DNA of 50,800 nucleotides from sequence record NC_047820.1. The stretch is one strand, 5' to 3'. The notes below the pieces were generated by a model. That model worked only from the letters and a program-made list of their open reading frames with translations. It was not told the origin of the DNA and did no database searches. Origin of the DNA: Escherichia phage vB_EcoS_ESCO41. Positions within the stretch are counted from its first letter, which is position 1. The number at the start of each line of letters is the position of its first letter. The translations under genes and the position numbers were made by a program. Of the stretch, positions 1 through 50,800 are shown in pieces.

Positions 1-100
1 TTGCAGCTATTGCAATGATTCACTTCACTATTGCGCATATAGCAATATTGCATCTATTGCAATGATGTTTTCGATTGTTGCGAATTGAGCAATGATTCAT
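1..100. repeat. iteron-like cluster of ~4 degenerate ~20-bp repeats built on the palindrome ATTGCAAT / GCAATGAT
   Basis: Direct reading: ttgcagctattgcaatgatt (1-20), ttgcgcatatagcaatattg (31-50), ctattgcaatgatg (54-67), ttgcgaattgagcaatgatt (78-97); no credible ORF. Confidence 0.5.
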
Positions 101-207
101 TGATGGGGGGAATGATGGAGTGATGGACTACCATACAAGTTGATTTTGATTCTGGCTGAGCCATTTTTTAGCCGACGCGTAATTGTGTGTAACTCATGTA
201 TAGGGCC

Positions 208-344
208 TGTATACTGTGTAACGATTTGGCATAAGCATACGCGGCATACGCATTTTTACGCATTAGTTACAATAAAATATCTATATATAACAACCCTTTA
301 TCTATATTATTATTATTATATATATCTATGTATACTGTGTAACG
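208..344. repeat. AT-rich element flanked by exact 16-bp direct repeat TGTATACTGTGTAACG (208-223, 329-344), with tandem GCATACGC (235-242, 244-251) and a (TTA)n/TATA tract; paralogous to 31036-31165
   Basis: Direct reading; about 90 bp aligns at roughly 85% with 31065-31160 (judged by eye). Confidence 0.55.
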
Positions 345-545
345 GATATCTAGGGGAGGCATCTGTCAAATTTGATAATATTGCCAACTAATATATAGGG
401 GAGCCATTCCGCCAGGATAATAGGGCCATATGCAGACAATCACCATTCAGTATGCGTTACATGATATACCGCCTACTTACATCAGGCGTAGCGAGGCCTC
501 CAGGGCAGAAATGTTTCCCGGCCTGTTTTTTACATGAGATTACTG

Positions 546-574
546 TTGACTTACGCGTTAACTCCATCCATAAT
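546..574 (+). promoter_or_regulatory. sigma70-type promoter TTGACT-N17-CATAAT upstream of the first early gene
   Basis: -35 TTGACT 546-551, 17-bp spacer, -10 CATAAT 569-574, about 40 nt before ATG 613. Confidence 0.5.
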
Positions 575-612
575 GACCTCACTTAAACGCAACAATCAAA
601 TGAGGTAGCGAG

Positions 613-1149
613 ATGGATAAGGTGACATTGGGTGATGTGATTCGTGAGATGGTCCGCCAGGCGATTAAGTCCGACAAGAAGCTATGCGTCGTTCCGGTCC
701 GCAAGATATTCAACCTGGTCAACGGGTATGATTATCCGGATGAAATCATCGACGAGGTGACGGGGGGGATAACTAGTCCAGGTCGTGAAATCGCAGGCCT
801 GAAAAGTTCATACATCTATAACACCGCAGCAAGAATGCAGGAGCTTCGCGATATTGATATGCACGTCAAGCATCGCTTTATCTGGCTGGCGTCAGGCGAG
901 GAAACGGCAGCTCGCAAGGTTGATGGCGATGGCGCGGACAAGAACCTCCTGATCCAGCTTGAGCCAGGCGCTCTTAAGCCGACCAAGCGCAAGGCTGCCG
1001 ATATTGAGAAAGAGGTAGCCACCATTGAAAGGTTCAAGGCAAGACTACTCAAGATCACGCCGAACATTATAGACCTGCAAGGCGAACAAAAAGAAGGCGC
1101 GCTTATCGCCCTGGCTCGCTACCATGAAATGATTAAGGAGACTAACTGA
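613..1149 (+). CDS. hypothetical protein (178 aa)
   Basis: Long ORF downstream of promoter; no recognised motif. Confidence 0.55.
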   Translation: MDKVTLGDVIREMVRQAIKSDKKLCVVPVRKIFNLVNGYDYPDEIIDEVTGGITSPGREIAGLKSSYIYNTAARMQELRDIDMHVKHRFIWLASGEETAARKVDGDGADKNLLIQLEPGALKPTKRKAADIEKEVATIERFKARLLKITPNIIDLQGEQKEGALIALARYHEMIKETN

Positions 1150-1673
1150 TGTTTAATTTTGACGAAGACAAACTGACTGATGAGCAGATTATGAATATTG
1201 CTATCCAGGATGGGCTACCGCCACTGCGGGTTGCAATCAATGCTAACGGGTATCGGCATGTTCAGCACCTATGGGGTCAGCCTGATGCATCTGAAGTCTA
1301 CAGAGATGAAGCGCTGGGCGTTCTGATTAAGTTGATCAGGAAGATGGCAAGGAACGGCAAGGGAGTGGTGGGTGTCAAGTCTCTATACGAAGGCGCGCGC
1401 AAGGTTAAACCGTTCGTAGGATGCTTTGATATCATGTTGCGCATCAAGGGTGGGCTCCCCGCTCTAGAGGAAATGAATCTCACGTGCCTCATTGGAGATA
1501 AGATTTATGTCCACCCGGCTATCATTGATGAGTACTGGAAACCAAACTTCAAAACTTACGAAGGTGAGTATGCTAGTAGACTACCATACCACTTACGGTA
1601 CGGTGAGGATGAGGTGGAGGCGGCGATCGAGTTCTACCGGAAAGCTAAATCACTCCTGAATGGTGAATATTAA
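1149..1673 (+). CDS. hypothetical protein; internally deleted paralog of the 527-aa P-loop ATPase at 46380..47963 (N- and C-terminal segments only)
   Basis: MFNFDEDKL..LPPLRVAINANGYR and NGKGVVGVKSLYEGARKVKPF..TCLIGDKIY match both termini of the 527-aa protein; ATGA overlap with upstream gene. Confidence 0.6.
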   Translation: MFNFDEDKLTDEQIMNIAIQDGLPPLRVAINANGYRHVQHLWGQPDASEVYRDEALGVLIKLIRKMARNGKGVVGVKSLYEGARKVKPFVGCFDIMLRIKGGLPALEEMNLTCLIGDKIYVHPAIIDEYWKPNFKTYEGEYASRLPYHLRYGEDEVEAAIEFYRKAKSLLNGEY

Positions 1674-1888
1674 TGCTTATAAAATGCGTGTATGTAAGGC
1701 AAGCAAATCAACAAAACCTTTCAGTTGTAAATGGCGGGATATACGTAGCTAAGCCAATACCTTGTTTTAATGGCTCATACTACATCAAGGTTGATGGCAG
1801 TGAGTACATAGTAAAGACGATAGGTGAAGCCCTTATGATAAAGAGTCTGGGTATCATAATGGCTAAATTCGAAATTGTTCGCAAATAG
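1673..1888 (+). CDS. hypothetical protein (71 aa)
   Basis: TAATG overlap with upstream gene; stop TAG lies inside cassette palindrome. Confidence 0.45.
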   Translation: MLIKCVYVRQANQQNLSVVNGGIYVAKPIPCFNGSYYIKVDGSEYIVKTIGEALMIKSLGIIMAKFEIVRK

Positions 1889-1928
1889 CACGAATTGCTA
1901 AACCAGTACCGCAAGGACGCGGTATAGT
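1886..1928 (+). promoter_or_regulatory. palindrome-promoter cassette: TAGCACGAATTGCTA + 22 bp + TATAGT
   Basis: Palindrome 1886-1900 overlaps stop codon; -10-like 1923-1928; leader CATCGAAACGAAACGAG 1934-1950. Confidence 0.6.
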
Positions 1929-1966
1929 TACTCCATCGAAACGAAACGAGTAATTGAGGATTTGAA

Positions 1967-2185
1967 ATGAGCAAGACAATCACGCTTGAGTGCCTTAAGA
2001 CAAACAACCCTGAGTTCCTTAAAGGTCACAAATATGTAGCAACGCTCGTTGATGGTAAGACCTGGGCCGTTAAGGGTGGGTTTAGTGATTACAAGTTCCC
2101 ACTTGATCACATACCTGGTGGAAACCTTGGTTTTGTTAGTGACTGTCGCTCAGTTAAGTTCGTGTTTGAAGTGGTAATGAAATAG
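1967..2185 (+). CDS. hypothetical protein (72 aa)
   Basis: ORF after cassette and leader; stop TAG inside next palindrome. Confidence 0.5.
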   Translation: MSKTITLECLKTNNPEFLKGHKYVATLVDGKTWAVKGGFSDYKFPLDHIPGGNLGFVSDCRSVKFVFEVVMK

Positions 2186-2225
2186 CACTTTTTGCTAAAC
2201 CTTCCGCAAGGCCATTTGATATAGT
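2183..2225 (+). promoter_or_regulatory. palindrome-promoter cassette: TAGCACTTTTTGCTA + 22 bp + TATAGT
   Basis: Palindrome 2183-2197 overlaps stop; -10-like 2220-2225 preceded by TGA. Confidence 0.6.
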
Positions 2226-2267
2226 GGCCTTGTTGAAGCAAAACAACCAATCACAGAGGATTTACAA

Positions 2268-2630
2268 ATGAAAGTTCGTTTACTTAACCCGTCAATCTAT
2301 GCAGGCATTAGCTACACCAAGCTCCACGAAAAGGAGACGAACCCGCGAGATCCTGGTTCATATCCGATCGTCGTAGAGGGTTTCTTTGATGGCACTGAAT
2401 TTAATAATACTTCAATCAAGGTTGGTGGTGACGAGCTTGATCGAGTATTCAAAAGCTATTTCAGTAGCGGAAAGCCAATGAACTCATGTTACGGTAGCGA
2501 AGCAGTTCTTGGTTGGTGGAACGATCCAGGCGAGCCTAAATCATGGGAACCTGTCGGGCCGTTCGATTACTGGAATAAGCTCAAGGCATCACGCGAAATT
2601 GGCGAGACGGTAGGGAAGGGTTACTTATGA
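2268..2630 (+). CDS. hypothetical protein (120 aa)
   Basis: ORF with RBS-like AGAGGA upstream. Confidence 0.55.
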   Translation: MKVRLLNPSIYAGISYTKLHEKETNPRDPGSYPIVVEGFFDGTEFNNTSIKVGGDELDRVFKSYFSSGKPMNSCYGSEAVLGWWNDPGEPKSWEPVGPFDYWNKLKASREIGETVGKGYL

Positions 2631-2806
2631 TTACTTTATGCATTCTGCTTTACATCCTGGGCGCAATTCCGGTTTATGCAATTGCAAAAGACGTTAGCAA
2701 TAGCGATAACAAATGGTACGACATGGTGATCGTTGCCGCTATCTGGCCCATTGCCATTGCTTTCGGGGTGGTTAATGGCATCTACCAAAAGTTGAAGGAG
2801 AAATAA
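2627..2806 (+). CDS. small hydrophobic protein (59 aa, below ORF-track cutoff)
   Basis: ATGA overlap with upstream stop; translation MITLCILLYILGAIPVYAIAK.. is membrane-like. Confidence 0.4.
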   Translation: MITLCILLYILGAIPVYAIAKDVSNSDNKWYDMVIVAAIWPIAIAFGVVNGIYQKLKEK

Positions 2807-2808
2807 TC

Positions 2809-3027
2809 ATGCAAGTCTACACTAACAGTAAAGGCATTGAGTTTTGTGCGGTAGGCGATGTTGTCCTGCGCACTGGTAGCGATGTCGGGGTTGTTAAAAT
2901 CTCACGCATCACACAGGATCAGTTGGTAAAGGGCATCCAGGCTGGAATCTTTACCTATCACTCATCGTTGACGGCTGATGATTACATCACACTTGATTCT
3001 GCGGTTCGCGTTGGGTTCATCGAATAG
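2809..3027 (+). CDS. hypothetical protein (72 aa)
   Basis: RBS GAAGGAG before ATG; stop TAG inside palindrome. Confidence 0.5.
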   Translation: MQVYTNSKGIEFCAVGDVVLRTGSDVGVVKISRITQDQLVKGIQAGIFTYHSSLTADDYITLDSAVRVGFIE

Positions 3028-3067
3028 CACTTTTTGTTAAAACTTGCTCGGAGACATTAGCTATAGT
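3025..3067 (+). promoter_or_regulatory. palindrome-promoter cassette: TAGCACTTTTTGTTA + 22 bp + TATAGT
   Basis: Palindrome 3025-3039 (G-T variant half-site), -10-like 3062-3067. Confidence 0.55.
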
Positions 3068-3108
3068 GCCTCCTGTCAAGTGAACACAAACCAACTGAGG
3101 AATCACAT

Positions 3109-3915
3109 ATGAACAGCATTAACCGTTATATCCCTGTGTCAGTGCCAACCAGCGTCAACATTCACGGTGTCGGAATGCAGGCCTGCGACGATGGGGTGTG
3201 GGTATCCTACGCGATGCATAAGCAAGAAATTGAGTCCTTACAGACACGTTTAAAGGCCTTAGAATCGACTCAAAAACATCAAATTTCTGCACCGTCGATT
3301 ATCGCTGACCATGTTGAGCAGGCAATCAAAGAAGCTGTAGGTAAGCTGGTGCACGAAGCATGTGAGCAATTGCTCAAGGATTTGCCTAAGTACAATGGCG
3401 ATCCGTGTCACAGCACTGTCGATGCGTTCGTGAATGATCTTGCGGCTGGCCCAGGTAAGACCATCATGGATGACACCTACAGCGTCGCAGGTGAATTGAC
3501 GAAGAACGCCAAGTTCACTTTCGGTAGCAATTTCGGTGAAGGCAAGGCGCTTACCATGTCAACCGCGAAAATGGAACCACGAAGCGGCGGTTACGGTTAT
3601 AGCAATCGTCACGCATGGGCGGTGGGTGAATGTGAATCAGCACGCGATCGCAAGGTGGCGGTTTGCTACCATGTTGGAGGCAATGAGTTTATCAATGGTT
3701 GCGAGTACGCGTATGAAATTGATGAATGCGAACCAGGATGTGAGCCGCGACTTATTCAAATCACGCAAGATGCCTTCTGCTCTGGATTAAAAGGTGATTA
3801 CCGTTGGGAAGCCAGGAGAATTGGTAATGTTATGAATGCCAAGGCAACGCTCGTTGACGCATACGCAATCATAAATCCTGATGGTGGCGTAGTGGCTCAG
3901 TTCTATATCAAATAG
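3109..3915 (+). CDS. hypothetical protein (268 aa), Cys-rich C-terminal half
   Basis: Long ORF; no recognised catalytic motif. Confidence 0.55.
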   Translation: MNSINRYIPVSVPTSVNIHGVGMQACDDGVWVSYAMHKQEIESLQTRLKALESTQKHQISAPSIIADHVEQAIKEAVGKLVHEACEQLLKDLPKYNGDPCHSTVDAFVNDLAAGPGKTIMDDTYSVAGELTKNAKFTFGSNFGEGKALTMSTAKMEPRSGGYGYSNRHAWAVGECESARDRKVAVCYHVGGNEFINGCEYAYEIDECEPGCEPRLIQITQDAFCSGLKGDYRWEARRIGNVMNAKATLVDAYAIINPDGGVVAQFYIK

Positions 3916-3955
3916 CACTTTTTGTTAAAAGGGGATTCATCCTGAGTGGTATAAT
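3913..3955 (+). promoter_or_regulatory. palindrome-promoter cassette: TAGCACTTTTTGTTA + 22 bp + TGGTATAAT
   Basis: Palindrome 3913-3927 overlaps stop; -10 TATAAT 3950-3955 with TG at -15/-14, inside hairpin GGGGATT..AATCCCC. Confidence 0.6.
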
Positions 3956-3988
3956 CCCCACATCAATCACACGAAAGGAAGTTAACAA

Positions 3989-4606
3989 ATGAATCAGATG
4001 TACACCATGATCAAGCATCACCTGAACACCGACGCAATCAATAAGACAGTATACTTGTTTGATTACGACGGCACTCTGTCGGACGGAACCCATCGCCTTC
4101 ATAAGCTGCCAACAAAGGATTTGCACCTTACTGAGTCATGGTCTGAGTTCAATCGACTATCAGAATATGATCAGCCTATCGAGTCAACCATTCAGGTAAT
4201 GAACAGCCTTTACAACTCCGGCGCGTTCATCATCATTCTAACAGGACGTTCAGACGAGGTGTGTGAGATTTCTACTCAGTGGCTTCATGATGCTGGAGCA
4301 AAATATAACGTTATGGTCATGCGCCAGGCTGATGACAACCGCAAGGACACCATCATCAAGGAGGAGTTTTTACGGTACATTGGCTTGCATCGCATCACGG
4401 CGGCATTTGATGACAGCCCTAGCGTAGTTGCTCACTTCCGAAGCCTCGGCATCACTACCTATCAGGTGTGTGACTATGGCGATAACGCGCACTCCGGCCT
4501 TAAGTCTCACGGCGTAGAAAAGGTTTGCGAGCACGAATTTAGCGATCCTCTACCTCCGCATGGTGTTCGCCAGTGCAAGAAATGCAATCTCGTAAGCGGT
4601 AAATAA
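3989..4606 (+). CDS. HAD-superfamily phosphatase-like protein
   Basis: FDYDGTLSDG matches the HAD DxDGT catalytic motif. Confidence 0.5.
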   Translation: MNQMYTMIKHHLNTDAINKTVYLFDYDGTLSDGTHRLHKLPTKDLHLTESWSEFNRLSEYDQPIESTIQVMNSLYNSGAFIIILTGRSDEVCEISTQWLHDAGAKYNVMVMRQADDNRKDTIIKEEFLRYIGLHRITAAFDDSPSVVAHFRSLGITTYQVCDYGDNAHSGLKSHGVEKVCEHEFSDPLPPHGVRQCKKCNLVSGK

Positions 4607-4655
4607 AACTAAACTTAACGGTCGAACATCTCGACCACTACTCAGGAATGTCAAA

Positions 4656-5273
4656 ATGTCAAAGATTATCATTCTCAACGGTCCGGCTGGTGTAGGTAAA
4701 GACACGATCGGCAACGCGCTCGCAGCGGATTACAATTGCATCCCGACCAGCTTCAAGCGTCCGATGTTTGAGATTGCCGCGTCAATCCTTGGTGTCAGGG
4801 CTTTTTCAATGTTCATCACCGCATACGACGACCGCGACCAGAAAGAGCATCCTCAGAGCTTTCTCGGTGGAAAGACCTGCCGCGAGTTCATGATCTGGAT
4901 TAGCGAAACAGTGGTCAAGCCGCTTTTTGGCAATCAGCAGTTCGGCAAATTGATGAGCGAACATATCCGTCTGTGTGATGAAGGATTCTGTTTTGTTTGC
5001 ACTGATGGCGGCTTCCCCGATGAAGTGATTCGACTCGTTGAAGATGGTCACGATGTTACCCTGGTCCGCTTGTTCATGGATGGCAAGACTTTCGCGGGAG
5101 ATAGCCGTGATTATATCCGCATCAAGGAATCGCATTTCCCTGATTACAAGAAATATAACGAACATGATGTGCATCTGGTGAATGGTGATATTGACGGCGG
5201 CGTCATAGCAGTTGTTCGCGCCTGCGGTATCCGTCCTGCAATCGACGAGTGGGCCGACGATATTCCTTGGTAA
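4656..5273 (+). CDS. P-loop nucleotide kinase, T4 gp1 (dNMP kinase)-like
   Basis: Walker A IIILNGPAGVGKDT resembles the T4 dNMP kinase N-terminus (recalled from memory). Confidence 0.55.
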   Translation: MSKIIILNGPAGVGKDTIGNALAADYNCIPTSFKRPMFEIAASILGVRAFSMFITAYDDRDQKEHPQSFLGGKTCREFMIWISETVVKPLFGNQQFGKLMSEHIRLCDEGFCFVCTDGGFPDEVIRLVEDGHDVTLVRLFMDGKTFAGDSRDYIRIKESHFPDYKKYNEHDVHLVNGDIDGGVIAVVRACGIRPAIDEWADDIPW

Positions 5274-5274
5274 A

Positions 5275-5317
5275 TAGCACGAATTGCTAAACCCGCTCCG
5301 GCGGGTTTTGTTATAGT
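5275..5317 (+). promoter_or_regulatory. palindrome-promoter cassette: TAGCACGAATTGCTA + 22 bp + TATAGT
   Basis: Palindrome 5275-5289 just after stop TAA; -10-like 5312-5317 preceded by TGT. Confidence 0.6.
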
Positions 5318-5346
5318 TAGTTCACACCAAACGACAGGAAAGCAAA

Positions 5347-5505
5347 ATGATTACTATCAACCTGTCAGACAAGCAAGCCGTCATTCTTAAGCAACTCCTG
5401 GCAACTCAGACTATGCAGTGCACAGACGATGAGTTCTCGGAGATGGTTAAAGAGGTTCGCACTCAGATCAACAATCAACAATTCGACGAAAACGAAGGGG
5501 AATAA
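5347..5505 (+). CDS. small hypothetical protein (52 aa, below ORF-track cutoff)
   Basis: ATG 5347 preceded by leader CACACCAAACGACAGGAAAG; ends TAA 5503-5505. Confidence 0.35.
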   Translation: MITINLSDKQAVILKQLLATQTMQCTDDEFSEMVKEVRTQINNQQFDENEGE

Positions 5506-5507
5506 CC

Positions 5508-5906
5508 ATGAAATTACGTTGCATCAAGATTAACGCTAATTGGGAGTCGATGATCAAAGATTACTTTCAGGTCGGTAAAGTGTATGAGGCAAAGTACGGT
5601 CGCAACATCTACATTGGCACGGTAGATGTTATTGATGATCGCGAAGGGCTTACCTGGTGCGCTATACAGAAAGGGAGCAAGTTCAACCTGAATCTTCCCA
5701 CTGGCCCAGCCGTCACTTTCGAACTTGTAACAGGTCCGCGCCGCCTGGTGGTAACTGAGAAGCGCGTAACTAACGTGTTAAACGACAAGCGTAAATTCCG
5801 CCGCATGTGCAGACAGTACGGTAAGCTTCGATTTACTGAGCCTGGGATGTTCTGCTTTATCGCCTTCGCGGCAATGAAAAAGAATGCACGCAATCACCAG
5901 CGATAG
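5508..5906 (+). CDS. hypothetical protein (132 aa), basic C-terminus
   Basis: ORF with RBS; stop TAG inside palindrome. Confidence 0.5.
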   Translation: MKLRCIKINANWESMIKDYFQVGKVYEAKYGRNIYIGTVDVIDDREGLTWCAIQKGSKFNLNLPTGPAVTFELVTGPRRLVVTEKRVTNVLNDKRKFRRMCRQYGKLRFTEPGMFCFIAFAAMKKNARNHQR

Positions 5907-5946
5907 CACTTTTTGTTAAAACTCATAATCGGGGTGACTGTATAGT
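5904..5946 (+). promoter_or_regulatory. palindrome-promoter cassette: TAGCACTTTTTGTTA + 22 bp + TATAGT
   Basis: Palindrome 5904-5918; -10-like 5941-5946; leader CATCGAAACGAACGAGG 5952-5968. Confidence 0.6.
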
Positions 5947-5976
5947 TACCCCATCGAAACGAACGAGGAAGCAGAA

Positions 5977-6189
5977 ATGAAAATTGAAATTATCGACGTG
6001 AATTATGCTACTGATGACGACTCCCTCACCTTAGAGGAGTGCGGGTTTAAATTTGGGGATGTTGTCGAGGTGTTCGGTCATTACATTGATGGCGACCTTT
6101 CAATCAGGGCCATCCGTGAAACAGAGTTTGTCACCGTTGGCGATGGGATCAGCATTAGCGAACATGAATATAAGGTAATCGAAGAATGA
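5977..6189 (+). CDS. hypothetical acidic protein (70 aa)
   Basis: ORF after cassette/leader/RBS. Confidence 0.5.
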   Translation: MKIEIIDVNYATDDDSLTLEECGFKFGDVVEVFGHYIDGDLSIRAIRETEFVTVGDGISISEHEYKVIEE

Positions 6190-6512
6190 TTTACATTCAC
6201 ACTTATGGCATTGGCAAATTTGGCAAAGAGATTCGCCGGACCGTTCACGAAACGAAGGAATTAGCAGAAGCGGCACAGAAAGTTCTCGGCGGTGAGTTCA
6301 AGGCTTACCGCGAAGCGGATGACTCGGTTGAATGCTGGCAGGTTGAGCGCATGCGTAACGTTCTGGAAAGTGAGGTGTCAGATCTTATCGATAACATGAC
6401 GAGTCACGGCCCTGGCGGACCATGGGAAGAGCCTGGCTCACCGGAATGGGATTGTGCCAAGGTTGACACAATGAACAAGATCAGCGAAATCATTGATGGG
6501 GTGTACGAATAA
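6186..6512 (+). CDS. hypothetical protein (108 aa)
   Basis: ATGA overlap with upstream gene. Confidence 0.5.
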   Translation: MIYIHTYGIGKFGKEIRRTVHETKELAEAAQKVLGGEFKAYREADDSVECWQVERMRNVLESEVSDLIDNMTSHGPGGPWEEPGSPEWDCAKVDTMNKISEIIDGVYE

Positions 6513-6685
6513 TGCTGACAATAATGATGGCTAATCTTGACCTATCATCTGATTTTAGCATTATCGCCTTCATCTTACCGATACTGCTACTACTGCCTTT
6601 CGCCTGTTACGTGGTAATAAAGGACCTGGCAGAATGGAAACGAATTGACAAAAAAATTAAACAAGCAACCTACAGGAATAAATAA
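6512..6685 (+). CDS. small membrane protein (57 aa, below ORF-track cutoff)
   Basis: TAATG overlap; hydrophobic core FSIIAFILPILLLLPFACYVV. Confidence 0.35.
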   Translation: MLTIMMANLDLSSDFSIIAFILPILLLLPFACYVVIKDLAEWKRIDKKIKQATYRNK

Positions 6686-6925
6686 ATGTTTGGATTAACC
6701 GATCCGCAGATGAACGCAGTAAAGGCCAAGGCCAAGCAATTAAACGCAGCGTATGCCACCCTAAGCAAGAAAGATCGCAAAGATGATAAGCTGGTTGCCT
6801 CAATTATTACCAAGCACCATGATGCCGTAGCGACCATTATATCGCGATCGCGTTTTATATGGATTGCAGGGTACATAGAGGGGAGGTGCGGAAAGCGTGA
6901 AAATGGGGAAAGTATCTATGAGTAA
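6686..6925 (+). CDS. hypothetical protein (79 aa)
   Basis: ORF immediately after previous stop. Confidence 0.45.
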   Translation: MFGLTDPQMNAVKAKAKQLNAAYATLSKKDRKDDKLVASIITKHHDAVATIISRSRFIWIAGYIEGRCGKRENGESIYE

Positions 6926-7112
6926 GATCAAGAAGGGTGACGTGATCAAGTGTATCGGCGCGCGCGGTTATGAGTTCTTTAATGGCTGCGAGTACACAGT
7001 GGAAAAAGTTGATTCCCAGGGATACGTTTATGTCTACAGCGACGAGGGGAACAAGGTCGCGATCGACTACCCTGTTTGCCAGACGTATGGAACTTTTAAA
7101 AAAGTTGATTGA
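6897..7112 (+). CDS. hypothetical protein; likelier start ATG 6918
   Basis: ORF-track frame; the ATG at 6918 has a GGGGAAAG RBS-like sequence. Confidence 0.4.
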   Translation: MKMGKVSMSKIKKGDVIKCIGARGYEFFNGCEYTVEKVDSQGYVYVYSDEGNKVAIDYPVCQTYGTFKKVD

Positions 7113-7137
7113 CAACCATCTCACTGACTGGTATCTT
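7109..7137 (+). promoter_or_regulatory. candidate sigma70 promoter TTGACA-N17-TATCTT upstream of tRNA genes
   Basis: -35 7109-7114, -10 7132-7137; weak -10. Confidence 0.3.
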
Positions 7138-7288
7138 TAATCTCGTAAACAGAAGAGGCCACCAAGTGGCAACGAGCGGTTCGTAATCCGCAAATTGAAA
7201 TAGCGCATCGCCAAAAGCAAAGTGTAAGTCGCAATACAATCGAGGCATTGTGAAAGCCTGCCGGATTCCGTAACCGGCCTTCATTTAA

Positions 7289-7366
7289 GCTCCGCTAGCT
7301 CAATTGGAAAGAAGCAACGACCTTCTAAGTCGTAGGTTACTGGTTCGAACCCAGTGCGGAGCGCCA
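7289..7366 (+). tRNA. tRNA-Arg (anticodon UCU)
   Basis: Acceptor GCTCCGC/GCGGAGC, anticodon stem ACGAC/GTCGT with loop CTTCTAA, T-arm ACTGG-TTCGAAC-CCAGT, encoded CCA; D-arm irregular. Confidence 0.75.
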
Positions 7367-7370
7367 ATTA

Positions 7371-7469
7371 CTCGGCGTTGCTAATATTGGCCTTAGGGTG
7401 GAGCTTATACCTCCATAAAGCAATCGACAGATAATCGATGTAATGCAGGTTCGATTCCTGCCGCCGAGA
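7371..7469 (+). tRNA. atypical tRNA-like gene (about 99 nt): anticodon-type loop CTTATAC (UAU) plus an extra 29-nt region with a second hairpin
   Basis: Acceptor CTCGGCG/CGCCGAG, T-arm GCAGG-TTCGATT-CCTGC, hairpins TGGAG-CTTATAC-CTCCA and ATCGA-CAGATAA-TCGAT; not a canonical class I or II fold. Confidence 0.4.
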
Positions 7470-7487
7470 CTAATAACGAGGTTTGAT

Positions 7488-7673
7488 ATGTTTGAGGTCA
7501 AGCTAACTATTTTGCTAATGGGGCGCACATGCGCATCTTGTAAGCAAAACTTTGAAGCAAAGGTTGAGGCCAGTAGCGCCGAAGAGGCCGTTTCAAAGGC
7601 AAAGAAAATGAGCGGAGTCGATACAACGACTCATAAATTTTTAGTTAATTATGTAAGGGGTATTTCATGCTGA
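7488..7673 (+). CDS. hypothetical protein (62 aa)
   Basis: ATG 7488 with RBS AACGAGG; the longer ORF-track start 7443 would overlap the tRNA-like gene. Confidence 0.4.
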   Translation: MFEVKLTILLMGRTCASCKQNFEAKVEASSAEEAVSKAKKMSGVDTTTHKFLVNYVRGISC

Positions 7674-7888
7674 CGTTTATTTATGGTTTTATTTTCGCTT
7701 TCGTCCTGATCATTTCGTTATCTTGCTCATGTGTAGCCAAGCTAATTAAGCGAGGTCAGTTCGCTCAAGCTCGATACGATGAGAAGAAAAAGCAGTGGCG
7801 CGTATCCGGCAAGTTTATCTCTGTGTTCAACGAGATTAACGACATTCGATCGGGGCGGAAGCCTGGGGCCATCAAATACGTTGACTGA
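7667..7888 (+). CDS. small membrane protein (73 aa)
   Basis: N-terminal hydrophobic segment FIYGFIFAFVLIISL. Confidence 0.4.
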   Translation: MLTFIYGFIFAFVLIISLSCSCVAKLIKRGQFAQARYDEKKKQWRVSGKFISVFNEINDIRSGRKPGAIKYVD

Positions 7889-7896
7889 TTCATTTA

Positions 7897-7921
7897 AGCA
7901 TCCTTTGGGGTGCTTTTTTTA
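7897..7921 (+). terminator. rho-independent terminator
   Basis: 7-bp stem AGCATCC/GGGGTGCT with G-U pair, then T7 run. Confidence 0.6.
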
Positions 7922-7932
7922 TGCCTGCAATC

Positions 7933-7941
7933 TGGTATAAT
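7933..7941 (+). promoter_or_regulatory. extended -10 element TGGTATAAT upstream of terminase genes
   Basis: Direct reading; no clear -35. Confidence 0.3.
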
Positions 7942-7970
7942 TCATTCCTATTCAACAAGGGGAAACAACT

Positions 7971-8489
7971 ATGAAAGACGAAAATTTCACCAGCCACGCG
8001 AACGAGAAGGTTCGAATCGGTAACTTCAAAGAGCTATACAATAAAAAGTATGGCGACATTGCCAACCTGAACCATCGTCACCCAATGACGCCTGAGACTG
8101 TATTCAACCTTGCGGTTAAATATTTCTCATGGGCCGAGGACCAGGCAATTAAGGCAATCGAAACGGCGAGCTTCCATGGTGTAGTTACTGAGAACCTAGT
8201 GCATAAGCCTCGCATTTTCACTTTAAACGGATTCTGCCTGTACTGCGGAGTTACAGCAAGCTCAATTCAGAGCTGGCGCGCATCACCTGGATTCGCGGAG
8301 GTAATGGAGTTCGTTGACTCTGTAATCCATGAGCAAAAATATCAGCTTGCTGCAGCCAATATCATCAATGCTGGGTTTGTAGGCAAGGAGATTGGAATCG
8401 ACAAGCCCGCCGAGGTCAACGTAAGTAATGTAGTGAATGATACTCAGACGATTGAGGATGCTGTGAAAAGCGTTCTTGATAAGATTTGA
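7971..8489 (+). CDS. putative terminase small subunit
   Basis: 172-aa ORF immediately upstream of the large terminase; assignment by position only. Confidence 0.45.
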   Translation: MKDENFTSHANEKVRIGNFKELYNKKYGDIANLNHRHPMTPETVFNLAVKYFSWAEDQAIKAIETASFHGVVTENLVHKPRIFTLNGFCLYCGVTASSIQSWRASPGFAEVMEFVDSVIHEQKYQLAAANIINAGFVGKEIGIDKPAEVNVSNVVNDTQTIEDAVKSVLDKI

Positions 8490-8516
8490 TAAACCTTTAG
8501 CTAGTTCACGTGGAGT

Positions 8517-10136
8517 ATGTGCACAATGGCAAGTAAAGACATTTTAATATGGGAAAATCTAACCGAGAAAGAGAAGTCGGTAGTGAAGGTGATGAGCGAA
8601 AGGTCTTTTAGTGATTTTATGCGCATATGGTTCGCTTTGATACAGGCTCAGAAGTTTAGGTCTAATTGGCACTTCAACTACCTTTGCTGGAAGGTTGAGC
8701 AGATAATCAACGGTGAGATACAAAACATCATATTCAACATTACCCCAGGCTCTGGCAAGACTGAGATCTTCTCCATTCACATGCCAGTGTATTGCATGTT
8801 CAGGAGCGAGAAGATAAGGAATCTTAACCTCTCATTCTCTGATAGTCTCGTTAAGGATAACGGGATCAGGACGCGTGAGATTATCGGGTCTGATGAGTTC
8901 CAGGAGCTTTGGCCCTGCAAACTAGCAAAGGCTTCAGGTGGTGACATTACCGCTCTAAACTCAAAGGAAAAGGCATGGTTAACTCTAACTTCACGTGCGA
9001 TCGGTGGTCAGGTAACTGGTAAGCGTGGCGGTTATATGGATGATGGCTTCACCGGAATGCTGACGCTTGATGACCCTGAGAAGCCGAAAGACCTATACTC
9101 AGCAGTAAAGAGAAAGGCTGGTCACACGCTGTTAAAGAACACCGTTCGATCGCGAAGAATGAATGACAAGACACCATGCGTTGTTGTTCAGCAGCGACTA
9201 CACGTAAACGACGCGACTTGGTTCCTGATGAATGGCGGTATGGGTGGGATGCAGTTTGAGCAGGTAATCATTCCGGCCCTGGTCACTGAGGAATACAGAG
9301 ACGCACTTCCTGACTGGTTGAAAGAAGAGTTTGACCGCGACGTTTTATCTTCTGAACCTGTCGAGATTGATGGTGTTAAGCATTATTCATTCTGGCCTGC
9401 AAAAGAAAGCGCAGAGAGCTTGCTTGCATTGCGGGAGGCCGACCTTTACACCTTTGAGTCTCAGTATCAGCAAAAGCCGATCGCGCTTGGTGGCAACGCG
9501 TTCAAGTCGGAATGGTTCCAGTATTACGGCGACGGCGAAAAAGCCAACATGCCAAAACCGGATCGCTTCGAATACCTCTTTACCACTGCGGACACCGCGC
9601 AGAAGGCTGAGGAAATTCACGACTACAGCGTATTTGTTCTGTGGGGTAAGTATAAGGATCGCGTGTATTTCATCGACGGCATTCGCGGTAAGTGGGAAGC
9701 GCCGGACCTTGAAACGATGGCTCTTAACTTTTACGGCAACTGCTTTAAGTGGGCGAAGGAGAACAAGACGTCATTACGCAAGGTTTACATTGAAGACAAG
9801 GCGAGCGGTACGGGCCTGATCCAGTCAATTAACAAGAAGCTCCCGATTGACATCACGCCAGTGCAGCGAGATACCGACAAGGTTACGCGTGCAATGGACG
9901 CAGCACCAATCATGAAAGCAGGGCGAATCGTTTTTCCTGAATCTCACCCAATGCTTACTGAAATGGAAGCGGAACTGGTAGGCTTCACCTTTGATGATAG
10001 CCATCCTCACGATGATATCGTGGATAACGTGGTTGATGCTGGTAACTTCGAGATGAACTTGCTTGATGATCCGGTGGCACGAATGAAAAAACTCGCAGGA
10101 CTCAGGAAAAGCACTAAAAGTCAAAACACGCCTTAG
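8517..10136 (+). CDS. terminase large subunit (likelier start ATG 8526)
   Basis: 539 aa, P-loop-like NITPGSGKTE, directly upstream of portal; GGAG 8512-8515 fits the 8526 start. Confidence 0.75.
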   Translation: MCTMASKDILIWENLTEKEKSVVKVMSERSFSDFMRIWFALIQAQKFRSNWHFNYLCWKVEQIINGEIQNIIFNITPGSGKTEIFSIHMPVYCMFRSEKIRNLNLSFSDSLVKDNGIRTREIIGSDEFQELWPCKLAKASGGDITALNSKEKAWLTLTSRAIGGQVTGKRGGYMDDGFTGMLTLDDPEKPKDLYSAVKRKAGHTLLKNTVRSRRMNDKTPCVVVQQRLHVNDATWFLMNGGMGGMQFEQVIIPALVTEEYRDALPDWLKEEFDRDVLSSEPVEIDGVKHYSFWPAKESAESLLALREADLYTFESQYQQKPIALGGNAFKSEWFQYYGDGEKANMPKPDRFEYLFTTADTAQKAEEIHDYSVFVLWGKYKDRVYFIDGIRGKWEAPDLETMALNFYGNCFKWAKENKTSLRKVYIEDKASGTGLIQSINKKLPIDITPVQRDTDKVTRAMDAAPIMKAGRIVFPESHPMLTEMEAELVGFTFDDSHPHDDIVDNVVDAGNFEMNLLDDPVARMKKLAGLRKSTKSQNTP

Positions 10137-10186
10137 CGTGCTTTGTATAATTTAGTGTAGATAAATAAAGTTAATGAGGTGTTAAG

Positions 10187-10735
10187 GTGAGATTCAGCGA
10201 TATTTTTACATACAAAAGCGGAGAGGTTTTCTGGAATGGAAGGCCAGAAAGTGATTTTAGTAAAATGAGTGCATATCACGCGTTTAATAGGATGGTTGGC
10301 AATACTGCTGGATACCTAGATAAATCAAACGGATACTGGTATGTGTGGATTACAATTGGCGGTATTGAAAAGAAAATACCACGATCACATATTGTGTGGT
10401 GTATTCACAATAATGCAGCCATCGTTCCAAAAGGGTTTGTTATTGATCATATAAACCACGTAAGAGATGATGATAGGATAGAAAACCTTGAACTTAAAAG
10501 CTATAGAGGAAACAACAGAAACCTTTCAATATCAAAAAGGAATAAAAGCGGTTGCGTAGGTGTTACATGGTATTCTCGCGATGAAATGTGGATGGCTTGC
10601 ATAATGGGTGATGACGGAAAGAACAAAAATCTTGGCAGGTATAATGACTGGTTTGATGCGGTTTGCGCAAGGAAGAGCGCGGAGCATGAGATTGGGTATC
10701 ACACAAACCACGGCAAGGATAGCGAGAATTGCTAA
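10187..10735 (+). CDS. HNH homing endonuclease (GTG start)
   Basis: IDHINHVRDDDRIENLEL matches the HNH/AP2-type motif; paralogous to 12823 and 40179 genes. Confidence 0.75.
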   Translation: MRFSDIFTYKSGEVFWNGRPESDFSKMSAYHAFNRMVGNTAGYLDKSNGYWYVWITIGGIEKKIPRSHIVWCIHNNAAIVPKGFVIDHINHVRDDDRIENLELKSYRGNNRNLSISKRNKSGCVGVTWYSRDEMWMACIMGDDGKNKNLGRYNDWFDAVCARKSAEHEIGYHTNHGKDSENC

Positions 10736-10748
10736 ACTCATGTATAAT

Positions 10749-10778
10749 GGCTAGGCTAACAACCTAGCCATTTTTATT
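10749..10778 (+). terminator. rho-independent terminator
   Basis: GGCTAGG-ctaacaa-CCTAGCC hairpin followed by ATTTTTATTT. Confidence 0.5.
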
Positions 10779-10790
10779 TGGAGAAAACAG

Positions 10791-12053
10791 ATGAGCAAAA
10801 AAAGCGTTAAGACCGACTCTTACAACAAGGTGTTTAAGGGTGAAGGCACGGCAGGCGGGGCGCTTGCATCGCTATATGATCAAATGTATGTGACTCAGTT
10901 TTACATTGATGATCCTATGGCTAAAAAGATTGTTGACGTAATACCAGAGGAGATGGTATTCCCTGGGTTCGGGCTGGACGGCGTGAAAGACGAGAAGGCA
11001 TTCAAATCACTATGGGATGGCCTAAAGCTGAACAAGCAGATCGTAGAGGCGTTCTCATGGGAGCGGCTATATGGCGGTTCAGCTATCGTTGCCGTCGTCC
11101 GTGATAACAGACTTCTGACATCACCAATCAAGGAAGGTGCTCAGCTTGAGTCAATCCGCGTCTACGAGAAAGAGCAGATCCGCATCAAGGACCGCGAGAA
11201 GAACGCACGAAATCCTCGCTATGGTATGCCGAAGATTTACACCATTAACCCTGGCGGCAGCGTACCGGAATACGACGTCCACTACACGCGAGTCTATGTT
11301 AACGGCGGCGAGCGTGTTCCTAACTCACTTCGTGCGCAGAATAACGATTGGGGCGCATCGGTGCTGAGCAAGGGCTTGATTGATGCCATTCTGGACTACA
11401 ACTACTGTGAGGAACTGGCGACTCAGCTATTGCGCCGTAAGCAGCAAGGCGTATGGAAAGCTAAAGGTCTGGCGGATTTGTGCGACGATGACGAAGGTCG
11501 TTACGCAGCACGGCTTCGATTAGCCCAGGTTGATGACAATAGCGGCGTAGGTCGTACAATTGGTATCGACGCCACCGACGAGGAATATGATGTTCTCAAC
11601 TCCGACATCAGCGGCGTAGACACCTTCCTTGATAAGAAAATGGACCGTATCGTGAACTACTCACAGATTCATGAAATTATCCTCAAGAATAAGAACGTAG
11701 GAGGCGTATCAGCGAGCCAGAATACAGCGCTTGAGACTTTCTATAAGATGATTGATCGTAAGCGTAACGAGTATTACAGGCCGCTTCTGGAGTGGTTAAT
11801 TCCAATGATGATTAATGAGGAAGAGTGGTCTGTACGCTTCGAGCCGTTATCAATGCCAAGCGAGAAAGAGCAATCTGAGACGCTGAAGAATAACGTCGAC
11901 TCAATCTCTAAGCTGGTTGCAGATCAGGTCATTGACCGTGACGAGGCGCGTGATACACTTGAGGCGATCGCAGACTTTATCAAGATTCAAGGACCGGCAC
12001 CGGAAATTGAAGTGATTGAACCAGCAGATCAACAGGTTAACAACGAGGAATAA
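10791..12053 (+). CDS. portal protein
   Basis: 420-aa ORF directly after terminase/HNH, acidic C-terminus; assignment by order and size. Confidence 0.7.
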   Translation: MSKKSVKTDSYNKVFKGEGTAGGALASLYDQMYVTQFYIDDPMAKKIVDVIPEEMVFPGFGLDGVKDEKAFKSLWDGLKLNKQIVEAFSWERLYGGSAIVAVVRDNRLLTSPIKEGAQLESIRVYEKEQIRIKDREKNARNPRYGMPKIYTINPGGSVPEYDVHYTRVYVNGGERVPNSLRAQNNDWGASVLSKGLIDAILDYNYCEELATQLLRRKQQGVWKAKGLADLCDDDEGRYAARLRLAQVDDNSGVGRTIGIDATDEEYDVLNSDISGVDTFLDKKMDRIVNYSQIHEIILKNKNVGGVSASQNTALETFYKMIDRKRNEYYRPLLEWLIPMMINEEEWSVRFEPLSMPSEKEQSETLKNNVDSISKLVADQVIDRDEARDTLEAIADFIKIQGPAPEIEVIEPADQQVNNEE

Positions 12054-12055
12054 TC

Positions 12056-12820
12056 ATGAAGGTTAACGGCATTGTAAATCAATGGAGTTACCCCGAAGCA
12101 AGCGAGCGGCAACTTAGCCGCTCATTGTCAACCTTCGCTGGTCAAATGGCTAAGAAGGCTGGCACGCTTACTGGTGGGATGAGGTTTGACGCTTCTGACG
12201 AGGAGATCAACAACGCAGAGGATGAGCTGGCGAAGTATGCCGCTGGGCTTATCGCGACTATCGTTGCTACACTTCCGGCACTGGCCATGGCAATCTATAA
12301 GTTCAACTCAAAGCAATTTCTAAACGTAGCGAAGAAGGCTGGAGGAAAGAATAATCAAGCGGTCATACTGCTTGGCGTGCTGGGGTCGAATGCTAGTGAG
12401 TCATGGTATCGTGAGAAGTCATCGCAATGGCGCGGTTCAGCTGAAGCAAGTATCCTGAAGCTATCAAACGACATCATCTCTGACTGGTCGCAAAACCTAC
12501 GCGTAGAAAATGTGCGCAATAAAACCAGCAAGCAGATTGACGAAGTTTTAAAGCAGCGTTACAAGGTGTATACTGGCTGGACCGTAAACCGATCTCGCGG
12601 CATCGTCTCCACCTGGAATAGCGTACTTATGCGCCAGCGCCTTGAAGATGCCGGGGTAACTCACTATTTCTGGCATGGTAAATTAGATGAGCGCGAGAGA
12701 TTGCAGCACGTAAAGTGGGAAGGTAAACGTATTGAGATCTCAGATGACCATCCGTTCCCTGGAGAGCCTTACGGTTGCCGATGCTGGGCTGTTCCATCAT
12801 TCGATAGCAATGGTAATTAA
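12056..12820 (+). CDS. head morphogenesis / minor head protein
   Basis: 254-aa ORF directly after portal; positional assignment. Confidence 0.55.
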   Translation: MKVNGIVNQWSYPEASERQLSRSLSTFAGQMAKKAGTLTGGMRFDASDEEINNAEDELAKYAAGLIATIVATLPALAMAIYKFNSKQFLNVAKKAGGKNNQAVILLGVLGSNASESWYREKSSQWRGSAEASILKLSNDIISDWSQNLRVENVRNKTSKQIDEVLKQRYKVYTGWTVNRSRGIVSTWNSVLMRQRLEDAGVTHYFWHGKLDERERLQHVKWEGKRIEISDDHPFPGEPYGCRCWAVPSFDSNGN

Positions 12821-12822
12821 CT

Positions 12823-13305
12823 ATGAATTTCAATGATTATTTTTATCATGTAGGAAAAGATCTCATCTGGAAAAATCCGACATCAGCAAGGGTTAAGGCT
12901 GGCGATATTGCTGGATGGAAGGATGAGGATGGATATATTTACGTTAGGATTATGGGTAGGCTAACTCCAGCCCATAGGGTAATATGGGAGATGCACCATG
13001 GCAAAATACCTGAAGGTATGGAGATTGATCATATAAACCACATCACGGATGATAACAGGATCGAAAACTTAAGGCTCGTAACCAGGCAAGAGAACTGCAA
13101 AAACGTCTCGATGAGTAAGTCAAACAAAAGCGGATTTGTCGGGGTTAGTTGGTGTAAGAGAACGAGCAAATGGTTTGCTTCAATAAGGGTGGACAAAAAG
13201 GAGCGGTTCCTTGGTAGATACGATATAAAAGATGACGCTGTGTACGCAAGAAAGGATGCAGAGACGAAATATAATTTTCACAAAAATCACGGGAGTAAAA
13301 AATGA
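12823..13305 (+). CDS. HNH homing endonuclease
   Basis: IDHINHITDDNRIENLRL motif; inserted between head genes. Confidence 0.75.
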   Translation: MNFNDYFYHVGKDLIWKNPTSARVKAGDIAGWKDEDGYIYVRIMGRLTPAHRVIWEMHHGKIPEGMEIDHINHITDDNRIENLRLVTRQENCKNVSMSKSNKSGFVGVSWCKRTSKWFASIRVDKKERFLGRYDIKDDAVYARKDAETKYNFHKNHGSKK

Positions 13306-14429
13306 CTACTAAGCAACGATATGACAGCGTTCCGATTAAGGCGCGATTCGATTCGAATGGTTTTCTGCATGACGAACCAGTCATCGCAAGAATCGGTATT
13401 CAGGAGTACATGCGTGCCGATGGAACAATGCAGCGAGAGTTCCGACCAGCGAACGAAGTGTTCAAGGCTGAGGCTATGGAGCTGTTCCGTGGAATGCCGA
13501 TCGTAGAGGGCCACCAGGAAGTAAGCACAAGCAACGCGCGAAAGATTGTTGTTGGCTCTCTTTCTGGCGCTGGCCGTCGAGACGGGATCGGCTTGAAGTG
13601 TCCGATCGTAATCCATGATAAGGAATCAATTGAATCAGCCAAGCGTGGCGACGCGGCTGAGTTGTCAGTTGGTTACAAGACCAATGACATTCACCGAGAA
13701 GGTTGGGGCAACGTTAACACTGGTGATTATGTTTTCAAGGATGACGCTGAAGGAATGGAGTCACGCTTCCCAAGCGGAACGGTAATGACCGACGAGTGGG
13801 AGGAGTTCGACGTACTGCAAACCAATATTGTCCCTAACCACGTCGCCAAGGTTAAGCACGGACGCGCAGGTATTGCCAGATTAAACCTTGACGGCTCAGA
13901 AGAAATTAAATATGATGAGCATGTTCAATTAACCAATGAGGAAAGTGAAATGACCGTAAAAATTAAAATTGACTCAGCTGAAGTGGAAGTATCAAAAGAC
14001 GTGGCAGACCACATCGGCAAGCTGCAAGCAAAAGCCGAACAAGCTGGCGCAAAGGTTGATGGCCTTCAAGCTGAATGCGACGCCCTGAAAGCTAAAGTTG
14101 ACAGCATTCCAGACCAGATCGAAGCAGCACTGAAAGAAGCAAAAGAAAAATCTGACGCGCTGGGCGCCGTTATCTCTTTTGCATCCGGCATCGGCATTAA
14201 GTGTGATGACCTGACTGAGAAAGAAATCAAGCTGGCGGTTATCGACGAAGTTCTCGGTATCGACGCGAAAGAAAAATCTGATGCATACATCAATCAGTCT
14301 TATGAAATCGCTCGTGATTCTGATAAGATGGCAGCTCAGCGAATCAAGGTTCATGGTGATAAGTCCGACGACAAAAACGATGGTGCAGACTCTGGAATCC
14401 CTGATCCTCAAGCTCGCTTCCGTAAGTAA
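13302..14429 (+). CDS. putative capsid scaffold / prohead maturation protein
   Basis: 375 aa; C-terminal Ala/Lys/Glu-rich coiled-coil-like region; lies between portal and capsid genes. Confidence 0.45.
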   Translation: MTTKQRYDSVPIKARFDSNGFLHDEPVIARIGIQEYMRADGTMQREFRPANEVFKAEAMELFRGMPIVEGHQEVSTSNARKIVVGSLSGAGRRDGIGLKCPIVIHDKESIESAKRGDAAELSVGYKTNDIHREGWGNVNTGDYVFKDDAEGMESRFPSGTVMTDEWEEFDVLQTNIVPNHVAKVKHGRAGIARLNLDGSEEIKYDEHVQLTNEESEMTVKIKIDSAEVEVSKDVADHIGKLQAKAEQAGAKVDGLQAECDALKAKVDSIPDQIEAALKEAKEKSDALGAVISFASGIGIKCDDLTEKEIKLAVIDEVLGIDAKEKSDAYINQSYEIARDSDKMAAQRIKVHGDKSDDKNDGADSGIPDPQARFRK

Positions 14430-14483
14430 TACAATCAGCGGTCGAAAGGCCGCTAACATATAAGTTGAAAAAGGAAAAATATC

Positions 14484-14996
14484 ATGGCACTAATCAAAGC
14501 ATCTTATACGGTTAACCGTTCAAAAGCATATGCAGGCCTGCTGGCTGACACCTCTCTCTACAACGTTGATGGAGCTTGTGCGGCGGCTAAAGAAATTAAG
14601 GTTGGCGTGGTAGTCGCCCTCGATCCTACTGGAAAGGTTGTTGATGGTCACAAAGTCGTAACTGACACCATCTCTGCAGAAACACCGAACCTGGTTGGCG
14701 TCGCAATCATGTCTCACGCGTACTCACCGGAAGGTGTATATGACGAAGGTTCTGCAACAAACGTGCTTACTCATGGTCGAGCATGGGTACTCTGTGCTAA
14801 AGACCTGCCTGAAGCGAACAAAGAGTTCAATAAGCAGGTGTTCTTGACCACTTCCGGCACTGTGGCGGCAACTGGTATTGGCACCGCGTACACCACTACT
14901 GGCGAATGGTTGAAGACTGATAATGAGAACTTCGACATTATCAAAATCCAGGTTACTCAAGCTCAATTCCAGCTTCCGGCAAGTCCGGCAGCTTAA
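14484..14996 (+). CDS. putative head structural/decoration protein
   Basis: 170-aa ORF with strong RBS, followed by terminator; positional. Confidence 0.35.
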   Translation: MALIKASYTVNRSKAYAGLLADTSLYNVDGACAAAKEIKVGVVVALDPTGKVVDGHKVVTDTISAETPNLVGVAIMSHAYSPEGVYDEGSATNVLTHGRAWVLCAKDLPEANKEFNKQVFLTTSGTVAATGIGTAYTTTGEWLKTDNENFDIIKIQVTQAQFQLPASPAA

Positions 14997-15013
14997 TAGC
15001 TGAACCATAATAT

Positions 15014-15036
15014 GGAGCCGAAAGGCTCCTTTTTTA
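15014..15036 (+). terminator. rho-independent terminator
   Basis: GGAGCC-gaaa-GGCTCC followed by T7; same hairpin as at 45841. Confidence 0.7.
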
Positions 15037-15074
15037 TTGCCAGGAATAGCTCAAGCGCTTAACACAAAAAGCTG

Positions 15075-15102
15075 TTGACCGTTTAACAAAAAATGCTATT
15101 AT
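15075..15102 (+). promoter_or_regulatory. sigma70-type promoter TTGACC-N16-TATTAT for the major capsid gene
   Basis: -35 15075-15080, -10 15097-15102. Confidence 0.55.
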
Positions 15103-15149
15103 AGACCCGTGAACTTAATCACGTCTTTCTAAACCAAAAGGAACAAATT

Positions 15150-16103
15150 ATGACTATGAAATTAGATTCTTTCGAGAAGAATATGATCACTAACGGCCTT
15201 CGCCAGCTCGGCATCAGCGGAAGCAAAGTCGATCAGATGGGTATCTGGACCGTTAACCAGATGACGCAACTTCTGAAGCGTCAATATGAAGAGGCGTACC
15301 CTGAAACTTCAGCGCTTGCTCTGTTCCCTGTCACCACAGAAATCAGCCCGACCGCTAACCTGTTCGAATACATGAAGTTGGACGGCGTGACCATGGCGAA
15401 GATTATCGCTGACTATAGCGACGACCTGCCGACCGTTGACGCTACTCACACCATGGAATCAGGTCGAGTTCACCGACTGGGTAACGCGTGGTTTATCTCC
15501 ATTGATGAGATCAAAACTGGAGCAGCTCTTGGTTCAAGCCTTTCTGACCGTAAAGCAACTCTGGCTCGCGAAGGTCACGAAACACTGGTTAATCAGCTGG
15601 TTTTCAAAGGCTCGAAGCCTCACAAGATCGTTTCGGTATTTGACCATCCGAACATTCCGCGAGTAAACTCTGTGGCTGGAGCGTGGGCTGACGCTGAAAA
15701 GGCAAGTGATGAACTGACCGACCTGATCGAGCAGATGGAATCAGTCACCAATGGTAAGCACAAAGTAACCGACATCGTAATTCCGCCGTCTCAGCGTAAA
15801 CTGCTGGCTAAGCGTATGCCGGAAACGACCATGAGTTATCTTGACTGGTTCAAGTCTCAGAACGGTGGCATTACCATCTCTTCCATTTCTGAACTGGAAG
15901 ACATCGACGGAGCAGGCACCAAAGCCGTACTGGCTTACGAAAAAGATCCGATGAACATGAGTATCGAGATCCCTGAGTCGTTCAACATGCTGCCAATGCA
16001 GCCGAAAGACTTGCACTTCAAAGTGCCGTGCACGTCAAAGACCACTGGCCTGATCGTGTATCGCCCACTTACCCTCATCCTCCTGGTTGGTGTGGGCAAG
16101 TAA
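15150..16103 (+). CDS. putative major capsid protein
   Basis: 317-aa ORF with own promoter, strong RBS AAAGGAACA and flanking terminators; positional. Confidence 0.6.
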   Translation: MTMKLDSFEKNMITNGLRQLGISGSKVDQMGIWTVNQMTQLLKRQYEEAYPETSALALFPVTTEISPTANLFEYMKLDGVTMAKIIADYSDDLPTVDATHTMESGRVHRLGNAWFISIDEIKTGAALGSSLSDRKATLAREGHETLVNQLVFKGSKPHKIVSVFDHPNIPRVNSVAGAWADAEKASDELTDLIEQMESVTNGKHKVTDIVIPPSQRKLLAKRMPETTMSYLDWFKSQNGGITISSISELEDIDGAGTKAVLAYEKDPMNMSIEIPESFNMLPMQPKDLHFKVPCTSKTTGLIVYRPLTLILLVGVGK

Positions 16104-16109
16104 AACAAA

Positions 16110-16137
16110 GCCCCTGATTAATTTCAGGGGTTTTTTT
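16110..16137 (+). terminator. rho-independent terminator
   Basis: CCCCTGA-ttaatt-TCAGGGG followed by T7. Confidence 0.7.
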
Positions 16138-16139
16138 GT

Positions 16140-16168
16140 TTGACTCATAGTCAAAAATGAATTAAATT
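16140..16168 (+). promoter_or_regulatory. candidate sigma70 promoter TTGACT-N17-TAAATT
   Basis: Direct reading; weak -10. Confidence 0.3.
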
Positions 16169-16210
16169 AGAACCTCAAAAGCTAATGCAACCAAGTAAGG
16201 AATATTAAAA

Positions 16211-16486
16211 ATGACTACCAAAACCGTTAAGATTAAAAATATTGGCGCTTGCCTGCTTCGCATCAACAAGACAAACGTATCCCCTGATGAATCAATTGAA
16301 GTTGATGAGTCAGAAATCAAGTCTCCTGCATTTAAGCACCTATTTATCTCTGGCGTCGTCGAGTTCGAAGATGAACCAAAGAAAACTCGTGAGATTATTG
16401 AAGGGTTCAAGTCAACCATGAAGACTAAGAAAAAGAAAGAGCCTAAGAGCATCGAAGAGCTGGAAACTGGCGCAGACATCAAATAA
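16211..16486 (+). CDS. hypothetical Lys-rich protein (91 aa)
   Basis: ORF between two terminators with RBS. Confidence 0.45.
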   Translation: MTTKTVKIKNIGACLLRINKTNVSPDESIEVDESEIKSPAFKHLFISGVVEFEDEPKKTREIIEGFKSTMKTKKKKEPKSIEELETGADIK

Positions 16487-16493
16487 ACCATAT

Positions 16494-16519
16494 GGGGCGC
16501 TAATGCGTCCCTTTTTTTT
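16494..16519 (+). terminator. rho-independent terminator
   Basis: GGGGCGC-taat-GCGTCCC followed by T8. Confidence 0.65.
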
Positions 16520-16537
16520 ATCAAGAGGAAATCAACC

Positions 16538-16951
16538 ATGAATGAAGATCAAATTAAGACGTTGGGGTTTATGCGACAGCTAGCTCCGGCACTCAAAAAA
16601 GTGGAAGATGAAGTTTTTACTGCATGGATAGCTCTGTCTGAGTCATTCGTATGCAAGAGCAAATTCGGCAATGATTACTACAAGGCTCTAGCCCTGTACA
16701 CAATGCACTTGATGTTTTTGGATGGTGCGATGAAGGGGGAAAATGAAAGCCTGGAAAACTACTCACGGCGAGTAACGTCATTCTCCCTGAGCGGTGAATT
16801 TTCCACTGGCTACGGCTCTGTAACGCAGAATACTGACGGTCGTCAGATTACTCAAACACCATGGGGTAAAATGTTCGACGTTCTCAACAAGAAGAAAGGC
16901 GGTGGCTTCGGCCTCATCTCTGGCATTCGGGCGCGGGGTTGTGTGCGATGA
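16538..16951 (+). CDS. putative head-tail connector/adaptor protein
   Basis: Position between capsid and tail genes. Confidence 0.35.
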
Positions 16952-17328
16952 TTGATTACAATGAAATCCAAAGGCTTACCAATCAGGGGATTAATGCTTT
17001 TTCTGGTAACGATGAGGTCGGGTTCGATATTATCATCACTGGTGGCGGCGTCCAAATGGTTGACGGTGAAGAGGTGAAAGTGCCGGAGGTTCGAGGTAAA
17101 GTGTTCGGCGCTGTGCGAGCGATCAACTATCACATGATTGATGGCGAATCTATCAAGCTGGGAGACAAGCGTGCGTTCTTCTCTAACGTTACACCGATTG
17201 AGAATGGGATGATTATCATCCTTGAGGGCCAGCACTGGCGAGTCGTTGACAATCGACCAGTTAACCCGACTCAATCTCACGTTATCGCATACCGTCCGAT
17301 CTTGCGTAAGGTAGCGGCACATGGCTAA
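16939..17328 (+). CDS. putative head-tail joining protein
   Basis: Overlapping, translationally coupled ORF in the structural operon. Confidence 0.35.
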
Positions 17329-17764
17329 CTATATCGTCAGGAAATTCCAGGGCGATATAGAGAAGTGGATTAAGCAGGTTAAATCGGGCCTTGATGACGT
17401 TATTCGTGAGTTCGTCAAGGCTGTACACGCCGATTTAGTTAAAGGCTCTCCAGTCGATACAGGGCGATTTAGAGCTAACTGGCAGATAACCTATAACCAC
17501 ATCCCAATGTACGCGCTGAATGAGTATGACAAAACGGGTGACAAAACCATCGCCGCAGGTATACGAACAGCTAACGCATTGCCGTTAGGTCGTGGCGGCG
17601 CGGTAACTACCATCTATTTTTCTAACATGCTGATCTATGCAAATGCTCTGGAGTACGGACATTCACAGCAAGCTCCCGCTGGCGTGCTTGGCCTGGTGGC
17701 TATCCGGTTGAGATCTTACATGGCAGAAGCAATTATTGAATCAAGGAATAAAAATGGTTTATGA
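17321..17764 (+). CDS. putative tail component
   Basis: Overlapping ORF in the structural operon. Confidence 0.35.
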   Translation: MANYIVRKFQGDIEKWIKQVKSGLDDVIREFVKAVHADLVKGSPVDTGRFRANWQITYNHIPMYALNEYDKTGDKTIAAGIRTANALPLGRGGAVTTIYFSNMLIYANALEYGHSQQAPAGVLGLVAIRLRSYMAEAIIESRNKNGL

Positions 17765-18155
17765 CGATTATGACCTGGCGGTCGCGGCGCGTAAGGCGCT
17801 ACATGGTGAGTTCGGAAGTCGATTCCCTATCATGCATGAGAACGTAGCGTTCACTGAGCCTGACGATGGCTCTACGTGGTTGAAGTTTGATTACATTCCG
17901 GCAGAGAAGACGTACAAATCTTTGAGCCGGAAGTGTATCAGGATTCGTGGCCTTGTCCAAATTGGCATTGTTTTCTCGCCTGATACTGGCATGGATGACG
18001 CGCGCAAACTAGCAAAAGAAATTGCTAATTTCTTCGAAGATGGTAAAATCCTTTCTGTAGGTTTTATTTTTGAAGGCGCGAGCCAAAAGCCCGTGCAGAA
18101 ATCACAACGAGGCTGGTTAATTCCAATCCGCTTCACAGTACAATACGACGAATAA
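17754..18155 (+). CDS. putative tail completion protein (start chosen at ATG 17754)
   Basis: RBS AAGGAATAAAA before ATG 17754; ORF-track start 17736 would overlap the upstream gene by 29 nt. Confidence 0.35.
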   Translation: MVYDDYDLAVAARKALHGEFGSRFPIMHENVAFTEPDDGSTWLKFDYIPAEKTYKSLSRKCIRIRGLVQIGIVFSPDTGMDDARKLAKEIANFFEDGKILSVGFIFEGASQKPVQKSQRGWLIPIRFTVQYDE

Positions 18156-18168
18156 AGGAGCATTAACT

Positions 18169-18843
18169 ATGGCACTTCCTAACGGTTCCCAAATCTTTAT
18201 TGAGCAGACCCGAGCAGCCACCGAAATCGAAGCAACCGCAGTGAGTAACGCGGAAAATCCGGTGGCGACTGTTGCGTCAACCACTGGCATTGTGAAAGGC
18301 GATTACGTCCTGGTGCTGGAAAGCGTATGGGCTGCATTTAAAAATCGCGTAATGCGAGTGAAAGAAGTAACCCTGGACGCATCAATCACGCTTGAAGGCG
18401 ACAAGAACACTTCCACGGCTGACCTTAACAAGTTCCCCGCTGGCGGCGCTTCCACCTTCGTTAAGATCGAAAGCTGGATTGAGATTCCATGCGTGAGCGA
18501 CATTGCAAAATCTGGCGGCGAGCAGCAGTTCTATACCAAGCAGTGCCTATCAGATGACCGAGAGAAGCAGATTCCGACCTTTAAATCTGCGACGTCCATC
18601 GCGTATACGTTCGACTTCGACTACTCCAACCCAATCACTCAGCTTCTGATTGGTTACGACGAAGACGGCAAGACGCGAGCTATGCGAATGTTCGTACCGA
18701 AGGCAAGCTATCCGATCCGCACCTTCTCTGGTACTCCATCTTTCGATGACATCCCTAACACGGTGATGAACGAAGATGAAACGACCATCCTGACCATCTC
18801 ACTTGATGGCAAATACACGCACATGAAAGAGTTTGTTGCGTAA
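18169..18843 (+). CDS. putative major tail protein
   Basis: 224-aa ORF with strong RBS AAGGAG, immediately before chaperone and tape-measure genes; terminator follows. Confidence 0.55.
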   Translation: MALPNGSQIFIEQTRAATEIEATAVSNAENPVATVASTTGIVKGDYVLVLESVWAAFKNRVMRVKEVTLDASITLEGDKNTSTADLNKFPAGGASTFVKIESWIEIPCVSDIAKSGGEQQFYTKQCLSDDREKQIPTFKSATSIAYTFDFDYSNPITQLLIGYDEDGKTRAMRMFVPKASYPIRTFSGTPSFDDIPNTVMNEDETTILTISLDGKYTHMKEFVA

Positions 18844-18849
18844 TGCAAA

Positions 18850-18872
18850 GGGGGCTATTGCCCCCCTTTTTC
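18850..18872 (+). terminator. rho-independent terminator
   Basis: GGGGGC-tatt-GCCCCC followed by T-run. Confidence 0.7.
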
Positions 18873-18917
18873 TATTTGTGATTTAATGTCACCAATTCAA
18901 ACAAAGAGGAAAACACC

Positions 18918-19235
18918 ATGAGCTTTAAAGTAACCCTATCAGAACGCCTACCAGACTTCCAATTGCCAGTTAAATTTGTATTACCGAACGGCGTGGAGGC
19001 TACATTTGCATTCACCGTCAAGGCGCTAACGTCATCCGAACTTAACGCTACGCTGAAAAATGCAGAAAAACAGACTGGCGCTCAGTTTGTAAAATCCCTG
19101 GCTAGTGGGTGGGAACTTGAGGACGAGTTCAATGATGAAAACATCAACAAGCTGGTTGACAGTTACCCTGCCGTTGTTGGTGGCCTTATCTCAACCTACA
19201 CTCAAGCGTTGGCTGGCTACCGAGTAAAAAACTAA
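18918..19235 (+). CDS. tail assembly chaperone (lambda G-like)
   Basis: 105-aa ORF directly upstream of tape measure, ending at slippery site A_AAA_AAC. Confidence 0.65.
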   Translation: MSFKVTLSERLPDFQLPVKFVLPNGVEATFAFTVKALTSSELNATLKNAEKQTGAQFVKSLASGWELEDEFNDENINKLVDSYPAVVGGLISTYTQALAGYRVKN

Positions 19236-19546
19236 AACGGGCGGTCGAGCTACTATTCAGGCGAACGCCCACCGACTCAGAATTAGAGGCATACGGATTA
19301 ACCCGTGAAGACTACGAAAACGAAGATCCTGAAATATTGCAGTTCGACGAGGAAACATACCAGTCATGGGAAGTATTCACCGCGATGCAAACTCAATGGA
19401 GATCTGCAGGAGCCGGAGCTTACGGGCTTGACTATAATGTCTTGCCTATGCTATTTCGAATCTATAAAATAGATTGTGAAGAAATGGCCTTAAATGATGT
19501 GCGTGTGATGGAAGCGGAAGCTCTTAAGCAAATGCACAAAAAATAA
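18918..19546 (+). CDS. tail assembly chaperone -1 frameshift product (lambda GT-like); shift at AAAAAAC 19226-19232
   Basis: The -1 frame stays open from 19232 to 19546 (I read every codon); heptamer is 3 nt before the zero-frame stop. Confidence 0.55.
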
Positions 19547-19547
19547 T

Positions 19548-19569
19548 AGCGCCTACGGGCGCTTTTTTC
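19548..19569 (+). terminator. hairpin plus T-run (possible attenuator)
   Basis: AGCGCC-tacg-GGCGCT followed by T6. Confidence 0.5.
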
Positions 19570-19582
19570 GTATGGGGGTTTT

Positions 19583-22489
19583 ATGACAGATAAATTTGCA
19601 GGGCTATCGCTTGGCGTTGACGTTTCCCAGGTTGACAGGGCGGTCAAGTCTCTTGATGAGCTGGCAAGCGCTAACAATAACGCAGGCAAGAGCTTCGACA
19701 ACTTCATTAATGCTGAGCAAGTCGCAAAGCAAAAAATGAAAGATTTAAACAACGAGGTCAAGCGCCAGAAGAAGGAGTTCTCTGAGGTAGAAAAGGTCAT
19801 CGACCCTACAGCGAACAAGATGCGCCAGCTGCAACAAGCAAGTGTAGATCTGGATAAACTCTGGAGTAAGGGCATGGTCCCTGATAAGGAGTTTTTTAAT
19901 CTTTCAAGCATGATTGAGACTCAGATTAACGCGCTTAATCGTTCGAAACTGGCTATGACCGAAGAGGGTCGGGCGGCACTGGAGAACTCAAAGGCAAAGG
20001 CCGCAGCAAAGAACAGTGCTGACTCATTCCTTAAGTCATTAAGGGATCAGGCGAACGCGGCTACCATGACAAAGCAGGAGCTATTGGAGCTGAGAGCCGC
20101 TGAGCTTGGCGTGACAGCTCAGGCCGCTCCATTTATCGCTGCAATGAACAAGCAGGCAAAGGCTACAAACGTAGCAGGGCTTTCTGTTGGTGAATACAAA
20201 AACGCAATGCGTATGCTACCAGCTCAGATAACTGACGTGGTTACTTCTCTTGCGTCAGGTATGCCTGTGTGGTTGGTTGCTGTTCAGCAGGGTGGGCAGA
20301 TCAAGGATTCATTCGGCGGCGTAGGAAATACGTTCAAAGTTCTGCTTTCATACCTGAACCCAGTAACCGTTGGGATGACTGCGATGGGTATTGCTCTTGC
20401 TGGCCTGGCAAAAGCTGGTTATGACTCCTACCGTTACATTACTGATATGCAAAACGCCTTGATTGAAACTGGTGGATTTTCAGCGGCTACCGCAGCTGAC
20501 CTTGATGCGATAGCAACAAAGATTGCTGACACCAGTAACGCGACTATCGGATCTGTTCGAGATATTGCTACTGAGCTTGCAAAGAGCGGGAAGTACACCC
20601 AGGACCAAATCAGGATTATTACTCGCGCCACTGCTGAATGGTCAGCCGCGACGGGTCGGGCAGCGAGCGATATTATCAGTGACTTTAGTAAGATTGCAGG
20701 TGATCCCGTAAAGGGTCTGGCAAAACTGAATGAGCAGTACAACTTCCTTGAAAAAGGACAGTTAACCTACATTAACGGAATCGCAAAGACTAGGGGAGAA
20801 ACCGAAGCAGTAACGGAAGCAACGAAATTATTTGCTGATGTCATGGAAGAAAGAATGAGCAAGATTGCAGGAACGGCGACACCACTTGAAAAGATGTGGA
20901 ATGACATTAAGAAATGGTCGTCTGATGCTTGGGGATGGGTTGGAGATCACACGCTAGGCGCACTAAACCTAATTATTGATGTGGTTAGCGGAACGGTAAT
21001 TCAGGTCAAGATGATTCTCGCCAAAGGTGATGAATACATTTCTAACTTTATCGCGTCGGCAATCAAGGCAACACAGTCTCTGCCTTTCGCAGAAGATTTC
21101 GGTAAGGACATTCTCGCAGGGCAGGAGAAGATCGCATCTGAGTCGAAAGCGACTTACGATGGACTTGCGAAAGATCTTGATGAGATTAACGCCAGGGTAG
21201 AAAAGGGAGAAATGGGGTACGTTAACGCCCTGAAGGAGCGGAGAGATCTTGAGAAGCAATACAGCAAAGAAACGAAGGACGCTGTAGAGAAAGAGGCAAA
21301 GGCCATTGAGGAAGCCAACAGGAAAAAGGGGGGCGCCAGGATAACAAAAGGGGCAACAGAACAGCTTGATAAAGAGCTTTACGTTCTCAAAGCCCAGCTT
21401 AAAACATTGCAAGAGCACACGTCTATTAACGACAAGATCTCAAGCCAGAGGAAAGCGCTATGGTCAACAGAAGCTCAGATCGCAATTCTGCAGGAGGCTC
21501 AGAGCAAACGCAAACTGACAAATGAGGAAAAGGCATTGCTCACCAGTCAGCAAAAGGTTCTCTCGCTAGCGAAGGAAAAGGCTGAAATTGGTGATCAGAT
21601 TGTTGCCCAGGAGAGAATAAACAAGCTGAATGATGATTCAATGAAGTTTATCATGCAGATGGACGCAGCCAGCAAGTCTCTGAACGAGACGAGGTCTATG
21701 GGTACTCGTGAAGCTGAAAGACAGCTTCAGCTTGAGAGAATTAAAGCTGATTACATGGCTAAAGGCGGCGGGGAGGATGACCAGGCGCTGAATAATATGC
21801 TTGATAAGCAGAAGGAGTATTATGCACAAGAGGATCAGCTTCGTGGAGATTGGCTGGCTGGTGCGCAGAAAGCATTTGCGGACTACGGAGATAGCGCAAC
21901 GGATATGTACGGAAACGTATATGACATCGCAACTAACTCCCTGAACGGTTTGTCAGACATGATGACTGAGTTCCTGATGACGGGGCAAGCTAACTTCGCA
22001 GACTTTGCAAAGAGCATTATCAGCCAGATCATTAAGATGATCACTCAGATGGTAATCTTCAACTCAATCTCTGGAATGATGGGCGGCTCGGCTGGCGGCA
22101 AGGGGTTCTCCTTCGCTAACTCAGGATGGTTCGCTACTGGCGGGTACACTGGCGACGGTGGAAAATATGAGCCTGCTGGAACAGTACACAAAGGTGAGTT
22201 TGTCATGACCAAGGAAGCGACAAAGCGAATTGGAGTCGATAACCTTTATCGAATGATGCGCGGTTATGCGAATGGCGGGATGGTTGGTGGAACTTCAAGC
22301 GGAGGCGGCGGCGCTGCAATCATGGCTGGCGGCGTGACAATTGGAAGCATCCCTGTTAGCATCAATAACGGTAGCGATCCGAAGGGTATGGAGCAAGGCG
22401 TGAAAATGATTTTCAAGCAAATGATTCAGGAATCATGCTCCCAGGGTGGCGAAGTTTACAATTACATCAACGGAAAAGCAGGAGCGTAA
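19583..22489 (+). CDS. tail tape measure protein
   Basis: 968 aa, Ala/Lys/Glu-rich helical sequence, Gly-rich C-terminal region, downstream of chaperone pair. Confidence 0.85.
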
Positions 22490-22492
22490 TAA

Positions 22493-22840
22493 ATGGCCCT
22501 AGACGTTTTCAAGTGGTGCGTACAGGTTCAGGATGGTGGCGGCGTGATGACCGTCACCAACAATGACAGGCAGGTGCAGTTTGGTAATGGATTCCGCCAG
22601 GTTGCATCGTCTGGCTACAACACTGAGCGACGAGAGTACGCAATCAGTTACGTTGGCAAGGACTGGAAAGAAGTGCGCGAATTTTTGCGATCGCACAGAC
22701 TGAAAGCCTTTGCCTTTACCCCACCGGAGGACAAGATCGGCGTCTTCCTATTGAAGCCTGACACGCTGAATACTCAGCCAATCGGTCGAGGTCTTCTTGT
22801 CGTAAAATGCACCATTGTAGAAACATTCACAGCGGTGTAG
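22493..22840 (+). CDS. minor tail protein (lambda M-like)
   Basis: 115-aa ORF immediately after tape measure. Confidence 0.55.
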   Translation: MALDVFKWCVQVQDGGGVMTVTNNDRQVQFGNGFRQVASSGYNTERREYAISYVGKDWKEVREFLRSHRLKAFAFTPPEDKIGVFLLKPDTLNTQPIGRGLLVVKCTIVETFTAV

Positions 22841-22845
22841 AATAA

Positions 22846-22869
22846 AGCCTCCTAGCGGGGGCTTTTTTA
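22846..22869 (+). terminator. rho-independent terminator
   Basis: AGCCTCC-tagc-GGGGGCT followed by T6. Confidence 0.55.
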
Positions 22870-22885
22870 TTGGAGGTGCGTGTAA

Positions 22886-23395
22886 ATGTTTAGGGTTTGT
22901 AAAAAATGCGGAGTTGAGAAACCTTTCGAGTTATTCTGCAAGCACAAGCAGTGCAAGAATGGGATAACTCATGAGTGCAAGGAGTGCAGTGAGGCCAGAA
23001 GGGTTCCATTAGACCCGAAAGAGAAGGCGGATTACGATAAGAGAAGGTACGAAAGAAGTAGGGACTCTCACCTTAAGATGATGAGTGAAAATAACGAGTT
23101 ATACAAAATGAGGCATTACATAGCAAGTGATAAAAAGAAAGGTTTTGTAAGTGATATAAACATTGAATATTGTATTATAAAAATGAATGAACCATGTCAC
23201 TACTGCGGTCACATTGACACACCAGCTAACGGCCTTGATAGAATAGACAACTCAATAGGTCACGTTAAATCAAACCTAGTTCCTTGCTGTCGATTATGCA
23301 ACATGACAAGGGGTGACAGGTGGAGCCATGAAGACTTTATCAAATACATATCGCCTTCAATTAAGCTTTTCAGGAGAGAAGAAAATGTCAGCTAA
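22886..23395 (+). CDS. HNH endonuclease with Cys-rich N-terminal zinc-finger-like region
   Basis: CKKCGVEK..CKEC and HYCGH..LDRIDN..NLVPCCRLCN motifs; inserted between M-like and L-like tail genes. Confidence 0.6.
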   Translation: MFRVCKKCGVEKPFELFCKHKQCKNGITHECKECSEARRVPLDPKEKADYDKRRYERSRDSHLKMMSENNELYKMRHYIASDKKKGFVSDINIEYCIIKMNEPCHYCGHIDTPANGLDRIDNSIGHVKSNLVPCCRLCNMTRGDRWSHEDFIKYISPSIKLFRREENVS

Positions 23396-24131
23396 ATTCG
23401 AAAACGTACTGCAGAGCCTGTTTCCGGGTGAGGTAATCACTCTAATTGAAATTGATGGAACTCGCTTTGGCGCTCAAATTTACAGAATGCACAACGAGAA
23501 CATCCAGTTTACGCCGGAAGAGATTCTTGCAGCAACACAGCCAGGCGGGAGCCTTAAGCCAAAAACAATCACCTTTCAGGGAAATGAATATGGCGCACGC
23601 CCATTCGGCATCTCTGGCATTGACTTAAATGGTAATGGCAAGGCCGGAAAGCCTCAGCTATCACTATCTAACCTTGATAGCCGCGTGTCGGCGCTTATCC
23701 GGTCCTACAACGGCATGATGCAGGCCAAGGTGACTATCTGGATAACCTCAAGAGAAATGCTCGGAAACAACGGAGAAGTCTCACCTGGCGACTTCAGAAA
23801 ATACGTTTACTACATTGAGCGACCGAACTTTGTCGATCAGAACGTTGCGAGATTTGACCTGACTTCACCATATGACATGGACGGAATCATGATTCCACCG
23901 CGAGTCACTCAGAGCGTTTGTTTTTGGGCGCAGCGCGGCTGGTACAGAAGCGGAAATGGGTGTGGTTATAATGGGAGCGCTATGTTTGATAAAGACAACA
24001 ATCCAGTAACCGATCCATCTCAGGACGTTTGCGCGGGAACTGTAACTGCCTGCAAGTTGAGATTCGGGGCTGAAAACGAATTGGACTTTGGCGGCTGCGC
24101 TGTCGCATCACTTGACAGGAAAAACCAATGA
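23386..24131 (+). CDS. minor tail protein (lambda L-like); start chosen at ATG 23386
   Basis: RBS AGGAGAGAAGAAA before ATG 23386; the ORF-track start 23313 is deep inside the HNH gene. Confidence 0.6.
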
Positions 24132-24853
24132 TTAACGGCAAAATTAAGATGGCAATCTTCGAGCATGCGAAATCAGTATACCCCAATGAATGTTGCGGGG
24201 TGGTGACTCAAAAGGGGCGGGTTCAGAAATACTGGCCCGTTGACAATGTTCACTCTGAGCCGGAAAAAGGATTCCAACTTGACCCTGTGCAATACGCCTG
24301 CATTGAGGGTAACGATGACCTAACCACGATTGCCATTGTTCACAGTCACACAGGAGACGGGGCTACGACCTTACCAAGCGCTCACGACCTGTGCGTATTG
24401 AACGAGATGGAGTTACCCTGGGTGATTGTAAGTCTACCGGAAGGTGACATGAGAGTTGTTCATCCTGAAGCCATGCCGCTGATTGGTCGGCCCTGGTCGC
24501 TTGGCTCTTTCGATTGCTGGGGGCTGATTATGGCATGGCACAAGGAGCGCGGCGTAATCCTGAATGACTTCCGAAAGCCTTACGAGTGGTGGAAGCCTGA
24601 ATATGGTGAGAATCTCTACCAGGATAACTACATTAAAGAGGGGTTTGTTGAAACCGGAAAGGATCCTGAACCTGGCGACATGATCATCATGAAATTACAA
24701 GCTGATGTATGGAACCATGCGGGGATTTACCTCGGAAAAAATCAAATTCTACATCACGCATTTGGTAAGCTGTCAAAGACGGATATTTACTCAGGATGGT
24801 TCCAGGATCACACGGTGATGGTATGTAGGCATAAGGAGTTAGAGAAATGTTAA
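24128..24853 (+). CDS. tail assembly protein (lambda K-like; JAMM/MPN plus NlpC/P60-type motifs)
   Basis: HSHTGDG metal-site-like motif and conserved Cys/His downstream; ATGA overlap with L-like gene. Confidence 0.65.
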   Translation: MINGKIKMAIFEHAKSVYPNECCGVVTQKGRVQKYWPVDNVHSEPEKGFQLDPVQYACIEGNDDLTTIAIVHSHTGDGATTLPSAHDLCVLNEMELPWVIVSLPEGDMRVVHPEAMPLIGRPWSLGSFDCWGLIMAWHKERGVILNDFRKPYEWWKPEYGENLYQDNYIKEGFVETGKDPEPGDMIIMKLQADVWNHAGIYLGKNQILHHAFGKLSKTDIYSGWFQDHTVMVCRHKELEKC

Positions 24854-25440
24854 AAACAATCAAGCTATCAGGTTCGCTTGGCCGCAGGTTCGGCGTTTTC
24901 CACAAATATGACGTTGACTCATACCCAGAGGCTATCCGAGCGCTATCATCTCAGGTTGCAGGGTTCAAGGAGTTCATGCAAAGCGAGATTGGCTCCCGTA
25001 TGCACTTTGCTGTGTTCGTGGATGGTAAGAACGTTGGGCCGCATGATGAATCGGCATTCAGTTGCGCTAAGGAGGTTCGAATTATACCGATCCCTACCGG
25101 TTCAAAAAATGGCGGCATGTTCCAGATTGTTGTTGGTGCTGTAATGATGGTGGCAGCATTCTACACTGGAGGCGCGTCACTGGCCCTCATGGGTACATTC
25201 GCAACGTCAGCATTTATGATGGGTGGCGCCATGGTTCTTGGCGGCGTGATGCAGATGATTTCACCGCAGCAAGGCGGCTCAAAGATGGAGGTTCAGAGCA
25301 GCAAAAACAAGCCTTCATATGCTTTCGGTGGCTCAGTTAACACAACGGCAGCGGGAAACCCGATCCCGGTCCCGTATGGTTACAGGACTGTAGGCGGGGC
25401 GACATTCTCAGCTTATAGCGTCGCAGAAGATATGGCATAA
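24847..25440 (+). CDS. tail assembly protein (lambda I-like)
   Basis: 197 aa with hydrophobic Gly-rich C-terminal half; position between K-like and J-like genes. Confidence 0.55.
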   Translation: MLKTIKLSGSLGRRFGVFHKYDVDSYPEAIRALSSQVAGFKEFMQSEIGSRMHFAVFVDGKNVGPHDESAFSCAKEVRIIPIPTGSKNGGMFQIVVGAVMMVAAFYTGGASLALMGTFATSAFMMGGAMVLGGVMQMISPQQGGSKMEVQSSKNKPSYAFGGSVNTTAAGNPIPVPYGYRTVGGATFSAYSVAEDMA

Positions 25441-25445
25441 CTTAA

Positions 25446-25469
25446 GACCCGCCTTGCGCGGGTTTTTTT
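25446..25469 (+). terminator. hairpin plus T-run
   Basis: CCCGC-cttgc-GCGGG followed by T7. Confidence 0.5.
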
Positions 25470-25474
25470 ACGCC

Positions 25475-25482
25475 TGTATAAT
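25475..25482 (+). promoter_or_regulatory. extended -10 element TGTATAAT upstream of the J-like gene
   Basis: Direct reading, 36 nt before ATG 25518. Confidence 0.35.
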
Positions 25483-25517
25483 GAAACATCTATAAATCGC
25501 ACTAAAGGCTAAACATC

Positions 25518-28500
25518 ATGATTAAAAATAGTGTAGTGACGGGCAGAAAGGGTGGAAGCAGTAAACCTCACACCCCACAAGAGATGGAAGATAACCTGAT
25601 CTCAATCAATAAGATTAAGGTTTTGCTCGCCGTTAGTGATGGTGAGGTTGACGCGAATTTCTCATTAAAGGACTTATATCTTAATGACGTACCTGTAATT
25701 GCACCCTCTGGAGAAGTTAACTATGAAGGCGTTAAGGCTGAATTTCGCCCAGGCACACAGACGCAGGACTACATCAAGGGATTTAACGACACGGCAGCTG
25801 AGTTCACCGTAGGTCGTGAATTGACGACTACGACTCCTTACGTGATCTCGGTAACGAATAAGCAGCTATCGGCCGTTCGCGTAAAAATCCTGATGCCTCG
25901 CGGCGTTACCACGAAAGAAAACGGCGATATGGTCGGCGTGGTCGTGAAGTGGGCCGTAGATATGGCGGTTGATGGAGGGAGCTACCAGGAAGTTTTGCTG
26001 GACACTATAGACGGGAAAACACTAAGCGGATATGACAAAACGAAGCGCATTGACTTGCCGTCGTTTAATAGCCAAGTCCTGCTTCGGGTTCGTCGTGTCA
26101 CTCCAGATTCTAATAATTCAAGAGTTGTTGACGCGATCAACATTCAGTCATATGCGGAAGTTATTGACGCTAAATTCCGTTATCCTCTGACTGGCCTTAT
26201 TTACGTTGAGTTTAACAGTGAGCTGTTCCCGCAGATCCCAAGCATTAGCACGAAAAAGAAATGGAAGATCATCAACGTTCCGAGCAACTACGACCCAGTG
26301 CTGAGAGAATACAGCGGCACATGGGATGGCAGTTTTAAAAAAGCGTGGTCAAATAACCCCGCTTGGGTGCTTTATGATTTGATTACCAATCAGAGATACG
26401 GGCTCGATCAACGTGAATTGGGGATCGCGGTCGATAAGTGGTCGCTCTATGACGCTGGGCAATACTGCGATCAGAAAGTTCCTGACGGTCACGGAGGGTT
26501 GGAGCCTCGCTACCTTTGCGATGTGGTGATCCAATCTCAGGTTGAAGCGTATAATCTGGTTCGAGATATTTGCTCAATCTTCCGAGGGATGAGCTTCTGG
26601 AACGGTGAGAGCCTTTCAATTGTCATCGACCGACCGAGAGAGGCTTCATACATTTTCACTAACGACAACGTCGTTGATGGCTCATTTGCCTACACGTTCG
26701 CGAGCGAAAAAAGCATGTACACAACTTGTAACGTCACGTTCGACGACGAGCAGAACATGTACAGCCAGGACATCGAGGGGGTATTCGACCTTAACGCTTC
26801 ATTACGATTCGGTCATAACCCAACGGCAATAACTGCAATCGGGTGTACTCGACGCAGTGAGGCTAACCGCCGAGGCCGCTGGGTTCTTAAAACAAACCTT
26901 CGAAGCACGACCGTGAGTTTTGCAACTGGCCTTGAGGGTATGATTCCGATGATTGGCGACGTAGTGGCTATCGCTGATAACTTTTGGTCAAGCAACCTGA
27001 CGCTTTCATTATCAGGTCGTGTCATGGAAGTATCTGGACTGCAAGTGTTCACTCACTTTAAAGTCGATGCTCGTGCTGGTGACTTTATTATCGTCAATAA
27101 GCCTGACGGTAATCCGGTTCGCCGTACTATTTCAAAGGTATCGGCAGACGGAAAGACGATTGAGCTTAATGTTGGTTTTGGTTTTGATGTTAAGCCCAAC
27201 ACTGTTTTCGCAATCGACAGAACTGACGTGGCTTTGCAGCAATACGTCGTAACTGGAATCACGAAGGGTGACGGTGATGATGAGTTCACATACAGCATCA
27301 CGGCGGTTGAGTATGATCCCAATAAATACGACGAGATCGACTACGGAGTAAATATTGATGACCGACCAACCAGTATTGTAGATCCTGACAACATGCAGCC
27401 ACCAAAAAACATTGTTGTTTCATCATACTCTCGAATCGTGCAGGGGATGAGCGTTGAGACAATGGTGGTAGGATGGGATAAAGTTCAGTACGCAAGCAAG
27501 TACGATGTGCAGTGGAGAAAGGATAACGGTAACTGGATGAACGTACCGCGTACAGCAAGCTCAGAGATTGAGGTTGAAGGGATTTATGCGGGTAATTATC
27601 ACGTACGCGTAAGGAGCATATCAAGCGGTGGAAACACGTCTCCATGGTCTGATGTTGTCAGCGTTGGGTTGACTGGTAAGATTGGGAAGCCAGATAAACC
27701 AACAGTCATAACCGCATCTGACGACCAGGTGTTTGGGATACGGGTTAAATGGGGATTTCCAGAAGGTTCTGGCGATACTGCATACACGGAGTTGCAGCAG
27801 ATACCAGATAATGGTGCTGGAGGTCACACTGGTGAGGAGAATGCGAGTCTATTAACAATGATTCCATACCCACAGTACGAGTACTGGCACTCGACACTGC
27901 CAGCAGGATATGTAAACTGGTACAGGGCAAGATTGGTAGACAGGATTGGTAACGCCTCTGACTGGTCTGACATTGTTCGCGGAATGGCAAGCGATGACGT
28001 TGAGTCCATCATTGGAGAAATAAAGGTTGATATCGAGAATTCCGATGGGTTTAAGTACCTACAGCAGAACGCCATTGAGTCAAACGGAGCTATTCAGGCG
28101 CAGGCGGAATCAATTCTTGAAAACGCACTTGCAAACGATACTGACGTGCGACGAATGACCAAGGAGAACGGCAAGAGAAAGGCTGAATACGTTCAGGCAG
28201 TGAATCTTATTGCCGATGAAACTCAGGCTCGCGTAGAGGCTCTCACGGCCCTTAAGGCGCAGATAGATGATGAAGTTGTAGCATCGATTACAGAAGTTCA
28301 GACTGCATTAGCCACAGAGACAGAAGCAAGGACTACAGCAGACACGGCTTTGAGCGCTCGACTTGGCGATACGCAGGCCTCGCTTAATGAAAAACTTGAC
28401 TCTTGGGTAGATGCGGAATCTGCTGGCGCTCAGTACGGCGTTAAGTTAGGACTCAAATACAATGGGGTTGAGTATAGCGCAGGGATGAGCATGGAACTTG

Positions 28501-28898
28501 TTGGAAGTGGTGCTGGCGTTAAGAGTCAGTTCATCTTTGACGCAAACAGATTCGCTATCAGTAACGGGATTGGATCTGGTTCCGGTCAGTGGGCATTGCC
28601 TTTTGTTGTTGAGAGCAACCAGGTGTTCATCCAGAGCGCGGTGATCAAGGATGGCTCAATCACTAATGCCAAGATTGGCAACAGGATTCAGTCAAACAAC
28701 TACGTGGCAGGTAGTGCTGGATGGGCGATTGACAAGAGTGGGGGTGCTGAACTCAATAGCGCAACAGTTCGCGGAAGCCTATATGCGAACAATGGTAACT
28801 TTGCGTTTAATGGAACAAACAATACTGTTCAGATTAACAACAATGGAATTACAGTAAACTTACCGAATGGAGGAAGGGTTGTAGTTGGAGTATGGTAA
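25518..28898 (+). CDS. central tail fibre / host specificity protein (lambda J-like)
   Basis: 1126 aa, last gene of the M/L/K/I/J-like array. Confidence 0.8.
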   Translation: MIKNSVVTGRKGGSSKPHTPQEMEDNLISINKIKVLLAVSDGEVDANFSLKDLYLNDVPVIAPSGEVNYEGVKAEFRPGTQTQDYIKGFNDTAAEFTVGRELTTTTPYVISVTNKQLSAVRVKILMPRGVTTKENGDMVGVVVKWAVDMAVDGGSYQEVLLDTIDGKTLSGYDKTKRIDLPSFNSQVLLRVRRVTPDSNNSRVVDAINIQSYAEVIDAKFRYPLTGLIYVEFNSELFPQIPSISTKKKWKIINVPSNYDPVLREYSGTWDGSFKKAWSNNPAWVLYDLITNQRYGLDQRELGIAVDKWSLYDAGQYCDQKVPDGHGGLEPRYLCDVVIQSQVEAYNLVRDICSIFRGMSFWNGESLSIVIDRPREASYIFTNDNVVDGSFAYTFASEKSMYTTCNVTFDDEQNMYSQDIEGVFDLNASLRFGHNPTAITAIGCTRRSEANRRGRWVLKTNLRSTTVSFATGLEGMIPMIGDVVAIADNFWSSNLTLSLSGRVMEVSGLQVFTHFKVDARAGDFIIVNKPDGNPVRRTISKVSADGKTIELNVGFGFDVKPNTVFAIDRTDVALQQYVVTGITKGDGDDEFTYSITAVEYDPNKYDEIDYGVNIDDRPTSIVDPDNMQPPKNIVVSSYSRIVQGMSVETMVVGWDKVQYASKYDVQWRKDNGNWMNVPRTASSEIEVEGIYAGNYHVRVRSISSGGNTSPWSDVVSVGLTGKIGKPDKPTVITASDDQVFGIRVKWGFPEGSGDTAYTELQQIPDNGAGGHTGEENASLLTMIPYPQYEYWHSTLPAGYVNWYRARLVDRIGNASDWSDIVRGMASDDVESIIGEIKVDIENSDGFKYLQQNAIESNGAIQAQAESILENALANDTDVRRMTKENGKRKAEYVQAVNLIADETQARVEALTALKAQIDDEVVASITEVQTALATETEARTTADTALSARLGDTQASLNEKLDSWVDAESAGAQYGVKLGLKYNGVEYSAGMSMELVGSGAGVKSQFIFDANRFAISNGIGSGSGQWALPFVVESNQVFIQSAVIKDGSITNAKIGNRIQSNNYVAGSAGWAIDKSGGAELNSATVRGSLYANNGNFAFNGTNNTVQINNNGITVNLPNGGRVVVGVW

Positions 28899-28904
28899 TA
28901 GATA

Positions 28905-28926
28905 AAGCCCCTTAATTGGGGCTTTT
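28905..28926. terminator. bidirectional terminator between convergent J-like and minus-strand genes
   Basis: AAGCCCC-ttaatt-GGGGCTT flanked by T-runs. Confidence 0.6.
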
Positions 28927-28929
28927 CTT

Positions 28930-29886
28930 TTAATACATGTTTGGGGTAAAAGGAAGTGCCATTGATATGTTTGTATCGAATGGAAATTGAGCACCTGATT
29001 GCGTTGAGTAGTTACCAATTACAGTTCCTGGGGCTGCTCTAACATTTCCACCTGACATACATATTCCCTTATACCTAAGATTGTTGTAACCTCCTGTCAC
29101 TCTTGTTGTTGCTCCACATCTAAGTATAGGAAAGAACCCACCAACATATTGCCAGTTGTTATTGATCTGAATGAACCCACCAAGGACAAATGGCCTCCTC
29201 ACACTTGAGAACACTATCTGCCCGGCGGGATTGCTCATTGTAATGCCAGGGCCAGCTGGCGGTGGTGAGTTGTTGAATATAACCAGATTCACATATGCAC
29301 TTGCCGCAACATCATCTGTACCTCCGTAGTTTATATCCCTACACCATATCGTTGAACCATCTGATTCAAGTGATACGTTTGGGTTATCCCACATGCCAAA
29401 AGGTATTCCAGGAACCGGAAGGCTTGCTGCACCGTTAACTTGCAAACCACCTACGTACGCCGCACTCATCAATCTCGCGTTGTTTGGTATGGCTGTAAAG
29501 TTCGTTGAGTTCTCTACAAGCAACCCCTGATTTCCAGCTGTAGCAGGTAGTATCTCAAAACAACTGCCGTAGAATCTTAATAGTCTACCATTCGAACCAT
29601 TGAAATTTCCGATCCCAATGCGCCCTACAGAATCGTTAACCTTTGAGAAGCTATTGAGGAAGTAGACCTCTGGAACAACATCAAAATCATCAACATACAC
29701 AGCCTGGCTTGGTAGGCAAAAAGCTGTTGAACCAGGTGTCATTGCCAATCCGAAGTCCCATGTTGAGTTAGCAGAATCAAACCCGTCAGCCTGAATTGCA
29801 CCTGACACGGCTGGCGCTCTTAATCCAGCCGTTATCTGCATAGGAGGTCTTCCGTCATTCAAGTCTATAAATATACCCTGAGGCAT
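28930..29886 (-). CDS. hypothetical Gly/Asn-rich protein (possible fibre or receptor-interaction protein); start ATG 29886
   Basis: 318 aa; RBS AAGGAG 7 nt upstream; TAATG overlap with the lipoprotein gene. Confidence 0.5.
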   Translation of the reverse strand: MPQGIFIDLNDGRPPMQITAGLRAPAVSGAIQADGFDSANSTWDFGLAMTPGSTAFCLPSQAVYVDDFDVVPEVYFLNSFSKVNDSVGRIGIGNFNGSNGRLLRFYGSCFEILPATAGNQGLLVENSTNFTAIPNNARLMSAAYVGGLQVNGAASLPVPGIPFGMWDNPNVSLESDGSTIWCRDINYGGTDDVAASAYVNLVIFNNSPPPAGPGITMSNPAGQIVFSSVRRPFVLGGFIQINNNWQYVGGFFPILRCGATTRVTGGYNNLRYKGICMSGGNVRAAPGTVIGNYSTQSGAQFPFDTNISMALPFTPNMY

Positions 29887-30128
29887 TATTTCCACTCCTT
29901 ACTACCGTGATCTGCAACGGAGCCGCCGTAACCTCCGCCATTGGCCTTAATTCCATCGTAGCGCACGTCAACTTCTCCAGCCGGCACAACCACACCATTT
30001 TTCCATTTAGCCACGCACACTCCGTTTGATTGCGTTGCACACCAACCATCAGGGCGAGGACCAGAAGAACAACCTACCATCATGATTGCTGCTGCGGCGA
30101 TGATTGAAAGTTTGATTAAGTTAGTCAT
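29886..30128 (-). CDS. small lipoprotein, Cor-like superinfection-exclusion candidate
   Basis: Signal peptide plus lipobox MVGC in [22 protein letters not shown]; about 80 aa; adjacent to tail-fibre genes as cor is in FhuA-dependent phages. Confidence 0.45.
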
Positions 30129-30168
30129 TTCTAATTCCTCATTAAGTGCGTTTCGTTTCGATGGAGTA

Positions 30169-30211
30169 ATAGTATCGCATCCTTGCGATCAGTGTTTAGC
30201 AATTAGTGCTA
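30169..30211 (-). promoter_or_regulatory. palindrome-promoter cassette (minus): TAGCACTAATTGCTA + 22 bp + TACTAT
   Basis: Palindrome (plus 30197-30211) overlaps the Rha-like stop; leader CCATCGAAACGAAACG at plus 30149-30164. Confidence 0.6.
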
Positions 30212-30856
30212 TTTCTTTTCCAGCAGCAGCTTGATATCAATGCCGAGATTATTCTCAATCAGTCCGGTCAGCGCATCAGTCTTTTCCTTAAGGGCGAAGC
30301 ATTGAGCTTCATATTTAAATCTTTCCTCCATCTCATCAGAACGACCGACCCAACACTGGCGAGCCTCACAAGCCAACATGTCGAGCTTTTCATCGGTATT
30401 CTTATCCATCAGCAGGATCTCATTTATTCTTTGCTCCGCAACAATGCGCTGGCTCAGGTGTGCATTTTGCGCATTAGCTACACCAAGCATCATGCGCGCC
30501 TCTTTTAGTTCATCAATACTTACCATCTGGCTGATTACCTCAGCTTGCTTTTTAACTAACACCTCAAGCTCATGAAGCCTACGGATAACTTTGTGGCGAA
30601 GCAAGACGCTGTAGCCAGTGATTAGCGTTTCGGTGAGCTCCTTGTCTAGAAGAATCTCAGAATTATAACCTCGACCATCTTTAAGTATCTGATATTGCTT
30701 ATCATCCAAAACTGGATGATCGTTATATTGTAACAACTCATTGATCATATCCCTTGCATCCCTCATTACGTGGAAGTGCTCCTTTCCAGTTAATCCAGCG
30801 ATTTCCTTTGTGCTCATCATGGTTTTTGGTTGTTCTTTGTACGCTTTAATGTTCAT
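30209..30856 (-). CDS. Rha-family phage regulatory protein (antirepressor-like); start ATG 30856
   Basis: MMSTKEIAGLTGKEHFHVMRDARDMI resembles the Rha N-terminal domain; RBS GAGAGATTAAA before 30856; longer ORF-track N-terminus is probably 5' UTR. Confidence 0.5.
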   Translation of the reverse strand: MNIKAYKEQPKTMMSTKEIAGLTGKEHFHVMRDARDMINELLQYNDHPVLDDKQYQILKDGRGYNSEILLDKELTETLITGYSVLLRHKVIRRLHELEVLVKKQAEVISQMVSIDELKEARMMLGVANAQNAHLSQRIVAEQRINEILLMDKNTDEKLDMLACEARQCWVGRSDEMEERFKYEAQCFALKEKTDALTGLIENNLGIDIKLLLEKK

Positions 30857-30926
30857 TTTAATCTCTCTATATGTTTTGACTGCGAAAATTTCGTATTCAA
30901 ACGGCACCATCGCCGCCATGCGCCTA

Positions 30927-30969
30927 AATATACCCAGATATAGCCAGTTGTCTTTAGCAATTCGTGCCA
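30927..30969 (-). promoter_or_regulatory. palindrome-promoter cassette (minus): TGGCACGAATTGCTA + 22 bp + TATATT
   Basis: Plus 30955-30969 palindrome with one half-site mismatch; -10 at plus 30927-30932. Confidence 0.5.
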
Positions 30970-31035
30970 TTTATCGCCAATTCCACCATAAATCACGGTT
31001 ACACGTAACCGATGTAACTCGATGTATACAATCTC

Positions 31036-31165
31036 TTCCGCGAAAAATGATATACGCGCTGTTACGCTGATTTACGCAATGGTTACATTAAAATATCTAT
31101 ATATATCAACCTTTTACTCTTATTATTATTATTATATATATTACTGTGTATATCATGTAACTACT
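31036..31165. repeat. AT-rich element paralogous to 252-344: ATACGC-type repeats, (TTA)n tract, TACTGTGTA motif
   Basis: Aligned by eye to the left-end element; lies between divergent transcription units. Confidence 0.55.
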
Positions 31166-31366
31166 TCTATAGAGTGTTCCGATTATAAATTTCTAATATG
31201 TACATTTATACAGTATTTAATCATACGTATACCAATGCACCATCCGATGAAAATGATATACACGATATACGCGACGTTTACATTGAGCTATAGCTGGTCC
31301 GGACAGTCATTTTATGTAACTACTAACTATGTATACACCAAGTTACAGATATATACGCGTAACCTA

Positions 31367-31394
31367 TTGACTAATGCAACCAATAGCGTATAGT
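31367..31394 (+). promoter_or_regulatory. sigma70-type promoter TTGACT-N16-TATAGT for the recombination operon
   Basis: -35 31367-31372, -10 31389-31394, then leader CATCAACAACGAACGAGG and ATG 31428. Confidence 0.55.
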
Positions 31395-31427
31395 CAGCCA
31401 CATCAACAACGAACGAGGATTAAAGAG

Positions 31428-32468
31428 ATGACCAAACCACTGTTTCAATATTTCACTTCAGAAGAAATGAGCAACGACTTTTATCACAGTAAAGATGAAT
31501 GGACTGCCGAGTATGTCTCTGGTTCATCGTTAAGCAAGATTCACAGCACATGCCCTGCGGCGTGGAAGTTCGAAATGAACTCTACGACTAAGGCTCTTGT
31601 TTTCGGCACGCAGTCACACACAAACTTTGAGAGTAAGGCTCTTTTTGAACGTCAATATCGCCGCGCACCGAAAGAAAGCGAGATTGAAAACGTGATAACA
31701 AGCCAGGCGGCATTGGCAGCTAAGTTAAAATCATTTGGCCTGACTGGTACAAGCGGAAAGCAATATCCAGAGTTGATTAAAATGATGGTTGATTGCGGCG
31801 AAGACCTTAACGTCATGTGGCTGATTGACATGATCGCACAATGTCAGGCGTGGGCCGACGGAGTGGAACTGGTTAAGGCTGAGGACTACGACGCCTGCGT
31901 CAGTATGCGCCAGGTTCTTGAGATGATTCCTGAACATAACGCCTGCATGAACAGTGAGACTGCATTCCGTGAGTATTCATTGTTTGGCGTGATTTGTGGC
32001 GTTAAAGTTAAGGTGCGACTTGACCATGTTGACATCGTTAAGGATCTAGAGGCAATACGGCGCATGGGCTACGATCCTGAGATTCACCCTGAAATTGTCG
32101 TCATCACTGATTACAAAACGACAATGAGCGCTAACCCGACCGAGTTCCCTCGCCTGGCGTTCAATCATGGCTACTACCTCAAGATGGCATTGCAGCGTGA
32201 CTTGTTCGTTAAATGCTTTGAAGAAACGCGACCTGTGGTTGTGCGCTTGCTGGCCCAGGAGAAGAAAGAACCTTACTTGCCTATGGCGTACCGGATGAGC
32301 GGCGATCAGCTTAAGATTGGGCGTGCTCAGTATATGAGCGTTATTCATACTTTCTCAATGTGCGAAGCGAATGACGTATGGCCTTCATACAGCAACGGCG
32401 AGCCAGAGATTGAGCTTGAGACTCCTGATTGGATTAAAAAGCAGTTCAATCACATTTTGGAATCGTAG
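31428..32468 (+). CDS. PD-(D/E)xK-family recombination exonuclease-like protein; start ATG 31428
   Basis: Motif IVVITDYKTT with acidic residues upstream; directly upstream of Erf-like and SSB genes; ORF-track start 31374 lies inside the promoter. Confidence 0.5.
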   Translation: MTKPLFQYFTSEEMSNDFYHSKDEWTAEYVSGSSLSKIHSTCPAAWKFEMNSTTKALVFGTQSHTNFESKALFERQYRRAPKESEIENVITSQAALAAKLKSFGLTGTSGKQYPELIKMMVDCGEDLNVMWLIDMIAQCQAWADGVELVKAEDYDACVSMRQVLEMIPEHNACMNSETAFREYSLFGVICGVKVKVRLDHVDIVKDLEAIRRMGYDPEIHPEIVVITDYKTTMSANPTEFPRLAFNHGYYLKMALQRDLFVKCFEETRPVVVRLLAQEKKEPYLPMAYRMSGDQLKIGRAQYMSVIHTFSMCEANDVWPSYSNGEPEIELETPDWIKKQFNHILES

Positions 32469-32507
32469 CACTTTTTGCTAAACACGAATGCGGTGATTTG
32501 CTATAAT
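32466..32507 (+). promoter_or_regulatory. palindrome-promoter cassette: TAGCACTTTTTGCTA + 21 bp + TGCTATAAT
   Basis: Palindrome 32466-32480 overlaps stop; extended -10 32499-32507 within hairpin CGGTGA..TCACCG. Confidence 0.6.
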
Positions 32508-32544
32508 CACCGTAAATCAAACGAAGTAAACAAAGGTATATATA

Positions 32545-33201
32545 ATGCGTACATCAGAGAAGTTTTCGAATGTTTCATCCGCTCTAATTGCAGCTAAAAA
32601 GCAGTTTGCCATCGCAAAAAAATCAGGCTATAACACTCACCTAAAAACTCACTACTCAAACCTGACGGACGTTTTGGAGGCGGTAGAGCCAGCACTGAAA
32701 GAACATGACCTTATGGTTATCCAGTCAAATCTGGACACGTCAACCGAAAAGGTGATGCACATTGAAACGCTCATCCTTCACAGTTCCGGCGAGTGGCTTG
32801 CTTTCCAGTACAATATGCCGATTGAGAAAATTAGCGCCCAGGCATACGGCTCTACGACTTCATACGGTCGCCGTTACGCATTATGCGCGGCACTTGGTAT
32901 TACTCAGAGCGATGACGACGCAGAGATCGCAAAGCGTACGGCAGCAGATTACAAAAAGCTGATCACCAACTGTGATAAGCTGGAAGACCTACAGGTGATT
33001 TATAAGAGCGCAAAGTGTTCACTTGGCGCGGCGGAATGGAAGATCGCAGAAGACCACTTGCAGAAGCGCAAGGCTGAGCTTAGCATTGGTAACGCTCGCG
33101 GATTCCAGCCAGCAAAAAAGGCTGACAATCAAAAGGTTGAGGATAAGGTTGCAAATGCACCTTCTGAACCTGTACAATCTGAATCCATCGAGCAATTCTA
33201 A
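32545..33201 (+). CDS. Erf-like single-strand annealing protein (putative)
   Basis: 218 aa between exonuclease and SSB; functional assignment by module context. Confidence 0.45.
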   Translation: MRTSEKFSNVSSALIAAKKQFAIAKKSGYNTHLKTHYSNLTDVLEAVEPALKEHDLMVIQSNLDTSTEKVMHIETLILHSSGEWLAFQYNMPIEKISAQAYGSTTSYGRRYALCAALGITQSDDDAEIAKRTAADYKKLITNCDKLEDLQVIYKSAKCSLGAAEWKIAEDHLQKRKAELSIGNARGFQPAKKADNQKVEDKVANAPSEPVQSESIEQF

Positions 33202-33239
33202 TTAACGGGGCTTCGGCCCCATCAAAAAAGGAAAATATA

Positions 33240-33683
33240 ATGCCACACGTAATCACTGGCCAGATCCGTAAATCACCATTCACTAAAGAAGGAAGCAACA
33301 ACAACGGACGTTGGAAAATGTATGCCGTCGAACTTTCTGAGCGCATGAAGATTCGAAATCAGAATGGCGAGGATGAGACGGTTTATAGCAACTACCGCGC
33401 TACATTCTTCGCAAAAGAAAACGTTATGCAGTGGTATGATGAAGCGTTCCAGGAGGGAAAGGTTGTTTCAATTTCTGCCGACACTCTTCATTTATCGTCT
33501 CGACAGGGTAATGATGGAACCGTTTACGTCACCGCTGAAATGATCCGGCCTCAGCTGCAATTCAGCCAGCGCGAACAAGCGCAGAAGCAGAGTCAAGGAC
33601 AACAACAGCATCAGCAGAATCAGAGACATCAGCAGCAGCAGCCACAACAACAAAAACAATTCGAAGACGATATACCGTTCTAA
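33240..33683 (+). CDS. ssb: single-stranded DNA-binding protein
   Basis: 147 aa; Gln/Gly-rich linker and canonical acidic tail ..QQKQFEDDIPF. Confidence 0.8.
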   Translation: MPHVITGQIRKSPFTKEGSNNNGRWKMYAVELSERMKIRNQNGEDETVYSNYRATFFAKENVMQWYDEAFQEGKVVSISADTLHLSSRQGNDGTVYVTAEMIRPQLQFSQREQAQKQSQGQQQHQQNQRHQQQQPQQQKQFEDDIPF

Positions 33684-33687
33684 AGAT

Positions 33688-33713
33688 AAGGCCCCTTTCG
33701 GGGCCTTTTTTGT
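33688..33713. terminator. bidirectional terminator
   Basis: AAGGCCCC-tttc-GGGGCCTT with T-runs; separates convergent SSB and tail-fibre genes. Confidence 0.65.
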
Positions 33714-33717
33714 TTGG

Positions 33718-36123
33718 TTAAATCAATCCATAAATAACATTGTGTAACGTAAGGGAGCCAATGGATGGTCCTACGTTAAAGTTTATCTCGGCTCTATATG
33801 CACCCTGAGGAACTGTTGATATAAGAGCGTAAAAAGAGAAGCTACCACCTTGCGGTATGTAGTAACCTACAGATTCCTCAACGGCATTACCAGAAATATC
33901 TAAAAATCTAATACTTGCTAATGCTGTTGTTGTGCTCATGGCCCAAAAGCCGAACTGGAAGTATCTACCCGGTTCGCAATCATAAGCATTAGTGGTAAAG
34001 TTAGCTGATGAGTTTAAGTCCGGTACATTCAAAAGGAATGACCTATCAAACTGAGCAGCTACACCTGTAGGCGCCTGCGAGACACTAGAGACAGCAACCG
34101 ATCCAGAAGAAGTTTGCGACAGTGACCAGTTGGAAGTATTCTGAAACTGGCCGCTGCCATTGCTTAGGCTGTTAATGTAAGGGCTAACAATTGATCCCTT
34201 GCTCCAATCACCAACAGGGAATCCAGCTCTCGGAAAGCACCCTCTCGCGATAACCTTTTTACTAGACCCGCCGACAACTTGCCTTGCTGGGAAACCAGAA
34301 GCAATTGTGGTACTTCCGTATAGGGGAAGCGAACAATTATTCAAGATTACAACGCCATCATCATTACTTACGATTGGAACAGACGTAAAACCATCTGGAA
34401 CAAGAATGGTGGTGTCTTTTATGCTTAATCTCGAACTTCCTGTGACCAGGAATGATACGAAGTTCTGACCTGGCTGATACTCTATATTTCCATTTGAGAA
34501 AACTACCGTCGCGTTATCGGACAGATTTACTGTGGGGTCAAAATAGCCACTCTTTTTACCTGCCGGTAATGAGCATGAATCAAAAATAAACTGACCATTC
34601 TCAAAGGTGATTGGTCCTCCGTTATCTACAATCCAGCAGTGATTAAACTTCATAACTTCACCAGAGTTAGCTCTCGACCTAAAAGTTATTGTCTCATTAA
34701 AACTCCTGCTTATTGCGCATTTATCAAAAAGAATCCTATATGAGTTGTCTAAGAACTCAATTCCACCAGTTGATATGATTCCGCAGTTCTCGATTCTTAA
34801 TTCGCCAGTCTCACCAGATGTTGCTCCACCTATACAGAACTTGCGGGCTCCAAGGCCAATAAATGAAACTCCAGATATCAATGATGTTGATGATATCGAG
34901 TCTCTATCAACATAATCAGTATTTGAGTTGAATATGTTGATGAAATATTCACCAACAGCACCGGGGGACTCTTTAATATTGCACTTGTTCTCGCCTATCA
35001 ATGAACCTTTTGATACGTCTATGTTTATCTGTGATTGCACAAGGCCATCTACAGGCACAACGCAGTCAAGGCCAGCCATGTTTACTGAGTTTATTGGCGC
35101 AGCTATATCACCATCACCAGTGTAACCAGCATCATATACTGTTGCTCTTCTACCGTTAAGTTTACGCCTCCATGTGACGCCGTCTCCTGCAAAAACAGTT
35201 ACATTATTAACCTGAAGTGATGCATCTGACGCGATAAGAGTACCGCCGCCTAGGTTGAATCCAGCCACATAAGACTCAAGCTCAATCGTAGTAATACCAA
35301 TCTCACCTGACAAACTAGATAACTCTGAAACTGATTTAACCTTACCGATTGAGCTTAAACCATCGTAATCAAACAAGTTTGAGTCATAAACCTTAACCCA
35401 TGAATCTACACCAACTCCACCCGTTGAATCTGGCGTAGAGCCTGCTGGAATCGTCTTTGGGAATGACCCAGTCCAGACATAAGACTTAACATCACTTCCA
35501 TTGATGTATAAAACCTGCTGATTTGTAGACTCTACCGTTCCTCCATCTGAGAAGTTTAAAGTTAATGTTCCAGACACAGAGTTTGCCGCTGCCTCTGCTC
35601 TATCGGCGGAAGATGATGCATTGGTGGCGTTAATTTGTGATGATGATGCATCACTTGAAACCTGTTCTGCAATCGTAACAATATCACCGTACTTCGTGTT
35701 TACCTGCTCTGCAATCGTAACAACATCACCGTGCTGCGTGTTTACCTGCGTTACCTTTGATTCAAAATCAGCATAGTCAAAATTGTTAAATGCATCAATA
35801 GCATCTGCAACTTCTGTTTCACGAGACTGATAGTAACGAAGTGTTTCTGCAACATCCTGAGCTAAGCCCTGAACGGTAATCCCATCGTGAGCAAGAATCG
35901 CGTAACCAGTTCCGGCAGGAACAGTTTCAGAATTAGGGTTATAAACATTAATATGCGTATCGCTGATAATTTCTGAGATAGTGTAAATCTGTACTGGTTC
36001 AGTTTTGAAAACAATGGTAGCACCAACGCGAATCAGTGTAAGCGGTGCTTTCCATGTCGTCCCGACGCCAGTAACCTCGCCATTTGCGGCTAGCGATGCT
36101 GTTCCTAAGTCATAAATTGCCAT
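33718..36123 (-). CDS. tail fibre / tailspike protein; start ATG 36123
   Basis: 801 aa; N-terminus MAIYDLGTASLAANGEVTGVGTTW is a phage-fibre-type anchor (recalled from memory); Gly/Asn/Ser-rich body; RBS AGGAG. Confidence 0.65.
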   Translation of the reverse strand: MAIYDLGTASLAANGEVTGVGTTWKAPLTLIRVGATIVFKTEPVQIYTISEIISDTHINVYNPNSETVPAGTGYAILAHDGITVQGLAQDVAETLRYYQSRETEVADAIDAFNNFDYADFESKVTQVNTQHGDVVTIAEQVNTKYGDIVTIAEQVSSDASSSQINATNASSSADRAEAAANSVSGTLTLNFSDGGTVESTNQQVLYINGSDVKSYVWTGSFPKTIPAGSTPDSTGGVGVDSWVKVYDSNLFDYDGLSSIGKVKSVSELSSLSGEIGITTIELESYVAGFNLGGGTLIASDASLQVNNVTVFAGDGVTWRRKLNGRRATVYDAGYTGDGDIAAPINSVNMAGLDCVVPVDGLVQSQINIDVSKGSLIGENKCNIKESPGAVGEYFINIFNSNTDYVDRDSISSTSLISGVSFIGLGARKFCIGGATSGETGELRIENCGIISTGGIEFLDNSYRILFDKCAISRSFNETITFRSRANSGEVMKFNHCWIVDNGGPITFENGQFIFDSCSLPAGKKSGYFDPTVNLSDNATVVFSNGNIEYQPGQNFVSFLVTGSSRLSIKDTTILVPDGFTSVPIVSNDDGVVILNNCSLPLYGSTTIASGFPARQVVGGSSKKVIARGCFPRAGFPVGDWSKGSIVSPYINSLSNGSGQFQNTSNWSLSQTSSGSVAVSSVSQAPTGVAAQFDRSFLLNVPDLNSSANFTTNAYDCEPGRYFQFGFWAMSTTTALASIRFLDISGNAVEESVGYYIPQGGSFSFYALISTVPQGAYRAEINFNVGPSIGSLTLHNVIYGLI
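35661..35744 (-). repeat. intragenic 42-bp tandem repeat (2 copies, 4 mismatches) in the tail-fibre gene, encoding VNTQHGDVVTIAEQ / VNTKYGDIVTIAEQ
   Basis: Direct comparison of 35661-35702 with 35703-35744. Confidence 0.7.
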
Positions 36124-36148
36124 AATAATCAACTCCTATATTGTTGTT

Positions 36149-36163
36149 TAGCACGAATTGCTA
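36149..36163. promoter_or_regulatory. isolated TAGCACGAATTGCTA palindrome 26 bp upstream of the tail-fibre start, with no -10 at the usual distance
   Basis: Direct reading. Confidence 0.4.
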
Positions 36164-36189
36164 AAGCGCATTGTATCATAACAAAGGAA

Positions 36190-36212
36190 TAAAAAAACCC
36201 GCCGTAGCGGGT
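36190..36212 (-). terminator. rho-independent terminator (minus strand) after the primase-like gene
   Basis: ACCCGC-tacg-GCGGGT followed by T7 on the minus strand. Confidence 0.65.
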
Positions 36213-36217
36213 AATTG

Positions 36218-37159
36218 TCATGAATACTTATCTATCAGATCCTGCGGCGTATATAGCTTTCGCTCAAGGCCCATCTTGAAGTTTCCACCGTTCGGCACGA
36301 CGACCTTCAAATCTCTCTCATCAGCCATGTAAAGCGTTCTCAAATCGTCAGCCGGACAAGCTACGCGCAACTCTCGATCTCCACGATAACGATAAGCAAC
36401 TATCTCAAGATTCTCAGGAGAGAAAGTAACCCAGACTTCCTGAATGGTCGCCATCTTCACACGATAACCATCAATCAGATCGCTTGTCATATATATAGCT
36501 GCATCAGCCTCGCCACTCCCCAGCTTAACCACTGAGCCGCGAGAATAATCACGCGCAAGGAAAGTGTATTCGCCATTATCATAAGCAAACATGACGTTAC
36601 ACATATCCTCATCAATTCCGTCATGGTGGACCATGTAGCACGGTAGTGCGTGTATTAGCTCCTCAGTGCCATTCTGACGCACTTTTACGCCAACATCATA
36701 CGAATCCTCAGTTAGGCACTCATACACGCTTAAATCGGTGCTCTCGCGCTTTTCTGTGCGTTCCATTACAGCTACACACGACTCATGATCCGCCATCTTG
36801 CCTAGGCCTTTCTCCGGTACGCGTGACGCCCTGCGGTAAGCTTTGGCTTTGTAATCCTGTGGCACTTTGCCAAGGAATCGACCGAGAATATTAATCACTT
36901 CACTGTAAGGCTCACCAGTCAGCTTCATCATCCAGCCAACACCGGAGTCGTTACCGCACTGATTACAGATTGCCCCACCGTCACCAGGGGAGTTAATGTT
37001 ATCAGTCCAGCGGAAGCGATCCGATCCTCCACAATACGGACAAGCCTGGTGCTTCTTATTAAAAACTCCAGACTGTAAGCCACATATCGACTGCAAGGCT
37101 TCTCGCCATAACCCCTTCATATATGGCAGAACTTCTTCTTTCCGATACATCTCATTCAC
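36218..37159 (-). CDS. primase-like zinc-binding protein (putative; GTG start)
   Basis: CPYCGGSDRFRW..CNQCG zinc-finger-like pairs near N-terminus; 313 aa; replication-module context. Confidence 0.45.
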   Translation of the reverse strand: MNEMYRKEEVLPYMKGLWREALQSICGLQSGVFNKKHQACPYCGGSDRFRWTDNINSPGDGGAICNQCGNDSGVGWMMKLTGEPYSEVINILGRFLGKVPQDYKAKAYRRASRVPEKGLGKMADHESCVAVMERTEKRESTDLSVYECLTEDSYDVGVKVRQNGTEELIHALPCYMVHHDGIDEDMCNVMFAYDNGEYTFLARDYSRGSVVKLGSGEADAAIYMTSDLIDGYRVKMATIQEVWVTFSPENLEIVAYRYRGDRELRVACPADDLRTLYMADERDLKVVVPNGGNFKMGLERKLYTPQDLIDKYS

Positions 37160-37174
37160 TTTGATTACTCCAAT

Positions 37175-37204
37175 AAAAAAGGTTGCACCAATTATGGCAC
37201 AACC
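37175..37204 (-). terminator. hairpin plus T-run (minus strand) that also carries the -10 of a degenerate cassette
   Basis: GGTTGCACC..GGCACAACC hairpin with plus-strand A6 (minus T6) tract. Confidence 0.45.
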
Positions 37205-37233
37205 TTAATTTTACTCTTTAGCTTTTCGTGCCA
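37191..37233 (-). promoter_or_regulatory. degenerate palindrome-promoter cassette (minus): TGGCACGAAAAGCTA + 22 bp + CATAAT
   Basis: Same spacing as canonical cassettes; -10 lies in the hairpin loop. Confidence 0.4.
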
Positions 37234-37234
37234 T

Positions 37235-37423
37235 CTAAACAACAAAGTGATGAGTCATTCTCCGCGACAAAAAAGACTCAAGATATCTTTCAATTACTTC
37301 CTTTTTACCAGTTTTTTTGTTGTAGGCGTATGGAGTTCCGCTGGTGTTGTCAACTTTACCAACAAATTTGTCGCCATCAACGTTAAAGATTGCTACGAAT
37401 TTACATTTAGGTAATTTGTTCAT
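37235..37423 (-). CDS. hypothetical protein (62 aa)
   Basis: ORF preceded by leader CACATCGAAAGCAGG and RBS. Confidence 0.45.
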   Translation of the reverse strand: MNKLPKCKFVAIFNVDGDKFVGKVDNTSGTPYAYNKKTGKKEVIERYLESFLSRRMTHHFVV

Positions 37424-37465
37424 TTTGTATATCCTCGTTTGGTTTGCCTGCTTTCGATGTGGTCA

Positions 37466-37508
37466 ATCATACCTCATCAATGAGAAATGTCTTTAGCTTT
37501 TCGTGCCG
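37466..37508 (-). promoter_or_regulatory. degenerate palindrome-promoter cassette embedded in the 3' end of the HTH gene: CGGCACGAAAAGCTA + 22 bp + TATGAT
   Basis: Plus 37494-37508 palindrome-like, -10 at plus 37466-37471, then leader and gene 37235..37423. Confidence 0.45.
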
Positions 37509-37959
37509 CATCGTTAGCGGCCTTAATCTTGCGCCATGAACGACACTCTGGCTTAGTGGCTAGTTCAGCCTCGGTGACGACGCGCAGCATGTGACGCTTT
37601 TTGCAACGCAGCGTTAGCGGCTTACCGTTCCCGTCGAATTGCAGATCCGGTCGGCAGAACGTAGCGCGGAATCCCTCTCCAGTTCGTTTGTATCGGTTAT
37701 GAGCCAGCTGAGCGCCACGGGCCGACATCATGCCGCGCTTAAACCATTCCTCAACGGCCTGGCGACTAACTTTCAGTTGCTTTGCGATATTTGCCTTCGT
37801 TCCGTAGAAGTCGAGAACCATTTCCAGTCGCGCCCGAAGCCCCGCCTTTACTTCATCTTTTAAAACGTAGTAACCTGAAGGTCGTTTTCGTTGCTTTTTG
37901 TCTTCAGTGCGGACTGTTCCGTTGTTACCGTTAATAGTTCGCTTGTCAACTGCTTTCAT
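37477..37959 (-). CDS. basic DNA-binding protein with helix-turn-helix (candidate transcription regulator)
   Basis: HTH-like TKANIAKQLKVSRQAVEEWFKRG; Lys/Arg-rich; divergent from the helicase gene with a palindrome in between. Confidence 0.5.
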   Translation of the reverse strand: MKAVDKRTINGNNGTVRTEDKKQRKRPSGYYVLKDEVKAGLRARLEMVLDFYGTKANIAKQLKVSRQAVEEWFKRGMMSARGAQLAHNRYKRTGEGFRATFCRPDLQFDGNGKPLTLRCKKRHMLRVVTEAELATKPECRSWRKIKAANDAARKAKDISH

Positions 37960-37972
37960 TTTATCACCTCAA

Positions 37973-38015
37973 TAGCATTTTTTGTTAAAAGTCATTACGA
38001 TTTGATGGTAGTATT
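37973..38015 (+). promoter_or_regulatory. palindrome-promoter cassette: TAGCATTTTTTGTTA + 21-22 bp + TAGTAT
   Basis: Palindrome 37973-37987 sits 14 bp upstream of the divergent HTH gene start and upstream of the helicase gene. Confidence 0.5.
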
Positions 38016-38060
38016 GTACCAAATTAAACGCTACAAGACAATTTTTATAGGAATTTAGAT

Positions 38061-39242
38061 ATGTTGCCTATCGAGAAGTTGGTTGCGAACTTCGATAAAG
38101 AAAGAATCAAACAAATTCAGAGAGATTATCAGTTTGGCGAGATAACCCCTTACGAATTCCAGTGCGTTACATTTGATGCAATTGGAAAGGCTATTGGGAA
38201 GTATGAGGCCCCATTTATAGCAGACCTTTCCGTTTCTGCGGGTAAGACAATTATTCTTGCCATGATTGGTAAGCGCATGGAGCAATTAGGGTTGCCTTAT
38301 ATGGTTCTTTCTCGCCAGTCAGAGATAATCAGCCAGAACTCAGAAGAGCTCCGTAATTTCGGTATCCGTAACAGCGTATATTGCGCTGGCCTTAACGTTA
38401 AATCAGTTTACTACCCAACCATAGTGGCTAGTGAGGGTACGGCAGCCAATGGCTTATTTAAGGGGCTTGGTGACTATGTTCCTGCGGTTATCGCTATAGA
38501 TGAATGTCACATGCTTGATACCATAGATATTGTGGAAGCCGAAGAGAATGAAGAAACATTTGAGCAAATGAGCACAAAGAAAGGCGAGATGGTTTTTAAG
38601 GATGGCGTTAATACTGGATTGCTTGGTACTGGTCGTGCGCAGTACACGCTAATAATCACTGAGATGAAGCGTCGCTGCCGTGAAAAATACGGGCGGGAGC
38701 TTCGTATATTCGGCCTTACTGGTAGCCCTTATCGAAACAATGACCATATCGTCGTTAGCAATCCAAACATCCGTGGGTTCTGGCGAAAAACTGTGATTCA
38801 GGTTCCAACAAATTACCTTGTTGATTTGGGATTCGTGGTTCCTACTGTTTATGGCGAGGTTGGCGATTTAGGTTATGACCTTAGCGAGTTTGAGCCTGAC
38901 GGAAGCGATGGTGTGAAAGATTTCAGCAAGAAAGAAATGGATGCGATGGCTGCAAAGATTCACGACAATCAGTCAATGACTCAAAAAATAATGGGGTTTG
39001 TTGTAAAAATACTAGAGACTCGTAACGCCGCGCTGGTTACATGCGCTGGCAAGTTGCACTGCAGTGAAGCGGCTGCCGCACTGCCTGATGGATACCCTTA
39101 CGCAATCATTACTGATTCTACTGGCGAGAAAAAACGACGTGAGATTCTATCTGATTGCCAGACAGGTAAGTACAAAATAATATTCCAAATTGGGTGTCTA
39201 ACTACGGGCGTTTCGGTCCCGCCCTTACGCAATCATTACTGA
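38061..39242 (+). CDS. SF2 helicase, N-terminal part (reading frame broken by 127-bp tandem duplication)
   Basis: Walker A SVSAGKTI, DEAD-box-like AIDECHM; ORF stops 21 nt into the second repeat copy. Confidence 0.65.
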   Translation: MLPIEKLVANFDKERIKQIQRDYQFGEITPYEFQCVTFDAIGKAIGKYEAPFIADLSVSAGKTIILAMIGKRMEQLGLPYMVLSRQSEIISQNSEELRNFGIRNSVYCAGLNVKSVYYPTIVASEGTAANGLFKGLGDYVPAVIAIDECHMLDTIDIVEAEENEETFEQMSTKKGEMVFKDGVNTGLLGTGRAQYTLIITEMKRRCREKYGRELRIFGLTGSPYRNNDHIVVSNPNIRGFWRKTVIQVPTNYLVDLGFVVPTVYGEVGDLGYDLSEFEPDGSDGVKDFSKKEMDAMAAKIHDNQSMTQKIMGFVVKILETRNAALVTCAGKLHCSEAAAALPDGYPYAIITDSTGEKKRREILSDCQTGKYKIIFQIGCLTTGVSVPPLRNHY

Positions 39243-39348
39243 TTCTACTGGCGAGAAAAAACGACGTGAGATTCTATCTGATTGCCAGACAGGTAAGTAC
39301 AAAATAATATTCCAAATTGGGTGTCTAACTACGGGCGTTTCGGTCCCG
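39095..39348 (+). repeat. perfect tandem duplication, 2 x 127 bp (39095-39221 and 39222-39348), inside the helicase gene
   Basis: Base-by-base comparison; 127 is not a multiple of 3; deleting one copy restores a single ORF 38061..40182. Confidence 0.85.
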
Positions 39349-39369
39349 CCGTGGGACACAAGCGTTGTA

Positions 39370-40182
39370 TTGAGAAAGATTGGTAGCTTAACTCTCATGA
39401 TTCAGCTTCTTGGGCGAGGCATGCGAATTCTAAAGAAAAAGCATATAGAAATGGGGATGAAAAAAGATGATCACCTTGTTCTAGACTTCGCCGGCGCACT
39501 TGACGATATGGCCGAACTTTACTTTGACCCAATCATTGAAGAAATTCAGGCTGAGAAGTTCAAGTCCTCAAGGAAAGGTGGTGATGAGGTCCGGCAGTGC
39601 CCGCAGTGTGGATATGAGAACTCACCATTTGCTCGACGCTGTAGCAACAAGATTGATGGAAAGCGCTGTGAGCACTTTTTCAGCTTTACGGTTTGTGAAG
39701 ATATTACTGACCCACAAACAAAGTCCGTCATCAAGAAAGGTTGCGGTACTCGCAACGACATAGCAGCAAAGGTTTGTCGTGAATGCGGAGAAATGCTTAA
39801 AGACCCTAATGCTAATCTAACCGGTAAGATGTATCGTCGTGGTGATTACCTCCGAGTTTATGATTTTCAAGTTGGTTTAAGTAAGAACCAGACTGGAATA
39901 GTTGTTAAATACAACATCATGGCGCATAACGGAGAGCGGTTTAATGCTTGGGAGTTCTTTAATCCAGAATCAGACCATCGAGTTTGCAGCGTGCTTTGGA
40001 AAAATTTCTGCCTATCCCATATTGAGAATCGCACAGAAGCAGCACGAATTGCTAAACTTCGCAGCGCAAAAATGATTATGATGAACGTAGATAAATTCCG
40101 TGCTCCTGTGCAGGTAACTCACAGAAAGAATGGCAAAGGAAAGGACATAATAGCTTTTAAGAATTTTGGAGAATTATTATGA
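39370..40182 (+). CDS. SF2 helicase, C-terminal part (motif VI plus Cys-rich zinc-finger-like region); possibly a pseudogene fragment
   Basis: QLLGRGMR helicase motif VI; CPQCG..RRCSNK..CEHF and CGTRND..CRECG; frame continuous with upstream ORF if one repeat copy is removed. Confidence 0.55.
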   Translation: MRKIGSLTLMIQLLGRGMRILKKKHIEMGMKKDDHLVLDFAGALDDMAELYFDPIIEEIQAEKFKSSRKGGDEVRQCPQCGYENSPFARRCSNKIDGKRCEHFFSFTVCEDITDPQTKSVIKKGCGTRNDIAAKVCRECGEMLKDPNANLTGKMYRRGDYLRVYDFQVGLSKNQTGIVVKYNIMAHNGERFNAWEFFNPESDHRVCSVLWKNFCLSHIENRTEAARIAKLRSAKMIMMNVDKFRAPVQVTHRKNGKGKDIIAFKNFGELL

Positions 40183-40655
40183 ATTGGAATGAGTGTTTTT
40201 ACTATGACAATGGCGTTTTGAGGTGGAAAATCCGCAGGGCTAATTGCGTTAAAATTGGTGACGAGGTCGGATTTAAACACGAGAGAGAGGGTTATAGGTT
40301 TTTCTGTAGGGACAGAAAACAATACTCTACACACAGAGTAATATGGGAAATGTTTTACGGACCAATACCGAAGGGCATGGAGATAGATCACATTAATCAC
40401 GTTAGGGATGACAATAGAATAGAAAACCTTAGACTTGTAAGTAAGCAATCAAATATGGAGAACAAATCGAAATACAAGAACAACAAAAGCGGATTTACTG
40501 GAGTGAGCTTCGAAAGTAAGTCTGGTCGGTGGTCTGTGAGTGTTGGGTCAAAAAGATACGGAAGATTCGATAACATCGAGCACGCAAAAATATGCGCAAT
40601 GATAGTTAGGGCTGAACTTGGATACCACGATAACCATGGGGATTATTTCCAGTGA
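40179..40655 (+). CDS. HNH homing endonuclease
   Basis: IDHINHVRDDNRIENLRL motif; paralog of 10187 and 12823 genes. Confidence 0.75.
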   Translation: MNWNECFYYDNGVLRWKIRRANCVKIGDEVGFKHEREGYRFFCRDRKQYSTHRVIWEMFYGPIPKGMEIDHINHVRDDNRIENLRLVSKQSNMENKSKYKNNKSGFTGVSFESKSGRWSVSVGSKRYGRFDNIEHAKICAMIVRAELGYHDNHGDYFQ

Positions 40656-41071
40656 ATATTACAGATAAGGTTGATTACATTGAGTTTTACCCGGGCCCTG
40701 TTAAATCATGCCCAAAGGAGGATGACGAACAAATATTTTGCTCTGATTGGGTTAAGTATAACTATCCAGAGATGGTATTTTTCCACTGCGTGAATGAGGG
40801 TAAGAAAACCATTGGACAAGCAAGAAAGGACCAGGCTAAAGGATTGCTTAAGGGGGTTTCGGACTGCTTATTCCTGATGCCTGAATCGCTGCGTGGCAAA
40901 TACCCTTTCGGTGCCATAGAGCTAAAGAGAGCAGGAAAAACCCAAGCAAGCCCAGTCAGTGACGAACAGAAGTCATTCCTTAAAAGCGTAAGGGAATCAG
41001 GAGGTTTTGCTGGGGTTGCCTACGGGCGTGAAGGTTTTCTTGCGGCATTTAAAGAGATGATTTCAAAATAG
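40652..41071 (+). CDS. VRR-NUC-like nuclease domain protein (putative)
   Basis: PD-(D/E)xK-like pattern around ..FLMPE..GAIELKRAGK..; low-certainty motif reading. Confidence 0.4.
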   Translation: MNITDKVDYIEFYPGPVKSCPKEDDEQIFCSDWVKYNYPEMVFFHCVNEGKKTIGQARKDQAKGLLKGVSDCLFLMPESLRGKYPFGAIELKRAGKTQASPVSDEQKSFLKSVRESGGFAGVAYGREGFLAAFKEMISK

Positions 41072-41111
41072 CACGAATTGATAAAGACTAATCGGTGAGG
41101 TGGTGTATTAT
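41069..41111 (+). promoter_or_regulatory. palindrome-promoter cassette: TAGCACGAATTGATA + 22 bp + TATTAT
   Basis: Palindrome 41069-41083 overlaps stop; -10-like 41106-41111 in loop of GAGGTG..CACCTC hairpin; leader CATCGAAACGAAG. Confidence 0.55.
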
Positions 41112-41150
41112 CACCTCATCGAAACGAAGTAACCAACCAAGGAAATCAAA

Positions 41151-41423
41151 ATGAAAAAGTCAATCATCGCTCTACTGGCAGTTGTGGCAATGGCAGGTTG
41201 TGCAGAAGATACCAAGTTTTACGATTGCGGCAAGGAATCCTTCACAGTAACCAAGTCACAGATTGTTTCAGATAAGGGCGTTGTTATTGAGCGTGAAGGC
41301 GATCACTACGAACTGCAAACTTTCTTAGGGAAGGCAGTTTACAACGTGACTGAAAGTCAGGTCAAAGTTAGCGTCGGCGGGTTCGTCGCTGTGAATAACT
41401 GCAAAGTTACCGAGGTTAAATGA
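41151..41423 (+). CDS. small lipoprotein (90 aa)
   Basis: MKKSIIALLAVVAMAGCAED: signal peptide plus lipobox. Confidence 0.55.
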   Translation: MKKSIIALLAVVAMAGCAEDTKFYDCGKESFTVTKSQIVSDKGVVIEREGDHYELQTFLGKAVYNVTESQVKVSVGGFVAVNNCKVTEVK

Positions 41424-41424
41424 G

Positions 41425-42153
41425 ATGATCGACTCAAATGACAAAGATACCCATGACGCATTCGTTAGCTTTGAACAGATCGAGCGTGAAAACTTTGTTA
41501 CCAATGCGCTTGTTCCTGGGAACGGTCATTACCAGGCGGTCAAGCCTGATACCTTCTATCAGGTAACTGGAAACCGATATGCCGGAAGCAAGACGCCTGA
41601 CGCAGTTCGTGACCTATGGGCCACTGACAGAGAAGTAATCTCATGGATGGAGCTTCGTTATGGGAAGTATGACATTGACGCCGCCGACAGCGCTAACAAT
41701 GCTGTTTGCGAAAAGTTCTACAGCGAACAAGTGAACTGCCTAAAAATCTGGTGGGGTAGCAATAAGCACATCTGGCTTAATCCGCCGTACTCACATCCAG
41801 ATCCTTTCGTGAAGAAAGCGATTGAACAAATGGAGCACAACAATCAGATTGATATGTTGCTTCCTGGTGATAACTCTACGGCATGGTTTGCCGAGGCCAG
41901 ACGCAACGCGGCTGAAATCATCTGGATTGAGGCGGACATCACAGAGATTGACAGTCAGGAATATTGCCGGACGGGGCGGTTGGCATTCATCTCTGGACTG
42001 ACCGGAAAGCCTGTCGATGGCAACAATAAAGGTAGCGTTATTTTTGTCATGCGAAAACTGCAAGAAGGCGAGACGCAGAAAACGACATACGTTAGCGTTG
42101 CCGATATTTGTCCTGGCGTAAGCCGCAAGAAACCACGTAAGCGGAGTGTTTAA
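41425..42153 (+). CDS. DNA N6-adenine methyltransferase (Dam-like)
   Basis: Catalytic NPPY motif in IWLNPPYSHPD; 242 aa. Confidence 0.65.
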   Translation: MIDSNDKDTHDAFVSFEQIERENFVTNALVPGNGHYQAVKPDTFYQVTGNRYAGSKTPDAVRDLWATDREVISWMELRYGKYDIDAADSANNAVCEKFYSEQVNCLKIWWGSNKHIWLNPPYSHPDPFVKKAIEQMEHNNQIDMLLPGDNSTAWFAEARRNAAEIIWIEADITEIDSQEYCRTGRLAFISGLTGKPVDGNNKGSVIFVMRKLQEGETQKTTYVSVADICPGVSRKKPRKRSV

Positions 42154-42385
42154 GATGGAAAAGTTGCAATTTGATTTAACTGAGCAGGGGCAATTCCTTT
42201 TATTTCGCGGCCTTGTTTGCACGGCTCTTACAATGGCTGGGTTCAAGGGTGATGCTTGGGTATTCTCAAATCTTGACATGTCATTTGAAGAGGTCCAAGG
42301 CACTCCATTTGAATCATGGTCAAGATCAATAGCAAAAGATCTCGCAGACTATAAGCGCGATTGCCCTGAAGATTTTAACCAATAG
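42146..42385 (+). CDS. hypothetical protein (79 aa)
   Basis: Overlaps methylase stop; own stop inside palindrome. Confidence 0.45.
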   Translation: MFKMEKLQFDLTEQGQFLLFRGLVCTALTMAGFKGDAWVFSNLDMSFEEVQGTPFESWSRSIAKDLADYKRDCPEDFNQ

Positions 42386-42425
42386 CACGAATTGCTAAAC
42401 ATACCCGCCGCCGTGCGGGTATACT
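42383..42425 (+). promoter_or_regulatory. palindrome-promoter cassette: TAGCACGAATTGCTA + 22 bp + TATACT
   Basis: Palindrome 42383-42397; -10-like 42420-42425; leader CACACCAAAGAAACGAGG. Confidence 0.55.
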
Positions 42426-42455
42426 TCTTTCACACCAAAGAAACGAGGAATCACC

Positions 42456-42689
42456 ATGAAAAAGCAACCTTTTAGCACTTACAACCAGCAGGCATACCGT
42501 AAAAATATTTTACTGCCGCACCTGCTTCGCATGGCTAATGAGTGCGCAAGTGAAGCGCTGTCGCTTGGTAAGGACGGCGGTCTTGACGAAGTGATTGCCG
42601 TTACTTATCTCAAGGGCGCTTATGGTCACTTGCCGATCGCAGACTATCAAGCTATGTCAGGGAGCTTTGACATTTATGGTAACTGTTGA
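42456..42689 (+). CDS. hypothetical protein (77 aa)
   Basis: ORF after cassette/leader/RBS. Confidence 0.45.
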   Translation: MKKQPFSTYNQQAYRKNILLPHLLRMANECASEALSLGKDGGLDEVIAVTYLKGAYGHLPIADYQAMSGSFDIYGNC

Positions 42690-42921
42690 GGTAGGTCGTC
42701 AGGCTGTTTGGGATCACTGCAAGGAGGCGGGCATAAGTGATGATATTGCTCTTATAGCAAAGTATTTCGATATTAAAGATATATGCGTCATTTTCAACGG
42801 AAAGATGACGTATATACACGAAAGGCCACGTAAGCTGATCAGGGTTCCGGCAAATTCGGTGAAGATTGACTACAGGGCCTGCATTCAAGCAACGAAAGAC
42901 GCAGCGAGAAGATATAAATGA
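42676..42921 (+). CDS. hypothetical protein (81 aa); start chosen at ATG 42676
   Basis: ATG overlaps upstream stop by 14 nt; ORF-track start 42595 would overlap by 95 nt. Confidence 0.4.
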   Translation: MVTVEVGRQAVWDHCKEAGISDDIALIAKYFDIKDICVIFNGKMTYIHERPRKLIRVPANSVKIDYRACIQATKDAARRYK

Positions 42922-43169
42922 ACTTACCAGGCCTTGATTTTGACGCTGACAAATATCCGACTTGCAGCAACAACAATGAGACGTTCGCAATCATCCCTTT
43001 CTCTGACTGGTTACCTTCTGACTTCGAAGATGTGCCATGTTCGCGCGGCGGCGGGTATCGCCTGATGTATTTTAGCCCGTCAACTGGTATGATGGCTCCC
43101 AGCGAATCAGAGGAAGCAGGTGAGGCGGTTGAGCCAAATACTTTAACAACATGGTTGAAAAAGATTTGA
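42918..43169 (+). CDS. hypothetical acidic protein (83 aa)
   Basis: ATGA overlap with upstream gene. Confidence 0.45.
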   Translation: MNLPGLDFDADKYPTCSNNNETFAIIPFSDWLPSDFEDVPCSRGGGYRLMYFSPSTGMMAPSESEEAGEAVEPNTLTTWLKKI

Positions 43170-43250
43170 TGCGCTGCTTAATTGCTGTATTATTACCGCC
43201 GATAACTGGCTTTATTATCATATACTTAATAACACGATAAGGATTTAAAA

Positions 43251-44381
43251 ATGGCTATTCAGAAAATTAGTGACGAACAATTCATTGCAGAACGTGAAGC
43301 TGGTAAAACACTTCGTCAAATTTCCCAGGAATACGGAATGAACATCCGCACCGTAGAGCAACGCTCAAGCAACCTGGCCAAGAGAGGTCACGGACACGGT
43401 AACAAAGCTGTTGCTAAATATGTTCCTGATGGATTCGCTGTAAAAGGCACGTCAACCATGATTGATGCGGAAGGTAACGAGAAGATTCGGTGGGTTAAGA
43501 CCTCAATTGATAATGAGCGCCTTGAGGTTCTGATGGAGCAGGCTCGCGAGGCATTCTGCTCAGAGTTGCCGAAGGCAGATGTGGTAATCCATTCAGGCAA
43601 TGAGGTCAACTCTGAATTAATGACTCTTTACCCTATTTTCGATATCCATATTGGCATGATGGCACATCGCCATGAATCTGGTGAGAATTATGACACTAAC
43701 ACGGCAGAGAAATTAATGTGGTCATATTTTGACCATGCAATCTCTGTATCACCAGCCTCAGAGAAAGCTGTGATTTTAGTTGGTGGAGACTTCCTCCACT
43801 CCGATGGGTTGGAGGCGGTAACTCCAGCAAGCGGACACTGCCTTGATCAGGATAGCCGATATGCTAAGTTAGTTTATGTTGCGATTCGCTCAATTCGTGG
43901 TGCCGTAGGGAAGATGCTTAAGAAGCATAAAAATGTCGAGATTCAGATTATAGAGGGAAATCATGACCAAAGTGGTATGATTTGGCTTCGCGCGGCAATG
44001 GCTGCATTTTATGAAGACGAGAGTAGAGTGTTTGTTGATACCAGTCCGGCAATCATGCACAAAACACGATTTGGTTCAACACTACTTGGTTACACGCACG
44101 GTCACACGATGAAGAAAGCTGAGGGTCGACTTGCAGCAATGGCGACCGACTACCGCAAAGACTTTGGTGAATGTGAGTTTGTTTACTGCCACTCCGGCCA
44201 TTTCCATCATGCAACTGTTACAGAGTGCACTCTTGGGATTGACGAGGTTCACCCAGCGCTGGCTAGCAAGGATGCATATGCCGCTCGAGGAGGGTGGCGA
44301 TCATATCGTCAAGCTGCTGCAATCATCTATCACAAGGATTTCGGTGAGGTCGGTAGACACATTTATCGCCCAGGTATGTAA
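43251..44381 (+). CDS. calcineurin-like metallophosphoesterase with N-terminal HTH-like segment
   Basis: GGDFLHSD and GNHD phosphoesterase motifs; N-terminal GKTLRQISQEYGMNIRTVEQ. Confidence 0.55.
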   Translation: MAIQKISDEQFIAEREAGKTLRQISQEYGMNIRTVEQRSSNLAKRGHGHGNKAVAKYVPDGFAVKGTSTMIDAEGNEKIRWVKTSIDNERLEVLMEQAREAFCSELPKADVVIHSGNEVNSELMTLYPIFDIHIGMMAHRHESGENYDTNTAEKLMWSYFDHAISVSPASEKAVILVGGDFLHSDGLEAVTPASGHCLDQDSRYAKLVYVAIRSIRGAVGKMLKKHKNVEIQIIEGNHDQSGMIWLRAAMAAFYEDESRVFVDTSPAIMHKTRFGSTLLGYTHGHTMKKAEGRLAAMATDYRKDFGECEFVYCHSGHFHHATVTECTLGIDEVHPALASKDAYAARGGWRSYRQAAAIIYHKDFGEVGRHIYRPGM

Positions 44382-44382
44382 G

Positions 44383-44426
44383 TAGCACTTTTTGCATAAC
44401 ACTATAGCGCCGAAAGGCGCTATATT
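44383..44426 (+). promoter_or_regulatory. palindrome-promoter cassette (variant half-site): TAGCACTTTTTGCAT + 23 bp + TATATT
   Basis: Starts 2 nt after stop TAA; hairpin AGCGCC-gaaa-GGCGCT in spacer. Confidence 0.5.
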
Positions 44427-44453
44427 CATATCTCACCCACAGAGGATTCAATC

Positions 44454-44627
44454 ATGGTTAAATTATTTTGCGTTAAGAACACATCTAAAACCCTTCCTTT
44501 CACTGTTAACAATCCGTACAGCGCCGAGTATCAAGGTGACGGTAACTACAAGATTTACGGCGACGATATGACGTGGATTTTTGCGCCGATTGATGGTGCG
44601 CTGGTTGAATTTATTATCGCTGACTAG
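44454..44627 (+). CDS. small hypothetical protein (57 aa, below ORF-track cutoff)
   Basis: ATG 44454 preceded by CACAGAGGATTCAATC RBS; ends TAG 44625-44627. Confidence 0.35.
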   Translation: MVKLFCVKNTSKTLPFTVNNPYSAEYQGDGNYKIYGDDMTWIFAPIDGALVEFIIAD

Positions 44628-44654
44628 CGCAATAAAAACATAACGTTAAGCACG

Positions 44655-44680
44655 GGGAGCCTTTAGGCTCCCTTTTTTTT
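44655..44680 (+). terminator. rho-independent terminator before the lysis cassette
   Basis: GGGAGCC-ttta-GGCTCCC followed by T8. Confidence 0.7.
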
Positions 44681-44759
44681 CGCTTCTTTTTCATACCATG
44701 CTAATGTATTATGTTTTTTACTAACTGAGATATTGACAAATACATAAAAGGTGGATCAC

Positions 44760-44975
44760 ATGAGAGAGGTAATTAACGCCGCTACAGCGTCAACTGGCGG
44801 GGCTGCGGTAACTGGAGCGGCAACTGGTCAAGTGACCATAGCAATAATCAGCCTTATCGCTCTAATCATTTTTGGTGCGTGGGGTGCTTACTGGAAGTTT
44901 AAGGATAGCCAGGCGATTAGGCGCGCTCTTGAATCAGGAGACTTAAAAACAGCAATCAAGATAAGGAGCAAGTAA
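44760..44975 (+). CDS. putative holin (pinholin-like); start ATG 44760
   Basis: 71 aa with one hydrophobic segment VTIAIISLIALIIFGAWGAYW and charged C-terminus; RBS GGTGG; immediately upstream of endolysin. Confidence 0.5.
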   Translation: MREVINAATASTGGAAVTGAATGQVTIAIISLIALIIFGAWGAYWKFKDSQAIRRALESGDLKTAIKIRSK

Positions 44976-45461
44976 ATGAAGCAGAAGTTGTTAATTAGTG
45001 CGGCTACAGCTGCGGCAATATACATAGCAGCGCCGCTTATTGAGCTTGTCGAGGGTGTGGAGAACAGGCCTTACATTGACATTGCTGGAGTGAAAACAGT
45101 TTGTTCAGGGATCACTGGCCCAGACGTAGTTTGGGGTAAAGCTTACAGTAACAGGGAGTGCCGGAACCTGCTGGAGAAATACATTCAGATTCATGGCAAG
45201 TATGTTCAGAACGCCGTCACCTACCCAATCGCACCAGAGACAAGGGCGGCTTTAATCAGCTTTAGCTACAACGTTGGCGGTTCAGCAATGAGGAAATCCA
45301 CTGCTATTAAGTTGATTAATCAGGGTAAGATTGAGCAGGGTTGCAAGGCTCTGGGGATGTGGAACAAAGCTACCGTTAATGGAAAAAAGGTTGTCGTTAA
45401 GGGTTTGGTGAATCGCAGGAATGAGGAGATTAAATTATGTTTAAGCGGAATTGGAAAGTAG
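44976..45461 (+). CDS. endolysin, phage lysozyme family with N-terminal SAR-like hydrophobic segment
   Basis: LVEGVENRPYIDIAGVKTVCSGITG and ISFSYNVGGSA resemble phage 21 R / P1 Lyz (Glu-Asp-Thr catalytic triad region), recalled from memory. Confidence 0.75.
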   Translation: MKQKLLISAATAAAIYIAAPLIELVEGVENRPYIDIAGVKTVCSGITGPDVVWGKAYSNRECRNLLEKYIQIHGKYVQNAVTYPIAPETRAALISFSYNVGGSAMRKSTAIKLINQGKIEQGCKALGMWNKATVNGKKVVVKGLVNRRNEEIKLCLSGIGK

Positions 45462-45838
45462 TCGCATCGGCAGTATTGCTGTCCATTTTTTTAACGGGTT
45501 GTTCGGCAACATCTGCTCTGACTGGTTTGATTGGCAGCAAGCCAGAAATTAGCGCACAGGCTGGGGCCGAAAACGTGAAGCAAACGGTAGGCGTTACCGG
45601 AAAGGTGGATAAGTCAAACGACAACGACACCACTATCAAAGATTCAAAGGTAGGAAAGGTTGATACGTCAAACGGGAAGTCTGTCAGCACATCAAGCATC
45701 AAGGCTGACACCATCATCGCTGATAAGATTGAGATCAGGAATGACTCAAAAGGCAATCTGATTGCTGGACTGGTATTCCTGTTCATCGGTATTCTGATGG
45801 TAATTTTCTATCTATGGCTGGAACGACGCAAAAAATAA
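45437..45838 (+). CDS. unimolecular spanin (T1 gp11-type)
   Basis: N-terminal lipoprotein signal with lipobox LTGC and C-terminal transmembrane segment in a single 133-aa protein; overlaps endolysin 3' end. Confidence 0.65.
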   Translation: MFKRNWKVVASAVLLSIFLTGCSATSALTGLIGSKPEISAQAGAENVKQTVGVTGKVDKSNDNDTTIKDSKVGKVDTSNGKSVSTSSIKADTIIADKIEIRNDSKGNLIAGLVFLFIGILMVIFYLWLERRKK

Positions 45839-45840
45839 AA

Positions 45841-45864
45841 GGAGCCGAAAGGCTCCCTTTTTTT
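45841..45864. terminator. bidirectional terminator
   Basis: GGAGCC-gaaa-GGCTCC with T-runs on both sides; identical hairpin to 15014. Confidence 0.7.
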
Positions 45865-46057
45865 ATCCAAATCTTTGCACCAGCAGCAACAATTCACCTT
45901 CATTATTGCACAGTGTATGCTCATCACGACGTCCGGCACGCATGGATGAGTTAAGAATTGAAAGAAGGGCTTGATTAATCCCATCCTCACTGATGCCATT
46001 CTCAGAACTGCATCTGATTATCGCGTCGATTACAACCTGGCTTTCCGAATAACTCAT
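45863..46057 (-). CDS. hypothetical protein (64 aa); uncertain
   Basis: ORF overlapping the 3' end of the upstream gene by 56 nt; weak RBS. Confidence 0.3.
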   Translation of the reverse strand: MSYSESQVVIDAIIRCSSENGISEDGINQALLSILNSSMRAGRRDEHTLCNNEGELLLLVQRFG

Positions 46058-46376
46058 TATCGCTCATCTTCTCTATGTTCATCATCTCCCATGTATAGCT
46101 ATCGTTCTCACCGCCATAGCACCTGAAATGAAATTCAAATGGCCTTTTTTGCGCCCCTTTGGACCAGTACCAGTTGTTCACGCCGTCAAGGTATCCTTCG
46201 CCCATGCATCTTGCTATGAACTCCTTTGATGCTGATGATGCGAAGTAGCGAGGCGTAACTCCGGCAGCCTTCGCCAGTCGCTCGCACTCCCTATGCTTGT
46301 ATATGAATACCGCCAGGTGCTGACGATTGAACTTTTTATATCCTTCACAAAACCGGTACACGTCGAGCAGGAACAT
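46002..46376 (-). CDS. hypothetical protein (124 aa)
   Basis: ORF directly downstream of the ATPase gene on the minus strand. Confidence 0.45.
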   Translation of the reverse strand: MFLLDVYRFCEGYKKFNRQHLAVFIYKHRECERLAKAAGVTPRYFASSASKEFIARCMGEGYLDGVNNWYWSKGAQKRPFEFHFRCYGGENDSYTWEMMNIEKMSDNELFGKPGCNRRDNQMQF

Positions 46377-46379
46377 TGT

Positions 46380-47963
46380 TTACCCCAGCAATCTCGGATT
46401 AATGTAAATTTTATCACCAATCAGGCACGTATAGTTCTTCTCATCCAACATAGGGATTAGGTGATCCTTGATGCGAGTCATCACACCAGCTTGCCCTTCA
46501 AAGGGTTTGACCTTACGCGCAGCTTCATATAGGGATCGGACACCTACAACGCCTTTCCCGTTCTTGCCTTGCTTGATCAGTATGTCTATCAGCTTGTTCA
46601 TCTCCGCATGGTCGCCAGCGTGACCAGCGGCGTTGGCAGATGACAGATAAGTCTTACTCAGTTCCTGGAACATAATTACCGCTTCCTGCATTGTGTCAAG
46701 CTCAATCTCTCTGGACTTCTGCGGACTCCCGCCATTGGGATTAAACCAGTTACGCACAGTGTGAAGAACAGCCGCGATCCTGATAGCCTGCTTATCAAAC
46801 TTACCAAGCGCGCCGCGAAGCATTGTGTGTGAATACTTCCCGCCGTCCGCAAGGTGAGGCTCCATATCCTGACGCGCACGGTTGAGATATTTCATCGCCG
46901 ACGTGCTCACTGTCAGGTTTACTTCGTGTTCGCTCATGATCTCATGGACCAGACGGAAGTAGTCCGCCTTGAGTCCGCCATCAATCGGCTCATATGTTGA
47001 TTCGCCTTTCTCATCTACGAACACACGCTCACCAAGGAATGACTTCTCACGCACAAGCAGGAAACGCTCGGATACACCGATACCACGCGCGCCAGCGTTC
47101 ATGATCGCGTTTATCGTTTCATCCTGTGCAATTACAGAGATGCAACCCATCGCAATAAAGCTCATGTTATTGTCTGCGTTCGCACGGGCGATAGATACGT
47201 TACCAGCATCCCACGCCTTAAGCACAAGCTCGCTGTTCGTTTTCTTTGAGCCGTCACCATAGGTCATGCCTAACAGTGAGTTCACGCTCGTTGCTTCATC
47301 CGAGATAACTGCAAAGTTGCCCTGGCGGTTGTTGATTCGCGCAAGACCTTCCGGCGTGGTGTCGGATACGGGGAAAACGATGTCACAGAGTCGTTCAAGT
47401 TTTTCTTCAAGCTCCTCTTTCTCCTCAAACAGAGCCGCCATATCAGATGGTGATTTTTCCTGCTTCATCTCCTTGGATAGAGCGGAGAGCTTAGCCATAA
47501 TCTTCTTGCGGTCACGCTTTCGGATCTCGTTGAGTCGCTCAGTCTCTGCGATCATTGGGGCCAGAGAAAGTGAGTTGATGGCTGATTTACCTGTCGATGG
47601 CGGCTGACTGGTTACGACGTAAAGAGCGGTCGGCTGTTGTGTTCCGTGATACTCAACCGTAAATCGGCCCAGCATGGCGGCTGATATGCATCCGAGGAAA
47701 TGCATGTAAGCGGACGACTCTGGGAACTGAACAGAACGAGCGGCATTGCTTGACAGTTTACCAACGACATCATAATCGTTACCAAGTGAGATAACCGGAT
47801 ATTTGTCACCGCCTGAGTCAATCTCTGTTGGGGCTTTCCAGAACGACTGGCTTTGCCTGTATCCGTTCGCATTGATGGCAACGCGCAGAGGCGGGAGGTT
47901 ATCGGCGGCGGCGACAGCCATGACCTGATCGATTGACAATTTATCTTCGTTGAAATCAAACAT
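46380..47963 (-). CDS. P-loop NTPase, putative replication ATPase/helicase (SF3-like)
   Basis: Walker A SQPPSTGKSA, Walker B FAVISDEA; 527 aa; termini homologous to the 174-aa protein at 1149..1673. Confidence 0.55.
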   Translation of the reverse strand: MFDFNEDKLSIDQVMAVAAADNLPPLRVAINANGYRQSQSFWKAPTEIDSGGDKYPVISLGNDYDVVGKLSSNAARSVQFPESSAYMHFLGCISAAMLGRFTVEYHGTQQPTALYVVTSQPPSTGKSAINSLSLAPMIAETERLNEIRKRDRKKIMAKLSALSKEMKQEKSPSDMAALFEEKEELEEKLERLCDIVFPVSDTTPEGLARINNRQGNFAVISDEATSVNSLLGMTYGDGSKKTNSELVLKAWDAGNVSIARANADNNMSFIAMGCISVIAQDETINAIMNAGARGIGVSERFLLVREKSFLGERVFVDEKGESTYEPIDGGLKADYFRLVHEIMSEHEVNLTVSTSAMKYLNRARQDMEPHLADGGKYSHTMLRGALGKFDKQAIRIAAVLHTVRNWFNPNGGSPQKSREIELDTMQEAVIMFQELSKTYLSSANAAGHAGDHAEMNKLIDILIKQGKNGKGVVGVRSLYEAARKVKPFEGQAGVMTRIKDHLIPMLDEKNYTCLIGDKIYINPRLLG

Positions 47964-47995
47964 CTTATTCTCTCTCGTTGTTATCGATGGGTATA

Positions 47996-48039
47996 AATAT
48001 ACCCGCCGAAGCGGGTATTGTCATTAACAAAAAGTGCTA
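47996..48039 (-). promoter_or_regulatory. palindrome-promoter cassette (minus): TAGCACTTTTTGTTA + 22-23 bp + TATATT
   Basis: Plus 48025-48039 palindrome overlaps upstream stop; hairpin ACCCGC-ttcg-GCGGGT; leader CATCGATAACAACGAGAG. Confidence 0.55.
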
Positions 48040-48246
48040 TTTTTTGAAGTGCCCTGGCGCATAGCATTTTCCATCCTTCTTATGCAAAACCCACCCAGCA
48101 GATTTAAGTTGCCTTGCACAATCAGAAAAGTTCTCGCCAGCAGCGTCCGTATAGTGTGGCATAAAATAATGCCCATCATCATTTGACTCAGTTGAGCACT
48201 TCTTGCAGTCGCAATAAACAGCGATGGAATAACCTGAAATAATCAT
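48037..48246 (-). CDS. hypothetical Cys-containing protein (69 aa)
   Basis: ATGA overlap with upstream gene. Confidence 0.45.
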   Translation of the reverse strand: MIISGYSIAVYCDCKKCSTESNDDGHYFMPHYTDAAGENFSDCARQLKSAGWVLHKKDGKCYAPGHFKK

Positions 48247-48596
48247 TTGTAAGCCGCCTCAAACTTATACATCCCATAACCAACATCATATCCAACCTCA
48301 TCATCGCGAGTGAGTTGCCAGCCGTCGCCGTCATTGTCGTAGATGTAGCCGGCATTACGACCTAATCCAGCGTGCATGGAGATCTGATAGCGCTTTCCTT
48401 CAGTGAATGATTTCTTAAGTGGATTGCTGTGGTCAACTTTTGTACATAGCAGGGTTTTGGTCTTAATGTAGCGCCCCTTGACGTCCAGGTTAACCCACTT
48501 GCCATCAACCTTGATTTGCTCTACATCATCTTTCACTCGAGCTTTAAAGAGTTTATTGTCTGAACTCACGAAGTTCTTTGTCAGTGTGGTAGCCAT
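48243..48596 (-). CDS. hypothetical protein (117 aa); start ATG 48596
   Basis: Leader CATCGAAACGAAACACACC and RBS AAGGAAA precede ATG 48596; ORF-track start 48668 falls in the cassette. Confidence 0.5.
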   Translation of the reverse strand: MATTLTKNFVSSDNKLFKARVKDDVEQIKVDGKWVNLDVKGRYIKTKTLLCTKVDHSNPLKKSFTEGKRYQISMHAGLGRNAGYIYDNDGDGWQLTRDDEVGYDVGYGMYKFEAAYK

Positions 48597-48634
48597 GATT
48601 ATTTTCCTTTGGTGTGTTTCGTTTCGATGAGATG

Positions 48635-48677
48635 AATATACAGGAAAAGCCCCGAAGGGCTTTAGCAATTAGTGCTA
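48635..48677 (-). promoter_or_regulatory. palindrome-promoter cassette (minus): TAGCACTAATTGCTA + 22 bp + TATATT
   Basis: Plus 48663-48677 palindrome overlaps stop of methyltransferase-like gene; hairpin AGCCC-ttcg-GGGCT. Confidence 0.6.
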
Positions 48678-49343
48678 TTTGTTACTTTCATATAGTGCGC
48701 GAGCAAACCCCTCAGGTGTTAATGATCGGAGTACTTTTGTCTTTGCAGACTTTCCGCCGCAGTATTTCCAGGCCCAGAAGAACCCAATGCTCTCGACTGG
48801 CTTTTTAATCGGTTCAACAAATCCATTCCCACACCAAATACATGTCTTTTTATTATAGGCGTTACGAGGGGGCATCCTGGGGTGATAAACTTCATCATGT
48901 TCAACGTAACCGCCATAATCGCAAGGGTGAAAATAGAAGTCAGGCTTACGCCACAGGCTTGAAAGCTTGCCTACCGGATTCTCGACCATCCAGGGTGCCT
49001 GGAAGTGATTTCCGACTTCCTCGACGAGCTTCGCATTAGCCAAGGCATACGCCAGTTCATCCTCACTGCGCTCATGCTGTGATCCAGACTGAGAGAACAG
49101 CGTGCAATCAGGGAATCCGATAACCATCTGCGCCGGAGGCAGGCCGAGTAATTCACACTTGGTGATGAAATCCTTGTCAATCCACATATTGACGTAGTGG
49201 ATGTTCTCATGCTTCATCTTGATATGGTATTCGCCATGATTACCAGAGTCCGCGTTGAAACAGTAGACGGTGTGACCATCTTCCGCCCATGGCAGGCCAG
49301 CGATGCCGGATCCGTCAAAAAGACAATAAATTACCTTTTTCAT
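48675..49343 (-). CDS. compact C5-cytosine methyltransferase-like protein (putative)
   Basis: Motif I-like LFDGSGIAG, motif IV-like GFPDCTLFSQSG (Pro-Cys), motif VI-like ENPVG; only 222 aa, no obvious target-recognition region. Confidence 0.4.
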   Translation of the reverse strand: MKKVIYCLFDGSGIAGLPWAEDGHTVYCFNADSGNHGEYHIKMKHENIHYVNMWIDKDFITKCELLGLPPAQMVIGFPDCTLFSQSGSQHERSEDELAYALANAKLVEEVGNHFQAPWMVENPVGKLSSLWRKPDFYFHPCDYGGYVEHDEVYHPRMPPRNAYNKKTCIWCGNGFVEPIKKPVESIGFFWAWKYCGGKSAKTKVLRSLTPEGFARALYESNK

Positions 49344-49498
49344 TTCTTCTTTTCCTTCTCAATTGCTTTCTGTGTGATTTCGTAACTGCTTTGCAAGTCT
49401 TCAACCTGAGCGCTGGTGCTCCATGGATACCATCCTTGACCTGAGAGCTTCGCGATCGTGTCGTTGTCGTAGTAGTTCAAATCGGATGGCTTGAGCAT
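49340..49498 (-). CDS. small hypothetical protein (52 aa, below ORF-track cutoff)
   Basis: RBS GAGGTGAAATA before ATG; TAATG overlap upstream and ATGA overlap downstream. Confidence 0.3.
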   Translation of the reverse strand: MLKPSDLNYYDNDTIAKLSGQGWYPWSTSAQVEDLQSSYEITQKAIEKEKKK

Positions 49499-49737
49499 TA
49501 TTTCACCTCATCAAACGTTGCGATGCCAGGGATGAACATTCCGACCTTCCATCCTGCGATAGCAATCCAGCCAGAATCGTGCTTGTGCGGTCGCTCAGCG
49601 CCATTAATTACCCACTCGTTCGGGATTGTCTTACCTTTAATGATTAGCGGCTCAGCGTCGTATACAGAGCCTTTTACGAACGGTGTCAAAACTTTCTTGT
49701 CGGTGCTGGTGATGCAATTTGTGCATATTACTTTCAT
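49498..49737 (-). CDS. hypothetical protein (79 aa)
   Basis: ORF with RBS, in coupled gene chain. Confidence 0.45.
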   Translation of the reverse strand: MKVICTNCITSTDKKVLTPFVKGSVYDAEPLIIKGKTIPNEWVINGAERPHKHDSGWIAIAGWKVGMFIPGIATFDEVK

Positions 49738-49746
49738 GTTATCGCC

Positions 49747-49962
49747 TTAGAACGGTATTCCGTCGTCAAATTTTAAGCGGTAGTCGAAATCATCACCGAT
49801 TCCGTCGACTGACTGGTTGCTCTCGCTTTCCAGATCCATATCCATAATGCCGAGAGCGTCATCAAGTTCTATACATCCATAAGCTACCTTGAGCGCCCAC
49901 TCTTCATTAAGTCCGGCTTCAAGTGCCGCGCGGTGGCGGCTCCAGAAATTATCTTGATGCAC
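49747..49962 (-). CDS. small acidic protein ending in SSB-like tail ..FDDGIPF (GTG start)
   Basis: 71 aa, highly acidic; C-terminal DDGIPF mirrors the SSB tail DDIPF of 33240..33683. Confidence 0.4.
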   Translation of the reverse strand: MHQDNFWSRHRAALEAGLNEEWALKVAYGCIELDDALGIMDMDLESESNQSVDGIGDDFDYRLKFDDGIPF

Positions 49963-49964
49963 TG

Positions 49965-50189
49965 TTAGCTCCAGGAATTGATGTAAAGTGAATTGTCGTT
50001 TAACAGGTTGACCATCTCAGCACGGGTAAGGCTACGGATGATTGAGCCTGGATGAGTGCCAACAACGTAGCGGTCGAACTCACGGCGCGTAATGGTTATT
50101 TGGCTTACGCCTGCGGCGCGGTCCAGCTTGACGATTGCACGGCCTTTTGCTTCGATGTGTGCTACTACGTTCTGAGCTTTAACTGACAT
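49965..50189 (-). CDS. hypothetical protein (74 aa)
   Basis: Strong RBS AAGAGGAAG after cassette and leader. Confidence 0.5.
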   Translation of the reverse strand: MSVKAQNVVAHIEAKGRAIVKLDRAAGVSQITITRREFDRYVVGTHPGSIIRSLTRAEMVNLLNDNSLYINSWS

Positions 50190-50227
50190 TTTTACTTCCT
50201 CTTTGTGTACTTCGTTTCGATGAAATT

Positions 50228-50270
50228 ATTATGCCTCAATCCGTGAGGCTTCGTTTAGCAATTCGTGCTA
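50228..50270 (-). promoter_or_regulatory. palindrome-promoter cassette (minus): TAGCACGAATTGCTA + 22 bp + CATAAT
   Basis: Plus 50256-50270 palindrome immediately after upstream stop TAA; leader TTCATCGAAACGAAG. Confidence 0.6.
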
Positions 50271-50271
50271 T

Positions 50272-50703
50272 TTAACGATTTTTTGGTGGTCGTTTATAGT
50301 GAGAATAAAACGGCGTTGGCGGAAAGCATGGCTGATAACCAGTCAGGTTCTGACGTGCCGCTTTACCGAGCGCAACAGCCGCATTTTGCTGAACTCTGGC
50401 AATCTCACCATTGCGGAACAACCGCTCTTTACTGAACCGTCGCCCCATGAACTCAACGGCAAGGTAGTCAATAGGATCTAGCGCCACGCGTTTTTCCATG
50501 AATACCTTTCGGCTTGATGCCAGGAATACTTTGCTGCCTTTCTTGCCGACTGCTGAGCGAATAAGTCTATAGGTTGAATCGACGAACTGGTAATAGAAGC
50601 GCCATGCTCCATAGGACCACACATACATCCGGCCTGACGGAGTAATGAATCTGGTCTTGCCGTCAGCAATGCCCTTATAGATAACTCCGTAAACAATGCT
50701 CAT
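50272..50703 (-). CDS. hypothetical protein (143 aa)
   Basis: ORF with RBS AAGGAGAAATAA. Confidence 0.5.
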   Translation of the reverse strand: MSIVYGVIYKGIADGKTRFITPSGRMYVWSYGAWRFYYQFVDSTYRLIRSAVGKKGSKVFLASSRKVFMEKRVALDPIDYLAVEFMGRRFSKERLFRNGEIARVQQNAAVALGKAARQNLTGYQPCFPPTPFYSHYKRPPKNR

Positions 50704-50736
50704 TTATTTCTCCTTATCTCTCGTTTCTATGAGGTA

Positions 50737-50780
50737 ATAATAGCGAATCCACCATGACTGGTCATTAGCAAAAAGTGCTA
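50737..50780 (-). promoter_or_regulatory. palindrome-promoter cassette (minus): TAGCACTTTTTGCTA + 23 bp + TATTAT
   Basis: Plus 50766-50780 palindrome; leader CATAGAAACGAGAG. Confidence 0.5.
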
Positions 50781-50800
50781 TTCGTTGGATTTATGGATTG

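Follow-up and report, generated by a model that had tools for sequence, protein, structure and literature searches.

The closest described counterparts of the elements analysed here are the PeSL and PmSL (promoter-early and promoter-middle stem-loop) cassettes of the T4-like phages RB49/phi1, PST and nt-1 (Arbiol et al. 2010, PMC2839356; Comeau et al. 2014, PMC4122927). Their stem-loops lie between the promoter boxes or over the -10, and one of them matched the rrnB T1 terminator in lowering lacZ expression (PMC2839356; PMC4122927). A second precedent comes from phage TLS, which carries a 21-nt direct repeat, aaATAGCACnnnTTGnTAAAA, that is also present in T1, Rtp and Rogue1 (PMC11447400, 2024). 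The function of this repeat was left open, with a stoperator, an enhancer site or an UP element as suggestions. The TLS re-annotation contains only three sigma-70-like promoters and a list of terminators without overlap to the repeats, and TLS encodes no RNA polymerase or sigma factor (PMC11447400).

The window, which is the whole stretch of 50,800 nucleotides analysed here (NC_047820.1), is the complete, circularly permuted genome of the T1-like (Drexlerviridae) Escherichia phage vB_EcoS_ESCO41. We found in it one type of cassette in about 18 copies, built in the order aaATAGCAC-nnn-TTGCTAAAA, a spacer of 22 (21-23) bp, TATAnT, a C-rich discriminator and a cA start, followed by TCGAAACGAA, a Shine-Dalgarno sequence (SD) and ATG. 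The gaps between early genes that hold a cassette measure roughly 75 nt each. As a first-pass annotation of this DNA had it, the spacer is typically 22 bp: this is the distance from TTGCTA to the hexamer in 13 of the 17 core window cassettes (21 or 23 bp in the remainder) and in 218 of 269 unique cassettes from T1-like contigs, a comparison set whose members are not phylogenetically independent. In 107 of 168 cassettes the TAG of the box doubles as the stop codon of the upstream gene; other upstream stops lie 1-13 nt ahead of the box, most commonly as TAA at 3-4 nt. With the stop codon within or just ahead of the box and the ATG ~76 nt past it, the layout is of the PeSL type.

The ESCO41 box and the TLS repeat are the same element, agreeing in consensus, in orientation with transcription and in the ~76 nt to the start codon. 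The central triplets TTT and GAA occur in both phages, whereas the third class is TAA in ESCO41 and AAA in TLS. The box is already published as the TLS repeat, but without its -10 at a constant 22 bp, the conservation of start and leader or the hairpins. In the full-text literature and in T1-like genome papers we found no description of the cassette, and an earlier one in the Rtp or T1 (Roberts 2004) genome papers is possible. With PeSL the ESCO41 cassettes share a host-RNAP promoter combined with a stable stem-loop of variable sequence, most often between the boxes or overlapping the -10, the same proposed role as terminator or attenuator of upstream transcription, and an association with small genes of unknown function and, possibly, with indels. 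However, they belong to a siphovirus of the Drexlerviridae and not to a T4-like phage, they have no -35 at 17 bp but a 21-nt pseudo-palindromic box that ends 22 bp from the -10, and they possess a conserved transcribed leader and stems that are mostly not polyG/polyC. For PeSL, promoter and terminator activity has been shown by lacZ fusions; for the ESCO41 cassettes both are predictions.

We distinguish class A cassettes, with a hairpin within the spacer that ends at or just before the -10, from class B cassettes, in which the hairpin encloses the -10. The cassette at 3910-3991 belongs to class B and has the following features.

3910-3930, + strand: upstream box aaATAGCACTTTTTGTTAAAA, here aaatagcactttttgttaaaa, equal to the TLS 21-nt direct repeat (DR)
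inside 3910-3930, + strand: pseudo-palindrome TAGCA-N5-TGTTA, centre near -42
3913-3915, + strand: TAG, stop codon of the upstream gene 3109-3915
3931-3959, + strand: class B hairpin enclosing the -10, GGGGATT (3931-3937) paired with AATCCCC (3953-3959), 7 pairs, 15-nt loop
3947-3955, + strand: extended -10 TGgTATAAT, hexamer 3950-3955, 22 bp past TTGTTA
3961-3991, + strand: C-1/A+1 with the A at 3962 as putative start, A/C-rich leader, SD AAGGAA and ATG
3989, + strand: ATG of the polynucleotide kinase gene, 76 nt beyond the T of TAGCAC

The hairpin at 3931-3959 folds to -13.4 kcal/mol (z -2.5 against shuffled sequence). Its loop contains the TG-TAT of the extended -10, and the hexamer TATAAT (3950-3955) is divided equally between loop and 3' arm. 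A U-tract (5 or more T in 8 nt) is absent after this hairpin, where 3960-3967 reads ACATCAAT. All four hairpins that had been named in the first-pass annotation lie where it had put them and fold better than shuffled sequence, with z-scores of -2.5 to -6.1.

Hairpins are enriched in the cassettes as a whole. For the 40 nt that follow TTGCTA the mean folding energy is -11.6 kcal/mol, whereas random 40-mers drawn from the window average -5.6 kcal/mol (Mann-Whitney P = 1e-7); inverted repeats are found in 57.6% of the 269 unique cassettes versus 10% of background windows, and at least 7 consecutive pairs occur in 65% of cassettes versus 16% of shuffles. Stems comprise 6-14 pairs and loops 4-15 nt. 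An Rfam covariance-model search over the whole window returned the tRNA-Arg gene as its sole match and no cassette hairpin family. The earlier description of the -10 as sitting in the loop applies to only about half of the hairpins, while the rest lie in the spacer or no convincing hairpin is present: seven window cassettes enclose the -10, eight carry spacer hairpins that end at or up to 7 nt before it, and three are without a convincing hairpin. Registers are many, and hairpins abutting the -10 are about as frequent as those enclosing it. Class A hairpins end at least 12 nt before +1, the 3' arm of class B most commonly ends exactly at position -1, and orthologous cassettes change between the two classes. 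Placement in a loop is not the functional point for the -10 and would simply follow from the packing. The other cassettes of the window are listed here, with folding energies in kcal/mol.

1886-1928, + strand: class A cassette, hairpin 1906-1925, TATAGT 1923-1928; the TAG of the box is the stop of gene 1673-1888
2183-2238, + strand: class B cassette, core CAAGGCCA/TGGCCTTG, TATAGT (2220-2225) in the loop
3025-3081, + strand: class B cassette, hairpin 3042-3081 around TATAGT 3062-3067
5275-5317, + strand: class A cassette, hairpin 5290-5307 (CCCGC-tccg-GCGGG), then TTTTGTTATAGT
5904-5952, + strand: class B cassette, hairpin 5931-5952 (GGGGTGACT/AGTTACCCC, one G·T pair included) around TATAGT
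30169-30211, - strand: class A cassette, hairpin 30174-30189 (ATCGCA-AGGA-TGCGAT), its end being the first base of TACTAT
30927-30969, - strand: cassette with box variant TGGCAC in divergent context, hairpin not significant (z +1.0)
32466-32514, + strand: class B cassette, hairpin 32489-32514 around TATAAT 32502-32507 (-13.7, z -5.4)
37179-37233, - strand: cassette with degenerate box TGGCACGAAAAGCTAAA, 12-pair hairpin 37179-37206 with CATAAT at the loop (-17.2, z -5.4)
37973-38014, + strand: cassette before the helicase gene in divergent context (upstream gene on the opposite strand), weak fold (-6.6)
41069-41122, + strand: class B cassette, hairpin 41092-41122 with 13-14 pairs, three of them G·U (z -6.1 for 41092-41121)
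42383-42425, + strand: class A cassette, hairpin 42401-42422 (ATACCCGC/GCGGGTAT) abutting TATACT, tail ACTTCTTTC, passes the terminator scan
44383-44426, + strand: class A cassette, hairpin 44403-44424 (TATAGCGCC-GAAA-GGCGCTATA), 3' arm overlapping TATATT
47993-48039, - strand: class A cassette, ACCCGC-TTCG-GCGGGT abutting TATATT
48635-48677, - strand: class A cassette, hairpin 48647-48662 (GCCC-TTCG-GGGC), TTTTCC before TATATT
50228-50270, - strand: class A cassette, hairpin 50233-50249 (GCCTCA/TGAGGC), its end being the C of CATAAT
50737-50780, - strand: cassette in divergent context, since the end of the window joins its start; hairpin not significant (z -0.3)

The most conserved part of the cassette is the box, and among the 269 unique cassettes no conservation was seen upstream of it. 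Counted from the first base of the hexamer, its centre is 30 nt upstream, corresponding to -42. Class II activators act from comparable positions, CRP or FNR at -41.5 and Mor/C of phage Mu at -43.5. The cassettes resemble class II activator-dependent promoters, in geometry only, by a dyad-like site near -42, a rigid spacing to the -10 and the lack of a -35 hexamer; they differ in that the dyad is imperfect (C6 stands opposite T10) and in that the binding protein is a candidate. G-T changes in the palindrome half-sites had been noted before and are found throughout the comparison set: G3 is invariant (269/269) and its partner C13 is T in 76 of the 269, which leaves a G·T pair. As an RNA stem the palindrome folds only weakly, to -3.7 kcal/mol, or to -1.3 kcal/mol with G·U, and it would lie under the terminating ribosome.

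No -35 was found at 16-18 bp from the -10; a -35/-10 scan catches a few incidental cassette matches with weak hexamers, and by consensus -35/-10 scanning there is no excess of canonical promoters. The -10 region has G at -14 in 81%, TGn in 41%, C-1 in 69% and A+1 in 82% of cassettes. We infer that transcription starts at the A 7 nt past the hexamer. Initiation probably needs the box, and the extended -10 features suggest some activator-independent activity in addition. One gene is a candidate source of a box factor.

37477-37959, - strand: 160-aa Cro-like HTH protein, candidate box factor, conserved in T1-like phages

The start codon of this gene is 14 nt from the box at 37973-37987, and by its fold and gene position the protein may bind the box in a class II-like position. 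Two look-alikes of the box were rejected. Sigma-54 promoters have GG and GC doublets exactly 10 nt apart (TGGCAC-N5-TTGC); in the cassette motif TAGCAC-N3-TTGC the separation is 8, and 261 of 269 cassettes have A at position 2. The T4 Mot box, which the TGCTT of the cassette recalls, is centred at -30 and the cassette box ends at -35, so that this is a resemblance only.

The hairpins show a clear strand asymmetry. Internal stem mismatches are 29 G·T as compared with 1 A·C (binomial P = 6e-8), whereas chance repeats in coding DNA give a background of 37:44. The RNA of the sense strand is the more stable one in 185 cassettes and that of the antisense strand in 81; the hairpin at 41092-41122, for example, folds to -17.6 kcal/mol in sense and -11.6 kcal/mol in antisense. 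Sixteen of the 24 four-base loops are UNCG or GNRA. For evolutionary comparison orthologous cassettes were grouped by flanking sequence, as single linkage on spacer similarity chained unrelated ones. Between orthologues we counted nine compensatory double changes, from at least five independent events, and 27 further one-sided substitutions that preserve pairing. The substitution rate is 9.2% in stems versus 16.6% at unpaired spacer positions (Fisher P = 4e-5). Overall 41 pairs are broken versus 36 kept, partly because the most stable member served as reference, and seven hairpins have been replaced outright, A/B class switches at one locus among them.

These observations point to selection on the hairpins as sense-strand RNA rather than as DNA. 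The first-pass annotation had proposed that the element acts as RNA, as a DNA operator or as both, with covariation across related phages as one check. The RNA role agrees well with the mismatch bias, the loops and the compensatory changes, which are indeed seen between orthologues. With hairpin sequences that vary from cassette to cassette, a role as DNA operator is unlikely; so is a cruciform, in which the opposite strand would have an A·C mismatch for every G·T pair. The earlier remark that promoter elements embedded in hairpins are unusual for host RNA polymerase was overstated.

Hairpin strength depends on what lies upstream. Behind a co-directional gene the fold has a mean of -11.8 (n=169), as compared with -6.4 in divergent context (n=14; P=4e-5), the latter class representing only about 3-4 independent loci. 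Upstream context was called by a codon-usage score and from the annotated JulesPiccard genome; the nearest stop codon and the longest open frame are too noisy for this purpose, given spurious antisense ORFs. The three weakest of the 17 core window cassettes are exactly the three divergent ones, which are without hairpins. In JulesPiccard strong hairpins are located solely behind co-directional genes, and about 40% of the co-directional cassettes there have weak hairpins only. As an exception, the divergent helicase cassette of one lineage contains a hairpin of 9 perfect base pairs. Hairpins are linked to upstream co-directional genes.

Taken as a whole, the hairpins are probably sense-strand RNA structures that form the 3' end of the preceding transcription unit and are located inside the promoter of the next one because there is no other sequence-free space. 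RNA polymerase arriving from upstream would transcribe the box and then the hairpin. In class A, where GC-rich stems, often with UUCG/GNRA loops, are followed by the U/A-rich -10, the outcome would probably be attenuation of read-through. In class B, where the discriminator serves as the 3' arm and no U-tract follows, the more probable outcome would be a stable structure at the 3' end, protecting the upstream mRNA or marking its limit, or else only weak attenuation. A new transcript would then start 7 nt beyond the hexamer. By analogy, the cassette might best be read as a composite of promoter and terminator/attenuator or 3'-end stabiliser, PeSL-like but with another upstream box.

We infer termination or stabilisation by the hairpins; in the literature searched, no transcript data on T1-like phages were found. 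Class A hairpins have the stem of an intrinsic terminator (GC-rich, at least 5 pairs, short loop) and are like those of E. coli in their stems of 6-9 bp, their frequent UUCG/GNRA loops, the A-run ahead of the stem (TAAAA of the box) and the U/A-rich tail. Unlike in E. coli terminators this tail is the -10 hexamer (UAUAnU) and not a U-run. The canonical terminator test was passed only by the hairpins at 5289-5308, 42401-42422 and 37179-37206, the first being the sole cassette hairpin in 1-8000 to do so, and most hairpins fail it. As the hairpin at 37179-37206 is followed by TTTTATT, it is both a canonical terminator and the holder of a -10. The 8 nt after the stem contain on average 1.1 T in class B and 3.8 in class A. 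When class A is compared with hairpin-less cassettes the T content after the stem is 2.54 versus 2.61 (P=0.58), so class A is no T-richer and there is no sign of selection for a U-tract. Most hairpins lack such a tract, and their part in classical termination is conjectural.

It is possible, if unlikely, that the hairpins are RNA processing or insulating elements and not terminators. In the processing version a hairpin ending at -1/+1 would direct an endonuclease, e.g. RNase E, to the single-stranded A/C-rich leader; in the insulating version the translation-initiation region of the next gene would be isolated from upstream sequence. Read-through and primary transcripts would thereby end up with an identical leader. 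The sense-strand signature also fits these functions, as do the end of the class B 3' arm at -1, directly before the conserved leader cATCGAAACGAA, and the absence of a U-tract or of any sign of selection for one. However, the stems of 6-14 bp are too short for RNase III, an enzyme that had been suggested before and that needs a near-continuous helix of roughly 20 bp. Moreover, class A hairpins, located at least 12 nt before +1, exchange with class B at orthologous loci, which argues against any function that depends on exact position.

The 3'-end reading can be extended to a unit for stopping and restarting, a speculation to which we attach little weight. The hairpin at which one transcript ends would then be part of a promoter that has no -35 and relies on a factor at the upstream box. 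Polymerase halted or released there would be placed directly at the following -10 and could start again while still on the DNA, and the Cro-like HTH protein at the -42 box would decide on the restart at about 20 units. In class B the same nucleotides would determine how stable the 3' end of the upstream mRNA is and also, by way of a GC-rich discriminator, the promoter kinetics.

That the inverted repeats are mainly recombination substrates which move gene cassettes, with any RNA role secondary, is very unlikely in our view; modular shuffling of this kind has been proposed for PeSL. Conservation of the cassette at 3906-3985 extends to 162 phage records, most of them with flanks that do not align, and BUCT-XGG-1 carries a 457-bp insertion with one extra gene exactly between the leader of the 3913 cassette and the pnk start codon. 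For PeSL, crossovers have been located at the stem-loop or immediately beside it (PMC2839356). Recombination leaves unexplained why mismatches favour G·U on one strand, why tetraloops and compensatory changes occur and why divergent contexts are hairpin-less, and homology would come from the conserved box and not from the variable hairpin. For another replaced block, the left breakpoint (window ~2615) falls outside the cassettes.

Hairpin promoters exist for the virion RNA polymerase of phage N4; these are DNA hairpins of conserved sequence with a 3-nt loop, used by a dedicated polymerase. In ESCO41, too, an inverted repeat able to form a hairpin falls on a promoter element, the AT-rich -10 is central in class B repeats and 22 bp is too wide a spacing for a -35/-10 promoter. 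Negative supercoiling might extrude the repeat, expose the -10 or alter its spacing to the box, and so tune or enable initiation. We regard this as highly improbable: unlike in N4 the sequences vary, loops measure 4-15 nt (those of 10-15 nt extrude poorly) and pairing is good on one strand only, the 29 G·T versus 1 A·C turning into A·C mismatches on the complementary strand, and UUCG-type loops stabilise RNA and not DNA. Half of the hairpins exclude the -10, their registers vary, and hairpins are missing where there is no upstream transcript, yet those promoters must fire. Finally, 5'-terminal stabilising stem-loops of transcripts that begin directly behind the box, with the box itself as promoter and TATAnT within the RNA, would fit the sense-strand signature equally well and make sense of a box that is the most conserved part and superficially like sigma-54 or Mot-box elements, but they are scarcely credible given the sigma-70 -10 pattern of a TATAnT at fixed spacing with G-14 and CA 7 nt downstream, the sigma-54 spacing of 8 instead of 10, the lack of conservation upstream of the box and the absence of hairpins from divergent cassettes, which a 5'-UTR role does not predict.

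T1-like phages (Drexlerviridae) are common and have uses in therapy and engineering, and their promoters are essentially unannotated. If the repeat is read as a promoter's upstream half, then this half, the -10 exactly 22 bp from it and the RNA hairpin packed in between would explain how about 20 transcription units are delimited and why standard promoter and terminator predictors miss the cassettes, and they would constitute very compact natural promoter-plus-insulator parts. As such they might carry the concept of mobile promoter/terminator cassettes, known as PeSL in T4-like myoviruses, over to a siphovirus family that is not related to these, and suggest a general answer to the punctuation of densely packed phage genes. 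The same cassette, with both hairpin classes, is also present in Vibrio phage Vc1.

The window comprises the entire genome, in circularly permuted form, of a T1-like coliphage from the family Drexlerviridae. Its nearest relatives are the Nouzillyvirus phages BUCT-XGG-1 and XT34 (~88% identity), and its end joins its start, both ends being colinear with positions 39506-39886 of phage JulesPiccard. An Rfam scan of the whole window returned one tRNA-Arg gene and no further match. In a Hamming scan we found ~18 good copies of the cassette, all intergenic and each on the strand of its downstream gene.

Parts of the cassette, in order
Part 1, box: aaATAGCAC-(GAA/TTT/TAA)-TTGCTAAAA
Part 2, spacer: 22 bp (21-23)
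Part 3, hexamer: TATAnT
Part 4, C-rich stretch: 6 nt
Part 5, leader: cATCGAAACGAA, then SD and ATG

Together with T1-like contigs from an IMG/VR pattern scan, the window copies make up 269 unique cassettes, which are phylogenetically related to one another. The 22-bp spacer described in the first-pass annotation recurs at exactly this length in 218 of them, and the cassette around 3931-3959, spacer included, was recognisable in 162 phage records, among them T1.

The four hairpins named in that annotation (3931-3959, 32489-32514, 41092-41121 and, on the minus strand, 37179-37206) are all where it had placed them and fold better than shuffles (-13.4 to -17.6 kcal/mol; z-scores -2.5 to -6.1). Across the window, the 40 nt after TTGCTA have a mean fold of -11.6 kcal/mol; random 40-mers average -5.6 kcal/mol (P=1e-7). 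In the larger set at least 7 consecutive pairs occur in 65% of cassettes and 16% of shuffles, and an inverted repeat scoring at least 7 in 57.6% of cassettes and 10% of coding-sequence windows. Many registers are used, the commonest single diagonal accounting for 26% of cassettes, and the end of the 3' arm is bimodally distributed: class A hairpins have it at the opening bases of the hexamer or a little ahead of them, class B hairpins at about -1/+1, so that the -10 is enclosed. The hairpin at 3931-3959 belongs to class B. The earlier picture of a -10 held in the hairpin loop applies to class B and not to class A.

The signature of these hairpins is that of RNA transcribed in the direction of the cassette. 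With G·T and A·C mismatches scored alike in stem calling, the internal mismatches of 128 unique hairpins comprised 29 G·T and one A·C, plus 7 of other kinds; for inverted repeats occurring by chance in sense-strand coding DNA of this genome the counts were 37 for G·T and 44 for A·C. Sense-strand RNA was the more stable in 185 cassettes versus 81 (at 41092-41121, -17.6 kcal/mol sense and -11.6 antisense), and 16 of 24 four-base loops of class A are UNCG or GNRA. An action of the hairpin as RNA, as a DNA operator or as both had been considered. The G·T excess, sense-strand stability and loop types bear out RNA; the operator is disfavoured by this strand-specific signature and by hairpin sequences that differ among cassettes, which therefore have no single protein site in common. 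A cruciform is likewise disfavoured by the same-direction RNA signature.

Covariation had been proposed as a check, and compensatory changes were indeed found. Cassettes were grouped on flanking sequence only, so that hairpins could not drive the grouping, and within these groups we counted nine compensatory double changes from at least five independent events, for example GCCGGA/TCCGGC to GGCGCA/TGCGCC and CGGGG/CCCCG to CGGTG/CACCG. One-sided stem changes kept the pair in 27 cases and broke it in 41, the latter count being inflated because the most stable group member served as reference. Changed positions made up 9.2% of stems versus 16.6% of unpaired spacer (Fisher P=4e-5), and at 3931-3959 the stem is invariant, with differences confined to the loop. 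At some orthologous loci the hairpin has been replaced altogether, in places with a change from one class to the other; the conserved feature is thus a hairpin anywhere from box to +1, with no set geometry around the -10.

With the inferred start located downstream of the hairpins, their RNA must stem from upstream transcription. The TAG of the box is the stop codon of the preceding gene in 107 of 168 cassettes; otherwise the stop codon lies 1-13 nt before it, mostly as TAA at 3-4 nt. Behind co-directional coding sequence the mean fold is -11.8 (n=169), versus -6.4 in the divergent class (n=14, from 3-4 independent loci only; P=4e-5). When the 17 core cassettes of the window are ranked by fold, the bottom three places go to precisely the three in divergent context, a ranking with a chance of 1 in 680.

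Divergent cassettes with weak folds in the window
30969, minus strand
37973, plus strand
50780, minus strand

Strong hairpins in JulesPiccard, an annotated genome, are confined to cassettes behind co-directional genes; of 16 such cassettes, 7 have weak ones. Vibrio phage Vc1, whose regulator is 48% identical, repeats the pattern: its hairpins behind genes are of both classes, and its regulator-helicase divergent cassette has none.

Class A hairpins resemble the stems of terminators, with an A-run (box TAAAA) before the stem and the U/A-rich -10 after it. Only three cassette hairpins of the window (5289-5308, 42401-42422 and 37179-37206) qualified as canonical terminators, class B tails contain 1.1 T in 8 nt, and T-richness after the stem is no higher in class A than in hairpin-less cassettes. 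Canonical terminators stand at operon ends, e.g. 33688, 44654, 45841/45860, 36197-36212 and 7896. Because of the few canonical passes, the T-poor tails and the canonical terminators at operon ends, we read the cassette hairpins as putative attenuators and/or 3'-end protectors of the upstream unit and not as full stops. In the literature searched, transcript data were found for no T1-like phage.

Two published descriptions account for most of the cassette. In phage TLS the box has been described as the '21-nt direct repeat' aaATAGCACnnnTTGnTAAAA, with 21 copies ~76 nt before start codons, and it also occurs in T1, Rtp and Rogue1; the TLS paper gave it no settled function, noted three sigma-70-like promoters only and tied the repeat neither to a -10 nor to hairpins (PMC11447400). 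The promoter-early stem-loop (PeSL) cassettes of T4-like phages mediate gene shuffling, and their hairpins have been proposed to terminate or attenuate transcription from upstream; one of them matched the rrnB T1 terminator in the extent to which it lowered lacZ expression (PMC2839356; PMC4122927). By analogy, the T1-like cassette would work like a PeSL yet lacks one defining feature, the -35 at 17 bp, in whose place it has the pseudo-palindromic box 22 bp off and a conserved leader; it might hence be a variant of the PeSL-type arrangement.

The hexamer itself looks, from its surroundings, like a genuine sigma-70 -10: G-14 is present in 81%, TGn in 41% and T-17 in 66% of cassettes, C-1 in 69% and A+1 in 82%, while A-11 and T-7 stand at 100% by construction, both being demanded by the cassette filter. 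No -35 lies 16-18 bp from the hexamer, and a consensus promoter scan missed the cassettes, bar a few incidental weak-hexamer matches. The rigid distance between box and -10 and the box centre at -42 fit a class II-type factor site. Discriminator GC is 3.83 per 6 nt with class B hairpins versus 2.44 (P=3e-15), so these hairpins probably affect promoter kinetics as well. Many short hairpins share a loop at a fixed place (CGCAAGGATGCG, GCCACGGATGGC, GACATGGATGTC), which together with T-17 hints at a spacer contact independent of the hairpin.

The nnGGAT loop
Spacer -8 to -5 relative to the hexamer, e.g. window 30176-30183, minus strand
Further cases: JulesPiccard cassettes at 2175, 14298, 31605 and 32446

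The box is no true dyad (C6 is opposite T10; G3 is invariant and 28% of cassettes carry T in place of C13). One conserved protein of the window, 160 aa long, has an all-alpha HTH core of the Cro-like type and matches phrog_2856 (E=2e-83) and, below threshold, Pfam P22_Cro; its structural model (pLDDT 88) has a target-normalised TM of ~0.7 to Xfaso1 and N15 Cro, with weak E-values. Homologues come mostly from T1-like phage genomes or contigs of 45-52 kb, a few records being labelled bacterial. This protein may bind the box. Its gene is divergent from the helicase cassette and has a conventional promoter of its own (TTGTCT-17-TACAAT with TG). A box at 37973-37987 lies inside its leader, 14 nt from the start codon, which would allow autoregulation.

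HTH regulator
37477-37959, minus strand, gene
38013-38041, minus strand, promoter

A perfect box, TAGCACGAATTGCTA, at 36149-36163 lacks a -10 at 22 bp whichever way it is read; it directly precedes the SD of an 804-aa minus-strand gene (tail fibre region), adjoins the canonical terminator 36197-36212 and may be a binding site with a non-promoter use. JulesPiccard (Braunvirinae) also has cassettes inside its structural (late) gene block, where the window has a degenerate copy only, so the cassette-driven share of the genome varies by subfamily. This copy, between a 182-aa gene and the portal gene, reads TAGCGAGAATTGCTAAA with TATAAT only 8 nt off and is followed by a canonical terminator (GGCTAGG...CCTAGCC plus ATTTTTATTT) whose loop occupies the expected place of the -10; it resembles the 'degraded PeSLs' of T4-like phages.

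Late-block cassettes
JulesPiccard 2175, 9906, 14298 and 15559, cassettes
Window 10720-10780, degenerate cassette

The inferred transcripts of every cassette start with a conserved ~12 nt, A/C-rich and G/U-poor, and this conservation reaches Vc1, there as AACGAAACGAA. The leader could enhance translation, contribute to stability or act as a pause signal. In BUCT-XGG-1 an extra 150-aa gene sits exactly between the leader of the 3931-3959 cassette and the pnk start codon, and XT34 carries a homing endonuclease gene as an insertion farther downstream.

Leader and insertion
Window 3962-3975, conserved leader; equivalents e.g. 1935-1950, 5953-5965 and 41118-41130
Window 3978-3989 versus BUCT-XGG-1 2480-2936, insertion of the 150-aa gene

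Window 1-600 is a non-coding region of ~600 bp where two divergent early arms meet, and could serve as an origin, in packaging or in regulation. Besides several further direct and inverted repeats it contains a 47-nt tandem repeat with TTGCA-N5-TGCAA palindromes, which have the same 5+5+5 geometry as the cassette box.

Follow-up and report, generated by a model that had tools for sequence, protein, structure and literature searches.

Mammalian PNKP consists of an FHA domain, a HAD phosphatase domain and a P-loop kinase domain, the phosphatase preceding the kinase. In phage T7, gp1.7 is a kinase for dNMPs that have been salvaged from the DNA of the host, and T5 Dnk (T5.043) is a broad-specificity dNMP kinase of 250 aa. 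For T4 Pnkp (PseT) the roles of the catalytic residues, including Asp165 and Asp167, have been described, and the enzyme hydrolyses 3'-dTMP at 24 per second (PMC3592404). The T4 dNMP kinase gp1 phosphorylates a modified nucleotide (PMC10653934), and its residues G13-K14-D15-T16 are ATP/phosphate-binding residues of structure 1DEK (PMC10653934 Table 2). A pair of PNK and dNMP-kinase genes has already been remarked on in Drexlerviridae and was proposed to enhance nucleotide supply (PMC13164509). A paper on retron Eco2 in which both PNK and Drexlerviridae are mentioned was set aside, as T4 PNK serves in it purely as a reagent.

Such a pair is present in Escherichia phage vB_EcoS_ESCO41 (ESCO41), a T1-like phage of the Drexlerviridae. 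The window analysed was its whole genome (NC_047820.1; 50,800 nucleotides). Two ORFs of 205 aa each, ORF A (gp9; 3989-4606) and ORF B (gp10; 4656-5273), were located on the + strand with a gap of 49 nt between them, exactly where the original prediction had placed an adjacent pair consisting of a DxDGT-motif hydrolase gene and the gene of a P-loop kinase resembling T4 dNMP kinase. Both proteins are in GenBank with the exact sequence, ORF A as AQY55263.1 with the label 'polynucleotide kinase' and ORF B as AQY55264.1 with the label 'hypothetical protein HOR71_gp10'. Putative ribosome-binding sites were read from the sequence 5' of position 3989 (AAAGGAAG) and 5' of position 4656 (AGGA). As these sites are plausible and hundreds of conserved homologues exist for each protein, the two genes are not chance ORFs. 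The pair is common, is annotated in related phages and appears in the literature; it is known by annotation and largely ordinary.

An extended -10 promoter-like element (TGGTATAAT; 3947-3955, + strand) was read from the sequence 34 nt upstream of the ORF A start. It was missed by the sigma-70 consensus scan, which requires a -35 hexamer that this element lacks. In the annotated relative ETEP102 a promoter is annotated at the equivalent position upstream of the pair. The terminator scan reported an inverted repeat with an 11-pair stem on the minus strand in the gap between the two ORFs (4616-4640); as a terminator of the + strand it was rejected, since it has no T-run 3' on that strand. The scan also reported an intrinsic-terminator-like hairpin on the + strand, AAACCCGC-TCCG-GCGGGTTT followed by TGTTATAGTT (5289-5318, the hairpin itself at 5289-5308). 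It starts 16 nt past the ORF B stop codon, and a terminator is annotated at the matching place in ETEP102. The promoter-like element and the hairpin would bound a transcription unit of two genes.

ORF A matched the Pfam family HAD_PNKP (PF25109) with an E-value of 2.8e-19 and 70.1 bits (cutoff, 27.6) and phrog_415 with an E-value of 1.4e-63. The phmmer matches were T4 Pnkp (5uj0 and 1ltq) and Pnkp1 (4xrp). The AF2 model had a pLDDT of 82.8 with a confident core, and its top PDB matches in Foldseek were 1ltq and 5uj0 (target-normalised TM, 0.77-0.80) and 4xru. HAD motif I, D25-Y-D27-G-T29 (4061-4075), follows F and contains the nucleophile and acid/base aspartates. D25, D27 and G28 were invariant in 49 homologues and T29 was nearly so, and the motif aligned with D165-V-D167-G-T of T4 Pnkp. 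Further HAD motifs were T85-G86-R87 (S211-G-R213 in T4) and D141-D142 (D277-D278 in T4), and the stretch R118-K-D120...K124-E-E corresponded to RKDDVVKEE of T4, K124 being the equivalent of T4 Lys258. Motif I, motif II (T85), motif III (K124), motif IV (D141-D142) and a Rossmann-like core, as expected of the HAD (DxDxT) superfamily, were all present.

In hhalign ORF A aligned only to residues 138-297 of T4 Pnkp (probability, 97.1%), and neither Pfam nor NCBIfam gave a P-loop or kinase-family match within it. A bifunctional polynucleotide kinase/phosphatase was rejected on account of this restricted alignment and the lack of a P-loop. The GenBank label is a misnomer for a predicted kinase-less phosphatase. 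Judged by sequence and model, ORF A is a PNKP-type 3'-phosphatase with intact catalytic residues, T4 Pnkp minus its kinase domain. Because its nearest structures are the phosphatase domain of T4 Pnkp and Pnkp1, and because the catalytic residues of T4 are kept, it is likely to remove 3'-phosphates from deoxynucleotides or from nucleic-acid ends. The original prediction was right about the HAD fold, and its generic phosphatase without a named substrate can be replaced by a PNKP-type enzyme with likely 3'-phosphate chemistry.

The C terminus of ORF A carries an optional Cys/His tail, C180-x-H182...C196-x-x-C199 (4526-4585, + strand), which may form a small zinc-binding knuckle. Some homologues have this tail, Rtp gp4 (179 aa) lacks it, and in P0165 and P0173 it occurs twice. 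In the AF2 model it formed short strands with a pLDDT of 62-73 after the disordered residues 163-179.

The specificity of the phosphatase might also have shifted to a 5'-nucleotide, compare the T5 deoxynucleotidase, or to a phosphorylated immune signal, so that it would sculpt the nucleotide pool or act against a host defence while the kinase counterbalances it. Class B nucleotidases (AphA) were the structural matches of ORF A next after the PNKP family. The clade of ORF A also has an invariant cap-like segment, H35-R36...L47-T48...W51..F54, which is absent from T4 and in which E49, S50 and N55 were nearly invariant, and the gene lies among small early-type ORFs without assigned function. The residues of the T4 3'-phosphatase site, including R36 (R176 in T4) and R87 (R213 in T4), were nevertheless invariant, and such a shift is considered decidedly improbable.

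ORF B matched phrog_139 ('deoxynucleoside monophosphate kinase') with an E-value of 2e-43, and T4 gp1 matched the same profile span with an E-value of 1.8e-65. Alignment of ORF B with T4 gp1 in hhalign extended over the full length (174 columns; probability, 92.6%). The best solved-structure match of the AF2 model (pLDDT, 94.3) was 1DEK (1dek_A, T4 gp1) with a query-normalised TM of 0.65, while the next match did not exceed 0.51, and the matches in BFVD were mostly proteins named dNMP kinase. Beyond P-loop noise no Pfam or NCBIfam family was found for ORF B. Searches of PDB sequences with single-sequence phmmer, with a 20-sequence profile and with a 67-sequence profile gave only P-loop-level hits and did not recover 1DEK. 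The relationship of ORF B to gp1 is consequently a remote one, which emerged from PHROGs, from hhalign and from the search by fold. The original prediction had named profile searches as its check; in these, matches to unrelated families did not occur, and both the HAD hydrolase and the gp1-like kinase were recovered.

A distant BFVD match of ORF B, A0A6J5RPH7 (18% identity), was named nucleoside 2-deoxyribosyltransferase. This protein name hints at a role of the kinase family at the level of mononucleotides.

The Walker A motif (P-loop) of ORF B was G9-P-A-G-V-G14-K15-D16-T17 (4680-4706, + strand). G14 and K15 were invariant and D16 was present in 66 of 67 homologues, and the GKDT sequence aligned with G13-K14-D15-T16 of gp1. 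The gp1 residues R68, R132, D175, E181 and D204 had equivalents in ORF B (R60, R76, D117, E123 and D149, respectively). Two ligands of the dNMP phosphate in 1DEK were not conserved in place in the profile alignment, which is not a structural superposition, K37 being replaced by F38 and R177 by G119. As these two residues are not kept in place and the second-domain insertion of gp1 (about 36 residues) is missing, the acceptor site appears to differ from that of gp1. The invariant residues K34 and R151 of ORF B may be substitutes for K37 and R177. A literature search returned no characterised member of this compact kinase subfamily (about 190-205 aa).

The similarity to polynucleotide kinases was much more limited. 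The 50 best structural matches of ORF B included neither T4 Pnk nor the kinase domain of mammalian PNKP, and only 25 P-loop columns aligned with residues 1-154 of T4 Pnk in hhalign. A polynucleotide 5'-hydroxyl kinase of the T4 Pnk, CthPnk, Clp1 or PNKP type was not accepted for ORF B, as homology to T4 Pnk stopped at the P-loop. Sequence and predicted fold alike place ORF B with the phage dNMP kinases T4 gp1 and T5 Dnk, of which it is a compact homologue over the full length.

The C-terminal tip of ORF B, W199-A-D-D-I-P-W205 (5250-5270, + strand), resembled the C-terminal tip (SSB-Ct) of SSB, the protein that binds single-stranded DNA. The canonical SSB-Ct motif is DDDIPF, the tip of E. coli SSB (PMC5872125), and the phage SSB (phrog_44) ends in FEDDIPF. 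In ORF B, too, an acidic run followed by I-P and an aromatic residue was found at the extreme C terminus of a flexible tail, which comprises the last 15 residues (pLDDT, 62-74 in the AF2 model). The ending [DE]..[IL]PW was present in 85 of 270 kinase homologues, including members that were only 45-57% identical. In a six-frame scan of the window only three ORFs, the SSB among them, had a tip of this type. A 71-aa early protein (49747-49962) also carries one. The tip common to ORF B, the phage SSB and the 71-aa protein might point to a shared docking code. Nothing was found in the literature about SSB-tip mimicry by a phage kinase; the apparent mimicry by the WADDIPW tip is new here, as a resemblance between sequences.

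The linkage of the two genes was surveyed at 80 loci of IMG/VR that carry a homologue of the kinase (39-100% identity), most of which belonged to related Drexlerviridae. A HAD_PNKP gene was present upstream on the kinase strand in 66 loci, always in the order phosphatase then kinase (66/66), while 14 kinase genes had no phosphatase gene nearby. The two genes were directly adjacent in 31 of the 66 linked loci and separated by 0.7-2.2 kb of other sequence in 35. After de-replication at 70% identity the linkage was kept in 17 of 24 clusters. In Klebsiella Webervirus the pair, whose stop and start codons overlap, lies between the genes of the exonuclease and the holin, a genome position different from the left arm where it sits in ESCO41, and the pair was also found in one Autographiviridae phage. 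Three phosphatase-kinase fusion proteins (P0267, P0391 and P0257) were found on at least five contigs and had a conserved linker common to all. Since order and strand are kept in diverged phages, the pair moves jointly between positions and natural fusions exist, the linkage of phosphatase and kinase is not a matter of chance. Each enzyme can also work alone, as indicated by the kinase-only loci and by phage Rtp, which has the phosphatase gene without an adjacent kinase gene.

The occurrence of either gene by itself would fit mere neighbours with unrelated jobs, brought together by shared expression timing and the common descent of the phages; for example, the phosphatase might have as its substrate some phosphorylated molecule that comes from the host or is related to defence, and lie beside a housekeeping-type nucleotide kinase. 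The gaps in more than half of the linked loci and the predominance of related Drexlerviridae in the sample point the same way. However, three independent fusion proteins have both domains in one chain, order and strand did not vary in any linked locus, and the linkage outlasts de-replication, a different genome position and a different phage family. An accidental neighbourhood is therefore regarded as improbable. The module of the original prediction was upheld as far as the pair as a unit is concerned, on the strength of conserved synteny and natural fusions.

The other part of that claim, a function in nucleotide modification, was not upheld, as no modification enzyme was found near the pair in a scan of the flanking ORFs. 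On that view, the pair would serve to produce or process a non-canonical deoxynucleotide that ends up in phage DNA. Phage dNMP kinases often accompany base-modification pathways, and the modified nucleotide phosphorylated by T4 gp1 is hydroxymethyl-dCMP. Against this, all ten neighbouring ORFs scanned for modification or nucleotide-metabolism functions are without assigned function, and no base-modifying Pfam match was obtained among the other large unassigned ORFs of the window. The annotated relative ETEP102 lists only Dam- and Dcm-type methylases, and to our knowledge T1-like phages do not carry hypermodified bases. A nucleotide-modification module is considered very improbable indeed.

An ATP-dependent DNA ligase gene was found directly after the kinase gene in 15 T7-like loci. 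Seven of these had a HAD_PNKP gene immediately upstream, so that phosphatase, kinase and ligase formed a triad behind exo- and endonuclease genes; the other eight had kinase and ligase without the phosphatase. As T7-like phages put DNA ligase directly after the kinase, the main rival explanation is a split end-healing enzyme, in which a PNKP-type phosphatase is combined with a gp1-type kinase that replaces the lost kinase domain of PNK. This explanation, absent from the original prediction, is opened by the PNKP-type identity of ORF A. ORF A would remove 3'-phosphates or 2',3'-cyclic phosphates, ORF B would phosphorylate 5'-OH ends of DNA or RNA, and the ends would be sealed by host LigA, or by the phage ligase in T7-like phages, after damage or cuts by host defence nucleases.

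Besides the triad, the specific PNKP type of ORF A favours end healing, as does the linker helix of T4, which is kept as if ORF A were derived from a full-length Pnkp. In the fusion proteins the phosphatase comes before the kinase, which is also the order in mammalian PNKP. In Rtp a T4 Stp-like peptide (gp6) is encoded two genes downstream of the phosphatase, among early genes of the counter-defence type. The kinase, however, matched dNMP kinases over its full length and T4 Pnk only at the P-loop, with the PNKs outside the top 50 structures. After strand 2, where T4 Pnk has Asp35, which we take to be the catalytic general base, ORF B has S32-F33-K34 with an invariant K34 and no Asp, the correspondence being deduced rather than aligned. 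Neither the annotation of ETEP102 nor the large unassigned ORFs of the window yielded an RNA or DNA ligase, and no T4 Stp-like homologue comparable to Rtp gp6 was found in the window. The phosphatase is missing from 8 of the 15 T7-like loci, and ligase and nucleotide-kinase genes cluster anyway in T7-like genomes, where ligase gene 1.3 and nucleotide-kinase gene 1.7 belong to one cluster. Moreover, bacteria seldom have DNA breaks that leave 3'-phosphate and 5'-OH ends. End healing by a split enzyme is considered unlikely.

The preferred reading is that the two ORFs make up a self-contained operon and have a joint function in DNA-precursor and DNA-end metabolism during replication, to which we assign a probability of about 50%. 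The most likely role of the pair would be the supply of DNA precursors together with the clean-up of 3' ends for replication. ESCO41 does not have a DNA polymerase and relies on that of the host. ORF B would convert 5'-dNMPs, released by nuclease breakdown of host DNA, to dNDPs with ATP, and host NDP kinase would convert the dNDPs to dNTPs; salvage, as in the original prediction, would then be part of the role of the pair. ORF A would strip 3'-phosphates, as the T4 enzyme does with 3'-dNMPs and 3'-phosphorylated DNA, and would thereby return unusable nucleotides to the pool or turn blocked 3' ends back into primer termini. The flexible WADDIPW tail might dock the kinase on a protein that recognises the SSB tip, so that precursors would be synthesised at the replication fork. 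Such docking would be a minimal counterpart of the dNTP-synthetase complex of T4.

The coupling of a 3'-phosphatase to a 5'-dNMP kinase is chemically weak, because a phosphatase acting on 3'-dNMPs yields deoxynucleosides, of which E. coli re-phosphorylates only thymidine efficiently. This weakness would be lifted if the substrates were 3',5'-bisphosphates or DNA ends. The order of kinase then ligase in T7-like phages fits end repair equally well. Two more specific proposals are put forward tentatively and as doubtful. One is that the WADDIPW tip is a working mimic of the SSB tip, by which the kinase, and through it also the phosphatase, would be tethered to some replisome protein able to read SSB tails, in a minimal motif-based complex resembling the dNTP synthetase of T4. 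The other is that a gp1-type kinase has displaced the PNK domain, from which a new end-healing enzyme, split or fused, would have arisen as a partner of DNA ligase.

With these results two labels can be corrected, gp9 being a predicted kinase-less 3'-phosphatase and gp10 a predicted member of the dNMP-kinase family rather than a hypothetical protein. Synteny, mobility as a unit and fusions provide comparative evidence that the pair is one functional module in phages of the T1 type and in some T7-like ones. A biochemical coupling, should it exist, would reveal the job of a stand-alone PNKP-type phosphatase where a phage lacks RNA ligase. A tail with a real SSB-like function would offer a small phage that depends on the polymerase of its host a simple route to nucleotide supply at the fork, and enzymes would join the list of SSB-tip mimics.

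The C-terminal phosphatase domain of T4 Pnkp (PseT; 1LTQ/5UJ0) was the nearest known protein to ORF A in both sequence and structure, with 21-23% identity in structural alignments. Both have the motif set DxDGT, (S/T)GR, RKDxxxKEE and DD, and ORF A starts at the interdomain linker helix of the T4 enzyme, which it retains. ORF A differs from T4 Pnkp in that the N-terminal P-loop kinase domain is absent, the segment between motifs I and II is about 15 residues longer and clade-specific, and both a conserved His-rich disordered stretch and the optional Cys/His tail are additional. ORF B and T4 gp1 (1DEK/1DEL) belong to a common PHROG family and have in common the full-length profile alignment and the GKDT P-loop, although their identity is only about 12% and ORF B is 36 residues shorter. 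The invariant residues K34, K63, K88 and R151 and the SSB-like tip set ORF B apart from gp1. Like the tips of phage and E. coli SSB, it has a run of acidic residues, Ile-Pro, an aromatic residue at the very end and another aromatic six positions upstream of that, but both aromatics are Trp instead of Phe, and the carrier is an enzyme and not an OB-fold ssDNA binder.

T5 Dnk resembled ORF B in the N-terminal 65 residues (38% identity; hhalign probability, 96.4%), a part that covers GKDT, SF-K-P-F/Y-E-I/L-A and R..KE, and pairwise BLASTP gave an E-value of 7e-8. The C-terminal two-thirds gave no confident hhalign alignment, and no HAD_PNKP gene is present next to Dnk in the annotated region of T5. 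In relatives of T7 the homologue of ORF B belongs to the block of DNA-metabolism genes, where the ligase follows it directly, in a setting comparable to that of the gene 1.7 nucleotide kinase and the gene 1.3 ligase of T7, which are class II genes. T7 gp1.7 is not known to contain a P-loop or to be related to ORF B in sequence, and the analogy is one of function only. Mammalian PNKP combines the same kinds of activity in the same order as the operon of ESCO41 and the fusion proteins P0267, P0391 and P0257, but its kinase is of the PNK type, whereas ORF B is assigned to the dNMP-kinase family.

Two plus-strand open reading frames of 205 codons each were found at 3989-4606 (ORF A, with the motif FDYDGT) and 4656-5273 (ORF B, with GPAGVGKDT), as the original prediction had placed them. 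Their products were identical to GenBank entries AQY55263.1 (vB_EcoS_ESCO41 gp9), named "polynucleotide kinase", and AQY55264.1 (gp10), named "hypothetical protein". The closest annotated relatives were T1-like siphophages with about 87% identity. The relative ETEP102 has a typical Drexlerviridae gene set; its annotation contains no DNA polymerase and no ligase, and its only nucleotide-metabolism genes are this pair, named "putative polynucleotide kinase phosphatase" and "putative deoxynucleotide kinase". The gene pair itself is already known, being annotated in relatives and noted in a 2026 paper (PMC13164509).

An extended -10 element, TGGTATAAT, was read from the sequence at 3947-3955, 5' of ORF A, and a scan found a hairpin rich in G+C, with T-rich sequence behind it, at 5289-5318, 3' of ORF B. 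Since a promoter and a terminator are annotated at the corresponding positions of ETEP102, these signals make the two genes look like a self-contained bicistronic unit. Directly 5' of this putative operon lies a 268-aa ORF (3109-3915, plus strand) with no Pfam or PHROG matches. The sole tRNA gene of the genome, a tRNA-Arg with anticodon TCT, is located at 7289-7366 (plus strand), and ETEP102 carries a tRNA-Arg in the corresponding region. A perfect 127-bp tandem duplication at 39095-39348 (39095-39221 and 39222-39348) breaks up the DNA helicase gene within which it lies, leaving two ORFs that differ in frame (38061-39242 and 39370-40182); it could be either an artefact of assembly or a genuine disruption.

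ORF A scored above the Pfam threshold for HAD_PNKP (PF25109; E 2.8e-19) and belonged to phrog_415 (E 1.4e-63). The only PDB sequence matches were the phosphatase domain of T4 Pnkp and Pnkp1 from the RNA-repair complex Pnkp1/Rnl/Hen1. The AlphaFold model (mean pLDDT 82.8, with a confident core) was most similar to the solved structures 1LTQ and 5UJ0 (target-normalised TM 0.77-0.80) and 4XRU, followed by AphA-type nucleotidases. In a profile alignment with T4 Pnkp, ORF A covered T4 residues 138-297 with a probability of 97.1%, so that its start corresponds to the T4 kinase-phosphatase linker helix (QMYTMIKHHL versus SMYKSMREYL). Unlike T4 Pnkp, ORF A has no counterpart of the kinase domain, and the GenBank label "polynucleotide kinase" is therefore wrong for this protein. 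The set of catalytic residues is complete, with little or no variation among 49 homologues: D25 and D27 correspond to T4 D165 and D167, R36 to R176, T85-G-R87 to S211-G-R213, R118-K-D120...K124-E-E to RKDDVVKEE with K258, and D141-D142 to D277-D278. The roles of T4 D165, D167, S211, K258 and D278 have been described, and T4 Pnkp cleaves 3'-dTMP at a rate of 24 per second but leaves ribonucleoside 3'-monophosphates intact (PMC3592404).

Three additions are specific to the clade of ORF A. Motifs I and II are separated by a strongly conserved segment; residues 163-179 form a stretch that is conserved, rich in His and, by prediction, disordered; and a CxH...CxxC tail (C180, H182, C196, C199) is optional, being missing from Rtp gp4 and doubled in some homologues. 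Within the His-rich stretch, residues 166-178 (4484-4522) read NAHSGLKSHGVEK, with the consensus HxHLxSHGV; this segment has a pLDDT below 50, yet is conserved family-wide and could be an interaction or metal-binding motif. That the phosphatase has a shifted specificity or serves in anti-defence appears distinctly unlikely.

For ORF B, Pfam and NCBIfam detected the P-loop only, and sequence searches of the PDB never reached T4 gp1. The relationship to gp1 is nevertheless real. ORF B matched phrog_139 (E 2e-43), and gp1, whose sequence was checked against 1DEK, matched the same span of this profile (E 1.8e-65). A family profile of 67 sequences aligned with gp1 over 174 columns (probability 92.6%) and with T5 Dnk over the first 65 residues (38% identity, probability 96.4%); with the kinase domain of T4 Pnk, taken from a verified Pnkp sequence, it aligned over 25 P-loop columns only. 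The AlphaFold model (pLDDT 94.3) had 1DEK as its best solved match (TM 0.65), with adenylate, shikimate and gluconate kinases at 0.51 or below, and the matching viral predicted structures were mostly named dNMP kinase. Among the structural relatives in BFVD, A0A6J5RPH7 (297 aa) is named nucleoside 2-deoxyribosyltransferase and A0A7S6HV70 of Escherichia phage JEP1 (518 aa) DOD homing-endonuclease domain protein; judged from their names, the former may be a fusion and the latter an intein-type insertion.

Residues were mapped onto gp1 using the 1DEK ligand list of PMC10653934 and the hhalign register. The ORF B family retains GKDT and, with ORF B equivalents in brackets, gp1 R68 (R60), R132 (R76), D175 (D117), E181 (E123) and D204 (D149), whereas gp1 K37 and R177 have no conserved counterpart at their positions and a gp1 insertion of about 36 residues is absent. 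K34, K63, K88 and R151 are invariant and specific to the family. From the phrog_139 membership shared with gp1, the gp1 and Dnk profile alignments and the fold match to 1DEK, ORF B belongs to a compact subfamily within the dNMP-kinase family of phages, as its predicted likeness to T4 dNMP kinase had implied, with dNMPs as its putative acceptors. The dNMP-kinase family was represented by 2,549 clusters at a cutoff of E 0.001.

Linkage of the two genes was determined by a local HMM search of 80 IMG/VR loci with a kinase homologue (39-100% identity). A HAD_PNKP gene was present upstream on the same strand in 66 loci, always in the order phosphatase-kinase, and was absent within 5 kb in 14. The genes were directly adjacent in 31 of the 66 linked loci (33-165 nt between domain ends) and 0.7-2.2 kb apart in 35. 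Linkage was kept in 17 of 24 kinase clusters at 70% identity and in 6 of 10 at 55%. The pair lies in the left arm of the window, before the terminase genes; in Klebsiella Webervirus it is found between a DNA-repair exonuclease and a holin, with overlapping stop and start codons. The exonuclease-holin location is common, and the pair was proposed to enhance nucleotide supply (PMC13164509). Outside Drexlerviridae, it also occurs in the Autographiviridae phage MR4.

The most telling evidence of linkage came from single polypeptides that fuse both domains in the order of the operon. P0267 (403 aa) was present on three contigs, the longest a phage-like contig of 60.8 kb; P0391 (413 aa) was recognised solely from its match to P0267 (74% identity across 99% of the length of the query), and P0257 (461 aa) is 37% identical to P0267. 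The two sequences examined, P0267 and P0257, have a common conserved linker and match both phrog_415 and phrog_139. Though rare, these fusions argue for a functional association, and it is unlikely that phosphatase and kinase are mere neighbours. The linker of the fusion proteins also contains GPELHG, a remnant of the His-rich segment. The C-terminal string NSTNC was common to the unrelated proteins P0079, P0081, P0247 and P0272 and to several locus ORFs (L014, L016, L018, L020, L021, L023, L026 and L058), and has the look of an artefact of data processing at the ends of contigs, not of biology. Phage Rtp (L089) encodes a PNKP-type phosphatase (rtp4, 1444-1983) without an adjoining kinase; two genes 3' of rtp4, at 2432-2524, lies a 30-aa peptide closely resembling T4 Stp, which activates the anticodon nuclease PrrC. 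No Stp-like peptide is encoded in the window.

In T7-like phages, an ATP-dependent DNA ligase was always located directly 3' of the kinase homologue (15 loci: Pseudomonas phage MR4 [L087], L068-L076 and L079-L083). The MR4 cluster is at 1914-4040, and its ligase ends in the acidic tail SEGDF. This unexpected gene order is the strongest support for the main alternative, in which the two proteins make up a split end-healing enzyme, and 7 of the 15 loci contain a phosphatase-kinase-ligase triad 3' of exonuclease and endonuclease genes. However, the phosphatase is missing from the other 8, the kinase falls in the dNMP-kinase family, and ORF B lacks the PNK-type catalytic aspartate at the position deduced for it after strand 2. 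No ligase was found in the window when the annotation of the relative and the large unassigned ORFs were checked. Clustering of ligase and nucleotide-kinase genes is, moreover, already a trait of T7, which clusters its own. A split end-healing enzyme is possible but doubtful.

DNA-precursor supply together with 3'-end clean-up for replication is the favoured function of the module, with a probability of about 0.5. It is preferred because ORF B shows homology along its whole length to proven dNMP kinases but none to 5'-OH kinases outside the P-loop, because the phage relies on the polymerase of its host and lacks further nucleotide enzymes, and because the T4-type phosphatase is an efficient 3'-phosphatase on deoxynucleotides and DNA. 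The weak point is the coupling chemistry, since a 3'-dNMP phosphatase yields nucleosides, which are not kinase substrates, unless the enzymes in fact act on 3',5'-bisphosphates or DNA ends. The nucleotide-modification role also suggested originally found no counterpart: no modification enzymes were present among the neighbouring and other large unassigned ORFs scanned, and a modification module is highly improbable.

The additions made here to the known pair are small, namely corrected protein names, the associations with fusions and ligases, and an SSB-like tail of the kinase. The last seven residues of ORF B, W-A-D-D-I-P-W, lie on a tail of reduced model confidence. The SSB (protein binding single-stranded DNA) of the phage (33240-33683, plus strand, phrog_44) ends in F-E-D-D-I-P-F; in bacteria, the canonical tip of SSB reads DDDIPF (PMC5872125). 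A six-frame scan of the window found such a tip in only three ORFs: the kinase, SSB and a 71-aa ORF at 49747-49962 (minus strand). The latter is conserved and acidic, belongs to phrog_9085, has homologues in 436 phage records and ends in FDDGIPF. An acidic-(I/L)-P-W tip was present in 85 of 270 kinase homologues, some only 45-57% identical to ORF B; the remaining homologues end about 15 residues sooner, without the tip. Literature searches found no publication on an SSB-like kinase tail. The sequence likeness to SSB tips and the retention in diverged homologues suggest that the tail has been selected as a docking motif, although it might instead be a decoy. That the kinase is tethered to the replisome, or that a gp1-type kinase serves as part of a PNKP, is proposed tentatively. 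By analogy with the T4 dNTP-synthetase complex, the tail of ORF B might seat the kinase on a replisome protein that binds SSB tails.

Follow-up and report, generated by a model that had tools for sequence, protein, structure and literature searches.

An optional cassette in a T1-like coliphage pairs tRNA-Arg(UCU) with a conserved dual-hairpin tRNA-Ile-like RNA

The tRNA-Arg(UCU) gene of Escherichia phage vB_EcoS_ESCO41 (NC_047820.1) raises the question of what a reader of rare arginine codons is doing in a phage of this type, and whether it is doing so alone. The whole stretch of DNA that was analyzed, 50,800 nucleotides and referred to here as the window, is identical to IMG/VR contig UViG_2974610512_000001 (50,800 bp). 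Drexlerviridae/Nouzillyvirus coliphages such as vB_EcoM-p111 (p111 below) show about 88–93% identity to the window, with the best matches at ~92%, and the gene order is T1-like, running from early genes through the small and large terminase, portal, capsid, and tail genes to replication and lysis. We classify the phage as a complete 50.8-kb T1-like coliphage, a siphophage of the Drexlerviridae near Nouzillyvirus. It had initially been described as virulent, which is consistent with the data because Pfam identified no integrase among 20 large ORFs of the window and none is found among the 75 annotated CDS of p111.

ARAGORN found a single tRNA over the whole 50.8-kb window, an arginine tRNA with anticodon TCT on the plus strand, and Rfam RF00005 matched it over the full length of the model (positions 1–71, at 7289..7363), scoring 57.7 bits where the gathering threshold is 29 (E = 6e-10). 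The identity and the coordinates proposed for this gene in the initial annotation were thus exact (Table 1). Its anticodon lies at 7324–7326 within the loop CUUCUAA, the discriminator is G73, CCA is encoded at 7364–7366, and the D stem has either one extra nucleotide or a 13–22 mismatch. The identity set of bacterial ArgRS consists of A20, C35, U/G36, and A/G73 (Giegé and Eriani 2023; PMC9976931), and A20, C35, U36, and G73 are all found in the phage tRNA, which fits the bacterial tRNA-Arg identity and is a predicted ArgRS substrate. E. coli argU has the same four nucleotides, and the phage gene is identical to K-12 argU at 61 of 78 positions (78%). The two share a 21-nt stretch, AGCAACGACCTTCTAAGTCGT, that spans the entire 17-nt anticodon stem-loop, whereas they diverge in the acceptor and T stems, and the D stem of the phage tRNA is longer by one nucleotide.

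A tRNA-Arg gene ~80% similar to the phage copy is present in 5422 of 5426 complete E. coli genomes, and homologs with 80–95% identity occur in 178 phage records, mostly annotated as tRNA-Arg. The tRNA-Arg(UCU) genes of T1-like, Dhillonvirus-like, and T4-like phages, with an example in T4 and annotated ones in ETEP102, CEB_EC3a, and the BASEL Drexlerviridae, have the same anticodon and cloverleaf as the window copy, and in other T1-like phages the gene sits upstream of the small terminase gene, as it does here. Nothing essential differs between these copies and that of the window, although the nearest relatives are without the gene (verified for p111). Taken alone, the tRNA-Arg(UCU) is already known and ordinary for T1-like phages, a new allele of a known gene that adds nothing new.

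Prophages of E. coli can attach at argU, and the cryptic prophage DLP12 of K-12, with its integrase, does abut that gene. The phage gene could in principle be a relic of integration, that is, the remnant of an attP that overlapped a tRNA. We reject this origin and give it a negligible probability, because no integrase was found in the window or in p111 and because the phage gene is full-length rather than a 3′ fragment of argU; the homologs in other phage records are full-length as well.

The tRNA-Arg gene is not alone. A second RNA of 102 nt begins 4 nt past its end, and the initial annotation made no mention of a two-gene cassette. In p111 the flanks abut directly at the site of the 192-bp segment that holds the two genes in the window, and ARAGORN found no tRNA gene whatsoever in that phage. 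Besides ETEP102, the twelve closest relatives do not appear in the complete list of records carrying the second RNA. Upstream, the promoter-like site in Table 1 is the sole such match within 6800–8000; PCEc3 has a similar element upstream, ETEP102 has a promoter annotated at the equivalent position, and we presume that the transcript bearing both RNAs starts here. The leader was also considered as a structured RNA or a decayed tRNA, and both were rejected, as it folds no better than shuffled sequence (z = −1.1) and has no Rfam match. The two small ORFs downstream are probably co-transcribed with both RNAs, and they are followed by a terminator-like hairpin at 7896–7915 and then by the TerS and TerL genes.

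Table 1. Features of the tRNA locus and HNH homing endonuclease genes, in window coordinates.
Feature	Coordinates	Strand	Basis or description
Sigma-70-type promoter-like site	7109..7137	+	TTGACA-17 nt-TATCTT with upstream TG; 10/12 consensus
Non-coding leader, ~145 nt	7144..7288	+	Kept in cassette-less p111
Optional tRNA cassette, 192 bp	7278..7469	+	In window and ETEP102, not in p111; junction sequences, local BLAST
tRNA-Arg(UCU)	7289..7366	+	ARAGORN and Rfam RF00005
Dual-hairpin tRNA-Ile-like RNA, 102 nt	7371..7472	+	Alignment, covariation, RNAalifold
Hairpin 1, TGGAG-CUUAUAC-CTCCA	7399..7415	+	Canonical anticodon-type loop: U33, UAU at 7406-7408, A37
Hairpin 2, ATCGA-CAGAUAA-TCGAT	7423..7439	+	tRNA-Ile(GAU) loop: GAU at 7430-7432, A37, A38; A33
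Two small ORFs (7488-7673, 7667-7888)	7488..7888	+	Homologous CDS annotated in p111 and ETEP102
HNH homing endonuclease genes	10187-10735; 12823-13305; 40179-40655		

The role first proposed for the tRNA-Arg was supplementation of rare codons, with a comparison of AGA/AGG usage between phage and host as the check. For 82 phage ORFs (15,590 codons), the comparison set was 42 annotated genes of K-12 (14,748 codons), and a second E. coli set was made up of 28 ribosomal-protein-operon genes. AGA accounts for 15.1% of phage Arg codons and 2.3% of those in the E. coli sample (Fisher p = 3e-21; 7.3 vs 1.2 per 1000 codons, 5.6x), AGG for 13.9% and 1.3% (p = 5e-24; 6.7 vs 0.7 per 1000, 8.8x), and AUA for 16.4% and 4.2% of Ile codons (p = 3e-19; 4.5x per 1000). 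AGG, AGA, and AUA are the top three of all codons in phage-over-host enrichment. The expected enrichment over the host was therefore found, and this part of the rare-codon claim held up; what it was taken to mean for the tRNA did not fare as well. Enrichment fails to separate carriers from non-carriers, because p111 has nearly equal usage without the tRNA (AGA 11.8%, AGG 15.6%, AUA 16.0%), and in this comparison carriage does not go with a generally higher use of the cognate codons. The phage type can therefore do without the cassette, and whether a phage carries it does not follow from its codon load. Observed shares also lie below those expected from base composition (AGA 20–21%, AGG 17–23%, AUA 29–35%), which therefore indicates relaxed avoidance and not positive enrichment.

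Highly expressed late genes show no AGR enrichment: those for the major capsid, decoration, and major tail proteins and TerS together have AGR at 0 of 25 (P = 4e-4) and AUA at 0 of 62 (P = 1e-5). The three HNH homing endonucleases use AGR at 34 of 39 (87%) and AUA at 16 of 36. If the tRNA-Arg is helpful, it would help accessory and mobile genes, and this type of phage manages without it. We regard the locus as a cautionary case, in that the codon-enrichment test passes, yet a tRNA-less sibling matches and the most highly expressed genes avoid the codons.

Standard detectors do not recognize the second RNA. ARAGORN made no tRNA or tmRNA call on it, and Rfam tRNA (RF00005) gave only a local match on 7371–7472, at 26 bits and below the gathering score of 29. 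Other family members gave Rfam tRNA or tmRNA matches of 23–25 bits that covered the acceptor and T arm. A tmRNA was rejected as an identity, since the RF00023 matches (23–25 bits) are below the 47 bits required, align at the acceptor and T arm only, and come with no ARAGORN tmRNA. The RNA has five helices and is not a single four-arm cloverleaf. Its acceptor is 7 bp (7371–7377 with 7462–7468), its T arm (7445–7461) has 5 bp and the loop GTTCGATT, and the discriminator base A73 is at 7469. CCA follows in 46 of the 47 known members and CTA in the window copy (7470–7472), which therefore ends in ACUA; the ETEP102 copy is the same as the window's except for its CCA end.

The fold was examined in an alignment of 27 sequences from the family. 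Compensatory changes were found at 7/7 pairs of the acceptor, 4/5 of hairpin 1, 4/5 of hairpin 2, and 3/5 of the T arm, and 95% of the cells in the alignment that should pair do so, compared to 72% when shuffled and 34–45% when the partners are slid. RNAalifold recovered the same four helices independently. The structure of the family is under selection, and its loops are invariant. A class I reading with GCTT/AAGC as the D arm, suggested by the Rfam local alignment, was rejected because these bases covary with their partners in hairpin 1.

BLAST located homologs of the 102-nt RNA in 23 phage records, and the phages belong to groups that are not related to one another: Drexlerviridae, CEB_EC3a-like phages, Autographiviridae, Schitoviridae, Ounavirinae, Stephanstirmvirinae, 128-kb Vibrio phages, and a 309-kb Xanthomonas jumbo phage. 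The homolog in Pectobacterium phage PhiM1 (Autographiviridae) is its sole tRNA-like gene. After two degenerate-pattern scans of IMG/VR the family stands at 47 distinct sequences of 101–104 nt, all with discriminator A. Only 1 pattern match occurred in 100,044 bacterial and archaeal species genomes, on an Actinobacillus contig that corresponds to the IMG/VR lineage of members L024, L025, and L031. The family is conserved and phage-restricted.

GenBank labels homologs as a 98–102-nt ‘tRNA-Ile’ in PCEc3, 12VC501, PhiM1, and WD615, and many others are unannotated or overlaid by a hypothetical CDS. A few odd ARAGORN calls at family loci (L029, Arg-CCT of 99 nt; L030, His of 95 nt; L025, ‘ctaa’) were followed up and do not share the design; L025 and L039 have ordinary tRNA-Arg(UCU) genes with one stem mismatch. 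We found no description of the family in the literature, in a search of incomplete coverage. The 102-nt RNA is a new structural variant of tRNA that is not captured by Rfam and is inconsistently annotated. At 12 or more loci it adjoins a tRNA-Arg that reads AGR; either gene may come first, and the phages concerned are from unrelated groups. The anticodon of this neighbour is UCU, or CCU in Opt-79 and L032.

The RNA has a pair of anticodon-type hairpins, whose loops read YUUAUAN (hairpin 1) and YAGAUAA (hairpin 2) in all 47 members, including in a search that left the loop unconstrained. U33 is near-universal in the anticodon loops of tRNAs. Taking a canonical decoding loop to be one of 7 nt with U33 and a purine at 37, hairpin 1 has such a loop in 47/47 members and hairpin 2 in none, as its position 33 is invariably A. 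In hairpin 1, U33, U34-A35-U36, and A37 never vary, whereas position 38 does, though it is mostly C; an anticodon loop that decodes AUA would show just this kind of conservation. Hairpin 2 resembles the identity arm of an isoleucine tRNA. The identity set of bacterial IleRS is A73, G34, A35, U36, A37, A38, C29-G41, U12-A23, and C4-G69 (PMC9976931). In the 102-nt RNA, A73 and G34, A35, U36, A37, and A38 of hairpin 2 are invariant, as is U12-A23 when the RNA is folded around hairpin 2. C29-G41 is found in 27/27 sequences of the first set, all enterobacterial phages included, and is replaced by G29-C41 in an environmental subfamily with the loop UAGAUAA, while C4-G69 is not conserved (12/27).

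Each hairpin can be placed in a cloverleaf of its own. Removing hairpin 1 and the linker in silico leaves 76 nt that ARAGORN calls as tRNA-Ile(GAU) in 45/47 members, and removing hairpin 2 leaves ~80 nt that it calls as tRNA-Ile(UAU) in 47/47; it essentially never calls the members at full length. In the GAU cloverleaf the spacings are all canonical, with hairpin 1 inserted into the D loop at position 20. Its D stem is formed by G10, C11, and U12 with an invariant AGC at 7419–7421 (G10-C25, C11-G24, and U12-A23, all invariant), and it has U8, A14, G18 G19, A21, A26, a 5-bp stem, a 5-nt variable loop, and A73. The UAU cloverleaf uses this G10-C11-U12 strand to pair with the linker, in which 46/47 members keep ‘AG’ at 7395–7396; the resulting D stem has two conserved pairs, a G-G mismatch, and a variable fourth pair, and hairpin 2 becomes a long variable arm. 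Covariation among the 27 sequences cannot choose between the two D-region pairings, as none of the candidate partners ever varies. The folds are also too close in nearest-neighbour energy to be told apart (GAU −25.2 vs UAU −24.8 kcal/mol on average), and the energies favour a third fold, with a mini D hairpin that disregards tertiary contacts. Searches for canonical-length relatives with the D-loop signature and one hairpin fewer returned none (5 chance non-tRNA matches in one search and 0 in the other).

Given the GAU cloverleaf, the RNA could be a plain tRNA-Ile(GAU) that reads AUY through hairpin 2, with hairpin 1 as a non-decoding expansion of the D loop. In that case hairpin 1, at position 20, might bind a protein, stabilize the RNA, or act as a decoy. 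The canonical spacings of this cloverleaf, the placement of hairpin 2 as the anticodon arm by the Rfam tRNA model, and the tRNA-Ile label in some GenBank records all fit such a tRNA. However, we consider it unlikely, since A33 occupies a position that is U33 in the canonical tRNA-Ile(GAU) adjacent in WD615, AUY is not limiting in E. coli, the loop of hairpin 1 is conserved like a decoding loop, and the ‘AG’ of the linker is conserved despite having no role in the GAU fold. In addition, several carriers already own a canonical tRNA-Ile(GAU) with U33, which co-occurs with the 102-nt RNA in L009, Vibrio phage Pylo, and WD615, and the RNA is therefore not a redundant GAU isoacceptor.

It is also conceivable that the RNA is two isoleucine cloverleaves superimposed on one acceptor/T domain, charged via GAU and decoding AUA via UAU. 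The shared G10-C11-U12 would pair with AGC in the GAU form or with AG in the UAU form, the RNA would be charged either in just one of its conformations or by way of the GAU arm, and the identity arm would be barred from decoding by its invariant A33. We offer this as a tentative and rather improbable reading.

Comparison with known tRNAs and small RNAs places the design near several systems. T4 tRNA-Ile and bacterial tRNA-Ile2, in which CAU is converted with lysidine, are the canonical AUA decoders and presumably share this task with the 102-nt RNA; T4 also has its tRNA-Ile and tRNA-Arg(UCU) in one tRNA cluster, similar to the pairing in the window. However, the T4 tRNA-Ile is canonical, 74 nt long, and needs host TilS for its CAU anticodon, whereas the window RNA is 102 nt, has UAU, and bears an extra GAU-type hairpin. 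A tRNA with a UAU anticodon is poorly charged by E. coli IleRS, and UAU, when unmodified, reads both AUG and AUA on the ribosomes of E. coli (Taniguchi et al. 2013; PMC3575796). The tRNA-Ile2(UAU) of Mycoplasma mobile, as described there, uses unmodified UAU for AUA as the 102-nt RNA may do, with a synthetase altered (Arg865) to accept UAU; unlike M. mobile, the phage RNA seems to bear a GAU-type identity arm suited to an unchanged host IleRS.

In the UAU cloverleaf, hairpin 2 takes the variable-arm position of class II tRNAs (Leu, Ser, Tyr) and allo-tRNAs, where a long variable arm can serve as an identity element (PMC5389517). Hairpin 2 is unlike these arms in that its loop of 7 nt is invariant and has the sequence of an anticodon loop, and the acceptor and T arm are of the ordinary 7/5 type. 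To our knowledge, no tRNA-Ile is class II. The T4 genes rnaC and rnaD (species 1 and 2) also encode small stable RNAs directly after a phage tRNA-Arg, and rnaC has a tRNA-like T arm, with sizes of 119 and 139 nt compared to 102 nt here. They were rejected as homologs, as no similarity was visible by eye.

Both genes exist and are found together repeatedly, and AGA, AGG, and AUA are abundant in the phage. The explanation that we find somewhat probable is that 7278–7472 is an optional two-gene rare-codon cassette for AGR and AUA, in which the second RNA is charged with isoleucine via hairpin 2 and reads AUA via hairpin 1. Host RNA polymerase would transcribe from the promoter-like site through the leader, tRNA-Arg, 102-nt RNA, and two ORFs to the terminator-like hairpin, and both RNAs would be cut from the transcript like any tRNA. 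The tRNA-Arg(UCU) would add decoding capacity for AGA, and for AGG through wobble, because it has the nucleotides by which E. coli ArgRS identifies its substrates and shares its anticodon stem-loop with argU. Host IleRS would recognize hairpin 2 of the 102-nt RNA, and the UAU of hairpin 1 would supply AUA decoding, bypassing the poor charging of plain UAU tRNAs. The main beneficiaries would be accessory genes with many of these codons, such as those for the HNH homing endonucleases, tail fibres, and replication, and not the major structural genes. We infer that the cassette is expressed and processed, that its RNAs are aminoacylated, which hairpin decodes, and that there is a fitness benefit.

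The main difficulties for this explanation are the p111 control and the geometry of presenting separate arms to IleRS and the ribosome. The division of labour between the hairpins has a geometry problem: in the GAU cloverleaf the D-loop hairpin is out of reach of the decoding centre, and in the UAU cloverleaf the variable-arm hairpin is not where IleRS expects an anticodon. Hairpin 1 also has mostly C38, which is not the U36-A37-A38 context of t6A substrates. The AUG reading of unmodified UAU, the lack of conservation at C4-G69, the switch to G29-C41 in one subfamily, and the ACUA end of the window copy weigh against the explanation as well.

Counter-defence offers a different purpose for the same genes, with phage tRNAs replacing or outlasting those of the host once immune nucleases that target tRNAs have cut them. 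Phage tRNAs are reported to rescue infection from PARIS, retron effectors, and other tRNases (PMC11464382, PMC11555353, PMC10264068), and host tRNA-Arg is one of the tRNAs cleaved by retron Eco2 (PMC12916289). As expected of arms-race genes, the cassette is an accessory element with a patchy distribution among close relatives, and the A33 of hairpin 2 is the kind of loop change proposed to block anticodon nucleases (PMC10264068). However, the anticodon loop of the tRNA-Arg is no different from that of the host, and since its stem-loop is that of argU it offers no sequence-based escape from a nuclease. We identified no defence system specific for tRNA-Arg(UCU) or tRNA-Ile in this analysis, and codon logic better accounts for the fact that readers of AGR and of AUA, together matching the three most host-avoided codons, are paired time and again. 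Counter-defence is thus doubtful as the purpose of the cassette.

Lastly, the cassette could be a near-neutral passenger, a tRNA module that is mobile or prone to recombination and persists through linkage, with the second RNA of the window decaying. The window copy is alone among the 47 in having no encoded CCA, the member in L007 is disrupted by an insertion with a tRNA-Met gene and an HNH-like ORF, and p111 is without the cassette and shows no visible change in codon usage. With that weighed, we find a passenger very unlikely, as structure and loops are under strong purifying selection in 47 lineages from unrelated phage families, and the 102-nt RNA family is on this account functional in general. 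The window copy is otherwise identical to that of ETEP102, and E. coli can process tRNAs without an encoded CCA, including some of T4; the T4 tRNA-Ile gene is itself without an encoded CCA. A neutral passenger is possible for the ACUA copy of the window, but not for the family.

The family is missed or inconsistently labelled by standard detectors, and it is under-counted in phage tRNA censuses. If the 102-nt RNA is charged and used in translation as the cassette explanation proposes, tRNA identity and decoding would be divisible between two arms. If it does consist of two superimposed cloverleaves, the phage would read AUA without TilS or lysidine and with IleRS unchanged, and the RNA would be the first natural tRNA with identity and decoding on separate anticodon-type arms. 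Such a division of identity and decoding would bear on the tolerance of synthetases and ribosomes for non-canonical tRNAs, on lysidine-free reading of AUA, and on tRNA engineering.

The long tRNA-Ile-like RNA of the window ends in A-CUA (7470-7472), whereas A-CCA is encoded in all 46 of the other family members, including the copy in the related phage ETEP102, which is otherwise identical to that of the window. At the equivalent place, the junction in p111, the closest relative and one without the tRNA cassette, reads CCTAAC. A sequencing error could explain the A-CUA end, as could a point mutation or a scar left by recombination.

A leader of ~145 nt (7144-7288) runs from the promoter-like site to tRNA-Arg and is kept in the cassette-less p111. 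Its fold was not significant (z = -1.1), and no Rfam match was found for it. Within the leader lie GAGCGGTTCGTAATCCGC, a motif resembling a T arm, and the hairpin CCGG-ATTCCGTAA-CCGG, which is present too upstream of the tRNA in phage record PCEc3.

Other tRNA genes lie near family members. In L025 (3445-3520) and L039 (2947-3022), from an Actinobacillus/Pasteurellaceae-type lineage, a tRNA-Arg(UCU) 3′ of the long RNA carries an A30-C40 mismatch in its anticodon stem, and because of this mismatch ARAGORN reports a 4-nt anticodon, 'ctaa'. The mismatch-bearing sequence is the same in these two independent records. Two unusually long tRNA calls on metagenomic phage contigs (see table) have long, unstructured variable regions and were rejected as RNAs of the long type, the dual-hairpin design being absent in both. 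The order of tRNA-Arg and long RNA in the window is analogous to that in T4, where the stable RNAs rnaD and rnaC lie directly 3′ of the tRNA-Arg(UCU) gene (T4 tRNA region L038, 909-1248); comparison by eye showed no sequence similarity between rnaD or rnaC and the long RNA.

Homing-endonuclease genes of the window and long tRNA calls near family members
Feature	Location	Remark
HNH_3 homing-endonuclease gene 1	window 10187-10735	
HNH_3 homing-endonuclease gene 2	window 12823-13305	in segment not aligning to p111
HNH_3 homing-endonuclease gene 3	window 40179-40655	in segment not aligning to p111
tRNA-His call	L030 4951-5045	95 nt; metagenomic phage contig
tRNA-Arg(CCT) call	L029 3645-3743	99 nt; metagenomic phage contig

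The three HNH_3 genes of the window show extreme rare-codon usage, with AGR making up 34 of their 39 Arg codons. Several ORFs around the third make up the split helicase region (38061-41071), the p111 counterpart of which is one 2.1-kb helicase gene.

One family member is itself interrupted. At L007 1063-1750 (IMG/VR UViG_3300033074_000142), ~620 bp splits the long-RNA gene within the loop of hairpin 2, its GAU-type anticodon hairpin, after CCAGA, and the 3′ T arm and acceptor continue beyond the insert. Rfam identified no intron family in the insert, which contains a tRNA-Met(CAT) gene and an HNH-like ORF with CxxC...HxxxH/CPNCH motifs, and it looks like a mobile endonuclease cassette placed in the long-RNA gene.

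Follow-up and report, generated by a model that had tools for sequence, protein, structure and literature searches.

A 99-nt phage tRNA-like element with two anticodon-type arms: a candidate isoleucine tRNA for AUA codons

What kind of RNA is encoded by a 99-nt element that resembles a tRNA at both ends, but carries two anticodon-type hairpins between them? The element is found at positions 7371–7469 of the DNA from Escherichia phage vB_EcoS_ESCO41 (NC_047820.1; we refer to the whole analysed stretch of 50 800 nt as the window, and all coordinates below are on its plus strand). Its neighbor is a tRNA-Arg(UCU) gene (7289–7366), recognized by both ARAGORN and Rfam (57.7 bits). An earlier sequence-only reading of this DNA had described a clear tRNA-Arg(UCU) followed by a gene with a proper acceptor stem and T arm, a hairpin with the loop CTTATAC (anticodon UAU), and an extra 29-nt region with a second hairpin; the sequence is as it described, with exact boundaries and both hairpins in place.

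In the element, the acceptor stem (7 bp) and the T arm are free of mismatches, and each of the two hairpins has a 5-bp stem that closes a loop of 7 nt: CUUAUAC (UAU) in hairpin 1, CAGAUAA (GAU) in hairpin 2. The 5' strand of the acceptor stem, CTCGGCG (7371–7377), forms 7/7 pairs with CGCCGAG (7462–7468), and the latter is followed by the discriminator A73 (7469). The 5' strand of the D stem, GCTA (7380–7383, tRNA positions 10–13), can pair with a strand located after hairpin 1 and, partly, with one located before it. Then come a D-loop-like segment ATATTGGCCT (7384–7393, with G18 and G19 at 7389–7390), a first candidate 3' strand of the D stem, TAGG, with G26 (7394–7398), and hairpin 1 (TGGAG CTTATAC CTCCA, 7399–7415), whose loop is numbered C32 U33 U34 A35 U36 A37 C38, with UAU at 7406–7408. 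The 29-nt stretch 3' of hairpin 1 includes a linker (7416–7422) made of TA, a second D-stem 3' strand AAGC (7418–7421) and A26', and hairpin 2 (ATCGA CAGATAA TCGAT, 7423–7439), which copies the anticodon arm of tRNA-Ile(GAU), has A at position 33 and holds GAU at 7430–7432. If hairpin 2 is read as the anticodon arm, the next 5 nt, GTAAT (7440–7444), form the variable loop, and the T arm follows (GCAGG TTCGATT CCTGC, 7445–7461). Several features are those of a class I tRNA: the 7/7 acceptor stem, the 5/5 T stem, a T loop (TTCGATT) that fits TTCRANY, and A73. Folded as a single sequence, the element is more stable than expected (z = -2.65).

Neither tRNA class accommodates this arrangement, as the sequence-only reading had also remarked. 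Class I tRNAs have one anticodon arm and about 73–78 nt, whereas the element has two anticodon-type hairpins and 99 nt. It shares with class II tRNAs an extra stem-loop between the anticodon and T arms. A class II variable arm, however, begins directly behind position 44–45 and has 3–7 bp and a loop of 3–5 nt, in a tRNA with a Leu, Ser, Tyr or Sec anticodon, whereas the element has a 29-nt region with a 7-nt linker on its 5' side, a 7-nt loop and a UAU anticodon. We rejected a plain class II tRNA because the 7-nt loop has a fixed sequence, the linker is long and the extra arm (in the window subtype) has a D-stem partner of its own. A tRNA intron (group I, as in bacteria, or an archaeal bulge–helix–bulge intron at or near 37/38) was rejected as well: no Rfam intron family matches, and the insert is a conserved anticodon-type hairpin.

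ARAGORN makes no call for the element, canonical or with different boundaries. The Rfam tRNA model (RF00005) gives a partial match of 26 bits, under its gathering score of 29, and this match places the anticodon arm at hairpin 2 instead of hairpin 1; when all Rfam families were searched at permissive thresholds over 7100–7520, nothing except tRNA was found. The outcome differs once one hairpin is removed in silico: deletion of the hairpin 2 region leaves a sequence that ARAGORN calls tRNA-Ile(tat), and deletion of hairpin 1 leaves one that it calls tRNA-Ile(gat). Both outcomes hold for the window copy and for two other subtypes.

The pairing pattern predicts that one molecule holds two complete, overlapping cloverleaves. 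Starting from the 5' end gives register 1, in which hairpin 1 (UAU) serves as the anticodon arm and the variable region contains hairpin 2. Starting from the 3' end gives register 2: here hairpin 2 (GAU) occupies exactly the place of an anticodon arm, together with the D stem GCU/AGC, A26, a stem of 5 bp and a variable loop of 5 nt, and the D loop is interrupted by hairpin 1. By nearest-neighbor energies the two registers of the window copy are at most about 1 kcal/mol apart, so the energies do not choose between them. Of the three options offered by the sequence-only reading, a long variable arm and an insertion both survive, as two registers of the same molecule (the third, a decaying pseudogene, does not, see below). 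That reading had passed over the second register, the GAU anticodon-loop copy in loop 2 and the change at the 3' end (CTA at 7470–7472 in place of the CCA of relatives). The isoleucine anticodon-loop copy in the 'extra' hairpin is the key feature of the element.

Is this arrangement peculiar to one phage? We collected ∼160 distinct relatives, ∼141 with YAGAUAA and roughly 18 with CUGAUAA as loop 2. They are carried by Drexlerviridae (of E. coli and Klebsiella), Schitoviridae, Autographiviridae, Ounavirinae, jumbo phages, many IMG/VR contigs and a few bacterial genomes; individual carriers include Vibrio phages, Pectobacterium PhiM1, Xanthomonas Xoo-sp13 and an Acinetobacter phage. In an alignment of 79 of these relatives (A3), 92–96% of the cells are paired versus 61–65% in shuffles, double changes occur in 22 of 26 pairs, and none of 500 shuffles matches the observed values; controls with slid partners are 37–50% paired. 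Considering only the acceptor, hairpin 1, hairpin 2 and T stems, 92–100% of the cells are paired, with double changes in 20 of the 22 helix pairs: 7/7 in the acceptor stem (100% of cells paired), 5/5 in hairpin 1 (92%), 5/5 in hairpin 2 (99%) and 3/5 in the T stem (99.7%).

The D stem was also counted over 94 relatives. The register 2 pairs, G10, C11 and U12 with AGC (7419–7421), are formed in 92–94 of them; in A3 the corresponding pairs (10–55, 11–54 and 12–53) are formed in 79/79, including five double changes from U-A to C-G. For register 1 the counts are 92/94 (11–24), 88/94 (12–23), 51/94 (13–22) and just 14/94 (10–25), i.e. the strand before hairpin 1 retains two to four D-stem pairs. 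Wherever position 12 is C, both 3' strands have G in place of A.

The loops do not vary in this way. Loop 1 reads CTTATAN throughout, with a single exception (TTTATAC), and loop 2 is YAGATAA across the main set, apart from the CTGATAA subgroup; both are unvarying even among sequences retrieved with a pattern that required neither loop. The TGG motif of the D-loop-like segment is the same throughout alignments A2 and A3, as is A73 throughout A3; the 7/5 acceptor/T configuration holds across the whole family, and all subtypes keep the canonical spacing of 4–6 nt between hairpin 2 and the T stem. Across the family the extra segment is a hairpin of 17–21 nt with a conserved anticodon-type loop, and it lies outside either anticodon loop. 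In short-type relatives the linker is 2 nt and the GAU loop, still of 7 nt, sits on a 3-bp stem in the position of a variable arm; no hairpin other than hairpin 1 could serve there as anticodon arm, and the ARAGORN call is tRNA-Ile(tat).

These comparisons bear on whether the element could be a pseudogene in decay, or a tRNA that an accidental insertion has broken up. The missing ARAGORN call, the sub-threshold Rfam score and the CTA of the window copy would all fit decay. But the helices of the window copy are intact, and massive covariation with unvarying loops over ∼160 distinct sequences from unrelated phages refutes decay at the family level; as an explanation of the element it is barely credible, and we rejected it. 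Of 117 distinct relatives, 108 encode a terminal ACCA, and the ETEP102 copy, otherwise identical to that of the window (ACTA), has the CCA. Judged by its covariation, the element appears to be a conserved phage RNA under selection.

The family is related in sequence to a bacterial tRNA. The anticodon loop of E. coli ileV (tRNA-Ile1, anticodon GAU) is CTGATAA, and loop 2 of the window differs from it solely at position 33 (U33 to A). The subgroup that keeps U33 (e.g. L306, L315 and L317) aligns with ileV end to end, the variable loop AGGTC included, and the sole interruption is an insert of roughly 20 nt that holds the UAU hairpin. (Type E of the family had no match among GenBank phages.) The window copy is more diverged from tRNA-Ile1, but subtypes of intermediate sequence, with both loops in common, connect it to the U33 subgroup. 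With tRNA-Ile(GAU) it has in common A73, the 7/5 architecture, U12-A23 and a C-N-GAUAA loop; by contrast, the family adds a 17-nt hairpin with the UAU loop, and the window copy has A33 and an expanded D loop.

Isoleucine identity in E. coli depends on A73 (a strong element), G34, A35, U36, t6A37 and A38, with C4-G69, U12-A23 and C29-G41 as minor elements (PMC9976931). The window copy has A73, GAU, A37 and A38 in loop 2, U12-A23 and C29-G41; C4-G69 is absent (G4-C69 instead), and the hairpin 2 pair 29–41 is C-G in just 37 of 79 relatives.

The genomic context fits an AUA reader. ATA and AGA make up 10.0 and 7.3 per 1000 codons in the open reading frames of the window, compared with ∼4.4 and ∼2.1 per 1000 in E. 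coli. The tRNA-Arg(UCU) gene and the 99-nt element form one co-inherited cassette, which as a unit is absent from the closest relatives of the phage (e.g. XT34) and also from 5426 complete E. coli genomes; tRNA-Arg(tct) is a frequent neighbor of family members, found beside them at several other loci. In near-complete phage tRNA sets a family member fills the slot of the AUA reader. The suggestion of the sequence-only reading that the UAU arm is Ile-like and reads AUA is supported by context. Upstream of the tRNA pair there is a promoter-like site, TTGACA-17-TATCTT (7109–7137), with 10/12 consensus matches and a TG motif; the ETEP102 record annotates a promoter at the homologous place, and the site in the window is a consensus match only. 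The leader between this site and the tRNA pair (7138–7288) folds no better than shuffles (z = -0.78). We dropped the view that the family is always phage-borne: no prophage setting was found around the copy in Xanthomonas nasturtii, which is flanked by genes that look chromosomal (for a TonB-type barrel, a Trp halogenase and an efflux protein).

What we observed is the structure and how well it is conserved, both registers, the relationship with tRNA-Ile(GAU) and the surroundings of the gene; expression, charging with isoleucine, the identity of the decoding arm and any switching between registers are inferences. A functional, aminoacylated tRNA has indirect support from the promoter-like site, the position of family members in tRNA clusters and the ACCA encoded by most relatives. 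Our main reading, to which we assign as a whole (mechanism included) a probability of about one half, is that the element is a functional isoleucine-family phage tRNA, built on a tRNA-Ile(GAU) chassis with a second anticodon arm, which would decode AUA through its UAU arm and keep its GAU arm as a handle for charging by the host isoleucyl-tRNA synthetase (IleRS). Hairpin 1 (CUUAUAC, with U33 and A37) would be the arm used on the ribosome for AUA, a codon that the host uses seldom and the phage more often, just as the neighboring tRNA-Arg(UCU) would supply AGA. Hairpin 2, which keeps G34, A35, U36, A37 and A38, the residues that bacterial IleRS uses as identity elements, would have been retained so that the host enzyme loads isoleucine, and its A33 would cripple decoding there while leaving the IleRS determinants untouched.

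Such a tRNA would avoid two problems: the poor acceptance of UAU by E. coli IleRS, and the need of the usual AUA decoder for TilS and lysidine. The first is documented: kcat/Km of E. coli IleRS is 360-fold lower for a UAU than for a lysidine anticodon (PMC3575796). The same study reports that on the ribosomes of E. coli a UAU anticodon also reads AUG by mistake, which counts against a UAU decoder.

How could both arms be used? Either hairpin can sit under the D stem: with GCU paired to AGC the GAU arm would be canonical, and with GCU paired to UAG the UAU arm would be. The synthetase may thus meet one arm of the RNA, and the ribosome the other. In the window subtype the switch would consist of the D-stem 5' strand re-pairing between its two alternative 3' strands. 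This 'two-headed' version, in which the GAU arm is charged by IleRS and the UAU arm then reads AUA after the hairpins change places under the D stem, is possible, though we consider it rather doubtful.

Several observations weigh against the main reading. Short types place the GAU loop on a 3-bp stem, which is awkward for the normal binding mode of IleRS; mimicry for IleRS gives no reason for A33, and one subgroup keeps U33; the minor determinants C4-G69 and C29-G41 are not conserved; the window copy ends in CTA instead of CCA; and the closest relatives of the phage manage without the cassette. Moreover, the AUAA of loop 2 is complementary to the UUAU of loop 1, and a loop–loop contact explains the conservation of the loops equally well. 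The two loops could then kiss, within or between molecules, with the AUA(A) of loop 2 acting as a codon mimic that masks the anticodon, so as to shield it (e.g. from nucleases or unwanted modification) or to control its availability; both loops are unvarying family-wide, as this would demand, and A33 could reshape loop 2 to expose positions 35–38. But the contact amounts to four A-U pairs, in loops too constant for a covariation test, and it leaves unexplained the invariant G34' and Y32', the tRNA-Ile(GAU) body, and the exact canonical spacing of hairpin 2 from the T arm together with its own D-stem partner. We consider such masking distinctly unlikely.

A33 also matters for the question of whether both arms decode, the UAU arm reading AUA and the GAU arm reading AUC and AUU through alternative stacking or pairing of the arms. 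Each cloverleaf is indeed called tRNA-Ile once the other arm is removed, the CTGATAA subgroup has a fully canonical anticodon loop with U33, and in PhiM1 the family member is the sole tRNA annotated within the fetched stretch of 691 bp. Yet U33 is near-universal among decoding tRNAs, and ∼141 distinct sequences have A33 in loop 2 versus roughly 18 with U33. A second reader would also be of little use: host tRNA-Ile(GAU) is abundant, and a separate canonical tRNA-Ile(gat) is usual in large phage tRNA sets (about 13 of the 20 contigs that carry 10 tRNAs or more). We consider decoding by both arms unlikely.

Phage tRNAs that counter tRNA-targeting defences exist, and the element could be a non-translating look-alike of tRNA-Ile that titrates a host anticodon nuclease, another tRNA-targeting defence or a modification enzyme. 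Loop 2 could be uncleavable owing to A33, and the cassette is accessory, with presence and absence varying among close relatives. A decoy, however, has no need of the encoded CCA, A73, perfect acceptor and T arms and canonical UAU loop, which suit a chargeable decoding tRNA, nor does it account for the place of the family in near-complete tRNA sets; we know of no defence nuclease specific for tRNA-Ile. We regard a decoy as very improbable.

Comparison with known systems brings out what is unusual about a UAU decoder with a GAU handle. The tRNA-Ile(UAU) of the Mycoplasma mobile type, found in bacteria that lack TilS (PMC3575796), is likewise a presumed AUA reader whose UAU cannot be modified by TilS, and it faces the same two problems, recognition by IleRS and misreading of AUG. 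M. mobile solved the charging of UAU by an altered IleRS (Arg865) (PMC3575796), whereas the phage tRNA carries the GAU arm itself, has proteobacterial hosts with an ordinary IleRS, and is 99 instead of about 76 nt long. Like tRNA-Ile2 (CAU converted to lysidine), the usual AUA decoder of bacteria and phages, the family presumably supplies AUA decoding for AUA-rich phage genes, but the architecture differs and neither loop has C34, so that TilS cannot act. Phage T5 of E. coli follows the TilS route, with a tRNA-Ile2 (CAU) and no plain UAU tRNA; a scan for family-like sequences with CTCATA replacing CTTATA gave three matches, none of them family-like.

Use of an anticodon-arm copy as a handle has precedents. 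In E. coli the thrS operator is an anticodon-arm mimic bound by the synthetase. The HIV-1 tRNA-like element, a partner of LysRS (PMC5113203), similarly has a hairpin that copies the cognate anticodon loop for synthetase binding. These mimics are found in mRNAs or viral genomes, where they regulate or recruit; that of the family, by contrast, would be part of a tRNA and help to charge the very molecule that contains it.

Allo-tRNAs are non-canonical bacterial and phage tRNAs from metagenomes, among which UAU is a frequent anticodon (PMC5389517). Their acceptor/T stems are 8/4 or 9/3, and their bodies are Ser- or Sec-like; the family has 7/5, and we rejected an allo-tRNA on this ground. Closer in appearance are the nematode nev-tRNAs, class II-like tRNAs of which nev-tRNA-Ile(UAU) combines the extra arm with UAU (PMC3333845). 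nev-tRNAs with UAU are reported to be charged with leucine in vitro (PMC3333845, PMC4300185), and recoding has been proposed for nev-tRNA-Ile(UAU). By analogy, the long extra arm of the phage tRNA could make it a substrate for LeuRS, SerRS or TyrRS, and AUA would be read as another amino acid; the UAU anticodon, the extra arm and A73 do occur together. Against this, the extra arm of the family has a fixed anticodon-type loop of 7 nt (3–5 nt in class II arms) whose sequence is that of an isoleucine anticodon loop, and in the window it has its own D-stem partner. The body is tRNA-Ile-like, with no sequence sign of Leu, Ser or Tyr identity; host domain and origin differ from those of nev-tRNAs; and recoding of AUA across very different phages and hosts would harm phage proteins. 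We consider recoding highly improbable.

We found no published description of a tRNA with two anticodon arms in the full-text literature searched, which covers a minority of the subscription journals. If a UAU decoder with a GAU handle is correct, phages have invented a way of decoding AUA that needs neither TilS nor an altered synthetase, through a second arm on an ordinary isoleucine tRNA. tRNA identity would then be uncoupled from decoding within one natural molecule, in parallel with a goal of synthetic biology for codon reassignment, for which AUA is a favored target, and a five-arm, possibly bistable, architecture would join the known tRNA shapes. Were the 'two-headed' version also true, this would be the first bistable tRNA with two anticodon arms.

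Whatever the mechanism, AUA readers are probably under-counted in phage tRNA complements and codon-usage analyses, because ARAGORN misses or mislabels most family members (it reports no gene, 'tRNA-???' or a truncated tRNA-Ile(gat)) and Rfam scored the window copy below gathering. Some database records annotate family members as tRNA-Ile of 98–102 nt, and in at least one GenBank record a hypothetical CDS is annotated across the tRNA region.

The window's phage looks like an E. coli siphophage of the Drexlerviridae (~50.8 kb), and its nearest GenBank relatives are Nouzillyvirus phages (e.g. XT34) and the unclassified ETEP102. Both ARAGORN and Rfam find a tRNA-Arg(UCU) at 7289-7366, and five bases downstream starts the 99-nt element at 7371-7469 that the sequence-only reading had picked out; inspection of the sequence recovered every feature it had described. 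From the 5' end, the element is composed of an acceptor strand CTCGGCG, TT at positions 8-9, a D-stem 5' strand GCTA, a D-loop-like segment ATATTGGCCT, a first candidate for the D-stem 3' strand (TAGG), G at position 26, hairpin 1 (TGGAG CTTATAC CTCCA; the UAU arm), a TA linker, a second D-stem 3' candidate (AAGC), A at position 26', hairpin 2 (ATCGA CAGATAA TCGAT; the GAU arm), a variable loop GTAAT, a T arm (GCAGG TTCGATT CCTGC), the acceptor 3' strand CGCCGAG and, as its last base, the discriminator A. ARAGORN makes no call for this element in the window, and the Rfam tRNA model gives a local match of 26 bits (gathering score 29) that treats hairpin 2 (loop CAGAUAA, with GAU in it) as the anticodon arm. 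At the 3' end the window encodes ACTA (CTA at 7470-7472), where the otherwise identical ETEP102 has ACCA; this one C-to-T change is the sole blemish of the window's copy, and host CCA-adding enzyme is able to repair such ends.

Full-length relatives were found by BLAST against GenBank phages in very different phages: Drexlerviridae of E. coli and Klebsiella (ETEP102, PCEc3, BEK6, EC3a and the Opt-79 group), the 127-kb Vibrio phages Pylo and River4, Schitoviridae (Vibrio 12VC501), Autographiviridae (Pectobacterium PhiM1, in which the two-armed tRNA is the sole annotated tRNA within the fetched 691-bp stretch), Vibrio WD615, Ounavirinae (Arno18 and Wc4) and the 309-kb Xanthomonas phage Xoo-sp13. 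The element is labelled 'tRNA-Ile' (98-102 nt) in four of these records and the remaining ones are blank there; some pipelines thus already give the genes this label. In BEK6 (MN158208), a hypothetical CDS on the opposite strand (QGH76922.1; 418-531 of our locus L003) spans the tRNA-Arg and the start of the two-armed tRNA, and is likely to be an artefact of annotation. Scanning IMG/VR and one genome per bacterial species with sequence patterns brought the collection to ~141 distinct sequences, to which a further group of roughly 18 was later added; the bacterial scan gave only 35 matches among ~100,000 species genomes. Copies are carried by Xanthomonadales chromosomes (seven loci), and the neighbors of the one in Xanthomonas nasturtii (an outer-membrane barrel, a Trp halogenase, an acid phosphatase and an efflux protein) look chromosomal, not prophage. 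Stenotrophomonas, Xanthomonas and Lysobacter share one identical family sequence, and two copies occur in Rhodanobacter. ARAGORN mis-parses nine of the collected loci, as truncated 72-73 nt tRNA-Ile(gat), as tRNA-Val(tac) or as 'tRNA-???' with 2- or 4-base anticodons, and automated annotation of the family is therefore unreliable.

Helix statistics come from an alignment of 79 sequences of the window's kind, with 500 shuffles and slid partners as controls. The acceptor stem is paired throughout (100%), and each of its seven pairs shows double changes; the stems of hairpin 1 (92% paired) and hairpin 2 (99%) each covary at five of five pairs, and pairing in the T stem reaches 99.7%. Not one of the 500 shuffles matched the observed pairing and covariation, and slid partners were only 37-50% paired. 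Both loops are fixed, loop 1 as CTTATAN (one exception, TTTATAC) and loop 2 as C/TAGATAA, also in 19 sequences retrieved with a pattern requiring neither loop. The discriminator is A without exception, and 108 of 117 sequences encode ACCA. A decaying pseudogene, one option of the sequence-only reading, is excluded at the family level by the covarying helices and fixed loops: this is a conserved gene family. The loop conservation would be explained equally well by a 'self-codon' contact in which loop 2 (AUAA) pairs with the complementary UUAU of loop 1; we consider this improbable, as it leaves both the tRNA-Ile body and the canonical placement of hairpin 2 unexplained. The loop-closing pair of hairpin 1 (31:39; columns 34/42 of the alignment) is mismatched (C-A, A-A or C-C) in 30 of the 79 sequences, which makes effectively a 9-nt loop around CUUAUAA (e.g. 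in L026, a viral contig); in the window it is a G-C pair. Two sequences have a third mini-hairpin (CCC GCAA GGG) between the UAU and GAU hairpins.

The anticodon loop of E. coli ileV, a tRNA-Ile(GAU), is CTGATAA, and loop 2 of the family is this loop with U33 changed to A. A scan for the U33 version of loop 2 found a further subgroup, e.g. the sequence L306, whose 5' part reads AGGCTCG TA GCTC AGTGGTTA GAGC A and then ACCGG CTTATAC CCGGT GT, an insert with the UAU hairpin, and whose 3' part reads AGTGT CTGATAA GCACA AGGTC GTGGG TTCAAAT CCCAC CGGGCCT ACCA. L306 and ileV align end to end and have the variable loop AGGTC in common; the sole difference is the ~20-nt insert between the D arm and the anticodon arm of L306. 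This alignment indicates that the two-armed family is, as judged from sequence, a tRNA-Ile(GAU) chassis that gained a second, UAU anticodon arm.

Attachment of the two arms varies among the subtypes. The short types (86-92 nt; called by ARAGORN as tRNA-Ile(tat), 90-91 nt) have a canonical D arm, with hairpin 1 directly after N26 as a proper anticodon arm, and hairpin 2 in the variable-arm position on a fully covarying stem of 3-4 bp; its spacing to the T stem is still canonical (5 + 4-5 nt). In the window's type and two others, the D-stem 3' strand occurs a second time, immediately ahead of hairpin 2. In a set of 94 distinct sequences, this second strand, after hairpin 1, pairs at G10-C25 in 92, C11-G24 in 94 and U12-A23 in 94, and the strand before hairpin 1 pairs at 10-25 in 14, 11-24 in 92, 12-23 in 88 and 13-22 in 51. 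Where position 12 is C (nine sequences, four sequence combinations), both 3' strands have G each time, and in Xanthomonadales-type copies both strands are perfect (e.g. GCTC...GAGC...GAGC). For the window and two other subtypes, in silico deletion of the hairpin 2 region yields an ARAGORN call of tRNA-Ile(tat), and deletion of hairpin 1 yields tRNA-Ile(gat). Bistability of the two registers is possible in the window by nearest-neighbour modeling, which places them within ~1 kcal/mol of each other, a gap that proves nothing on this point because tertiary contacts decide.

The evidence points to the UAU arm as the likely decoding arm. All of the anticodon-loop signature (C32, U33, A37) is present in loop 1, and in the short types no other anticodon arm is possible. 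Loop 2 lacks U33 in ~141 distinct sequences and keeps it in roughly 18; a true dual decoder, reading AUA plus AUC/AUU, seems unlikely to us. Of 20 viral contigs with at least 10 tRNAs, ~13 also have a canonical tRNA-Ile(gat) as a separate gene, and the two-armed element would therefore fill the AUA slot. A recurrent neighbor is tRNA-Arg(tct), and AGA and AUA are the codons classically rare in enterobacteria: E. coli uses ~2.1 and ~4.4 per 1000 codons, and the window's ORFs use 7.3 AGA and 10.0 ATA (15% of Ile). As to other classes, an allo-tRNA is rejected (the family is 7/5, not 8/4 or 9/3), as are an intron-bearing tRNA and, by the usual rules, a class II tRNA; a class II-like recoding tRNA, of the kind proposed for nematode nev-tRNAs, is very unlikely in our view.

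Why should a tRNA that probably reads AUA keep a GAU arm? E. coli IleRS has a kcat/Km for the UAU anticodon 360-fold below that for the lysidine anticodon, and in Mycoplasma mobile IleRS is changed (Arg865) in order to use tRNA-Ile(UAU) (PMC3575796); isoleucine identity depends chiefly on the anticodon, t6A37 and A73 (PMC9976931). Loop 2 retains G34, A35, U36, A37 and A38, the family retains A73, and U33 is the one residue altered in loop 2. Decoding requires U33 for the U-turn, and IleRS does not use it as a determinant. Taken together, these points argue for hairpin 2 being an identity handle by which host IleRS would recognise the tRNA while the UAU arm would read the codon, the best explanation that we can offer (probability about 0.5). 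In the same molecule either arm would be able to sit under the D stem, with exchange by alternative stacking in the short types and by re-pairing of the D-stem 5' strand in the window's type; T5, another E. coli phage, takes the other known route, Ile2(CAU) with host TilS. The handle reading has weak points: how IleRS would access a loop on the 3-bp variable arm of the short types is difficult to envisage, A33 is explained indirectly only, AUG misreading by UAU is left unaddressed, and minor E. coli isoleucine determinants are not conserved (C4-G69; C29-G41 in 37 of 79). That the element is instead a decoy for a tRNA-targeting factor is very unlikely in our judgment. The 'stable RNAs' and 'tRNA-like stable RNAs with unknown functions' of T5 (103-144 nt) gave no BLAST match to the element; the T5 tRNA region (NC_005859, 30284-33083) annotates several of them. 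The full-text literature covered, with few subscription journals, describes neither a second, conserved isoleucine anticodon arm nor alternative cloverleaf registers in a tRNA. If confirmed, the two-registered identity-handle mechanism would be new in kind, in a molecule that is otherwise a tRNA.

The two tRNA genes are present or absent together, as one cassette, among close relatives. Exactly this cassette (7286-7475) is missing from the closest ones (XT34, P817, CJ19, TH21 and others), whose flanks, promoter-like site (TTGACA-17-TATCTT, 7109-7137 in the window) and downstream ORF are ~96% identical to the window. The ~150-nt leader between this site and the tRNA-Arg (7138-7288) has no Rfam match and folds no better than shuffles (z = -0.78); it is conserved in relatives with or without the tRNAs, and among its small hairpins is a T-arm-like GCGG TTCGTAAT CCGC. 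In several carrier viral contigs, ARAGORN finds tmRNA genes beside large tRNA clusters (L026, 8607-8989; L057, 13287-13722; L067, 307-783; L119, 8981-9364).
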